Positions 1-64,000 of a DNA stretch of 64,000 nt are shown in pieces. The position numbers and the translations under genes were made by a program. Positions within the stretch are counted from its first letter, which is position 1, and the number at the start of each line of letters is the position of its first letter. Below the pieces are notes generated by a model. The model ran no database searches and was not told the DNA's origin. It was given only the letters and a program-made list of their open reading frames with translations. The stretch spans positions 230,422-294,421 of the forward strand of contig JAQGDQ010002376.1 of the NCBI GenBank assembly GCA_030141605.1, written 5' to 3'. This DNA is from Tubiluchus corallicola (lineage: Eukaryota > Animalia > Priapulida).

Positions 1-3000
1 GTGTATAAAACAAAAACTGGACACTGGTCAATACAAGAACCCATGGGAATATGTAGACGATGTCTGGTTGATGTTTGACAATGCTTGGGTGTATAATAAG
101 AAAAACACCAGAGTTTACAAATTCTCCTCAAAGGTAAGTCTGAATTACGTGATATTGACTTTCTCTATAACTGTTGTTAATTAAAATTATTACTAATAAT
201 CTTGCTAAATGTCCATTAAGATTCAAGCACATTTTGCAGGTATTTGAGTATTGAGTTTCTCTAGAATATTGACATTATTTGGAACTGATAATAATCATGA
301 TAAATGTAGTGTGTGATTTACGCATTTACCTCTGGCTGATTGCTAATTCATTTCTCTTGAAATAAAGAATTGCAACCTAATTATTTTTTACTGTGCTTTG
401 CAGTTAGCAGAAGTATTTGAACAAGAAATAGATCCGGTCATGCAGAGTCTTGGATTTTGCTGTGGCCGGAAATGGGTCTTCCAACCCCAATCTTTGTTTT
501 GCTATGGGAAGAATTTGTGCACTATACCACGTGATGCTATTTACTACAGTTATTTAAACAGGTATACTTTACAAAATTATTTAAAAGCTTGTATTTTGCT
601 AACATCACACTAGGTACCAACTTGGTAGTAATTCAGCACTTTTATATTAACTTCAAAGTTCTTTCATTGAACATTTATGCCTAGCTAGTATATTTAGTTT
701 GTGTATTCAACTTGTCAGTCAGTCAGCCAGTCAGTCATTTGCCCGGCTGTCATGTGAAAATTCCTCTTCTTTCTGGTGCATGAGGTCATTGTTGAGTAGT
801 TGCTTAACTACGCTCTCTGCATGTTCGCTTTGTACTTGAATTGGAATAAAAGGTGTGCATGTATTGCTGAATTTGGATTGTTAATCTGCATATGTTGAAT
901 ATTGATTGATTGAATTTCATGAATAACTCTAGTGAAATTTTTCATTTTGCTGTTCAACCAATTTTTAAAATTTTTCCCTCCCGAAAATTTCTGTCAATGC
1001 AAATAATATTGGAAAAGATATTGCTAAATCAGTGTTGTGTCGAGCTAAACGATGAGTAGGTAGGTTTTCTTATCAATCTTTATTTCCTAAGGGAAGCAGC
1101 AATAATATTGCAGTGATTAAAAAATGAATTAACTTGAACTTATGGAAATACTAGTTTTGTAAATATTATGTGTCATTTAAAAACATGTCAGTAAAGTTTA
1201 TATCTACCTAATAAAATTTAAAGTGAATTTTTCAACTCACAATCTTACTTTCTAATAATTTATAATATATATTACAAGTTCTGTGCAAATGCAAACAAGA
1301 ATACAGTTGCCAATGTTTTTCCTTTTTGCTGTCCGACAAAAAAAATCTGTGTGAAATTAAATAGTAAACAGTGAGTTCACAAACTGCATGTTTCTCAGAA
1401 ATTTTTTTGTTAAACTGGGCAATTTGAATTGAGGGTCCATTTCCTACCGTATTGACGATTGTATGTGAATGAGAGGTGTAATTCAAATTGTGTTGAATGA
1501 GGTGCCTGATAAGTTGCCTTTTTGTATTGGTTCTTGTTTTTAGCATAATTTTTTACTAAGCTGGCCCGTGAGTTGTAAAAGTACTGCATGTGTCGTAAAT
1601 ATAGTATACATCAGAACACTATGTCTGCTTGGTGCATTTTTGTAGATGAGATTTTCACCTTTTTCATTTATGAGTGTTTGCATTAGCACTGTATAAACAA
1701 TTCTTGCTGTAGCTGAGGTTTTATATATTGTATATATTGTTTCAAACAACAAACAATAAAGGCAAGGAAATTTCCCCTGAAACACAACCTTTACGTGTCA
1801 AAATGCTATTATGCAATTTCTTTATAAAGTAGCGAAATACATAGTCGTGTGATTTGCTCTAGGGAAATGTAATGTTTTGTAGCTCTAGTTCTAGTTGTTT
1901 TTATTTGTTTGTGTGAGCATACTAAAACATTTGTTTTTCTTAATACATACACAATTATACTTTATGGGGTATTACTTTTCTGTTTTTCCAGTTTGTGTTT
2001 TATATTGTTTTTAAATTTTTCTTGCTTTTGTAGTTACTGGAGCTTTCTAACTTTGCATATGTTTTGTCTGTCTTTGTTTCATGTGCTTGCACGCTTTGTG
2101 CTTGCTCCCATTAATTTGTCCCTGGCCGGGCTCATGTCATGACTGTGCTGCCCTCGTGTAACAATAAAGTCAAAGAAAATTGGGACTTCTCTATGACAGA
2201 TATGTGTACTGCCAGCGGTGCTTTTTGGAGCTTCCTGGAGAAACGGTGACACTGACCGATGACCCTTCACAACCACAAACGTGAGTTATTGCTATTACAT
2301 TTCCTTTAATTGTAAAAATTTATGCTGTCAGCATACAAAGTTCTTACAAAATGTACATACAGTTCCATTAATGGTTCAACATATTTGTTGTATCATTGGT
2401 AATTTCTAGGTTATCCAGTAATAGCATGTAAAAAAATGCCTTTCTTTGTACAGGCTTTAAAAGGATTGTTCTTTAGGAGCAATCCCAGAACTTTGCCACC
2501 GGTGATAGTTAACAATAGTTAGCAATTAATAACCTGACAAAACAGTGTTTCACAGGTTCTAATTTTAGTTTTTGACAATCAGTCAGCCATAGTTAAGCTA
2601 GTTTCTATCATATACCATCGTCGACTCATCATAAAGTTTTGCAGTCAGGTCAGACAGTCCGAACACCACATACTATGTTGTGCTAACTCATCGCGAAAGT
2701 CTACTAATTGAAATTTCTTTATTTTCACAAGATAACTAACTGTTGAAATGAATCGAAAGTAGGAAACAAATATTAAACTGAGTTTCTCAAAATATTTCGC
2801 CTTGGGAGCCTGGAATATATTATTTCCATTTCAACAAAAAAGGTTTGTCAGATTGAATGAAATAGGCAAAGTTTCTCTTTCGTAATTGTATTACACAATC
2901 AGAAATCGTACTAAAATAAAATAATTAAGCACTTTGTCGAATAGCTGACCTTCTTTTGACAAAATATGTATATTAAACACATTTCTCTTTACAGATGTAT

Positions 3001-6000
3001 AACTAAGTCAGAATTTCAAGAGAAAAAGAATGATCAGTTAGAATTGGAAGCGTTCGTTGACTGTTTGGAATGTGGCCGTAAGCTGCATCAAATCTGCTCC
3101 CTGCATTTTCCACAGATCTGGTCTGGGGGGTAAGTTACTTCTGTGTGTAACTCATCTATTTTGTTTTGTTCTCGTACTGGCTAGGTTTCCACTGGTAAAT
3201 CTCATAACTAAAAGTAGTGAATTCTTAAATTCCAAGAAGAGTACACAATTTTTGTTTTCAGTTAGCAGTAGTGTATAGTAACTAAAAGTATTTGTAGTCT
3301 TAGTCAACTAAAATTTATAATTTCACTTTGTTGAAGATATTTTTGTGGGTTGAAAAATACTTTGATATTCATGTTTTACAGTTGTGATCATTTTGATCAA
3401 ACAATTACTAATTAAATGAATTTTCCAGATTTGTCTGCTCCTTGTGCTTGAAAGCAGCAGGACGATCCCGGAAAGAGAACAAGTTTAATTCAAGACGTAA
3501 GTTCTGTGGTGAACCGACTAATGTCATAATGACATAGTTATGACAATAACTATAACTTATAATGATATCACGATAGAAATTATTTTTGAAATATTACTTC
3601 TATCTAATAAAATGGTGAATTAAATGCTAATTTTCTACGACTGCTTTCAAGTTCACCAGTTAATTAAACATTCTTTTTGTAGGAACTTTGTGTATAAGAA
3701 ACTTTTCATAACTTCTTGTTGCTTGGTTTTACTTCATTATTTAGAGCAAGATGCTTTTTATTGATCCCATTTATACCTATGTCTGTTTTATGAAGTTATT
3801 GATAGATAAATGCGGTTGCATCACAAATATTCAAATTTCTCTTATCCTGTAGTTGCTTTCCGTTTCAGCAGTTAGCAATTTATCTCTTCTGTTTTTGCAT
3901 AGGTCTGCAGAGTACTCAATTGGGTACATTTATTGAGAATCGGGTGAACAAATTCCTGAAAGCCAAAGGCTGCGTCGGTAGCGAAGTGACCATTCGGGTC
4001 GTTTGCAGTTCTGACAAGGTTGTTGAAGTTAAACCAGGGATGAAAGCAAAGTAGGTTATGCAGCATTTCCTTTTTGAGAAGCCTGTTTGCTTGTTTGACT
4101 TTTTACTTTGTTGAAGAATACTATAAGTAGTTTTACAATGATTGTGTTTAATTCTTCATATTTTAATAAATGCATTCAGTGCACTAACAGGTTGATTACC
4201 AGGAATGAATACATTATTATTATTGCTCCATTAGTGTCTTGAATATATGATCACTTTATGAATGGAAAACTTTAAAAAGCACTGTGTAAAACAAATTTGT
4301 ATTTCTTGGTATTAAACAATTTTTGACATGAGAACGATAAAAAATTTTATATTGTTTGAAAATTGCAATGTGTCATTTTCTGTTGCAAAATATTGCTTTG
4401 GCAAGCAGTAATTCGTATTATTAACATTCCCTTATTATTTTGCTACAGATACACTGATGAAAACCTTTTTTCTGATTCATTTCCGTATCGGGCAAAAGCT
4501 CTTTTTGCTTTTGAAGAGATTGATGGAACCGAGGTGTGTTTCTTCGGAATGCACGTACAAGAGTATGGGCCAGATGCTCCACAGCCTAACACACGGTAAA
4601 AAAAACTTGAACATTTTTGTTAAGCGATGTGAAGAAACATATTGTGTAATATATTGTGTGCACTGTATACTGCAACTTTTATTTTGTACTGACAATATAT
4701 TGAAGTTGCATCTCCTAACTAAGTTTTTATTTTTCATAGGCGTGTCTATATATCATATTTAGACAGTGTGCATTTCTTCCGACCAAGGGAATATAGAACA
4801 GCCGTGTACCATGAAATTTTAATTGGCTACATTGAATTCGTTCGGAAGCTCGGGTATGTTTGTTATATTGTTTATTTTTCTCGGTAAATCCGTACATAGA
4901 TTAATTGGTTGGAGAATGAAAATCTGAATTTGTATCAAACTTTGGCAGATACCTATGGGCACACATTTGGGCATGTCCACCAAGCGAAGGCGATGATTAC
5001 ATCTTTCATTGCCATCCACCTGAGCAGAAGATTCCCAAACCAAAACGTCTACAAGAATGGTATAAGAAGATGTTAGACAAATGCAAAGAAGAGCAAGTCA
5101 TAATTGATTTTATGGTAATTACCTTAATGATGATAGTAATACTTGAATGTGTATATCTAAATGCCGCTTATGTTGTTACTGAAAGCCATCATTACATTAA
5201 CGTCCGTTACTTCGCTTGCAGTTAATACCATTATAAATGTATTTTTTAAACTGATGATACCAGTGACACACTAAATACATTTATAACTTATAGGATATCT
5301 ACAGTGATTGTCAACAAAACAACATGACCACCGCCACCGATTTGCCCTACTTCGAGGGTGACTTCTGGCCCAATGTGCTCGAAGAGAGCATTAAGGAGCT
5401 AGATCAGGAGGAGGAAGAGAAACGGCGACGCGAGGAGGCAGAAGCGCTGGAAGCTGCTGCCACTGCTGCTCAGGTGATGGAAAACAATGGGGAATCAAAT
5501 GATGGCATCGATATGATGGAGGTAAGGCAGTCAGTTTAAATATTGGTGTCTATATAGTTGTGTTCGAATTCTGCATATTGAAAATTTTGCATATAACTTG
5601 TCTGATACATATAACATGTGTTCAATATGTATTCTGAATTTTAGCCTCTGAATCCCAATGGCAAGAAGAAAGGCAAGGGCTCAAAGAAGAAGTCAAGTAA
5701 ATCTAAATCCAGTCAAAGGAAATCTAGTAAGAAGAGTCTAAGCACAGTTGGATGTGACCTGTCCCAGAAGGTTTCCAGTGTAATGCTCAAACATAAGGAG
5801 GTAAAACACTACATGTAAATGCATGAAAATGGGAAATCTCACATTTGGTTTTAAAAAATTTTGGAAGCTTTATCAATTTTGTGTGTGCATTTGTTTTTGA
5901 AGTTAGATTTTGAAACTAAATATGTATAACTACCTAATTTTTGTGCCAAACATTATTCAGCCACAAGAATTTTTTATATTATTCAAAATTTCTTCTCGCT

Positions 6001-9000
6001 TTATAGGTGTTCTTCGTTATTCGGTTGCAACCATTAGACTGGGATCCTAGCCCCATAGTTGACCCTGATCCTTTAATTTCGTGTGATCTGATGGATGGTC
6101 GTGATGCCTTTCTCACCGTTGCTCGTGAGAAACATCTAGAATTTTCGTCTCTTCGCCGTGCCAAATATTCAACAATAGCAATGTTGTACGAGTTGCATAC
6201 TCAGGGGCAGGATCGTTTTGTTTACACATGTAACAGCTGCCGAGTGTCATGTGAAACGCGTTACCACTGTGTTGTATGCGAGGTAATAATGTTTGCACTG
6301 CACATTGTTTGTTTTCTTGTGTTTATTATTTTTTCGGCTGTTTGCAAATGAACCAAATGTGGTCTGACTCACTGAGTCAACTAAAACCTGACAGTTATCC
6401 GTACTTTTAATATTCATGGGTGATTTAGAGTGTCATACATTGGGGATGTTTATCTATACATACGTTTTTAATTTAGGCGTTATTGTGTGTTTATTACAGG
6501 ACTTTGACTTGTGTGTACAGTGTTACCGAACTTCAGGACATGAGCACAAAATGGAAAGACTTGGGCTGGATTTAGATGATGGTCAGAATGCAAGTGGTGA
6601 CAAAGCCAATGGTCAAGACTCACGCTATCAATCAATCATGCGTTGTATTGAGTCACTGGTGCACGCTTGTCAATGTCGGGACGCCAACTGTCGCAATACT
6701 AGCTGCAAGAAGATGAGACGAGTTGTGACGCATACTAATTCGTGTAAAAAGAAGGCTACCGGTGCTTGTAATATATGTAAACAGTTGATTGCCTTGTGTT
6801 ATTATCATGCTAAATTATGTAGAGTAGAAAGATGTCCTGTGCTCTTCTGCCCTAATATCAAGATAAAATTAAGACTACAGCAGCAACAGCAAAGAATGCA
6901 GCAGGTAATGTACTTAAAATTAAATAGCGGTAGAAAGTATTTTTAATGACGAAAATAATGAAATGTACAATTGACAGTAAAGGCAAAGCGTTATTCATAT
7001 TTGTGATATATTTACACAGCAGTGAACAGTTTTGTAGTATAGCAGTAATGTGTCTCAAAAACTTATATTCTACTCCACAATATGTTTAGAATGAATAAAT
7101 ATAATAAATGAGAATAGAGCAAGAATTGTGATAATCGTCTTTGGTAACTGATGTTGAAAACTTCCGACTTTAGTGTACATTTGAGAAAGTGTGTGATTTA
7201 AAATTTATGCCTTGATATTTGGTATGCATTGCTTATACTCAAATGTTTTTCTATTGTACTATGCTTTACAAATTCGCCTTATTCCATCACTGTTGGCATA
7301 TAACACAGCTTTGTGCTACATTTATTAGATTTGAACTTTGTGTATGACTAACTCACTTGTAACAATGCTACCACATTGTTGGTTTTATTAATACTTTGAG
7401 TGATTTTTTTTACATTTTTGTCTTCAGGAGCAACTGATGCGTCGACGGATGGCTATTATGACAAGACAGATCAGTAATAATTCGAACGACAGTGCTTCTT
7501 CCACCCCGCAGCCTTCAACGCCACAGTCGTCTCGCACTCCTGTTAATGCGCTACCACCGCACTACCAAAACAGTGCCGCAATGAAACCAGAAATGAATGG
7601 CAAACCTGGAACACCACCAGTTGGTGCCCTTCATGCTGCCGAGCAGGTACATTTTATCAACTATTTCATGAGACTAATGTAAATAATTATCTAGTGTTTT
7701 TTATTTGTATTGTGCACATTTGGTTTTTATTACCAGAATTGGTGATTTTATAACACAATTTTGAAGATTAAAATTTCCAAATGAAATCCTTTATGAAGCA
7801 CTGAGAAAACTCACCTAATTCATTGTCATCAACTAAGCAATAAACTGTAGGTACAAGTTCAATGGAAACTTATATAAAGATAGATAATACTGCAAAAGAC
7901 TAATAAATCAATTTATTTATAATATATTATAAATATTATAATAACGTTTATTATAACATTAGATTCGACAACAAGCAGCGAGACAATACATTTCTCCTAT
8001 GGGCAGTTATGGGAAAGGCGGTAGCATGGCTGATGGACCTGCGGCTTCAGTACCAGTGTCACAAGAAATGATGCGTCCACTACAACCGGGCTTTATTAAT
8101 CAACAGACTGGCATGCAACAGTCTAGTCCTTTGCGTGGCCAACTTCCTGGCATGCAGTTGTGTGTTCCATCCCAGGTGAAAACATTATAGTTACTATATA
8201 TTTTTTAAATTAATGCATTTAAGAAAATAACATTTTATCATCATAATAAAAGATGTGTCTGAACCATATAATTACTTGCAGCATCCACAACGAATGGGAC
8301 AGCCTCCTGTCATGATTAATAATCAAGATGTAGTGAATATGCAGCAGCATCAGATGCAAGGTTCACAACAAGCATTACAGCAACTGTTGACAACGCTAAA
8401 GTCACCGTCTTCAAATCAGCAGGAAGAAGTGCTGAGCATTTTAAAGTCAAATCCTGAGCTAATGGCTCAGTGCATCAAGAAGAGCAAAACAGCACAGAAA
8501 GAACAAGAGCTTGCGCAGCAAACACAACAGCAGTTTTATCAAAAATTTCAGCGTCAGTTGTCGGACGGGCATTCGGCACAGATGTGCGGGCAGCCACCAA
8601 CAGTAAGCATGAATTCGATGTCTATGGGTGGAAACCCATCAGGTGGTAAACCTGTAGCCATGAATCAGATGAGTATGGGTGGAAATCCAATGACTGTTGG
8701 CTGTAACACAGGTCAGATGGGCAGCATGCCAACCATGCTAAGTGGCAATCATATGAGCATTGCATCGAGTCAGCACAGTTTGATATGTAAACCAATGATG
8801 TGTGCAAGCGATAAACCATCACAATTAATGAGTAACAACAACCCACATATGATGTCGTTGAATGCTCATCAGACGCTTGGAACACGTGCGAGCATGAACG
8901 GAAATCAAATGGGAGGTAAACCGGGGCAAATGTTAAATCTCCGAGGTAGTTCTACTTTGGATGCACAAAATCAGCAACAACTTGCACATCAGCAGTGGTT

Positions 9001-9484
9001 AAAACAGCAGCAACAGCAGCATATGATGATGAATATGCCCCGTCAAAGAGTGCCAGCTTCCCATCAATTTCACCAGCCTCCAGCACCTCCGTATCCACAA
9101 GGAGGGCGACAGATGCATCAGCGAGCGGTAAATCCCCATTTATTAGCGCATGGACAGCCGCCACATCCAAGCCCTTCATCACAGCAGCTGATGCACCAAG
9201 TTTGCTCGCCACCTCCTAATCACACGCCCCCTGTGGCATCACCTCGCCAGCGACCAATGATGACACCATCTCCACGGCAACAACTCTCTCAGTCACCTCA
9301 TTTACCGACACATTCTCCTCATCCGGGTTTGATGGGTGCGGAGCAACAAATAGGTGGTGAAACGGTGCCTCTTCCTCAATCACAACAAAACCCTAGTGAG
9401 CAACTAGGAGTACCACCTGCATATGACAATTCGTCGCTTGCGATGCAGGATCAGTTATCACAGTTTGTAGTGGACCACTTGTAG
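1..9484 (+). CDS. CREBBP: CREB-binding protein / p300 histone acetyltransferase, 3' part (5' end lies outside the window)
   Basis: Phase-consistent GT-AG exons: 1-133, 404-561, 2200(or 2170)-2280, 2995-3129, 3429-3496, 3903-4050, 4449-4595, 4740-4853, 4949-5114, 5294-5521, 5645-5800, 6007-6282, 6500-6904, 7428-7646, 7963-8175, 8282-9484 (TAG). Motifs: bromodomain end ([16 protein letters not shown]), RING/PHD, HAT ([44 protein letters not shown]), Lys-rich autoinhibitory loop, ZZ, TAZ2 ([13 protein letters not shown]), NCBD ([13 protein letters not shown]...LKSNPELMA). Confidence 0.97.
2170..2280 (+). CDS. CREBBP: CBP RING-region exon with tandem alternative 3' splice sites (starts at 2170 or 2200)
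   Basis: AAG|T at 2167-2170 and CAG|A at 2197-2200 are 30 nt apart and in frame. The long form reads [22 protein letters not shown]. Donor AC|GTGAGT at 2280/2281. Confidence 0.8.
8282..9484 (+). CDS. CREBBP: CBP terminal exon (NCBD plus Q/P/M-rich tail)
   Basis: Acceptor TTGCAG ends at 8281; about 400 codons to TAG at 9482-9484; contains the NCBD/IBiD motif and ends [11 protein letters not shown]. Confidence 0.93.
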   Translation, partial: HPQRMGQPPVMINNQDVVNMQQHQMQGSQQALQQLLTTLKSPSSNQQEEVLSILKSNPELMAQCIKKSKTAQKEQELAQQTQQQFYQKFQRQLSDGHSAQMCGQPPTVSMNSMSMGGNPSGGKPVAMNQMSMGGNPMTVGCNTGQMGSMPTMLSGNHMSIASSQHSLICKPMMCASDKPSQLMSNNNPHMMSLNAHQTLGTRASMNGNQMGGKPGQMLNLRGSSTLDAQNQQQLAHQQWLKQQQQQHMMMNMPRQRVPASHQFHQPPAPPYPQGGRQMHQRAVNPHLLAHGQPPHPSPSSQQLMHQVCSPPPNHTPPVASPRQRPMMTPSPRQQLSQSPHLPTHSPHPGLMGAEQQIGGETVPLPQSQQNPSEQLGVPPAYDNSSLAMQDQLSQFVVDHL

Positions 9485-12400
9485 CTTTGGCTTTAGTACG
9501 TTTTGTACAGAAATTGTGAATAGTAATTAATAATAATAATGTTGTTATTTGTTGTTGTTGTTATTATTATTATTGTGAGATAATATAACGAGAACTAATA
9601 ATTATGTTGATTATAATATTGTGCATTTGTTTTTCTTGGGCATTTTTTTTTGAAATTGGCATTTTATTATGGTCTGAATATTTTATTTTGTAAGATTCGA
9701 AACATTGCCTGACCCTTTTGTGTCTGAAGTATTTAAATTAAAGAGGGTCTAAAATTTTGTATAAACGTCTAAAATGAAACGTGAATATGCTGTAAATTAT
9801 AACTAAAATGTACAAAGAACATGATTACAGAGTAGGTAGGTTTGTTGTTACCAATCTAATATATTTTCCATTTCATTAAACTGTAATTTTATAGATAGCT
9901 AGTTTATCAAGATAGCATTTATATCATAGTGGACTTAGCACCATCTAAGTTAGGGCAAATTTTATGTAAATACCTTATTTAGCTAACTTGATTTACAGTA
10001 CCGCTAGATCGTAGACAATCGTGACATTACGTTATCTAGCTAAAAGTGATTGAGACGGTTACATGTTTACTATATTGTTATTTTGGTGAATCTGTTTGTA
10101 CGTAATTTATTGGTAAATAAAGGAAGGCCGCACCGGTAAAGTATTCCTGTAAAAAATTATGCCAAAACTGTATACAAATCGGGTAATTGCATAGTTTTGT
10201 GTTGTGATTTTTATTTAGTTTATTGTTCATTAGCATTATATTTTAGCCGTGATTTAGTTCAATGTCTTGTTCTTTTCAGTGATGCTAAGACCCCCACGGA
10301 CAAACTAAGATGTTATTAATGCAGTTCGTTACTGTGTCATTAACTTTAATAATGATATGTTTATCAAATGCTCAAGTCCAAAAGTAAGATTGGGGAGTAA
10401 TCTGTCTTCTTTATCAGAACTTGTCACCAAAATATTGCATTTTATTCTGTAAAACCAAATCGTGGCTAAAAAAATTTGATTAAAATTTTGAAGAAACGTC
10501 TGTAATTTAACAATAACTGACAAAAACTTTGTTAAGGGCGTTATGGAATTGTAGCATTGAAGAGGAGAAATTTAGCATTGGAAATGGATTGTGCTGATTT
10601 TCATTTTCAGATTAAGCAAATTTTACTCAGAAATTCGTTCCAGTTATTTAGTGATATTAGTGCTTTATAAAAACCATATCATTGTCAACTGTTTGATAGG
10701 CGGCTTCATCAAAACATAGAATATTATGATTTCTAAATACTAAAATTGTAAATGATATCTTCATTTAGTGTTAAACACTTGTTACTGTATCTTTAAAATC
10801 TGTTGATTAGTGATTACCACTGTCTTGTATTAAAATAACTGTCAGAGCACACAGACACAAATTGTTTATCGCCAACTTGTTTATTATGCATTAAAATGCC
10901 TGTTGTCTATAAAATAAAATGTGTGCACTTTTATAGATTTTACCTGCTGTGTTTTTGTGTTTAATTAGCCTTTGTTGATTCACTTTTCTGGATCTACAAT
11001 GTTGAGAAATAATAATTAGGCTCTGCAAAGCATGGGAAATGAAAATTGCACGTTGAACAGCTGTGATCAGCATAAACACTGCAGTTATCATCTTGATCGT
11101 AGTCACCGTCATCTTTTTAATCGTTGTTATTATCAATAATGCTTTGACAGACAACAGTAAAAAGATGGAGTGTACATCAATTAAGAATACAATACAGTAA
11201 TTGCATTCATCATTATCATTGTCATCGCCACTTTCATTGTCATTTATTTTTGTTATTAAGTTTCTGTTGAGCATACTGTCAAATGATATGAGTATATAGT
11301 TAGTACGGATTCATTCCCTTCTACACACAAAACTGCAGAAAATATTCAAAAATAGGGTCTCTTTCACTACTGAAGACGGCACAGTGCCGCCTATGTTTTC
11401 CTTGTAAAGGACGGAAGGCGGCAGAGTGCCGCCCTAGGTCAGCACTAAGCGCAGTTACCCATGATTTCGCAGCTACGGCTATGCAAAAACATTGTAGAAA
11501 AGTTTAACAGCCGAGAGATTGTGGTTGCGTCGCAACAAGTAAGGCTAACTAGCCAATCAGCATCTGAAGCCAGGTGCATTCCAAATACTGTGTAGAACGT
11601 TTTCATGCAAAATTTCATGACAGTCACTTGTTCTGCATACTGATAAAATAATTGCGTATTATGGATTACTAATATGAACTTTTGTGTAAATTGGCTTCTA
11701 AATTTAAATATGTGCTTATTTGTGTGGGTGTGCGCGTGAGTGCATGCATGAGGGCATATATGTGTACCCATGCGTATAAATAAAACTAGTATTCAGAATT
11801 AATGTTTAATAACAAATGGCTATTTATTTATTTACAAGATTCTGTTTTAGTAACACACCACAAGAAGTACAAAAGCCAATGCGGCCCAGTTAAAAGCAAC
11901 TACGTAGTGAAAGTGTTAAGAGGAAACAAGGCGGAAGGTTGATATAATTTTATGAAGCGTGAAAATAGTATATTAGGCATGTCCAAATTTGTAAAATGTT
12001 TCACCTCAAGTATAATATCAGCATTGCTATGTAGATTACTGTAATACATCAATGGGTATACTGGGTAAGAAAAAATAGTCAGCATTGCCATATATTGTAA
12101 TTTTTGGTGAATAACCAAAAAAGCTGTCAAAGTAATTTTTTTGTTTAAAAACTTTATTTGCAGATTATATCTTTGAATTACTGTTTCACACTATGCACAT
12201 CAAAACAATTCAATTCAGACTGGATTTTTTCAACATTTGTACACGCTGATATCAACCAAATTTACAAACAACAATGCAATGCAATGCTAAATTTTCGTGT
12301 TTTGCCAAACATTTATGATAGTGAAATAATTGGACACTTGCAGTTGCACTAGAATTTTGACGACGCAAATATCATCAATGTAAGAAAATGTGGGAAAATC

Positions 12401-12924
12401 AGTGTCGTGTGCCTACAAACATTCTATCCGAAAACTATTCAATTTGTAAATAATGAGTTTCTGTTACTTTGTATTATGATAAAACATGATGCCAAAGATC
12501 TGTTAAAAATTAAAACGAGCATTTTTAATAAACTTACCATTGTAAAAAATAGCAAGTTACTGATTTAATACAAACAAATTACATTAATTTCTGTGCTACT
12601 GATGCAAACTGGTATCGTAAGCTTCTGATGTTGCGGTAGCTTGTTAGGCATGAACTCTAATTATTTAAATTGCAAATCTTCCTTCCTACTAACACATCTT
12701 TCAAACAAATTAGAGCACTGCTAGCCAATAATACTGTATTTTAAAAATTTCAAAAACACCCTCTTTTAACCTGCCAAGGTCATTTGATCAGTAAACCTAC
12801 TATGACTTTTTGATAAGATATGTGTTAGTATTAAACAATTCACAAACTAAAAACGAATAGTAACGGATCTTTAATTATTATATTAATGCAATAACTGCCA
12901 AAGACAAATGAATGTATGGACATA

Positions 12925-13491
12925 CAATAACCTATGTATAACTTGAACACCTCCGCACCGGAAAATTTGTTCAAGTTATGTGAACGTTTAGACGATGTTC
13001 ATCAGGAAACAAGATTAAGTCAATAAAGAATATCGGACAATACACTAGTAACACAACAACCAGTGAAAATGATAAACTGAGCCTTTGATCAAGTAACAAA
13101 CAATAATTTTATGAATAACCAAAAATACAATGACTGGTCCACTCTACTGTAGCCTGATTAACATGGTTGATAAAATTCGGCAATAATAATGTTGTGACCT
13201 ACATTAAATCACGTTCGTTAAGTAAGGTAATACAAGAAATCTTTGCAGTATTTTTGCTGAAACTAACAGTTAAAATCATAATGTGGCAGTAAGTCTACAT
13301 TTTCACGTAGAATTTCTCGCTTGGGAGGCTGTTCAAGACAGGCGAGGTAATTTCAATCAAATTCTTAAGAATTGTACCGGGAATTTGGTTCAAATTACGC
13401 AATGCTTGTTTAAGGGAAAAACAAAAGAGAAAATCCGTTCCAGGAGATCTGTTTGAGATACGGAAGAATTCGAGTTATACGTACTTTACTG
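12925..13491. mobile_element. Degenerate Tc1/pogo (Tigger-like) MITE
   Basis: Left end TA|CAATAACCTATGTATAACTTGAA versus reverse complement of right end TA|CAGTAAAGTACGTATAACTCGAA; TA flanks both ends; internal subterminal TTC(A/G)AGTTAT-like motifs. Confidence 0.55.
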
Positions 13492-13810
13492 TATCATTAA
13501 GCTAGTTTCTATTAACAGATGCTATTAACAGGAAATTTACAACCAGTTGCTGCTATCCATAGCAAACTGCTGTCATTGGTGATCAGCAACAGTTCACAGA
13601 AAGAAGTAAAACTGTTTTATTCCACGATAAACTTAAACAGCAAACAATTCCACGTTATAAGAAAAAACTCAATCACATGTTACCTACTACCACAGCACAT
13701 ATCACAAAAAAGCATAACAATCGCATCCCCGCTCCGCATTAAAAACAAACATGGGTCGTAAATATCTTGAGGATTTGGTCGAAAATACTGACGTCATTGT
13801 AAAAACGCTC

Positions 13811-21294
<7,484 letters not shown>

Positions 21295-21729
21295 CTTTCT
21301 ATGAGTATTGCTTGTTATGAAATTCGCGTTTTCCGCGAAAGTTAACGCTGTAGAGAAGGAATGTGCTGCCATCTACCAACCACTTTTGCAAAGAAATTTC
21401 ACGCACGTTAGAAGAAGCCAGAGTTTACTCAGCCGTGAAAATTTAGTAAGAATCTTTGATTCAGTAACGGTAAAAGAGGCTGATAATCTCCGAAGGATGA
21501 CAATCTCTTCTCTTCAGCAAATCAATTGTTTCCATCGTACCATTCTAAGAGAAATTGGAATGTTTTCAAAGGGTCTTCATTATTACTGATTTTTGTAGAA
21601 AAAAAAAGATAAATTCGCGACAATCTCTTATAAACGCATAACAACTGTAATTTTCTCATTTTTGAAATAATTGGTAGCTTCTGCGTTTTCCCCGTAAAGT
21701 ACTAAAAACATAATACACCAAGTTACAAC

Positions 21730-21983
<254 letters not shown>

Positions 21984-23017
21984 TAGCTGTCTCTATGACC
22001 TAACCTTCTTTACCTATTGCTCTATAAATTCTTTACCCATCAGATTTTCGGGGATATACTTTATTCGAAGCTGTTAACTATGTCATATATTCAGTTTATC
22101 TGTCATTTGTAAAGCTAACTATTCCAGCAAGCGATATCCATATGAATTTTTTAAATGAACTGATAAAGTAGCATCGTAGTAAAACGAGGAAAACAACTGC
22201 ATGAGTTGCCACAGTGCGTGCTTGGTTGTAAACTTAAGCAGTGCTGGGTCTATTTAGTAAACAAATTTAACTGGTAGCCATCTAAAAATTGTCTGCTACT
22301 TTATCTGTGATGCCGATGTGATAGCATTGCTTCTGAGTGTGGGACTTGGCTTGCATGATAAAAACACGTGCAAAACAACAGAGACTGAAAACTATAGCGT
22401 GACATAGGTAAACAGTTTATTGCCCAACATTACATATCTATGAGTTTTATATACATAAATTACAAAATCATTACTGAACATGATAGCTGTCAGCAAAATT
22501 TAGCAGCAAAACTACTTGTCCTGAGACACTCGTACATACTAAGCTTAAATAATCCATTAACTTTTAAGTTTTTAATTTCATTTTATACTTTGTCTTTGAG
22601 GTTAGACACCATGAGTTTTCGTGTTATATATAGGCCCTAGTCACGAAATAGGCTTAAAAGACGTGCATCTGCGAATTTAAATAAATATGAGTAATTCATT
22701 AAACGCTGTATTTCTGAATCATACAAATGAATTACAAATAAATAAGGAAGTATTAATATAATTTAATATAATTACGTGTACATTGTTAAAAACTATAGGG
22801 ACATATCAAAATACGATAAGACAATGCATTAGACGTGCTCAGTCATATAAATATATTATTATAGTCCTTATAATATATATGCTACATATGGATATAAGCA
22901 AAAAAGAAACAAAACAAACCAAAAAACGAGAATAACATTTATTAACAAAATCACTGGGATAATTAGGTAGCCAATACTTTGATTAAGGTACTTACACGTG
23001 CTATCAAAAAACAACAA

Positions 23018-24969
23018 TCAGGCCGAAACTATTTCATTTTTGTTTATTTTATCATAAACATTTTGAACAAAAGTCATATAGCTCATGAGATTTCTCATCA
23101 TTTGATACGTTCGAAAATCAAATTCTGATGGGTTGACCGGACTCTTGGGAGTAACATCAGCGTCAAACTTCTGCACTACTTGCCCCGTAATGGCTTCCGA
23201 GGTGAAAAATACCAAGGCGATCAAATTCCTAATCTCATCTACGACGTAGACTAGAGAATAATCAAACCCCTCATAAGACTCAGCCGCTTCAGTCACAAAT
23301 TCCAAGATGTTTGTGGTGTTTTTATAAACGAGATCCACCACTTCGAAAGCCTATAAATAAAAATTCATTTAGTTTAGGTATTCTTGTAAAACTTAGTGAT
23401 ACGCGCAGATTATGGCCTGTGATTACATTGCTAAAATAATTAATTTTGAAATAATTTTAAAACTTAAAAAAATTAAAAGAAATAACTTCTATTTTTATAT
23501 TTTCTATGTTTTCTTAGTTTAAGCTTTTTTGAACTTGCCCTATTTTGTTTGATGAATATGAGTATATGTATACTACAAAACAACTAACAAAAAGCCGTAG
23601 TTGGCTAAAGGTAAGCACATATGTAGGCATTTTTAAATACAGTATTGAGATAACCGCCGTCGATACGAATATTTTTCGCGCCAATAAGAACAAACAAGCC
23701 TACATTTCTAGCCAATGCAGTCTATCGAAAATATTAATTTTGTACATTAATCAATCAACATACGCTCCAGTTTGAATCAATGTCTGGCGGAGATGGAAAT
23801 CCTTCGTCGGCGATCAGTCCTGGGTACAAATCATATCCTGGATGAGATTCAAATCCCAACTGAAAAAATGATTTTTAATTATACACAGACAACCCAGAGT
23901 TAATTTTGTCGCTCCTCTTGCGAGAGATAGCTCTCTACACATCAGTGTAGTTGCAATCTGAAACTTAATTTTGACCTGTTATTGTTCTCGCGTGATTGCT
24001 GTGACAGATATTGTCATTGATCACGCCGCTTTTCAGACTTTCTAGTCACAAAACGATGAACGTGCACAAGTGTTTCAAACGTAAGAAAACCACAAGTTCT
24101 AATGCCCAAATTTAACTTGTAGATAGGCCTACTCAATTTCTAACCTTTAGACATCACAGTGAAAGTTTAGCAGTTAAAATAAATATGGACTATGGATGGT
24201 AGGCGTATTCTGTATATATAATATTGATACAATTTGTTACTTTTGTTTTCGTGCGTTATAGTTTTTTGAGTTATAGACGTTGAGCTTATGTGTATGCAAC
24301 ATTATGTATGCTCGCTTACTTCTGCGACTGTTTTTGATGTTTGTATTTTTAACTTGTGTGAGTTGCCATTTATTGTCCTGCGTCGCTATTTAACGTGGAA
24401 AAAGGTCACACCTTCATTGCTGACATAATGGTATTCTAGATTTCAGTAATAATTGTACTTCATATATCTGTCTAACAATCTGCCTTACTGTCTAAGACTA
24501 TAGAATGATTTATGTATGATCTAATATGTGACTATATATGGTCGATAAAGTATAAAGTAAAATATATACAAAATATGTGTACCTTTGGCAGAATTTCGTT
24601 CGAGACTTCTTCAGCTTTGAACCGAACAGCTTGAGCCCGCATGATCACAGTTTCACACTGGGTTAGTTTCTTGACTGTCGCAGGCATTTTGAAATGATGA
24701 GTCACGTGGTTATGCCAATGATTACAGTCCGGCACCTTCTCGTCATTTTTTAGCATGAAAACTGTCAACAATACCACCAAGACGGTAGAGATGTTAAAGT
24801 CGAATTTAAACAAATTTTTAAAGGTTTTAAATCCATTTCTCGATATTTTCTTCAGCCTCACAATAAAGCGCATCATTTTCGTGTCTTTCGTTGTAGTTGG
24901 CTCTTCCATTTCAACTGTTACAACACTGCCACGAGCAACTTGTTCTTCTGCAGTTTTATCCCCCGACAT
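23018..24969 (-). CDS. Orphan 3-exon gene, 271 aa; putative signal-anchored or secreted long-chain four-helix-bundle cytokine-like protein
   Basis: Exons 24969-24583 (AAG|GTAC), 23859-23764 (CAG|TTG...AGC|GTATG) and 23350-23018 (TAG|GCT...TGA), all phase 0, join into one open frame. TATATAA about 170 nt upstream; AATAAA at 22943-22938 and 22421-22416. Basic stretch followed by hydrophobic ISTVLVVLLTVFML. The gene model is well supported; the product call is inference. Confidence 0.8.
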
Positions 24970-25139
24970 GTTTCTTGTTTCTCATATTCAAACGGAACCT
25001 TTGTCAAATTAAAAATTATTAAACCTGGTCAAAAAATAACTATAGACGTTGATACTTGCACTGATATTATCGACAACATTATAGTCACAAAGAAATCAGA
25101 ATGACGAAATAATGATGCAACCTCAGCGCAAAGACTGGC

Positions 25140-25146
25140 TTATATA
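25140..25146 (-). promoter_or_regulatory. TATA box of the orphan cytokine-like gene
   Basis: GCC-TATATAA-GCC on the minus strand about 170 nt upstream of the ATG at 24969. Confidence 0.6.
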
Positions 25147-25558
25147 GGCATTGGTCGGCTTTATCATTTATGTAGGTGGGGGCATAATGAGTATTATCAG
25201 GTGTTATGTCAACTGATGACAATCTTCCAGCATTGCACATGCACATTTACACAGAAGGGATTTATCAGTTTTGAGTTGACTATCTAGATCTAGGAATAGG
25301 CGATATGACGTTCTCTCGCGGGTAGCGCTAAATCATTAAATTGTTTGAACTAGCTATATTCACGATAGAAATAAAAGCTGGATTGTTGTCATCTATAATA
25401 GTCAACTTTATAAAAAAATTTAATATCAGAAATTATAGACCTGCATATAGTAACGCAGACTATTTCAAAAATTCAAACCTATTAAACACCCAATGATTTA
25501 CAGTAAAAAGCAGAAAATGTGGTCTTCAGAAATTTCATCATTTTATATACCATAACGA

Positions 25559-25560
<2 letters not shown>

Positions 25561-25635
<75 letters not shown>
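25561..25635. repeat. (TA)n microsatellite
   Basis: Perfect TA run of about 75 bp. Confidence 0.95.
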
Positions 25636-25638
<3 letters not shown>

Positions 25639-27619
25639 GTAATCTGGGAAGAATAAATGTAAATTTCAATCAGTCACATGAAAAGGTCTCATAATCTGGA
25701 GATGTACACAAAACAAATAAAAGGTTTACAGTGAGAGTTTAATCCCCGCTGCCTGGTTTGCGAAGCAAACTTTTCTGTATTATGAAGTTCAATGTAAGTC
25801 ACATTAAACCTGACTATAATAACGAAGATGCTTCGGCACATTGTGTTTTTGGCGTTGAAGCTAAATAGTCACCATTTATTTACATCAACGTAGTTGTTTA
25901 TGCTAAGTTTTTACAACATTTACATCAAACCATAAAGTATTTTTTACTTTGCCGGTGCATTTTTTGGTACTGATCCACTAGAGAAAGTGACTGAACTGTT
26001 TTCTAGTGGAAAGGAACTTTTTGGAGTTCACAAAACTGATACGATTCGCCACTTGAAAATTTGTGCTGCTTTTAGTGCTCTCTTCGTAAGTGTGCGTACG
26101 TATAGTAATATTTTACTTTAAATTCAAAGTTTTCAGATTATTGTAAATGCCATTTGCCACGGAAAGCGAAAAAGTTTATTAGATGTAGATTTTAAAGCAC
26201 AATAAACTATTTTAAATTACATACGTATGTAATACTTATACTGTAAACGTGTACGAACTATCAATTGAATTTTAACGTTCGTGTAGGAATTTAAGTTTAT
26301 AAGCTTATCGCGTTACTACTAATAAGTGTATAATATTCTTACCTTGCAGCTGCACGTGCAGTATTCTTGTTACTGAAGATATGTGCTTTCTGGCGCTTGA
26401 TGTGTGTCAATAATACCTGTGCTTCGCTATGCCTGTGCCTTATGAATACTTAGGTTGGTGTAAAGGGAAAACCCAACATCAACAACCTTGCCCGGGCTTT
26501 ACTCATCCCCGTCTTATTGTACGGGGATAACCTGTGGCTAATTTAAGTCACTTAAATGGGGAAAGCATTCCTTCCACTAACAGAAGTGCCTACGCTATCG
26601 TTTCCAAAATCTCCATCGGCTACTGAACAAGCATTGTTAATTTAGCACTTTAGTTTAGTAATTATTATAATTATGTACAGATATATTAATGCAAGTGCAG
26701 AATGGAAGTACAGGTTTATATTTTAATGAATTATTCAGTTATGCTCCTACAAGACGCCTTTAAGTTGACGATTTTAAATTGTATAAAAAGTTTTTTAGAT
26801 TAAATTTATTCAAATACTTGATCTTTTGCAAACAGTGTTGTAATAATTGTTTATATTCACTACCAGTGTCAGCTGCTTTTATCAAAGCACTAAACGGTGT
26901 ACACTTTGCCAGAAGTATTTACTTCCGAGAAAAAAACTGCCATTTCCCAGAACTGGTAAATAAAATGCACGGAAAATGTAATGAATCATAGATTTACAAC
27001 GTTAGAACGATAAGGTAGTGAATCATGTTGAAGTTTGCATAAACGCAATAGTGAGTACTCACGGCGAGTAATTGATTATCAACTTTAAGCAGCACAAAGC
27101 AGGGCAACTGATTTGTAGGGAAACTGCAAATTAATATCACTCTTGGATAGTACTTTTACAGTGATTCCGAATCATTTCTTGATGTTTAGAGATGTTCATG
27201 CATCTGAATGTGACTGTGATATCTCTGCCTGTTCAGTATTTTATCTCAGAGGCTTATCTTGCTATTGAACTTGCTAGCGAAGTAGCATAATTCATTGGGC
27301 ATATGTCGACCTCAAGATATTAACAAATCTGTATCGTTCGCAAAGCTTTGTATTTTGATTTTTAATAATTATTATTTATCAAGTATTATCTTAAATCTTA
27401 TGAAAACCAAGTGAATTAAAGTGATTATGTGCAGCATGTGATACAATGCAAATTACGCCGAGAGAAAAGTTTCATCCTAAAAAGTAGTAATCTTAAATTG
27501 TAGCAATGAATTTTCAAAACAAACCCAAAACGAAATACAAAAAAACAAGATTGACCCTAAACAATACGTTATTTGAAATGAATCTGATTTTTGTTAGTCA
27601 TTAATCAAAGCCCTGTAGA

Positions 27620-27912
27620 TAACTAAAGAAGAACAGAAAGAGAAAACCCGAAAGAGAGAGAGGGAGGAGATACAAAGAGTGAAAAAGTGAGGGGATGACA
27701 GAGAGAAAGGGAAAGGGAGGGATGCCGGGTAGGGAAAGAACAAAACGGGTGAGAGAATACGAATACGAATAAGAAACTGCTTTCTCAGCATAATTTGCAT
27801 TGTATCATTTGCTACACATAATCACTTCAAATTCAATTGAGAGGGCGGGCTGAGAAGTGAGATGGAAAGAGAGAAGAAAGGGAGGGAAAGAGACAAAGAC
27901 AAAGGGAAAGAC

Positions 27913-27958
<46 letters not shown>

Positions 27959-28085
27959 GAATAAGGGCGATAGAACGGGGGAGAAAGTGAAGAAAAGAGG
28001 GAGATGAAAAGAGGGAGAAGATGAGAGGGATAAGATGGGAAATGGGAAAGAACTACAAGGGAGAACCAGACAGAGAAAGAGAAAT
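27620..28085. repeat. Purine-rich GA low-complexity tract including (GA)n
   Basis: Two strongly A/G-biased blocks, with (GA)n at about 27921-27950. Confidence 0.8.
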
Positions 28086-28140
28086 CGAAAGCTTTATTCC
28101 ACTAAGACAGCAAACTTTTAGCAGTTAAAAAGTAACCGTG

Positions 28141-28316
28141 ATTTTCCTGTTAAGAAATCTTTCTGGTAAATGCTTTTTCTGTGAAACGAGGTTTCTGGGG
28201 AAAATATTTTCCGGGAAAAAAGTTTTCTGGCAAAAAGTTTTTTCTGGCAAATATCTTTTCTGGGAAGTTACTGTTTCTCGGAAATGGTTTTTCTGTGAAA
28301 AAAACTTCTGGCAAAC
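28141..28316. repeat. Degenerate 15-17 bp-period minisatellite (TTTTCTGGNAAA core), probably TE-derived
   Basis: About 10 copies of a TTTC(T/C)NNNAAA-like unit. Confidence 0.7.
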
Positions 28317-30056
28317 GAACCTAAACCAACTAAAACGTTTTATACTGCGTTACTGACCGTCTTGTGCCTGGGTCCAATCCTTCAGTTTCTCCCATCGGAG
28401 CGGGATGTACCTATTTGTGGGCCTTAGGCCAACAAATCAATGGGCCCTAAATTGTACTTATCGTGCAGAGGCCCCATTCTCCGAGCACTGTACTTATTGT
28501 ACAGGGGCCCTTATGGTTTCGAATATATCATACAATGAAATAACCGGTGTAGATTTGAAACAAGAGTTATTTACAGGCACGGTGGATGACAAATTAGTTT
28601 CAGTGGGACACCAGGTACCCGTGGGCCCTAGGGCCAGTGACTTATTATGCCCTTGGAAAATCCGGCTCTATCGCCCAATCTACATGCCTTGATTAAGATT
28701 TTATAATTTTAATCATGATAATATGCAAACATGTCATTTTTAAAACAAATAATATAAGAAAGTGCTCAGTAGTCTTGATGCTTTGGTGTATGAGGTAGAC
28801 TGAGATACACAACCACACACTGAGATAAAATTTATTGTTCAAGCCAAATGTATCAGCGCAAAATTGCATTACATATGCGCACTGTAACATAGAAAAAAAC
28901 ATATTTTAAAGCTTAATATTATTATAAAATTTGAAAAAATATCAGTACATATAATACGACCTAGCATAAAAAACTTTGCATCAGTTTGCAAGCTGTCATG
29001 TTGATAAATTCAGAAATAGGAATCTCAGGTCTCTCTCTTTACCTCTGACCTAGTCTTAGCTTTCCTGAAAAAAATACGCGCAATAAAATACCAGTCGATG
29101 AGCGCAACATCGAGATAATATAATTTGGTGAATAAAATTTAGTATTTGTTAGTGATGCAGATATTAATATTTATTTCTTACACGATATATACAGTACTGG
29201 CATGTCATAGATAAGCATTCTGACACGGGCAACCAGTGTTACCATTTCTTATGGCTGACAGGACAAATTCATCCCAGCGAGAAATGAAATAATAGTTCGA
29301 TCCATTATGAAGCCATTGCACATCAATTTCAATTCAATTCAATTCAATTTATTTTCTCATTAGCAGTTTAAAATTCCTCTTAATTATGCACATCAGCATT
29401 GTATACCAGGTATAAAATCACTGACATCGAATGGCCTCATTGATTCAGCAGGTAAACGGACACAAACGGACAGCATCTGTAGAAAGTTTTTCATCATCCT
29501 AGCATTGAATCCAGAAGACTTGACATCCGAAATACGAGGGAACAAACCGACCCGGAAAGCAACCAATCAAACAAGGGCGAGGACTCATTGCGATATCAAG
29601 ACAATCAGCTGAAAATAAAGTCGCTAGTTCAATAAAAATAACTAATGCAGTACATTGCAGTACAAAATCAAATTATCTCACAGACGTTAAAAGGTGAATC
29701 TCCGGAAGCAGACTTACAAGTAAAATTACGGAATTACTATAAGTAAAACTACAGAATTACTACAAATATTTCAAACCAGCACATGAAAGATAAAAATAAA
29801 TCACTAATTTCTTATTTTATTTACAAAGATATTAAGCGTGGAGGAAATTCTTGCATCAATTTTTAAATCATTCGACGCTTTTGATCCTTTACACTGAAAT
29901 GTGTGAAAATCGCATTTAGCAGCTCTAATCGTTGGTAAGGAGTTTCAAAGATTTACAGTAACTAAGTTATCTCATTTGTCATTGTACGACTGTTTAATTG
30001 CTTGCAAAAAATAAATGATAATTCTTTTTATAAATTATTATTTATAAATGCATTAG

Positions 30057-30425
30057 TGTTATGGAGATCCATTAGAATTGAATAGAAAATTGTAGAATGT
30101 TTTATAGTATAGTAGAACAATCTTTTTACCTTGTAGAAGCAATCGTAGATTCTAGAACTTTCTATACGCGATGCGTGTAGTAGTTTCTAGATTGTTCTGG
30201 TGTTGTCCATTTGCATTAGTATATAAGGCGGAGCTGGCCGCTCGAGTTTATTCTCAGATTCTCAGATTTATCTCAGATTCCCAGATTATCGAATGCTATT
30301 TTCCTATCATTTGACTGTACATATTTTGCATTCCTTCATATTTTGCGTTGTGGAAATCTCACACAATAAACCAGTTTAATTTGACAACGTGTTTTCTTGT
30401 TTTCTCTACAGAAAGAAACACAGCA
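30057..30425 (+). mobile_element. Solo LTR (369 bp)
   Basis: TG...CA ends flanked by the 5-bp direct repeat ATTAG (30052-30056 and 30426-30430); internal TATATAAG (30220) and AATAAA (30365) in U3-R-U5 order. Confidence 0.72.
30149..30198. promoter_or_regulatory. Heat-shock elements inside the solo LTR
   Basis: aTTCtaGAActTTCt (30149-30163) is a perfect 3-unit HSE; tTTCtaGAttgTTCt (30184-30198) has one mismatch; both lie just upstream of the TATA box. Confidence 0.6.
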
Positions 30426-30488
30426 ATTAGTAATGTTATTTATCTGTCATAACATATGTACTGTATACATACCTATGTACAGTAACGC

Positions 30489-30845
30489 GCATACAACAAA
30501 ATAAAACTGCCCAAAATGAATTTTCCTACCGACATACGACAGTCAAGCAACCATTTACTGACCGGTCCATGTTGCTTAAGTTCGGTTGCTAGGCACACGC
30601 CATTACCACTCAGCTGTTACACGCCCCAGACTACTAGGTTGTGCCATATTTCCCTTTTCGTTTCTATTTATTTTGCTGCATACAACAAAACAAAACTGCC
30701 CAAAAGAAATTTTCCTGCGTACAGTTAAGCACTTATTTACTAACCACTCCTGTGTTGTTTAACTCTCATTGCTAGCACACGCCTTTACACTCGGCTGTTG
30801 CTCGCCCCGGACTACTAGGTTGCCATATTTCCTTTTTTATTTGCT
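30489..30845. repeat. Tandem duplication of a ~190-bp unit (2 diverged copies)
   Basis: CATACAACAAAA.AAAACTGCCCAAAA.GAA.TTTCCT...GCACACGCC...GACTACTAGGTTG.CCATATTTCC occurs twice. Confidence 0.8.
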
Positions 30846-32937
30846 AGTACCGGTGAAAAATACTGACACACCTGCAATTATATTCCGCCTACTTTAGAAG
30901 CTTCAACGCAGTCCCACAGGAAGCTAAATTTACTGATAAATGTTATCGACCGAATGAAGAAAATTTATGGCTGACGATGGTGTTTACATGGTGTATCACG
31001 TATACAACACAAATATAACGTGGCGATATTTTATTCGCAACGTTATTCTGACTGCGCCATCGCCGGAAATATTACGTTAAATTGCAAACAATAACGTTTA
31101 TCATTACATGTTTACAATTGTCAGGCTTACAGCATAGCATAGATGGGCCACAAGCAGCTTCAAAATCTTTAGCCTCGTGAATATGGCACATGAAACTATT
31201 AATAGCGATCGCAAGATGTTATCAAGGCAGGATGTCACGTTAGAAGTAAATATTAAGTCTCTCACACTGATATTAAGCACCAACGCCGGAAACACGGTAA
31301 AAATGGCAAACATAATGTTTACATACTATAGGTCTAAGGTGTGATTATATTGCGAGCCGTAGTAAACTAATCATTAATTCATTGCTATTTAGTATTAATA
31401 GTAATGGACACGGTTTTTTTTTGGAAAAAGAACAGCCGAGTGGTTACGGTATTGCGTTGAATAACGACCAAAGTTAACAACTGGCAAAGCTGATCAGAGA
31501 ATGGTGTGAGACTGTAAGGTTTAGTGCTTTCTCTGGGTGGCATTTACCGAATTTATCTCGTTGAATTAAAGACATGATTAAGACACCTTTACTGCTTCAG
31601 CATCTCATCTGAGAGCCTTGGTATCAAGCTATATTACAGTCCCACTGAACCAGAATCTGGAACCTGTGACTTACTAGACTATGGGCAGAGTAGTGATATG
31701 CCAATCTCACCTACAAAATACCACAGAATGTGTTGTTGCGCAATTTATCAGCTAACCAGCAATATTTAGGAAACAATGCAAGACTAATCATAGCCAAGGC
31801 CTGGCTACATAAAATCAGTGACCTATAGAGAACTCTCTCTTGAGAGCTGTAAACAATACTTCTAATGTAATAATACATGATCTTTTTCTTCTTAGCAGAA
31901 TGTCCTTTCTGGACAATAGACGATTAATTAAAATCAGTAAAAATATTTGAGGTTAACATCTATCGTCCAGGATTTGACAGCTCCAGTAATTTTATTTTCA
32001 CACTTACGCATCAAAGACAAAAGTATTGCTATCCAGGAGCACGAGTGCAGCTTTGTTGTTTATGAATTTAACTACAAGAATACATTGTGGTTAAATAATA
32101 CATTGGTATGACGAAATGCCAAGGATCTCTGAACACAGGGAAAAAAGAAAGAAAGGGCGCAACGTTCCGACCTACCAATTAGTTTTTCTTCAGGTAAACA
32201 AAAGAAAGGACAATAAGAAGTGAGCTTGAAAAATCACAAAGAATGCTACAGCTACTTAACTGTTTTTTAGTTAATGATACAGGCACCTAGAAAAAAAGCA
32301 CAGCAGCAAAGCAGAGACGAACACAAGGCAAAAACAATGAAAGTATAAAACGTTAATTAATATGTGTCTGTATCCTTTTCAATGTGATATCCTTTTTATG
32401 TGTTAATAATGTAAACTAAAGTTAATATTATACTAGAACAGTAATTTTACAATAATTATACTGTAAACTAAAAACGCCCTACAAAAATTTGTTCACTACC
32501 AGTTCTGGTAATTCCTTGTGATTTTCTTCTTTTTTCTTGTCCTTTTTTTGTTCGCTAAAAGAGAAACTACAGTGGTAGTTTAAAGCACTTTGCCTTTTTC
32601 TACTTGTTTTTAGTTTATAGATTTTTTTTATTGAAAAGCAGAAAACAGTAGATTCTGTAGATTCTGAAAACACTGTTTTCTGTTTTTTATTCACAAGTAG
32701 AATAAAAAACATACGGTAGAGAAACCATAACAATGGAAAATTTTAAAACCATAGACATGGAACAAAGCAAGTATGACTTATTAATAAATGTAGCACGTCA
32801 TATAAACAAGAACAATTAAACTGGTACTGAAATTAAAATTTAAATTAAAGGCTTCCTTTCAATTTTCTAATATTATAGTATCATCCAGTGTCTGCTCATC
32901 ACCCTCCAGCTCCCTCTGAGGTAAACCATTTCCATGT

Positions 32938-33086
32938 GAATGCATGCTTGCCTGGTTAAATGCTTCCTAATTGGCCACTCTTGTTATTTCCTGATTAGTT
33001 GGAAAGTGGTTTCACTTCTCTTCTGTATTCACATATTATTAACATATGAATGATTAAGCATTTTAATTGGCATAATACATATAAAG

Positions 33087-33132
<46 letters not shown>

Positions 33133-33315
33133 GCGTGTGCGTGTGCGTGTGCGTGTGCGCGCGCGTGTGTGTATGTCAGTTTCAATCTATCTATTTCAAT
33201 GCATGCGTGCCTGGTTGAATGCTTCCTAACTGGCCATTCTTGCTATTTCCTGATTAGTTAAAAATTGGCTTTTCTTCTGTATTCACAGGTTATTAACATA
33301 TGAATAATTAAACAT
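32938..33315. repeat. Direct repeat (~125 bp x2) flanking a (GT)n/(GTGC) microsatellite
   Basis: AATGCATGC.TGCCTGGTT.AATGCTTCCTAA.TGGCCA.TCTTG.TATTTCCTGATTAGTT...ATTAACATATGAAT at ~32939 and ~33198; microsatellite at 33088-33172. Confidence 0.85.
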
Positions 33316-35030
33316 TATAATATGAGATATGGGATATGTGTATTATATCCCATATTTTAGTATAATTACAGGATATTATAAGGATGCTATTAATCAGGTG
33401 CATGGGATGTAAAATAAAAATGTCAAGATTTTGCTCTGAATCCTTTATTATAATAGCTTTTGCCTATGCTTTGCCGTAACACCCAGATGTGGCATGTGCC
33501 TAAATTGACTGTTGTTACAATAATGCTGCGAAAATTCAAAAGTGTAATAGTGTACAGTGCAACACACTCAGGCCAATATTGATATTTTCCCTCGCTTTGG
33601 CTTGTTGTCTTTCTCTTGTTGGGTTGTGCAATCTCCGTTGCTAAAGGAATGCTAAGTTGCAGAACAAGGCCACCACTTTCACACACATACGAGCTGCGTA
33701 CAACACAATTAGGCCTGCAAATCACAGCCAATCAGGCAATGTATCTCGACATAACATAGTGAAGCATAGTGGTATCAGAGCAAAGAAGGTAGTAACAGCA
33801 ACGATGCAGCCTCGAGTACTCTCTTAATCAAAAAAAAATACATCACTCTAATTATGTGGTGTACAGTACTTGGAGACATTTGGGTTATTTATTTCCCACA
33901 GGGCAACAACATACCTACAGACAAGATGAAGAGACAAGGACTCAAGTTCGTTTTCAACAACAGTATTATTACAGTAGGCAATCTAGACACATAGCAATAA
34001 TATAGTAATGAATGCATACCAAAGGTGAATATTTGAATATCAAAGAAAGGACAGCGTCGATCTGTATGGTGTTGATGATGATGTTGAGAGTTAACTGAGG
34101 ATCTAGTCACTCCAATCCTCATACGTAATTCCAGCAAATCCGTATCTGTTTTTAAGCACATCTTCACCACATAACCTTTCACTACGCCCTCCCCCCGCAC
34201 AACCCCACAGTGGAACAAGTTGAGTGTAGATGACTAGCCATGTTATTCAACTAGAAGCAGAACTACATGGCTACGTAAAATCATTAACGATCAAACATCA
34301 TTTTGCATTACTACTCAATGTACTAGCAAACAGATATGGCGATGTCTAGACAGCGAGAAAAGAAAATTAAAGATCGTCAAGTATTTGTGAAATCGATTCA
34401 TATCAACTGTGCTATAACAATAGCCAAAAACAACAGTGCCATAACAAAAGCCAAGAACAGGTGAAGTTAAGAATTTAGAGGCAGTGAATAAGAAGTAGTA
34501 ACGAAAATTGTGTAAGCTTAATTTTTTTTAATTAAGATTACATTATAGTGTACTTTAATGCTTTACGTTTTCCAGCTGTAGAATTAATCCAACTGCAACT
34601 AGGACATACAAAATGAGCATGCTGCTCTGAGCCACTTCTGCTTCCACACTAATCTTGATTCATCCAACATCTTCTAGTAGAAGATTAATAATAATTATTA
34701 TAAATCTGTGTCACACCAGTTTAATATTTTAATATAACGAGATTTATCATAACTGGTCGTGAATAGTCGCACAATAATTGCGGTTCCCTCTTTTTCAAAA
34801 CGTTTTTGCAAAATTCCGGCTAAGTACCAAAAGTAATTAATAATGCGCTAGCTGCGGACTTTTGCACTTGCCTACTGGTGTACATAACAAATTTTTTAAA
34901 TGTTGCTTAAAAAGTGACTAACTGACACCAATTTATTCCCTCATACACTTTTAAGGTATCATAAGGTATCAAATTGTATCAAAGGTTACAATTTTGTATT
35001 ATCAAGTTAATGTTCAGCGTAACGATCTGT

Positions 35031-35059
35031 ACTTCCGAAAGTAGTACGCGTGACACAGC
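35031..35059 (+). promoter_or_regulatory. PSMD1 promoter: ETS site and ARE (Nrf1/CncC element)
   Basis: ACTTCCG (35031-35037) and GTGACACAGC (35050-35059, matching RTGACnnnGC) just upstream of the non-coding first exon. Confidence 0.55.
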
Positions 35060-35183
35060 GTAAAAGCTGCGGCGAAAATTTGAGATACATGTGGATTTTT
35101 CTTTTGTTTTTCCATATTTGTGAAAGCTTATCGTGGCTAAATTCTTGTTAGAGTGCTTTGACGAACGCTGAGTGCGAGGAAAG

Positions 35184-36092
35184 GTAAAATTAATTGCGTA
35201 GATGTTTTAATATAGAATTGCTAATAGTAAAAACTGTAAATTACTGCTGTATAATATAAGTTTGAAATTAAAATACTGTCCGTTTTCTCCTGTCGTACTT
35301 AACCCTTGTGTTCCTGGTCATCGTTAGATCTAAATTTATTTCAGATCCTTACTTCATTATTTTGGCATTTGATGGTAGATGTATGTATTACAGCTGATAG
35401 CTTCTCGCATCATATGTAATCGTAAAATGTGTTCACTGACTTCCCTTCTGTCACCCTTAAGTGTTAGTGTATCTTAAACATATTTAACGAAACACATGTA
35501 TAATACATGCATACGATGTTTTGGTTGTTTATTATGTTGCTCACATGATCAACAAAAATAAATATAACTGACAATCACACAGTTTCAAAGACCAAATTAA
35601 ATAAAACAGTATAACGTATTATTAAGCTGTGAAGCAATGCGTTTTGTTGCTGCATGTAGCTAACAAAGGCGCTTGATGAAAAACTGTAAAACTTGTTGTT
35701 TTTTTTGTAGTTCTTTTCTATTTAGTGTTGATTTTTCATTGTGTAAGCAGTTTTTCTCATTAGTTAAGTAAAGTGGGAAGTATGTGTTTGGAAGGTAGAA
35801 TGAAACCTTGAAGAAATTGAAACACATTTTTCCTATACCTAGAGTATTTAAAGATAATTGTTGTTCACAATGCCGCTTCTATACTTGAAAGAGAGTTTGT
35901 TCTTGAATTCAAAAGAACAAGTGCCATCCTTTCGAACACAAGGCTAAATAGTTTCCCACTAATATAGAAAGATTTTTATCTTAGTAACTATGTGTTTATA
36001 TCAGTCTCTTACTTCCTTTTTCAAAGTGTACATAATATGAAATATACAGACACACAGGCATTTATTATATGTAATTTTCTTGTTTTTTGTAG
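35184..36092 (+). other. 5'-UTR intron of PSMD1
   Basis: AAG|GTAAAA donor at 35184; strong polypyrimidine acceptor TTTTCTTGTTTTTTGTAG ending at 36092, 40 nt before the ATG. Confidence 0.65.
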
Positions 36093-36132
36093 GTTTGCAA
36101 ATAGAATTTTCAGCTAAGTGGACTTTGTCATC

Positions 36133-39100
36133 ATGATCACTTCTGCTGCTGGGATCATTTCATTGCTGGATGAAAAAGAGGCAGACCTGAAGCTCTATGC
36201 CCTCCAGAAGTTGAATATACTCGTTAGTGATTTCTGGGCAGAAATATCCGAAGTGATTACAAAAATAGAAGTGTTGTATGAAGATGATGCTTTTAAACAT
36301 CGAAATTTGGCTGCACTGGTTGCATCCAAAGTTTATTATCATCTCGGGTCTTTTGAAGACTCGTTAACGTACGCACTTGGAGCAGCAGCATTGTTTGATG
36401 TTAATTCATCGTCAGAGTATGTGGAAACAATTATAGCCAAATGTATTGATCACTATACAAAACTACGAGTTCAAAATGCAGAAACAAGTGAACAGGTAGA
36501 AATCGATTCACGGCTAGAGGCTGTTGTCAACAAAATGTTTCAGAGATGCTTTGATGATGGTAAATACAAACAAGCGGTAGGAATTGCCCTGGAAACTCGT
36601 CGTCTTGACGTGTTTCAGGATGCCATAAATAAATCTAACGATGTATCTGGCATGTTATCGTATGCCCTTGGAGTATGCATGACATTGATACCTAATCGCC
36701 ATTTTCGCAACACTGTCTTAAGAGTTCTGGTAGAACTGTACAGTGGTTTGAAAACTCCAGACTATATAAGTGTATGCCAATGTTTGATATTTCTTGATGA
36801 TCCGGTTTCTGTTGCAGAAATATTGACAAAACTTGTGAAGGAAACTGACAACGGGACGCTGCTTGCTTATCAAATTGCTTTTGACTTGTACGAAAGTGCT
36901 ACACAAGAATTTCTCAATCGAGTTCACCAAGCTTTGCGTGGCACTGTAGCGCTGCCTGGATCCGAAGTTGCAACTGAAGACGAGGAAATGGAGACAGATG
37001 AGAAATCCGAGGAACGCAAAGAAACAGTAGATGCTGTTGAAACTGCAGAGACAGAAGAAGATAAAGAAACAAAAAGCCGTTTAGACAAGCTTACTTCCAT
37101 TCTCACCGGAGAAATTTCGATAGGTCTTCATTTGCAGTTTTTGATACGAAATAATAAATCAGATTTGTTAATTTTGAAAAACACAAAAGATGCTGTGCGT
37201 AATTCAGTTTGTCATACAGCGACAGTAATATGCAATTCTTTTATGCATTGTGGTACAACTAGTGATACATTTCTGAGGGACAGTTTAGAGTGGCTAGCAC
37301 GAGCCACGAATTGGGCAAAATTCACTGCAACTGCAAGTTTAGGTGTCATTCACAAGGGTCATGAGAAGGAAGCATTGAGTTTAATGGCAACTTACCTGCC
37401 TAAAGAAACTGGCCCTGGTAGTGCTTATTCTGAAGGGGGTGGATTATATGCACTAGGATTGATTCATGCTAATCATGGAGGTAAAATGATAGACTATTTA
37501 TTAACTCAACTAAAAGAAGCTACAACTGACATGGTTCGCCATGGTGCATGTCTGGGTTTGGGCCTTGCTGCAATGGGCACGGCACGCCAAGATGTCTATG
37601 ATCAGCTGAAGATGAATTTATTGCAAGACGATGCTGTGACTGGTGAGGCCGCTGGGCTAGCTATGGGTATCGTTATGCTTGGCTCAAGGTCACCAACAGC
37701 CATCGAGGACATGGTTTCTTATGCACAAGAAACGCAGCATGAGAAAATTATTCGTGGATTAGCAATTGGAATAGCTTTAGTGATGTACGGGCGTTTAGAA
37801 GAAGCAGATGCTCTTATTGAAAGTCTATCGTTAGATAAAGACCCTATTTTAAGGCGATCAGCCATGTATACAGTAGCCATGGCATACTGTGGAACTGGGA
37901 ATAACAGTGCTATACGAAGATTACTGCATGTCGCGGTTAGTGATGTAAATGATGATGTTCGACGAGCAGCTGTGGAATCTTTAGGATTTTTACTATTTAG
38001 GACTCCAGAACAAGTACCCAATGTAGTCTCTTTGTTGTCAGAATCATACAATCCACATGTAAGATATGGGGCTGCCATAGCATTAGGAATATCTTGTGCA
38101 GGAACAGGCCAGAAAGATGCTATTGCTTTGCTAGAACCCATGGCAAACGATACAGTAAACTACGTTCGACAAGGGGTGCTTATTGCTTCGGCCTTGATTT
38201 TGATCCAGCAGAATGAGGTTACCTGTCCAAAAGTGACATACTTCAGACAACTTTACACCAAAGTCATTAATGATAAACATGATGACGTCATGGCTAAATT
38301 TGGTGCTATATTAGCACAGGGCATACTTGATGCTGGTGGGCGAAATACTACCATTTCTTTACAGTCAAGAACTGGCCACACACACATGACATCTGTTGTG
38401 GGCATGTTAGTGTTCTTGCAGTTCTGGTTTTGGTTTCCTCTTGCACATTTTCTGGCTCTAGCATTTACGCCCACTTGTCTCATTGGTTTGAATGCAAACA
38501 TGGCCATGCCAAAGATTGAGTTCAAATCTGGTGCAAAGCCGTCGACGTATGCTTATCCACCACCTCTAGAAGAAAAGAAAGAAAAAGAGAAGGAGAAAGT
38601 TTCAACAGCAATACTTAGTATTACTGCAAAAGCCAAAAAGAAAGAATTAGAAAGAGAGCGTCATCGCAGCCAAGATAAAATGGAAGTAGATGAACCAAAA
38701 AAAGATGAAGTAGAGAAGGATTCAAAAGAGAAAGATTCAAAACAAAAGGATGCAAAAGAAAAGAAGGGTGCTAAAGCAGAGAGCAAGACCAAGTCGTCCA
38801 GCAAAGAAGCTGCCAACAAAGAAGCCATGACAAGCAAGGAAAGCACAAGTAAGGAGGAAGAAGTAGAAAAACTAGAAGAGAAAAAAGAACCGGAACCCAA
38901 TTTTGAAATGTTGTCAAATCCGGCTCGTGTCATGCGGGCACAGTTGAAAGTAATTAGCATGCCTGAAGGTACAAGGTACAGACCACTGAAACCGGTCTCT
39001 ACCGGAGGAGTGATTATGTTGCGCAATCTAAAAACCGAAGTACCAGAGGAAATTATAGAGGAAGTTGTTGCACATGGACCTAAAGTGGAGCAGGAAGAAG

Positions 39101-39144
39101 CTGAACCAGAACCACCCGAACCTTTTGAATATGACGAGGATTGA
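36133..39144 (+). CDS. PSMD1: 26S proteasome non-ATPase regulatory subunit 1 (Rpn2), single coding exon, 1003 aa
   Basis: Starts [14 protein letters not shown] (true ATG 36133, not the GTG at 36118). PC repeats ([38 protein letters not shown]); C-terminal [10 protein letters not shown] Rpn13-binding tail; uninterrupted ORF. Confidence 0.97.
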
Positions 39145-41334
39145 TATGTATGTTTTGCAAGTTCTAGGGTAGTAACCCAATGTGAAAGCTGTTTCTCCAT
39201 TAACTTAGCCCATTTTTTAAATTTTGTCTCTAATTTATATTGCTTGCTGTTTTTTTTCTCAAATTTATGCCTTAAGGTCAAAAATTGCATTGTTATCAAA
39301 TAAGAATCTTTTGTGTATAAAGCTAATTGCAAACATTTTTCGCTTTTCATTTCTGATTCTAGGCGTACTTTTTTGAACATCATTAGTTTTTTAGAGACTT
39401 GCAACTAATGCAAGGTTTAACCCATAAGACACATTGTTTACAGCTTATTGCATAGAAAAAGCATTTATATCCCAATCTGCATATTTCGAAAAATGTAAGA
39501 TAAAAACATGAATGCGCAAATTATTAATCTTTACAGTGCAAGTGCCATGATTAACAGGAAAAATCAAATCTGTTTCTAATTTCTTATATCCCTTAGTGGC
39601 ATTTATGCAGGATGTGACATCACACGGAGAAAGGCTAGTGACCTATCAAACTTTATGAGCCCACAATCAGTTAACCTTTTCGCAATTTTATCGTGTACAT
39701 GCGCAGCTGCTGTACCTACTAAAACTACTTAATTTACTTTGTGTGGACTACTTAATTTTTTGTTAGTCTGATCTACTAACAGCAACTACTATTAATTTAC
39801 TAGCAGGATCTTGCTTGGAAACAAACAAAGAAAAAACAAACTAAGGTTAACTGTTAAAATTGTTACCTCTTCACGAATCCTTAGAGCTGCGAAAAAGTAT
39901 AAACGTACAAAGTATAATTTTTACGTCTGCAGGTATAATGCAAGGAATTAGTGGAATGGGTAGTAAGAGTGAAAAGTGATTTAAAAGAATCAATGCACAC
40001 TTTTTTCAATAACAAGACTTTATTTACATAAAAATAAGCAAAGTATCAAAGTGAAAATAAAACAAACACACACATCAACAAAATTATACAGAAAGTTTTA
40101 GCATAAACTAAAGAATTATCACTTACGTAATAATTTTGGCCACTTGCCAACTTCAACAACTAAACTAAAACAAAAAAAATATCACACAAGCAAAACAGCT
40201 TTATCCTCAGTGCCATATTTTCAAATTTGTCATCGGGGGAGGGGGTTATGCACTGCTCTAATGCTACATTGAAGATGTTTATTTTAAAGTTGCCAAATAA
40301 AACTGAAAATACTAAGTAAATATGCCAAAGTGATCTTTCGGGAATTACTCGTTTGTTTAAGAGCATAAACGAATAAGTAAAAATTAAACTAAAAAACGTG
40401 ACGAAATAAGTTGCCAAGGCCTACACAAAATCTAGAAGCCACTATATACATGAACATTTGTACAACAGGATTGGTGCAAAAACTTACCACTGGATATTTA
40501 TGCGCATGATCTGACATGACTGTAACCATCATGCCTCTAGCTATTAGACATTAATGGAGATTATCATCAATTACTGAATCAAGTGACTATCTCTCCTAAA
40601 AAGTTAAGAGTCAGGGACATTTGTCCCTCGACCAAAGAAAACTGTTAGCTCACTTATATTTTCTGATGTCATCTACCATGCCACCATCTATATTTCATTA
40701 GCAATACTGTAAAATGATAATCAATATGGGGCTTTTCAGTTTCCTAACGCGAACATTATAGCCATTTGCTTCTCGATGTCGCACTATACGAGTGAAAGAC
40801 GATCGAACACAGTAGACTATCCATTAAGAAAGACTAGGAGACGTGCACACAGTACAACTCCATTGGTTACGTTATACTCCACATCACTTTGATTCCCAGA
40901 TATTTTTAGAGAAAAGCACAAATTGCAAGATTGTGGCACAAGAACAGCTAAAATAATAATGACAGACTCACAATTACACAGTTAAAGAAAATGCTAATAA
41001 AATTTTAAGAGAGCATGTCACTACATACTTTAAGAGCAAAGTTGGGTTGATACATCAGCTGTAAGACTTTGATAAAGATGATAAGAAGCACATTTTTTGC
41101 AAAAGCCTGAGGTAAAGGATCACTACAAACTTAGTACTTGTGCCACAGTAATGCAAGAAAATTCCTAAAGTTCGATTATTTGAAAACGTTAATGCAATTA
41201 TGCTTAGGCTTAGTCGGAGTTCATTAATACTGTTCGGACTCTCTACGCCAATCATTGCACTCTTCTCGCAAATTACACAAGTGGAAATCTTGGTCCCGTA
41301 CGTGTGACAATTTTCTATGATGACTCGAGTACAC

Positions 41335-44300
41335 TTATTTAACATCAGCATCAAAATCTTGCACTAATAACTTTGTTTCTTCTGTACCATTTCTTGACCC
41401 AACAGCACAGACTAATTTCGTTTGACTTGCTCTGAAACAAAAATAAGTTGCTATCAACTAACGTCAAACAAAATAATAGTCCTGTTTCTAGTACAGCTAT
41501 AACGATACAATACTTATGATACATCTGAGTTAACATTTGCAGCCTTTATAAAAGATTAGATGAAGTTGTTGACAATGAAGGTTAAAATAATTCAATTAAC
41601 TGCTTGATTTTTATTCATTACTTGTGTAATGAGTAAGCTATTGTTTGCATAGAAAGCCAAGAAAACGTAAAACATGTCAATACTTTGAGTTTAAAAGGTG
41701 TTTGTGCATTTTCTGGCTCACGTTTGCCATTTCACAAGCTTATACGCAACAATGTAATTAGCCTACTACTGCTTTGGCTGCTAGCAATGCTTGTGTCAAG
41801 CCAACAACTTTTCAATGTACTCATTGATACGTTCTACAGCTACAGCTTCAATTACTTCACGTCAACTTTTATTAGCATACGATTGCCATGTTACGAGTGC
41901 ACTTCAAGATTCAACTTTAACTAAAACATTAGCTTTTTGAATGTGCCTAATATTAGCAATAAGGAGTCGGAAACATATTGTCTTGTCTAGACAGGCTGTG
42001 TTGTCTTGGCTAACAAACAAGAACTGATAACACAGTAAAAGTTTACTATCACCTAGTATTTTATTATGTTTACATAATTGAACTACATTAAAGTCGTGTT
42101 CAAAGTGCTTACTTATTAATTCTATAGCCACTACACTCCTATTTAGGGTTCAAACAATGTTTGTCATTTTTTATACTACTCTGTACTATTTCAATTCATG
42201 TTTAAAACTATATTTTTTGCAATGAATTATTGTCATTTCCAGGAATAAAAAATCTCATACAAGACCATATATTAAAAGTATAATTGCTATTATCAACTTG
42301 TTCTGCATATATCGCATCACACATATTTTGGGAGTCAATCTTAGTATGTTGTTTTTGTAATTTTCAGTTAGCTTACCTTATCCTCCACACAACACCACCA
42401 CTGCCACCACTATCTAAAGACACCAGATTTCGCAGGAATTCACCAGTCTTCAAATCCCACAGTTTTACGGTACCATCATCAGAAGACGTGATAACAAACT
42501 TGCTATTAAACTGCAAACAAGTGACCGCACTCTGATGTTTGTTGGGGCCTGAAAAGTGTTTACACATCTTGAATGTTATATTATCAATCAAGCAAGTGTG
42601 ACAGTCACAAAAGAATGTAGAATATAACTTGCCCCAGATAGAGGAAGATTAAGCAGATTGCTATCTAGGCTAACTATGTGCCTAAGTCAAACAAAAAATA
42701 CTGAGATTGTTTAATACAGAATATAAAAAGAAAAACATAACATGAACTTTTTGATAGAAAGAACACAGAATTATTAAATTCATAATTCAAATATCATCTG
42801 CGATTCGAGTCTAGACTCCAGAATCACTGCCAATTTCTTTAGATATATTACTCAAGTTTGGTATTAAAAATTCAATGAATTTCAGCTTGCCCCACCTTTA
42901 ACTGGCAAACTACAGTAGCTGAACATAGTAGTAAATAGTGGTAAAGTACTACAGTAGCAAGTAGTAATAGCAGCAGCACCAGTAGAAACCAGTAGTAGAA
43001 CACATTAAGGTAAGAGACCTAGTTTACCTGTTAATGTTTGCAAGCATTGCCCTGTCACGATGTCCCACACTTTGACTGTCGAATCAGCATTCCCCGACAC
43101 AAGTATGTTGTCCTTGAGCTCCATGCCACTAGTTAACGACTGATGTCCCATCAGCGTGTGTAAACAGTTACCCGTTTCAATGTCCCAAACACGTATCGAT
43201 GTATCCAGTGAACCGCTGACTACGTGAATGCCATCAAACTAAAATGTAAACATCAATCAATGATGTGAGAGACAAGAATAATTTACATAAACATTAAAAT
43301 ACGATACCAGTAGTACTAACAGATGCCATGTACTGTACTCCTATTCTTGTAATGGATGCATTCGTGTGCAGTGAAAACAAAGCGAAGAATTAGTTAACAA
43401 AGTACTTTTAAAATTACACTGATATAATAAAGATAATAACTGCAACTACCTAAATTTCCCAGGATTTCAATGTTATGTGATGAGAGAAAGTGGTACTGAG
43501 TGGGAGATTTTGTTTTTGTGTTTTGACCATTTACAACAGATGAAATACACCATTGCAGACTCCTGTTTCTGGCAAGATGCGACTTGACAACATATAAATT
43601 GTTAACAGTTAAAAGTACATAGTTACATAAAATTAATTTTTTACATGAAATTCATTTTTTTTCAAATTATGAAGTTAAAGTCAATGGCTCTTAATTTGTA
43701 ATTTATTTTGTTATATTAGCTGTAAAAGACATTTGCTTACTCGATTCTTGCTACTATTACGATCGATTTTTTAAAAATGCCATACCTGTAAGGAATAGAC
43801 ACGATTCGTATGTCCGGTCAACGTGTGTAGGCACTCTTCCGAATCCGGATTCCAAACTTTAACAGTGTAATCATACGCCCCACTAACAACCCTCTTGCCA
43901 TCATACTGGACGCATCGGACAGCAGCAACGTGACCCATCAGCACGTGCAAACACTCACCACTGTCAACGTCCCAGACTCTAAGTGTTGCATCCCGTGATC
44001 CACTCACTACTCTGAAATGCAGAAAGATATAACATATTGAATGCATTTGGAAAATGATAATATAATGCCATACACACTGAAAAGCAATAAAAATCTGAAC
44101 ACCTGCTTTCTCTAGATCTAGAATCTGGGTTACTGAACATTAAATTAACATAATAGTCAAACCTCTTTACACCGCCTACTTTGAGAATGCAAAAACGTTA
44201 TAGCGAGTCTGGCATTATAACAAGGTGCATTCATGCATACGTATTTATGCAAATACGGATATTTTGTTTTACTAAAATTTGGGTCCTGAGGGAGGTTGGC

Positions 44301-47300
44301 ATTACAAAAGGAGCGTTACTCCTTTTGTAATGCCAAACGAGGTTTGACTGTAAAAGTCACTGGGTAGATTAAAAGTACATTAAAAACTGAAAAAAGCTTA
44401 CTTATTCCCATGTAGATGCATGCATCGTACAGTTGACGTGTGCCCGTACAGAGTGTGCGTACACTGTCCAGTGTCGGCATTCCAAACCTTTAGTGTGCGG
44501 TCAGTTGAACCACTGATTATAATGTTACCCGACATCTGTGATGACCAAACACCGCCAGTGTGACCAACAAGTGTGCGTAAACACTAGAAAAAGTTGGATG
44601 TTGTATTATGTTGTTACAACTATTAAATTAAAACAGGCTTTCCTAATTTGTTACACAAAAGTTTTTGAACTTTGCTTCATAGGTCTGTATGTACAACGGA
44701 CACAATGAAACTGTAGGCAAAAGTGTGACTTAGCATTTTGTTTGTTATTCTATACATTGTTGTATGTTTACATTTGTATTGATGGAACATTTATGAAACA
44801 ATAAATAAGATATGTGTCCAAAGAAACTTCGCTTACCTTTCCGGTGGTTGCTGACCACACCTTGAGCGTGTTGTCATCCGATCCGCTGACAACCCGGTTA
44901 CCTGAGAACTGCAGACAGGTGATAACATGATCATCGTGTCCCTTCAACACCTAGAAAAGCACAAATATTTTTCCAATATTAAATAAAAAAATCTTTAGTT
45001 TTGCTTACCAAAACATATGGGCAGGATAGAAACTGAAATGTAGAATATCGTAATAGAATAAACTGACAACTCAAGGTTTTTTTGTAAGGCAAACATAACC
45101 GAAACTGAGCCCTAATTTAAACCTGGACTTTTGGATTCTAAATCCAATGCCAAGATAAGAAATTGAAATAGCCAGAACTAACTTTAGACTACAAGTCCAA
45201 TATCAGCTAGGTTCGTTCTCAGCTTTTCACATTTTTTTATTTGAACAAGTCTGGTTAAAAAAATCTCAACTAATAGCTCATACCATTATTAAGTGACAAT
45301 GTTATAAAAATTTAAAGATTATAAATAACAGCGCACGTTCTTAACTTATACCTTGGGCGTGCGAATTTGACCGACTCGCCAATTCATTTCAATCTGATGC
45401 TGTCGCATGTAAGCACTTTTCCAAGGACTTCGATGAGTGCCAGAGACTAATCTTCGTTTCCTAGATAAAAACAAAGCAAGGAAATCTGTAAAAAAAAACG
45501 ACCTGAGACAAATGAAATATTTGCGACAGAATTTCTTCATCAAGATGGATATAAAAATCAAGACTTAGACAACTTAATTCTCCGCACCAATTTAAAAGCT
45601 TAAAGGAAGTATTATCTATCAACATAAAAACTGGAACAATAAATGAAAGATGAAAATAAAACAGCAAAATACTTTTGAAATTTTATGCACACAATTGATA
45701 AGAACATCTCATAGTTCTAAGAGTTTCAGGACAAAATCGCATTCTAAAAATATCTCTGTCGTTGGGTATACACTTTTGTTTGCTCTACTAAAGAGTCCCA
45801 TGAAGCAGGTATGCTCTACTTAGAATAGTTTAAATGGTTTCAGGTGTTTGAGCTAATACAGTAGAAAATGACAACCCCATTATTAGCAGTTTCATTTACG
45901 GAAAGGGGTGACAAGAGATTACTAACACAAGTGTAATGTTCAGTGGATGCACGTGCATGTAATATGTAAGTTTTACTGTAATATGTAATATGCAAGTATA
46001 ACAGGCTATGCCATCACAAACACCGTGACAAAACAAGATTCTAATGTATATGAAATTCAAGAAACTAGGCGCAAGGCAAAAATTTTGCCACAAGCGCAAT
46101 GTAAAAGTGAATGATTGGAAGTCAATCGAGTTTGACTGAAACCATGCTGTCACTAGCTTATTTTTAATAGCAAACATTCTTAATCATGTTTCTATGCTTC
46201 ATTCGTATAAGAACAAAAAGCCAATGTCGTGCTCTGTATAAAACTGCATACATACTTGTTAAACACGACTGCCTCGTCTATTCCAGCTTCTCGGCACTTC
46301 TCTCGCCAAAGTAGATTATCCTCGGCTAACACACGCCAATAACGACATGTCTGAGCCGCATGTAAAAGTGACCGAGGCTCCAAAAACGACAACACGTACA
46401 GGGCAAGCTAAAAAGGTCAACATTATGTTATGCATTAATTTCACTCTGTATCATTATCTATTAACTATTACTGATCTATTAATTATTACTGACTGTAAGC
46501 AGTTAGTTTTTCAACAGCAAACACAACTTATCTAAGCATAATAGTCTTATAATTTTCCAAAGTTCAAAAAAATTTAAGCAATTTTGGAAAAATGGCCCGC
46601 AGGCATTAAATTTTATATGAAAATGAATGAATGAATGTCTCTGTCGTGAGTGTAAAACTTAAATGAGCCATGGTCAATAAATTGCGACAGCAAATTGCAG
46701 ACTATTTTTCTAAAACGAACCAGAAAGTTTACAAAAAAGCTAAAACAAAAGAATATTTACACGGTTTTCCTCTCTCGTTCAAATGACTAATTATGATGCA
46801 TTAGGTGAAATTGCAATGCACAAATGCTGGTCATTTCCAAGTTTTTTTTAAATATTAGGAGTACACAATAATTAACATTAGCAACTACAAATAGTGCATG
46901 AAAAACTATTAGCTTAGAGCAGTGGTTCTTAACCTGGATTCGATCGAACCCTAGGGGTTCGGTGAGTCGATCTCAGGGGTTCAGCAGAGTGGCCAAGGTG
47001 AAGCCATGCATATCTGAACTGGTCTCTCAAAGGCAACAGCAGAAGTCACACTGATTTGCAGGTATGTAATTTGTTGTGAGTTTATGCATTGTGTTGGTTT
47101 TGTTCTTTGAATAAGGTGATGTTCATGCACGGCTCATTTTGTGTACCAGTAAAAAACATATCTATGTCTTGAATTTGAAAAAAATCATATTTTATTTTTC
47201 ACTAAAGAAGGGTTCGGTGAATGCGCATATGAAACTGGTGGGGTTCGGTACCTCCAACAAGGTTAAGAACCACTGGCTTAGAGGCATACCAACTCCTGTT

Positions 47301-48340
47301 AGTTCAACAGCAATTCAACTAGATGGCAGAATCAGTGCTCTAAACTTTGGTGTTGACCATAAAATGTGCATAAAATGGCAACAGAACTGACAAGTAAGAG
47401 GAAGCATTATAAGCTAGTGCTCTTACAAATTACCATTTCTGACGCAGCAAAAATTTGTATCAAAACTCAAATTATGTGAATATTAGAATTACTTGTTAAC
47501 CTAAGAAATATGTTAACATGAGAAATGAAAAACAGTTAATTACCTCTTTTGGCAATAAGCTGATAAAATCCCTCTGAAATTGTGGCTCAATAACAGTCAT
47601 GATATGTCGTACCTGTGTTGGCTCACATAATTCTATTAGTTGATCTAACGCTAGCAAGCGCTCAGCATTACTCCATGACTAAAAGTAAATACAAAAAATA
47701 TTTAGCTCTTACAATAAAGAAATCATCACCTTCGTAAAAGAATCAAGAGACTACATTTTTTCAGATTCAGATGACCACAAGCTTTCTCAAACATACAACT
47801 TTATCTACACACAACGATTAACTATGAGCAATTTTTTTCCATTTCTAAATTTGCGATCAGTATGAATCTCAAAGTAAACTGACCTGAAATACTTTTAGCC
47901 ACTCGTTCATCTCCACTGGTGGATTAGATTTGGACGGGATGCGTCGTCGTGGCGTTAATGAGGCAGATGTAGCGCCTGTTGGTAAACCAAAAGCCTGATG
48001 ACGGTCTGCCATCACTCCCTCTTGTGGTGGGTAATGATAACTAGCTGACCTGAAATTTTCGTTTAAAAACGCAGTAATATTGCTGAATTTAAACTGGCAC
48101 TTAGCGGACTCCTACTTTTCTTTAAAATGAAAGGTAGCAATTTTGCTATAAAAATACGTATAAGATACGACTGTACCACACTTACTGGGAATAGAACGGT
48201 GGTAGGCTATCGCTAAATTGGCACATTTTTCTGGTGGAAGAAGAATTCGGTGTTCCAGTTGGGGAATCGCCCGACTTGCGCTTGATCTTGGCAGCACAGT
48301 TCTCTGTGGTAGGCTCATCACGTTCTGACTTTCTTTTTGA
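41335..48340 (-). CDS. FBXW7: F-box/WD repeat-containing protein 7, common exons (dimerisation domain, F-box, WD40)
   Basis: Phase-consistent exons 48340-48186, 48049-47884, 47678-47544, 46407-46256, 45460-45352, 44950-44837, 44583-44402, 44011-43786, 43238-43028, 42548-42377, 41431-41335 (TAA). Motifs [20 protein letters not shown] and [12 protein letters not shown]; phosphodegron-binding arginines intact ([24 protein letters not shown]); ends [21 protein letters not shown]. Confidence 0.97.
46920..47275 (+). mobile_element. Non-autonomous hAT (Buster/Charlie-type) element, 356 bp, in an FBXW7 intron
   Basis: Perfect 16-bp TIRs CAGTGGTTCTTAACCT / AGGTTAAGAACCACTG; perfect 8-bp TSD GCTTAGAG (46912-46919, 47276-47283); retains a transposase-like C-terminal remnant ...[14 protein letters not shown]. 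Confidence 0.92.
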
Positions 48341-48849
48341 CTAAAAGAAAATATTTAAAATTAATTTAAACAACCAAAATAAATGAATATTTATGTACAA
48401 ATGTACATAAAATGCAGCGGAAATGGCAAAGTATAATTTTAAACACCTGAAATGAAACTCAAGCAATGACTAATGGAACGTTACCTTGCCAGGTGTCATT
48501 CTGTTTTTTCTAAGTCCTGACAATGCAGTCAAATATTAGCAATCACTTTCATGGAATACGTATAATCTTAAAAGTAATCCAATGACATAAAACCAAAATA
48601 AACAAAAAAAACCAACATTTTTCATTTGTCTACTTTTTAATTAAACCTGTAAATGTAGCACAGAAAACAAAGAAAAGATAAATTTCCAGGAAAGTGTGTA
48701 TTCTTACAAGAAATCAATCAAATATCGTAAAAACACAAACAAAGAAAGTAAGAAATAACTAGAGAGTCATTATGTCTGAGATAACAGCACTACGAATGTC
48801 AGAATTTCTTAAATGCATGAAGCATACTAAATTCAAGAAATAATCATAA

Positions 48850-49318
48850 AGAAGTCACAGTGCCCTTTGAATCTCAAAAACTTTTATTTTTCCAGAAGCT
48901 TTCATTCCGTCACGGACTACATGTAAAGTGTAAGTATACAATGACATTAAAATAGAGGATACAAAGTTCATTAAGAAGGCTTTATTTCATGATCTATTCT
49001 AGGCCATACAAGTAGCTTCAGGTATGTTTGTCAGCAGTTTCATTTTGATCTTGATTTTTTTTATTAATTAGAAATTGTAATGTTTTTTCTAAATAAGTTT
49101 TTAATACAGCTTCCCAATGATTTTTTTTTCTATTTTAGTTTTTAATACAGCTTCTTAATGAATTTTGTATCCCTTATTTTAATGCCATTGTATACTTACA
49201 CTTTACATGTAGTTTTATCTATAATTTTTATGATTTTTTAAATTGTTGTATCTCTACCAAGCACAAATGCACCAGGGAAAATAATTTTTTTTGAGACTTA
49301 AAGGGCACTTTGTCTTCT
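48850..49318. repeat. Long imperfect inverted repeat / foldback (MITE-like) element
   Basis: ACTACATGTAAAGTGTAAGTATACAATG.CATTAAAATA..GGATACAAA.TTCATTAAGAAG (48916-48978) is the reverse complement of about 49150-49213; outer arms are AGTGCCCTTT.A.TCTCAAAAA / TTTTTGAGA.TTAAAGGGCACT. Confidence 0.8.
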
Positions 49319-51756
49319 TCAAGCTAAATTTAAGAAAGTTCAATGTTGCGTTAAAATTGTAAGACAGGAGTAAAACCAGTTACTGAGTGAGTAGCACGTT
49401 GGATTAAGGAGTCACCACTAGTGAAGGTGGATCCTAGTGAAGGGGCAGGTAGAGCATCATGAGTGATGACCCCAAAAATTATAATTAAAAAAAACTTTTT
49501 CTTTTTCAGGGAAATCTCAGCCTGAAAGCAGTAATTAGCGAGTTAAAAAGAATCATAATGTTTGTAATCAAACTCCAAACTCATAGATAAATTTTAAATG
49601 TCATCAAATTAGTTGGCTCTCAACTCAATAATAGATTTTTACACATTGAAATGTGATAACCCAATGAATAAATAAATACTAATGATGATGATGATGATGA
49701 TGACAACGACGACGACAACAACAACAATAATAGTTGATTAACTGAACAACAAAAGTGTGAAAAAATTGTGAGTCAACCAGGCAATTAGCAAGTTTACTTT
49801 TATTTCAATTGGTTAAATCTTGTGCAAGTAAAATAAGATACGTACAGAAATCCATGCTAAAAATTAATGATAGTTTAATTAATTAGTTATTAATGTGACA
49901 TTCATTAGTTCTTGAGAGTTTTGGTTGCAAATGCTGCAATTAATTAAATTCATGAGCTCTGCTAAAACATTCAAATTTTCTTATTTCTATGATCAAATTG
50001 ATAGAAAAACAGCAAAGCTGTGTTAACGTAATTTGTGATTGATGAGGCAAATTACTGAAACATTGGCGTGTGGTTAAAAATCAGTCATGGTGATTGTTAA
50101 TTTGACATTTTGTCAAGTTTTCAGAAATTTGAAAAAGAGTTCCAAAAAATGCTTTACAAATAAATAGTTTCAGATACTGAGCTTCTATAAATGGCTTTTG
50201 CATGACAAACCTCCCACACAATTTACTTAAAATTTTACTGAATATCATATACAAACAACTAGTGCTTTAGAAAGAGAAAGGAACAGAGCTACAAGATGTC
50301 CTCTTTCAAAAACATCATACAGTGTGGGTTAAGCAATTGTATAATTCCTTGTCGTTGACTTTTCTCTTGAATATTCTACTAAAAAATATTTTAATGTCCA
50401 ATATAATAATTATTTAAAGCAAACTTATTATTTCTATAGCAGACTTAGTGAAGTATTTGAGACGGGGTAGCAAAAGACAGCGGAGAGCCGTCATTGATTG
50501 TTCAGTACTGCATGGACGTTTATTAGGTACTTTACATAATTTACATACTTTACTCATATACTTGTTCATGCCTTTGTTAATGAGTACAATACTTGTTGGC
50601 ACACACTTTAATTATGTGTAAAACGATAACAATTCCACGATTATGTGTAAAACGTTTTTGCAGGACGTTTGTTTGTCAATTTTAATAACAATATTGCTGC
50701 ACACAGCGCTCACTCGAAAAATTGTGACTACTAACGAGTGTTATTACCACTTACAATGAGCTATTTATTAAGCATAATAATTCCTGTATGCATCATTATA
50801 CATTTTGGTATGCCATTTTGTTATTAGTGTTACGTATCATTGAATGTACATTGCTTTTTGTGACAAATAATAATAAATCTAGAAACAAAGCGGTTTAGCT
50901 TTTACAAAATGCCAATGTATCACCTTAAGAAGCAATTGGTTAAATTAAATTCGGTGTAACTCAAACAGTCTAGAACAGTGTGACAAAAGCTGGCGATAAA
51001 AGCCTGACCTACAGTGCAAAAACAATTACGTGCGTCATCAATTTTACAAATTGTTACACTACTTGACATCAATGACACCTTTGGTAACAGCGTCTCGCCC
51101 AAATTTTCTTACAAAGCGCACGCTACTGAATTCAAGGTGTTATATCAACAATCAACGCACAGTCAAATGGTCGCGAGTTCGAGACACTTGCTGGCTGTTC
51201 TTATATATAGTTTCCCTTTTAGGCTAGCCGGCTTACTGATTGGCATTACAATATCCTGGCGCGTCTATGAGGAAAGGAGGCACCTGAGATGAGCAGTGAA
51301 AGAGCTTATCAGTATGCTAAGACAGGAGCGCCGGCACAGTAAATAAATGAATGGGCCCAATAAATGAAAGAGGCCAGCGATAAAGTAGTAAAAATTGCAC
51401 GAACACGTACGCATGTTTAACACAAAAAACATAATGCCTTATTGTTGCTTAGCAACTATTTTTGTTTTTAATGTTCTTGTTTCACACCGGTATATACTGT
51501 TTTAACACTTCTTATGTAATTTCCTGCTGATAATACCGCTAGAGTGAAAGCTTCTGAAATAATATAATGCTAGAAATGAGAGGTATAAGTTTTGCAAAAA
51601 AAAAATGGCAAAATGGCCATTTTTGGAGGCTTTTCGCCCCCGTTCCTCCCCTATATACCACTGAAATTATATATATGGTCATTGAGACTATAATGGGCAT
51701 TATGTTTTTTATGTTAAAGATGACAAGTCCCATATTTTAAACGTATGGATACTTAC

Positions 51757-51873
51757 CATTCGTAGTATATGGATGTAAATTATAAAAAAAAACTGTAGTA
51801 GTACAGTAGACGCTAAAAACCGTCTAAATTTCAATAGTATGTGTAAGAATAGGACGCAAAAATTTTTTGACAT
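51757..51873 (-). CDS. FBXW7: Candidate alternative first coding exon of FBXW7 (hydrophobic, beta-like)
   Basis: ATG-initiated 39 codons MSKNFCVLFLHILLKFRRFLASTVLLQFFFIIYIHILRM ending at ATG|GTAAGT; phase 0 matches the common-exon acceptor at 48340. Confidence 0.45.
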
Positions 51874-53232
51874 AGTATTCATTTTGTCAACACGTTACAT
51901 CAACGCATGCCTACATGCCTATAATATAACAGCAGCACATTACTTGAAGTTTTCCAAACGCTAGACGGATATGGGTAACACAAAATTAACAGACATTACG
52001 TCGTCGTCGATAATGGTAGAGACACTGAACAGTAATGAATGAATCTCTATTATTAACTCCCTACATAGGCAGATTTTGATGAAAACAAAAAAAGGAAGCA
52101 ATTCCTTAGATGGATCAAAAGTGAAGCCAAAAAAAATATTAGCGAATAAAGAAAAGGCACAGTATAAATAGAAATACATGTGTGTCGAAAAAAACTTCAT
52201 AAAGTAAACAAGAGCTATGAATTACAATCGTCATAATCACTGGCTATTTAATTGACACGTTTTTCCTCATGAAGTGCACAAAGGAGTTGCAGAAGACTAG
52301 TAACCAAAAAGGCTAAAAAATGGGCTAGTAATGTAAGAACAACTGACAGAGAAAAACAGCGAAAAAAAGATAATATGGGACACAAGGGGGAAGGATAGAA
52401 CATATTGTCATCATCGCTATCGTCATCGTCATGGTCACCATCATCATCATCGCATTGCCTCAACTTGTATTTTTATGATATTATACAATACATTGAATAC
52501 CATCACTACTATACAAAACTACTAATGTACAACCCCAGTACAAGTATGGTTAGATTTGCTTTTGTGAACAACTGATTTAAAGCAACAAACAATTTAAAAG
52601 CAGCAAAGTAAGAGAAGTAAGTGAGTTTACTTTATGTCAATTTACATTACATACGAATATGAGTATTAGCTTATAATGTATAAAGAAAATCTACTTAATA
52701 AGAGGTTGTTCCGTAAAGTTAAACAGATATTTCATATTACAAAAGTGAAGATACATGGGATCATTACCAACAATATCTCTTGCTTCTTCATTTGAAAATG
52801 TGAACATCTTTACTCTCTTTATAATAATTACACAAGTCGAAGGACGGAGAAGCACTGATTAGTTTCACTGTTAAATCAATATTCATTAAATGATAAATAA
52901 ACAACACATGCCATGATGCCCGTACATCTTTATTGAACTGCACAGCAATTTGTAACTGATAAATCAATTTTTTGTAAAAAAAAACCTTGCCGCTATTTAG
53001 GAAGATTTACCGCTATTCCGTCTTTCTTGATAACTGAGGAGGACAGACCAAGAAAAAGAGAAAGAGAAACGGAAAAGAGCCAGAGAATGAAAAAGACACA
53101 GAAATAGGATCGCGAGAGAGAGAAAGAGACAGATCGTCGTTTGCTCCGAGTGTGTTCGGAATCAGACCAGCCGCCAATCAATACTTAATCAAAGGCCAAA
53201 AACAACAGTGCAATGTGATTAATCAACCTTAC

Positions 53233-53295
53233 CTTGGGAGTAAAAATCAGCGTGACACGAGGTTTGCAAGATGGAGCATCATCCAGTACCCACAT
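53233..53295 (-). CDS. FBXW7: Candidate alternative first coding exon of FBXW7
   Basis: MWVLDDAPSCKPRVTLIFTPK ending AAG|GTAAGG, phase 0; in-frame stop upstream; GC-rich promoter-like patch at 53470-53560. Confidence 0.55.
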
Positions 53296-56070
53296 TCTCT
53301 CCCGACCACCGCTCCACAGCTTCTGGCCGTGACTTTTCACAAACCAGTATAATTTTGACGCTCTTGATGAAATTATAGTGCTAGAAATTAGTTTTCAGTC
53401 TGAATGTGTGCCATTCATGGCAAGACAAAACGCCTTTATACTGGTGTGACTGAGACAGGACTGTTATTCCGCTGCGGGCGTTTGCATTGCGCCCGGGGGG
53501 TGGAGGGGCGCAGCGCACCCACTTGCATGTAAAGGGTAATAGCACGGCCCGTAATGACGCCCACATAATGCTAGCATGTGCAACGGGCTAGTACCTGACG
53601 GCAAAGTAGGGACACTGTGAGCATTCACATACACTAAGTGCAGGCATACAAATACAAATAACACGCAATTGCTAGAAATTATTCAACTGCAGCACCTAAT
53701 TACTGGGATTCTTGCTTTGAATGCTTTTAATGTGAAACATTTCTAAGTTCCAACATGCTAGAAGCTTTAAGTCTGAAAGTCGCTTCAGCAAATTTTCTTG
53801 AATAAACTGAGCAGGTGAACGTACATCAGTATGCAAGCTTCAGGGATATTAAAAATAAAAAATCTATCTATCTAACCAATGAAAAGTCACAATAGGATCG
53901 ACCAGAGAGCAGCTAGTCCAAGGTCTGTACTAAAAGGCGGCAGGCAAACTAACGTCTATCAAATACCAAAAAGAAAGAAATCTGTTAATAAAAATTAAAG
54001 ACAATTTCCATTTTCCAATCACCCGAATACTTATTAAGAATAACGACTGGGCTGCTTCAAGGAGATAGCCTGCCCCACCCCGCCTCAAGGATAATAAGCA
54101 GAACTTGTGTAATCAGTGCTAAACTGTGCAGCGTCTATCTTCATCTAGTAAATCTGGCACTAAAGACATATTGAGAACAACTCAGCAAAGTTTTTCTCCT
54201 ATCAAGATGTTCCACGCCAGTAAGATGCGCTCAAGGCCGCTCTGCGCCGACAAGGCAAGCTGTGTTTCTCGACCACAGCCAGGGCACTTAATTGCCTGTA
54301 TAATATGCTGTAATACAATAAAAACTGTCATAATAACACAAAGCAGCGTTTTCGCATACAATACTCGCTTGTTTTGAGCGCCGTTTTTATGCAAAGTAAA
54401 CAGTTTAATGCAGAGAACGGCCGCCTGATCAGATGTCAATCACTCACGCACGCATATGCGTGAGAAAACTCTCAGCGGACTGTGCGCTTGTGAGCATTGA
54501 GCACGCAGTAAATGAAAATCATTCTCAGCATGCGTGCACGGTCAAATTGCAAATTGAAAAACCGTTCACACTAGTAACCAATCTTCATTAAAGCTAACAT
54601 TAATCGATTTATTAATTAATTAATTAACTGTGCGCGATAAGTTGACTAACACATCTTGCCTGCGTGGCATTAATTGAACTATATATATTACGTAATAAAT
54701 ATATGCATTACTAAGTTATAATTACTGTTGTCACCATAAACTAGTACCAATAATATAAAAGTTATGTGTGACTAGTGCAAACGTGATTGAAAGCAAACAA
54801 AGACAACGACAACAACAAACATTAGCCAGTGCATGGACATTAAGAGAGATCGTATCTTAGAGCCAACTGTTAATTTTTTAGTTTTTTAATAGGCTAGCTA
54901 TTAGACATTTATAGCTTATTATGATTAGACAAACGATTATGATTAACAATTGTTTAAAATGACATTATATTTAACAAATTCGTATAATTGAAATTATTAA
55001 TTACATGCATACAGTATCCCGAACATGTAAGAGCTGCGACTAAGTTTTTTTTCACTGCTAGTTCCAATTGTCTGATAAAACAACAATTATTTTTAATTAA
55101 TAGCCTTGAGTAACAACATAAAAGTAAAATACCGATTAAAAATTAATTAGCAAATTTAGTTTATTTGAATAATGAAAATGTGATTACTTCATATTGGAAA
55201 CCAAATATCTGTATGAAAAGTAGCAACTGAAAACAACAGCCTGGACAACTTCACTTAAAGATTCGCAAAATAAAATTAAACTACCGACGATAATGCTCAC
55301 TCATTCAATGTCAAGTTTTCAAAAAAAAGAACAACAATAACAACGTCTTTATAAATTATTCACTTACAATGTCAATGACAGCTTGGATTGTAACCAACAC
55401 TGAACATACAAAAAACATCACAACTACGCAACGCGTCGGACATTTTAGTTACATACGTAATTTTGACAAGAGGCAGCAGGTCTGCTTGCAGAAAAAGTGA
55501 AATTAGGTAAGGGGGTCATGCAACTCAACACGCCTTTATGGGTATTTGTCGATAACCGCGAACAATCAAAACGCAGGCAGTTGTCATTCACAAAATCAAT
55601 TCCTATATCAATAGGATCTGATCACAGCAAACTGTAATCTGCTAAATTTCGTGGATGAATAAAAAGTACAACGCATTAGTTAGGGCAGAATGTTCGTAAC
55701 AGTTTGCAAGTTACGTGTATTGTTATTTAATGCAACAAATCAAGCACTCATTTAATCAATTAGTGAATAATCAATTCTAATCACTAACAGCTGTCATTCC
55801 TGGCTACCATAAATTTGTATATTTAAAAAACTGTATTCGCTTTCACAGATTTATAAGATTATTAGATCCACATAATTACATACATTTGAACAACAATGAT
55901 ACTGTATAATTAAATCAGAGCTTTAAAAAGCAAGTATGTAAGTGAGGTACTTGAGAAGTAAACATACTTGTGTAAAGCATTGTGGATATGTGAAGAAAGG
56001 AAGAAAAAGTATGAAAAAACATTGAAAGCATAGGCAAGAAAGCAGATGAAGATAGATAGAGAGACACACA

Positions 56071-56128
56071 GAGTTAAAAACAGTACTGTGAGTTAAAAAC
56101 AGTACTGTGAGTTAAAAACAGTATTGTG
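56071..56128. repeat. 19-bp tandem repeat x3
   Basis: GAGTTAAAAACAGTA(C/T)TGT repeated three times. Confidence 0.9.
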
Positions 56129-59100
56129 AAACTCTACCTATTTACATTGTTTATGTATTTTGACATAGTATATTACTAATTCATTAGCATTTAAAAATTT
56201 ATTCAATTTTTTTTTTGTATATTGTGCGAGTGTGTTATAATAAGGCTAACGTTGCATACTTTTCTGCACTAGTTCACTAACGTGACTGTATTGTTTGTGC
56301 TAAACATATACGAATAAATGGTAAATAAAAACATGTATACACAATCAATGTGCTAACATCAGTTCAACAAAACATAAGATTCACATACAAGATCACTAGA
56401 CATTAAAAAAATTGTGATCATGCAAGATAAACAAGCAACCGAATGCTTCAAAGTTTGAAAATGGTATTTTATTATGAAAAAACTTTAGCAAATTTTGAAT
56501 TAAAAAAGTACCAAAAACTAATATATGTTAGTACATATACACATTTTAATATATCACATCCATTGCAGGGCTTATGAACTCAAGAATGGCATAGTTAAAT
56601 ATATATCCAACATGGTTTTGGAAATGTTAAAAAATGAACTCTGACATATCATAATCTAGCACAAAACATTTTAACCTCTGCATTAAGCGGGGTTAAATAT
56701 TTCTAGATTTTAGCTCGAGGGCAAAACCCAATTACCTGACAAAGGCACACGTGCTTTGTGTACAACTTGTGTCACTTTCTCCTAAAGCTGAGCAAAAGTC
56801 TCATACTTATCAATTTTGTAATGTTCACGAATAAAATAATCAGAATAATTTAAATTCTTCTTAAAAATGAAATTTCTGCTATTTTTGCAAGTAGAAAAAA
56901 TATTGTTGTGTCAGGTGGTGCAAAAAAGTGCGAATTTTTGATTACAATATTATCGTAAGAAAATAACATAGCACAGCATGTTTGCAGCACAACAAATGTG
57001 AAAAGCAATACGAAACTATGTATGTCTCGCGGTAATCACAAAAACATACAAACGCACAGTTCTCATAAAGACATTTAGACTGAGGATAGCAAAGTGACCA
57101 AAGGCCACCAGTTTATTCTGCCTTGAGCACCAAACAGGCCGAAACAGCCCATGTTAAATACCAAAATTAATATACTGTGCATTCACTGCACTGTTAACAT
57201 AAGCATTTTTTTAAACAAAAGCAAATTTATATAGCACATTTTAACAAAAGAGTGAAATAGTGATTATAAACACGTGATAAATATTCCGACTAAAATTATG
57301 CACCTTCAAAAATGGGGGAGATGAAATTGGTGAACGTGAAATTCAATGTCCTTGTATGTGGCACAACTAAATACATGTGGACATATAAGACACTAACAGT
57401 AGTATAGCTAATAGGGGAGTAAGGGGAACCACTGCTTCCCCAAGCACATATTTCAAAATTGGAGCCTTTTGAAATTTTTTAACTATTTAGTTCTCTTGTG
57501 CGATAAAAGTTGAATCTTTTTTTTTACATGTAAAATCAAAGTAATTAAATAACACACATTTTAGTATATTTTGAGATTTATGAGCTTACTATAAAACTTT
57601 TCATTGTGTTTTAATTTTAAATATAACACAATAGTTATGTACTTTAGAACTACATTTTCCTCATGTTTTGATTTTAAATACAAACCAAAAATGTATAATT
57701 AATGCGTTAAAAAATGTTTGGTAAATGTGACGGTGCCTTTTTTATGTGCTTGCTACTTCTAATTCTATGACCTGGCTACGCTCTTGAACACTAGTATGTA
57801 GTCAAAATGTTTGGAAATCATTATAAAGCTCTTTTTAGATGACTGATGTAATTTACACGGCTGCTGGGTACAAGACTTGGTGTGATCTAGGGCTGTTAAA
57901 CGATAGAGTAGTGTAAAGCCCGGAAACAAAACAACTAAGTTCTGCAACAACTAAGTTCTGATAAGCTTGTTTTACTTCTCCAAAATCCAAATTTTTGACA
58001 CCTTCACTGAATATGGTGATTCCTGAGAAGTGGGTAGAACTAGTTCCTGATTTTTCATTCACAGTTTAACTATCCAGTTTCAGCGAGTCATACAATGAGC
58101 AAATACTTGCATATGAAAAAACGAAATTAGTTAGGGTACAGACCTTTACAATTTTCATAAATACTCACAAACTTGCAGCTACAGTTAACAACTTTATGCC
58201 ACTTAATGACAATTTGCAATCTTAACACTTCTACAGTAAATGATGAACAGCATGGCCAAGCATCTTAACAACGTACCAACATAAGGCATTAAACAAATGT
58301 TTGGTCATGGTGAACATTCATGTATAATGTTGGAACAGTTGACCTCAATCACTTATGCATACCTCTGATCTCATGTATTCATTTACCTGAGCATTGTCTC
58401 GACAACGACTAGGAAAGCAACGTGGATGGAAATTGATCACATTAACTGCTACATGTGCGGCAAATAAACATATCAATTTAGTTAGGTGAATAACTTCCCT
58501 AAGTTCTAAAATCTTTGTTTTACAAATGTATAATGAGTTGCTACTATATCTTAATTAAATACTGATAACTTGTGTATCTTTAAAGATGAGAGAAGGTGAC
58601 AACACATCACATCATTATCAGCTTGAAAAACATCCAACTACTGTTGAATGTTATGTCATTCAAATAAAGTTCAGTTGGCTAGCTTATCGTTTTTGAACAG
58701 TTATTTACTGCCTTTATAAGCATCAAAAACACAAAAGTTAAAACTTGAAAGCTAACTAAATCCGTGCATGTGCATGTCCTAGACTTCAGCACAATTTATC
58801 AAAAAATACCTGTTATGGTAAACTTCATAGACTGGGAATATGGCCTTCAATTGCCAACAGTATGTTAACTGATTCTACATGTACATTCTCATTCTTACTT
58901 ATACAGTGCTTTTCTATAGTGCTCAGATATAATCATCTGTCAGTAGCCTGTGTCACACCTCGTTACCAATCCTAACCTCACAGCCCATATTTTCCATGTA
59001 TTCTGCCATACTTCACTTGGCTTTTCAACAACATTATTTCTAGGTTATCTCATTCATCGGTGGGATGTGGTTATGTCTGTGAGTTCAGTAAACAATACCA

Positions 59101-59576
59101 CATACGATCCTTTCATTTTTTACACACTTCACCACACTGCAAGTCATAATCGCAAGCGCTCACTTACCAACACGTGTACTCAAGAAACAATGGTTGTGGT
59201 AGGACGAAAACCTAGCTCATTATCACAGGTAACTCTCTAAGACAAGCCATCATCAACAGTAGGGACATCCGAGTGATGACGTACATCTTCTATGAGGTAT
59301 ATCCAGCCACAACCAATAAGATGCATAAAACTTACACAAGTATTGAACCCAGACAGTCAAGAAATATTCACAAGTGACCACTTGGCTATGCAGCTTGCCC
59401 CAAAATACAGTGCATTAGTTTGAATGCACAACAAGATGTAATCATCTACATGTATTAGATCAATTTTCCATATTTTTATACGCTTATTTCAGTGCAGAAA
59501 GCAAACAACAAAATCTCTTACCAATTTGCGCTGCCTGATTATCTTGGTGCAGAAAGCAAACAACAAAATCACTTAC

Positions 59577-59822
59577 CAATTTGCGCTGCCTGATTTTTTC
59601 TGTATGTTCATCGACTATAGTGTTCTGTTTAGCTGCCGCTATTTCATCAGCTTCTATGTCGCTTATGTCACTCTGCTCTCTCTCGCCAATACTATTATCA
59701 TTATCATCGCCATCATCATCATCAGTATCACTGTCTCCGTTGTCTGAGGCGCAAGTAGTAGCCATTGTGTTCTTAAGGTGTAATAAAGTCACTGCACTGG
59801 TGGTTTCCAAAAGTGGCGTTGT
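59577..59822 (-). CDS. FBXW7: Acidic 5' exon (82 codons), probably of the long FBXW7 isoform
   Basis: TTTTTACAG|ACA...TTG|GTAAGT, phase 0/0; encodes SDNGDSDTDDDDGDDNDNSIGEREQSDISDIEADE...IRQRKL, acidic like the Fbw7-alpha N-terminus. Confidence 0.7.
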
Positions 59823-61186
59823 CTGTAAAAAACGACAATTGTATATTACAATCACACAAAGGACCAGCTATATAATGTAAAAATGCCTGTGGAGACAATG
59901 TCACAAGCAAAATATAACTATCATATGTTTATGGTTTAATACATTTAGAGGCTTAATTGATATTTTTCTAAGCAGAGCTCAAGATGCGGACGGTACAGTT
60001 ACAATTCTTACTGACCTAATGGCCAATAAGACTTGTCTGAAAAACATAATAAAATTCCTAACAACATTTTTCTAACACATGGGTTTCTGCTGAAGCACTC
60101 GTGTGAACGATGGCACAAAATCTTTATCACAAGAGTGCAAACCACGTCCTCAAAGAAATGATAAAAAAATTGGACAATCATGGCATGCTAACAATTTTAG
60201 CTGAATGCCCACAACAAAAGTTGATAAGCAGGATACATTACAATTTTTTGCTGGGCAGCAAAAACTAACCAGCAGCACCGTCAGACGGCTGTGGTACTGG
60301 ACTGATAGTATTAAAAGCATCGGATTAGATCTCCAGAAGACTATTGTAGATGTTACTATTTTAAAAGATTGTTTAACTAAAGTTTGAAATTAGCTCCCAC
60401 AAACTAATACTTAAAAATTCAAGGAACCCAATTATGGCATGTGCCTATGTGTGCACGAATAGGCATGAAATGCAAATCTTGGAACACTGAGCTATTACAT
60501 ACAGGATCAGTATTAAGTTCATTAAACCAAGAACATCTTTAAAAGTGAACTGATTAACAAATTAATAAATCAATGCAGCATTAATTATATCATAAGCAAA
60601 CCGGAGCATTCTCTTGGCATATTCTGCATGGCTATTCTAAAGCAATGACTGATTGAGAGTGCTTCAAATGAAGTATAACTTGACATAACTGCTTCATGTT
60701 TGTGACAGCACTCATAATGAAAGATGGAGAAGCTTTCGGTGGTTAGTAATAATAACCATGGTGGATAATACTTTTTCTTCACATCACATGCAACTGCTAA
60801 ATCTCAGTAAGTGCGTAAAGTTATGATCACGATAAATATCTTGTAAGCCGTTCAAGCAACAATATGGTAACGAAAAGATAAATAAGGTTCTAAGCCTAAT
60901 GTGTGCCTATAAAACCAATTCTGCATTAAGGCAAGTAGAAATCAGCATTTAGCATGCTTTACGAGTTTTGCGGTTTAACTTCAGTCTCCATGGTGCTCCA
61001 TCAGTGAAGATGTTAGCTAGCTGTTAGCTGCCCGAGTGACGCTTCACTCCTTCATTTCTTTAATAAGAAAATGATTTTAAAACTAAATAAATTTTGTCAC
61101 CATCTCATTATATTATCATCACTATCATCATCGTTATCATCAGCTAATCCTTAACAGTCACCATTGATGATGATCATTTTACTCAC

Positions 61187-61376
61187 ACATGCAGATGGTG
61201 ACGGTGTGTCAGTGCATTCAGGCGGAACATCATCTTCTTCGTCAGCCACCTCTTTTAAGTGTTGATTTGGATGACTAGTAGACGGTTTCTCTTTTCCAGG
61301 ACTACCATGGTCCATCTCTTTACCTGTGCGTTCTAGGGCCAACCACTGTTTAGTTCTAGCAGAACTACGAGTCTCA
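61187..61376 (-). CDS. FBXW7: Disordered linker exon, probably of the long FBXW7 isoform
   Basis: CATCTTTCCAG|T GAG...TGT|GTGAGT, phase 2/0, open frame ETRSSARTKQWLALERTGKEMDHGSPGKEKP...TPSPSAC. Confidence 0.7.
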
Positions 61377-62001
61377 CTGGAAAGATGAAAGCTTAGCTAC
61401 TAGACATTCTACATCAAATCATTATCACCAAACAAACCAATTTTATAACAGTAACAAACCAACCTTAGAAAGTTTTTTAGAATGTTGCCAATTAAACCGC
61501 TGACAAAAAATCTGTTTGTTTCACAAAGCACATGCACGCACACACGCACGCATGCATACACACACACACACACACACACATGCTCATACATGCATGCGCA
61601 CACACATGATAAAACAATTGTCCGCACTTCAAAAAACATAAAAAGGGCCAGAAACTGACAGGACCAGGAAAAAGTGAGAAGAAATTTTCGAGATAATACC
61701 TAGCTCAGTTTTTGATCAGTTTGTCAGTCACAGTTATTAACCTTTTGTAGCACAATGGTTGAGACAGCGAGTGTCCAACATGCTCTTGAGAGCACCAACA
61801 TAGCATTATATGATGCCATTTTAGCCAATTTCAAGGGTACTCTCAATGAAACACTTAAGAAGTGTAGGCTATCTGAGATCTCCTCTTAGTTAGTAGATTC
61901 CTCAAAAAGCTCTCTCAACCTGCAGTCGAGCTGAGACAGATTCTATCCCATTAAACAGAAAAGGCTTTTTCTTAAGAATGGTTGGGTTAAGAACTACTCA
62001 C

Positions 62002-62144
62002 CGCCGGCATGCCTTTGCCCGGCGTGCTGCTGCAATCTGTGCAAGCTTTGAGCAGATGAGACGGTGCCGGTTGAGATTGACAATGTTCTCTCCGATGCCT
62101 GGAATATCTGAAAGATCCTTCACGCTGACGAAACCACCTCGTAT
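62002..62144 (-). CDS. Exon encoding the second motif of a ComEA-type (HhH)2 DNA-binding domain
   Basis: TTTTGTATAG|ATA...CG|GTGAGT, phase 0/2; IRGGFVSVKDLSDIPGIGENIVNLNRHRLICSKLAQIAAARRAKACRR; in frame with the 61376 exon. Not in the supplied ORF track. Confidence 0.75.
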
Positions 62145-64000
62145 CTATACAAAATAATGCAATTATTAAACATTAGTTGAAAGCCATGAAAACTGGCCAC
62201 TCTGTAACACATATTACATAATTATACATGTAGTTTGTATCGCACTGTTGTTGTGTGTGTACCTAGAAGCCACCATCCAGCGCTCAATGCAGGGGCCAGT
62301 TTTTATGTTAATAACTGTGGTGGGAGGAGAACCTTTATATATATATATATATAGGCAAGCAACAATGAAATAAATAATCAGAAGCAGTATGGCACATGAA
62401 AATTCCCAGAATTTATTTTCTTGACAGTTACCCATTCATTTGCTAACCAAACCTAGCACTGTTCAACTTTGGTTACTAACCACATACCATGACCACTCAA
62501 CTATTCAGTTCACTTTTTAACAGAACTAAGCAAAGCGAGATATACTGCAGTGAAATGTATCTCACAGCATAAATTATTTAAAAATAATAGATTGTAATCC
62601 GTTTCAAATCTCCTTTCCCACAAGGAAGAAGGAACTATATGACCTCTTCAGTGCTGAGTAATGACAGCATGTGAACTTACAAAAGAGGAAGTTACTTAGA
62701 ACAGTTTCCTTACAAAATTAACCGTAACAGCACATAATAAATAAACAACTAAATGAACACGAAGGAATGATTAGATGAGTAAGGAAATCAATAAAAACGA
62801 ATGAATCAGTGAATAAATGCCTGTATGAAGAATGTATACAGGAAGAACACACAAATGAATGAAATAATGATCAAAAGTAGATTAATAAGTTAAATAAAAA
62901 GTAAATGGCAAAAGGGAAAAGTAAAAGAAGAAATCTGCAAAGAATAAGTAAAATGTATTCAACAAACAATTTGCCATTTCAAGAATAAAGGTACGTTCAC
63001 ACAAATAAATGATCTCAAAAGAGACATTAAACTAATCTATTCTATGTTACGCAGCTTATGTACTGAACAACTGTAACAGCTTATGCACTGAATCAAGTTC
63101 TTTAGACTAAACCATGTATTAAATCTCCTGGCTTTATCTCCTCTGCCATAATAAATGGTCACTGCCGAACGAATGGACAGGTGTTCCCTTAATCAAAAAA
63201 TACACTAAAATGAGCATTTAATCACTCCAGTACGAACCTGCAGCATGACTAGCGTCACACATTTCTGCCTCTAGAAATCAAAAACTCCAAATAATCACAG
63301 CCATTTTGATGAGTGAGTATCACATTTCAGGGAATCTAACATATGTATATTTATAAGAAATCTAGCTTTGCGCAACACTAGAGCTAACACCATAGACATT
63401 GTTACTGTACTTTCAGGGCTGGATTTTAAACAGTTTTCTTATAGGTCAGAGCTACTAGGGATAAAAATGAACTAATAGAAAGTACTCAGGGTACACTAGG
63501 CAACAACAAACTTATAAAAAACTAATAAAACTTCAGAATATCAAGCACAGTACAGCCACACATCATAGAAAGTACTATAAGAATGTCTTCTGATAGTAAT
63601 ACTAGGTGTTCTGTGGTGCGTAACTGGTAGCACCCCGTACCTGGGGTTGTAGTGCAAGGCAGTGAAGGCACACAACGTTTCCCGGACACACACCAGCACA
63701 CAAGACAGTCAGATGTGGGTCAATAGTGGTAGCACGAACGGGTGTGATCACACAAAGCGGCTCGTCAATAACAAAGTGTCAATAGAATTAAAGCACACCA
63801 TCAACCGTGAACTGTATCATTAATTAATCATGAACTCCGTTTTTATTTTCCTAGGTATATAAGCAATTTCACTTGCAAGTCAGATTTATGATGTCATGTA
63901 AGCAAATATGTCTGATTAAAATCTAATAAATTTCCTGTATTTTTGCGACAACATACCGTTCATTAGATGACCATCATTTGAAGCTTCATTCATATTTGTG

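Follow-up and report, generated by a model that had tools for sequence, protein, structure and literature searches.

The gene considered here lies in a 64,000-nucleotide stretch of the genome of the priapulid Tubiluchus corallicola (the window; positions below count from its first letter) and raises the question of whether an invertebrate orphan gene encodes a long-chain four-helix cytokine. Published surveys, in their accessible parts, record JAK and STAT, along with receptors, across invertebrates, yet an IL-6-type ligand only in vertebrates and insects; a concrete gene makes the question of the missing JAK/STAT ligand testable in one more phylum. With a priapulid host, a helical cytokine would be placed in a lineage that branches early among ecdysozoans, and a type II anchor, if true, would bring in a mode of signaling, by contact or after shedding, that is, to our knowledge, not usual for long-chain cytokines. 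Among the literature matches listed, from a coverage that mostly leaves out subscription journals, none describes a helical cytokine from a priapulid or a long-chain cytokine of type II topology. In the portions of the sources available, IL6 was detected only in vertebrates at a BLAST cut-off of at least 30% identity, a threshold that would miss the candidate gene (PMC13203501; the string “priapul” is absent from the accessible main text); leptin and IL-6-family cytokines were not identified outside jawed vertebrates (PMC12284397); and IL-1 was traced to invertebrates in a text that, as far as it is accessible, leaves IL-6 unmentioned (PMC13736523). With the Aedes Upd-like protein, a ligand that had stayed hidden was recently confirmed by its function (bioRxiv 10.1101/2025.09.21.677592, accessible part).

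An earlier note on this DNA had described a spliced 271-residue product with two phase-0 introns. We reproduced this model from the sequence on the minus strand as three exons of 387, 96, and 333 nt, with GT–AG at both junctions:

24583..24969 (−): first coding exon, residues 1–129, 387 nt, open from the first ATG past an in-frame stop; runs from an acidic N-terminus through a basic amphipathic patch, the hydrophobic segment, and the His/Cys stalk to predicted helix A
24796..24873 (−): basic amphipathic segment, residues 33–58; the cytoplasmic flank if the anchor is type II
24751..24792 (−): sole hydrophobic segment (hydropathy peak), residues 60–73; a likely signal-anchor, short and marginal
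24664..24750 (−): His-rich stalk, residues 74–102; contains Cys82 and, at 100–101, a KK pair; candidate shedding region
24589..24663 (−): predicted helix A, residues 103–127, with Cys105 (AF2 helix 103–126, pLDDT about 50)
23860..24582 (−): intron 1, 723 nt, phase 0, GT–AG, directly after helix A; predicted only
23764..23859 (−): exon 2, residues 130–161, 96 nt; carries the long Pro/Gly AB loop as well as the turn that opens helix B
23351..23763 (−): intron 2, 413 nt, phase 0, GT–AG; P0001 (see below) is collinear across it
23018..23350 (−): exon 3, residues 162–271 and stop, 333 nt; carries helices B, C, and D, with a long loop between C and D
23111..23122 (−): F238-x-x-R241, where helix D begins; a candidate for the site III hot spot, both residues kept in P0001
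22938..22943 (−): candidate polyadenylation signal, some 75 nt past the stop; weak, as AT-rich DNA often yields such words

The frame is a coding one. GC content is higher in the exons (0.41, 0.47, and 0.39) than in the introns (0.34 and 0.27), and frame 0 is the one that codon usage favors in each of the three exons. With a codon table trained on the neighboring PSMD1 gene, exon 3 ranks seventh and the exon 1 frame 21st among 202 open frames of at least 60 aa. On simple custom scores, the acceptors fall at the 97.8th (intron 1) and 94.3rd percentiles of the AGs in the window and the donors at the 92nd (exon 1) and 88th percentiles of its GTs. An in-frame stop lies four codons ahead of Met1, which is thus the first possible start, and an untranslated exon may lie upstream, to judge from good acceptors at 25024 and 24998. 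No homolog of exon 1 was found in the sequence search, and its joining to exon 2 at junction 1 is predicted from the splice sites.

An exhaustive HMMER search of exon 3 against 1.84 billion representatives returned one protein, P0001 (133 aa, E 3.6e-50), which is a singleton and comes from a Logan contig of 1047 nt. Its sequence starts only within exon 2, so the comparison covers residues 140–268 and not junction 1; over this range 99 of 130 positions are identical, and the two sequences are collinear over junction 2 apart from a single additional residue there. Exons 2 and 3 are therefore contiguous coding sequence in the relative. Identity is 79% over exon 3 and 14 of 21 compared positions in exon 2, with Trp160 conserved. 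Among 131 paired positions there are 32 differences, of which 18 are conservative; the neutral simulations gave 9.8 (P=0.003), and a stop was reached in 79% of them. These results show the gene to be under purifying selection. No paralog was found within the 64-kb window.

Neither the exon pieces nor P0001 gave a convincing Pfam or PDB sequence match; the Unpaired Pfam profile, scanned against the single exons and P0001, gave no match at E up to 10. The first ESM Atlas match of exon 3 scores 0.91 (207 of 256 shared features; recognition 2420), although 4 to 10 of 100 shuffled proteins reach 0.9, and falls in a cardiotrophin-2-like cluster whose members carry Hormone_1 (23%), PRF (23%), and CNTF (20%). 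The ten best family-bearing matches of exon 3 all belong to one clan, including IL-11, IL-6/G-CSF, LIF/OSM, and IL-27 alpha clusters, an all-ten agreement that one third of shuffled proteins also reach. P0001 finds the same clusters at only 0.75–0.81 (recognition 1499), so that its match to the cytokine clan may be a lead at best. No Upd cluster is among the Atlas matches listed. In class I long-chain genes, one phase-0 intron follows helix A, a second precedes or interrupts helix B, and a third follows helix C, while a phase-1 intron lies in the signal peptide; two of these four are present here, both phase 0, and members with three and with two exons exist.

Helices B, C, and D, the short BC turn, and the long CD loop described in the earlier note all appear in our model, which is of low confidence, and helix B begins there near residue 157. 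The Pro/Gly AB loop indeed has its own exon, which it shares with the first turn of helix B. The AB, BC, and CD connections measure about 30, 6, and 18–19 residues (the AB value rests on predicted junction 1), the helices 24–30 residues, and the domain 163, and this fits long-chain class I geometry (long AB and CD, short BC, helices of ~25 residues, domain of 160–200). Amphipathicity was confirmed in part: the hydrophobic moments of B (p=0.001) and D (p=0.027) exceed those of shuffles and that of C is borderline (p=0.10), whereas helix A, with apolar residues at 3–4 spacing and two Ala, is predicted to be helical with a moment no higher than shuffles (p=0.74). In the structural search, the B–C–D register is shared with cytokine matches, although the confidence of the query model is low: CNTF (1cnt), CLCF1 (8d7h), IL-27 p28 (7u7n), and IL-12 p35 (1f45, 8xrp). 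We regard the cytokine arrangement of helices B, C, and D, and helix A as a separate helix, as predicted at low confidence; helix A would pack into this bundle.

The basic segment, the hydrophobic segment, and the His-rich stalk are as the earlier note had them. An acidic N-terminus of 31 residues is followed by the basic segment, residues 33–58 (8 K/R and 1 D/E), with a hydrophobic moment of 0.72 over residues 33–56 (p=0.002), and then by the 14-residue hydrophobic segment, the only hydropathy peak, whose insertion is favorable across 14–15 residues and unfavorable across 19. The only (−3,−1) cleavage site lies inside this segment, after residue 69, and none was found downstream of residues 60–73. 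The charge bias, the hydrophobic segment, and the lack of a downstream cleavage site point to a type II signal-anchor layout that would place the cytokine domain outside; given a cytokine, we consider type II topology and a cleaved or otherwise soluble form about equally probable. The stalk holds five His in residues 74–102 and a short helix predicted at low confidence (82–93), and the two nearby Cys, Cys82 and Cys105, are the only ones in the protein. Shedding may occur within this stalk, in which we found no furin site, only the KK pair. Sequons occur at 59, which the earlier note had missed, and at 159 (NWS) and 172 (NTT), which it had listed; of the latter two, 172 is kept in P0001 and 159 is lost, and P0001 has a further sequon in the CD loop.

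The aromatic/basic start proposed for helix D was borne out, F238 and R241 occurring in both sequences at the start of the predicted helix. We take this F-x-x-R to resemble the FxxK site III motif of LIF and CNTF. In the accessible text of PMC7378365, IL-6 has an aromatic (Trp) hot spot at site III, and site III serves tall Ig-bearing receptors; the FxxK form was not found in that text.

The candidate resembles vertebrate gp130/LIFR cytokines in its predicted B–C–D arrangement, long AB and CD and short BC connections, ~163-residue domain, and aromatic-x-x-basic start of helix D, and the genes of these cytokines likewise have an intron after helix A. It differs from them in sequence (3–10% identity in structural alignments) and in an N-terminal extension of 102 residues with a hydrophobic segment inside it; a signal peptide is absent from CNTF and cleaved in CLCF1, IL-27 p28, and IL-12 p35. 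The growth hormone, prolactin, and placental lactogen family (PF00103; 1f6f, 3n06, 3mzg) has a long-chain four-helix fold and is among the Atlas and VIA matches, but its C-terminal disulfide pair is impossible with only Cys82 and Cys105, and its genes have five coding exons versus three here. A tethered precursor with a possibly shed stalk is shared with type II cytokines of the TNF family, which are beta-sandwich trimers, and with membrane SCF, CSF-1, and FLT3L, which are short-chain helical type I proteins with a C-terminal anchor. Drosophila Upd1–3, of which Upd2/3 carry predicted anchors, a feature not described in the literature matches listed, and Aedes Upd-like would be the functional equivalent of the candidate, the ectodomain of which is, unlike that of Upd, acidic (12 K/R and 26 D/E). 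According to the accessible portions of the literature, Upd ligands are ecdysozoan, glycosylated, helical proteins that bind Domeless (PMC3772116, PMC7378365, bioRxiv 10.1101/2025.09.21.677592) and through it activate JAK/STAT (PMC3772116; bioRxiv 10.1101/2025.09.21.677592); N-terminal signal sequences are described for Aedes Upd-like (bioRxiv 10.1101/2025.09.21.677592) and Upd1, and unconventional vesicle secretion for Upd2 (PMC8506834, PMC12148326).

One other explanation is a protein specific to this lineage, of type II membrane or secreted form, whose helical bundle is generic and has no kinship to cytokines; it is unlikely, given that the family-bearing Atlas matches of exon 3 and P0001, among those listed, all lie in the cytokine clan, that the helix spacing is long-short-long, and that the cytokine structural matches share the B–C–D register. 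A ferritin-like or Dps-like four-helix protein is scarcely credible and already largely refuted: these proteins align by their N-terminal three helices (4cmy, 1–115 of 163; 2qqy, 1–115 of 139), their fourth helix would be needed beyond the stop of both the candidate and P0001, a stop that follows the third modeled helix, and residues 103–271 contain one His and no ExxH motif. There is a small chance that exons 2 and 3 are cytokine-like but the gene is modeled wrongly at its 5′ end, with the N-terminus and helix A supplied through a different donor or by another upstream exon. In favor of this, P0001 begins inside exon 2, two phase-0 donors (after codons 36 and 78) score equal to the chosen one, and residues 33–75 have the weakest codon score; however, exon 1 keeps the right frame open over 129 codons (at least 74 consecutive open codons occur at 153 of 10106 non-coding positions, a chance of 1.5%), begins just after the in-frame stop, and contains no well-scoring phase-0 acceptor, a scan of 25000–30000 found no ATG-started phase-1 exons, and the alternative donors would remove helix A.

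Two further alternatives concern the site and mode of action. Translation from Met32/33 would bring the N-terminus closer in appearance to a mitochondrial presequence or to a signal peptide of the long kind, and it is very improbable that the basic segment and hydrophobic stretch form a bipartite mitochondrial signal on a helical intermembrane-space protein. Residues 33–56 are indeed basic, nearly devoid of acidic residues, and strongly amphipathic, and a short upstream ORF that overlaps Met1 (see below) could favor a later start; against this stand codons 1–32, which score as coding (0.44, a value inflated by composition), the conserved sequon, and the cytokine-clan neighbors in the Atlas. 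A slim chance remains for a cytokine fold that acts other than through Domeless/gp130 and JAK/STAT; the protein might, for example, bind a short receptor of the CRLF3 type, serve as a decoy, or give an adhesion cue at the cell surface. The conserved F-x-x-R, in its resemblance to site III, speaks against such a role, whereas the absence of STAT or NF-kB consensus sites in 22400–26500 fits it. CRLF3 is an orphan class I receptor across eumetazoans (PMC8063046), and the role of site III is that given in PMC7378365, both in their accessible parts.

We favor, as probable, a class I helical cytokine of the long-chain type, signal-anchored, displayed on the surface, shed, and active through a Domeless/gp130-type receptor and JAK/STAT. 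This interpretation, put forward in the earlier note, is partly supported: the coding frame, the purifying selection, junction 2 in the relative, and the charge and hydropathy layout are shown, the B–C–D fold is predicted at low confidence, and we infer junction 1, the packing of helix A, the topology, shedding, receptor, and any immune role. In such a mechanism, the internal signal-anchor would thread the protein into the ER and secretory pathway, where it would be glycosylated and come to expose the four-helix domain on the cell surface; cleavage in the His-rich stalk could release it. Helices A, C, and D would then bind a receptor of the Domeless/gp130 type and so activate JAK/STAT, as with Upd ligands. 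More tentative, and doubtful in full, is the proposal of an IL-6/CNTF-type cytokine made as a type II membrane protein, with a four-helix fold in TNF-like topology, signaling by contact or after shedding, as the first priapulid JAK/STAT ligand candidate and a bridge between Unpaired and gp130 cytokines.

Several minor features of the gene were also observed. The 9-codon upstream ORF (24956–24985, minus strand) starts 16 nt before Met1 and ends within the main frame; it could lower the use of Met1 and favor Met21 or Met32/33. Phase-0 donor-like sites at 24861 and 24735 (minus strand) in exon 1 score equal to the annotated donor, and use of 24735 might yield an anchored form without helix A, possibly a decoy isoform. 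A 66-nt stop-free phase-0 AG–GT stretch in intron 1 (24320–24385, minus strand) is a possible cassette exon by score and probably due to chance. At 24710, one contig of run X1 has C for T (plus strand), which would change Asn87 to Ser in the stalk and is probably an allele. Six AU-rich pentamers lie further downstream of the candidate polyadenylation signal.

The candidate lies 1.7 kb upstream of PRPS on the same strand, among the following genes:

about 4360–9481 (+): 3′ part of a CBP/p300 gene, with HAT, ZZ, TAZ, and CREB-binding Pfam matches
about 14347–21294 (−): PRPS (ribose-phosphate pyrophosphokinase) gene, starting 1724 nt past the stop of the candidate
36133–39144 (+): PSMD1/RPN2, a single intronless open frame of 1003 aa
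about 42376–46407 (−): F-box and WD40 gene, presumably FBXW7/archipelago-like

The CBP, PRPS, and F-box/WD40 genes are split into many exons, unlike PSMD1/RPN2, which is possibly a retrocopy or a case of complete intron loss. GC-richer open frames at 47872–48111, 59487–59867, and 61154–61396 may be upstream exons of the F-box/WD40 gene or belong to another gene. Finally, microsatellites, long (CA)n/(CT)n and (TA)n, occur on both sides of the candidate at 21747–21978 and 25561–25634.

What the first reader, a model, noticed from the sequence alone, without database searches (positions are those of the whole stretch)
59577..62144. ComEA-type helix-hairpin-helix DNA-binding exon apparently fused to the N-terminus of FBXW7
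Seen: exon 62144-62002 reads IRGGFVSVKDLSDIPGIGENIVNLNRHRLIC. It joins in phase (2, then 0, then 0) through exons 61376-61187 and 59822-59577 to the phase-0 FBXW7 common exon at 48340, and I found no convincing separate terminal exon in between. Established: this matches the second half of the ComEA/EEPD1-type HHH_3 domain (G.F.SV.DL..V.GIG....), a sequence-independent DNA binder. Vertebrate Fbw7-alpha has only an acidic disordered N-terminus with no HhH. Inference: the long isoform here would be an SCF substrate receptor with its own DNA-binding module, able to tether ubiquitylation of Myc/Notch/cyclin E-type degrons to chromatin or damaged DNA. The exon for the first HhH motif should lie beyond position 64000.
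Basis: partly seen in the sequence, partly recalled or inferred. Interest (0 to 1): 0.88.

Follow-up and report, generated by a model that had tools for sequence, protein, structure and literature searches.

The report
Ancestral helix-hairpin-helix head on FBXW7
The long form of the protein-destruction adaptor FBXW7 in this invertebrate likely begins with a helix-hairpin-helix domain predicted to grip DNA; the same head sits on FBXW7 from a jellyfish relative to birds, while the mammal-type tumour-suppressor copy keeps only a likely remnant of it just ahead of its annotated start.

Summary
The three exons are real and in frame with a complete FBXW7 gene (765 codons). Spliced contigs of a related run join 61187->59822 and 59577->48340, so there is no separate terminal exon. 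The 62002->61376 junction was not seen, and the first HhH motif lies outside the window. The fusion is not lineage-specific. HHH_3 + F-box + WD40 proteins occur in a cnidarian, crustaceans, molluscs, a brachiopod, nemerteans, a tunicate and a second FBXW7-like gene of reptiles and birds, with the same exon boundary as here. A relative's domain models as a ComEA-type fold (Z 12.4) and keeps ComEA's key DNA-binding lysine position (23 of 23). In canonical vertebrate FBXW7-alpha, the 23 codons before the annotated Met align to this very exon (0 of 5000 shuffles) and are nearly invariant; many models join them to a Cys-rich first exon conserved from sawfish to mammals. DNA binding is untested. The architecture is auto-annotated in databases, but 8 paper searches found no description. 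Two scan look-ups found nothing related.

The parts
62002..62144 (-). Exon encoding the second HhH motif, the conserved N...C end of the domain and a basic tail; phase-0 acceptor, phase-2 donor
   Evidence: same start residue as alternative joins in a nemertean and in bird/lizard read-through models; covered without differences by a contig of run X1
61187..61376 (-). Linker exon (low complexity, acidic stretch); open only in the frame that fits the phase-2 intron
   Evidence: its donor is joined to 59822 in X2; its acceptor junction was not observed
59577..59822 (-). Acidic linker exon, spliced to the FBXW7 common exon
   Evidence: joint 59577->48340 in X2
48186..48340 (-). FBXW7 common exon (basic KRK motif); begins with Ser, not Met, so it needs an upstream exon
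   Evidence: joined on both sides in X2
47544..48049 (-). Two exons (48049-47884, 47678-47544) for the dimerisation region and the start of the F-box
   Evidence: tblastn with Priapulus FBXW7, 83% and 77% identity; boundaries; the dimerisation label is from general knowledge of FBXW7
46256..46407 (-). F-box exon
   Evidence: Pfam F-box-like E 2.5e-13
41335..45460 (-). Seven exons for the helical linker and WD40 propeller, with the three substrate-binding arginines kept
53233..53295 (-). Candidate alternative short first exon (21 codons, phase-0 donor; TATAAA at 53440-53435); unconfirmed
   Evidence: only ATG-to-strong-donor phase-0 mini-exon in the 11.2-kb intron; no RNA cover

Best explanation
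These exons are the 5' part of the long FBXW7 isoform, which likely carries the ancestral animal layout: an N-terminal ComEA/EEPD1-type double helix-hairpin-helix domain predicted to bind the DNA backbone without sequence preference, a basic tail, a long acidic linker, then the dimerisation region, F-box and WD40 propeller. Shown: two of the three splice junctions, the open frame, the domain on relatives across animals, and the shared exon boundary. Inferred: FBXW7 dimerises (general knowledge), so an SCF complex would present two such domains. They would give weak, avidity-based tethering to chromatin or damaged DNA and raise the ligase's concentration near DNA-bound phospho-substrates such as Myc, Jun and Notch. 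The acidic linker may tune this as a competing polyanion (speculative). The domain likely dates to the cnidarian-bilaterian ancestor and was likely lost several times. After a vertebrate duplication one copy kept it, and the canonical copy lost the first-motif exon and turned the second into a predicted single helix.
For: Spliced joints. 765-codon open model. Among 439 proteins stored, 284 have the FBXW7 F-box motif; 64 of these have the full domain and 11 its second half (isoforms and search-selected, so not independent). Named carriers: Clytia, Hyalella, Eriocheir, Cyprideis, Styela; Lineus, Lingula, Aplysia, Haliotis, Dreissena, Mercenaria, Anolis, Podarcis, Carettochelys, Manacus; Gallus. 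HHH_3 scores 45-61 bits in the 4 invertebrate carriers scanned (the hit fell outside the 25 rows shown for the 3 sauropsid carriers). The profile's best PDB matches are EEPD1 (54 bits for one domain) and ComEA (60 bits). The AlphaFold model of a relative's domain has pLDDT 83 and four helices and matches ComEA 8dss at Z 12.4, rmsd 1.1 A over 66 residues. The position of B. subtilis ComEA K164, whose Geobacillus equivalent is needed for DNA binding (PMC9747964 passages), is K or R in 23 of 23; the first hairpin's glycines are kept in 23 of 23 (numbering placed from the spacing). Human FBXW7 already works at DNA breaks (PMC6486556 passages).
Against: No binding experiment exists. The same fold occurs in PsbU and type II secretion protein K, which are not DNA binders (general knowledge). 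EEPD1's (HhH)2 domains alone did not engage DNA stably, and halving their number from four to two impaired binding; an FBXW7 dimer would have only two. The second hairpin is less kept: its second glycine is G in 13 of 23, the K193 position is R in only 5 of 23 (never K), and the window has N there. The key lysine lies in the exon outside the window. The 62002->61376 junction was not observed. Models from flies, a butterfly, a mite, a nematode and two caenogastropods lack the domain, so it is dispensable, although absence from a gene model is weak evidence.
Confidence: 0.62

Rival explanations
1. The fusion is real, but the domain works as a protein-interaction or self-association module, or binds RNA or poly(ADP-ribose), rather than tethering to DNA.
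For: The fold is shared with PsbU and secretion protein K. The second hairpin is degenerate in sauropsids and gastropods. A family-specific N...C end is kept (N in 21, C in 22 of 23). The vertebrate remnant stays nearly invariant after losing the hairpin, which suggests a surface valued for something other than DNA.
Against: The first hairpin and the K164 position are kept in 23 of 23. The best sequence matches are DNA binders, ComEA and EEPD1.
Confidence: 0.27
2. In this species the HhH exon is not part of the FBXW7 transcript (a decaying or skipped exon), and the long isoform starts in or just before exon 61376-61187.
For: The 62002->61376 junction is unseen, and X2's contig ends at 61309, just inside an in-frame ATG at 61315. 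The nearest relative's model (Priapulus) starts at the common exon.
Against: The exon is intact, with canonical splice sites, the right phase and a score of 75 on an invertebrate profile. It lies where relatives have it. X2 also lacks core exons that must be transcribed.
Confidence: 0.05
3. The domain serves mainly nuclear import or retention through its basic faces and tail, with no effect on substrate choice.
For: A basic run follows the domain in the window and in relatives, in register with the KRRR of canonical FBXW7-alpha; that this run is an import signal is recalled, not tested.
Against: Import needs no folded four-helix domain with invariant hairpin glycines.
Confidence: 0.06

Closest known systems
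FBXW7 / Fbw7 / Archipelago / SEL-10 (SCF substrate receptor)
   Same: F-box, WD40 propeller, three substrate arginines, common exon with a basic motif, acidic N-terminal linker; 92% identity to Priapulus FBXW7 over 482 core columns.
   Different: It carries a folded HhH domain before the linker. A review describes the human isoforms with only three domains (PMC6406609 passages).
ComEA DNA-binding domain (Pfam HHH_3, PF12836; PDB 8DFK, 8DSS, 2DUY)
   Same: Four helices without a linker helix, two hairpins, K164 position kept; Z 12.4, rmsd 1.1 A for a relative's model.
   Different: One copy on a nuclear ubiquitin-ligase adaptor, not a DNA-uptake protein; weaker second hairpin; family-specific N...C end.
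EEPD1 tandem (HhH)2 domains (PDB 9YI2)
   Same: Best whole-chain sequence match in the PDB (E 6.6e-26, two domains); a dimeric metazoan protein using such domains on dsDNA (PMC12988330 abstract and section 39).
   Different: Two domains per chain plus an EEP domain; here one domain plus F-box/WD40. That paper's main text has no mention of FBXW7, F-box or ComEA.
Sauropsid FBXW7-like gene beside RRP8 (database models only)
   Same: Full HhH + F-box + WD40, with the intron at the same residue as the window's acceptor.
   Different: A vertebrate duplicate, sister to canonical FBXW7 (99/99); often mislabelled as RRP8 isoforms.

Membership tests
FBXW7 | F-box followed by WD40 propeller | tested here: met
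FBXW7 | Three phosphodegron-binding arginines | tested here: met
   aligned to a bird FBXW7; the role of these residues is general knowledge
FBXW7 | Orthology by tree | tested here: met
   Sister to Priapulus at 99/95 (36 rows); unstarred but nearest by path (26 rows, long branches). No non-FBXW7 outgroup was included.
FBXW7 | Binds Skp1 and ubiquitylates phosphodegron substrates | not testable with these tools
   needs biochemistry
ComEA-type HHH_3 domain | Profile match above Pfam's cut-off | tested here: inconclusive
   Window half-domain 16.9 bits against a cut-off of 27; full domains of 4 invertebrate relatives 45-61 bits
ComEA-type HHH_3 domain | Two HhH motifs | tested here: inconclusive
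   Only the second is in the window; both are present in 64 stored relatives
ComEA-type HHH_3 domain | Four-helix fold without linker helix | tested here: met
   Model of a relative's domain with the window exon as an alignment row; the window's own domain was not modelled
ComEA-type HHH_3 domain | Basic residue at the K164 position | tested here: met
   K 15, R 8 of 23 relatives; this position lies outside the window
ComEA-type HHH_3 domain | Sequence-independent DNA binding | not testable with these tools
   needs EMSA or MST
EEPD1 | Tandem (HhH)2 plus EEP domain | tested here: not met
   Relatives have one HhH domain followed by linker, F-box and WD40
HhH remnant in canonical vertebrate FBXW7-alpha | Homology to the second-motif exon | tested here: met
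   Gapless register and same exon start; 0 of 5000 shuffles and best window in 6 of 6 proteins on an invertebrate-only profile; profile-profile E 0.0007-0.0017 but probability only 16-27%
HhH remnant in canonical vertebrate FBXW7-alpha | Still folds as helix-hairpin-helix | tested here: not met
   Hairpin glycines gone; predicted as one continuous helix, pTM 0.28, shallow alignment of 7

The most novel reading that the evidence does not exclude
FBXW7 is ancestrally a DNA-tethered ubiquitin-ligase receptor, and the mammal-type tumour suppressor FBXW7-alpha is its truncated descendant. Its annotated start Met sits inside the last helix of the old HhH domain, and the 23 'untranslated' codons before it are still translated in an undescribed longer isoform. 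That isoform begins with a Cys-rich, possibly lipid-anchored first exon conserved from sawfish to mammals, while a second gene in reptiles and birds keeps the intact DNA-binding head.
Probability: 0.5. Interest if true: 0.87.

Novelty: new variant of a known kind. Interest (0 to 1): 0.72.

Why it matters
FBXW7 is a heavily studied tumour suppressor whose substrates are mostly DNA-bound transcription factors and which is recruited to DNA breaks, yet its N-terminus is treated as a disordered address tag. A folded nucleic-acid-binding-type domain there across animals offers a direct route to chromatin. It is testable in chicken cells, which carry both paralogues. The remnant suggests why the sequence just upstream of the alpha start is almost invariant, and predicts a longer isoform that standard constructs would miss. 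The fusion in this one genome is ordinary for its family; the interest lies in the family history it exposes.

Tried and rejected
No whole genome is held, so the upstream exon could not be sought. A search with the 47-residue exon against longer proteins found none among 21 candidates, and the PDB search with it gave only E > 0.3: the half-domain is too short. No RNA holder was listed for 59400-62400; X2 came in by species label. X2 has no cover at 61310-62144, which is uninformative. The Atlas search of a relative's domain returned only bacterial and phage HHH_3 clusters at 0.82-0.88, a lead only. A separate terminal exon after 59577 is rejected by the spliced joint. That the Cys-rich vertebrate exon is a diverged first HhH motif is not supported: local profile alignments cover at most its last ten or so residues, the global one is insignificant (E 0.049), and the model does not fold. 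The wide structural search was not run; the Foldseek search and its re-alignment were used. No complex prediction was sent, because DNA cannot be the partner. Paper searches that showed no description of the domain, the paralogue or the extension (listings only). Passages of PMC12045569 and PMC2446394 did not bear on it. Subscription papers and all supplements were not seen and could hold a mention. Scan look-ups: nothing by words, one unrelated bacterial WD40 note by sequence.

Full report
Observation. The window is animal DNA with no genome held. With eleven downstream exons located by tblastn they form one open frame of 765 codons, 83% identical over 579 columns to Priapulus caudatus FBXW7, with the three substrate-binding arginines kept. 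The common exon starts with Ser, so the core needs an upstream exon.

Splicing. Of two runs listed, X2 is RNA by guess and carries the same species label as the DNA holder X1. Its contigs skip 48341-59576 and 59823-61186 at GT-AG ends, with 117 and 58 letters on the shorter sides. They differ from the window at about one letter in ten, so they come from a related population or species. This removes the first refutation, a separate terminal exon. The junction 62002->61376 is not covered at 88% or 80% likeness. X2 also has no cover over core exons at 44668-48002, so this is no evidence either way.

The domain. Alone, the exon matches HHH_3 weakly (E 0.0067, below the cut-off). A search with the F-box exon listed the best 120 of 699 hits, and many carry HHH_3. 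A profile from 21 of these domains, built without the window, finds the exon at E 1e-10 as the only hit among 3502 six-frame segments, and no first-motif exon in the window. In four invertebrate relatives the full domain scores 45-61 bits on HHH_3. A ten-row profile hits EEPD1 and ComEA best in the PDB. The model of a relative's domain (pLDDT 83, four helices) matches ComEA at Z 12.4, rmsd 1.1 A over 66 residues, then Tex, secretion protein K, TEFM, KIF22 and PsbU. The ComEA K164 position, needed for DNA binding (PMC9747964, passages), is K or R in 23 of 23 domains; the second hairpin is less well kept.

Range. Of 145 new cluster representatives, 42 match the FBXW7 F-box region and 6 of those carry the domain or its second half: Hyalella, Eriocheir, Cyprideis, Styela, Clytia (more divergent) and a bird read-through model. 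One search adds a nemertean, a brachiopod, bivalves, gastropods and an FBXW7-like gene of lizards, turtles and birds, including chicken, whose models are often labelled RRP8 isoforms. Models from flies, a butterfly, a mite, a nematode, two caenogastropods and a goby's second copy lack it; gene models can miss 5' exons, as Priapulus' apparently does. Trees of the core place the window beside Priapulus (99/95; unstarred with long branches added). They group the two vertebrate genes together to the exclusion of the tunicate (99/99), with sawfish on the canonical side (91/88). Both trees are midpoint-rooted subsets that I chose (36 and 26 rows). That the pair are whole-genome-duplication copies fits recalled synteny and was not tested.

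A shared intron. Nine RRP8 read-through models with five different upstream sequences join the paralogue at the residue that aligns with the window's acceptor, against 27 with the normal first exon. A nemertean isoform does the same. A common intron position in a priapulid-like animal, a nemertean and sauropsids argues for one origin of the fusion.

The remnant in canonical FBXW7-alpha. Canonical models that extend past the annotated Met carry 23 residues that align without gaps to this exon. They start at the same residue: 96 stored models have 58 different upstream 10-mers, and column identity jumps from about 0.3 to 0.9 at that point. On the first profile all 15 tested beat 2000 of 2000 shuffles and were the best window in their protein. 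On an invertebrate-only profile, 6 of 6 beat 5000 of 5000 shuffles (scores 23-26, sawfish 10.6). Among 72,542 background windows two reached 10: a true HhH exon and one unrelated window at 13.7. Profile-profile tests give E 0.0007-0.0017 but probabilities of only 16-27%, so the case rests on position plus similarity. The hairpin glycines are gone and the segment is predicted as one long helix. The 23 residues are 22 of 23 identical between an owl and a tenrec and 21 of 23 between the owl and a needlefish, against 119 of 163 for the rest of the exon in the first pair. In 45 stored models they follow a Cys-rich first exon, from sawfish and teleosts to lizards, birds, echidna, bats, canids and horse; the gibbon model starts at the exon's second Met. 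These are predicted gene models, and no human sequence was seen. A 5' RACE study calls the human upstream exons non-coding with no new reading frame (PMC3498124, abstract, introduction and results read), which counts against a human long form.

Mechanism. The best reading is a weak DNA tether on a dimeric SCF receptor. Human FBXW7 reaches DNA breaks through poly(ADP-ribose) binding by the WD40 domain and is retained through Ser26 phosphorylation (PMC6486556, passages); the HhH form would add direct backbone contact. Against over-reading: EEPD1's domains did not bind DNA stably alone, and two per unit bound poorly (PMC12988330, abstract and section 39), and the fold is also used by proteins that do not bind DNA. 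I put DNA tethering at about 0.6 and another binding role at about 0.27.

Novelty. Eight searches of the open library (listings only) showed no paper on the domain, the sauropsid paralogue or the extension; closed papers and supplements were not seen. Verdict: a real, ancient and apparently undescribed variant of FBXW7; interest 0.72.

Noticed in passing
stored proteins P0095, P0289-P0313: Canonical vertebrate FBXW7 models with a Cys-rich first exon followed by a basic amphipathic stretch, conserved from sawfish to mammals; resembles a lipid-anchoring signal (inference). Not among the three described isoforms.
   Followed up: partly
stored proteins P0098, P0099, P0103, P0121: The sauropsid FBXW7-like gene lies just downstream of RRP8; read-through models join RRP8 to it and are named RRP8 isoforms, which hides the gene.
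   Followed up: partly
window 53233-53440 (-): Candidate internal promoter and short alternative first exon (TATAAA, 21 codons, phase-0 donor) that could give an HhH-less isoform; no RNA cover in X2.
   Followed up: partly
window 59492-59595: A 55-bp tandem duplication copies the donor of exon 59822-59577; the second donor would shift the frame. X2 uses the first.
   Followed up: partly
window 36118-39141 (+): A single uninterrupted frame of about 1000 codons resembling the proteasome subunit PSMD1/Rpn2 (name recalled from the translation), tail to tail with FBXW7; intronless in an intron-rich region, possibly a retrocopy.
   Followed up: no
window 1-9500 (+) and 14300-19100 (-): Exons resembling the C-terminal half of CBP/p300 and a ribose-phosphate pyrophosphokinase (names recalled from translations).
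   Followed up: no
stored proteins P0086, P0122: Two caenogastropod FBXW7 models lack the HhH domain that other gastropods keep: a possible recent loss.
   Followed up: no
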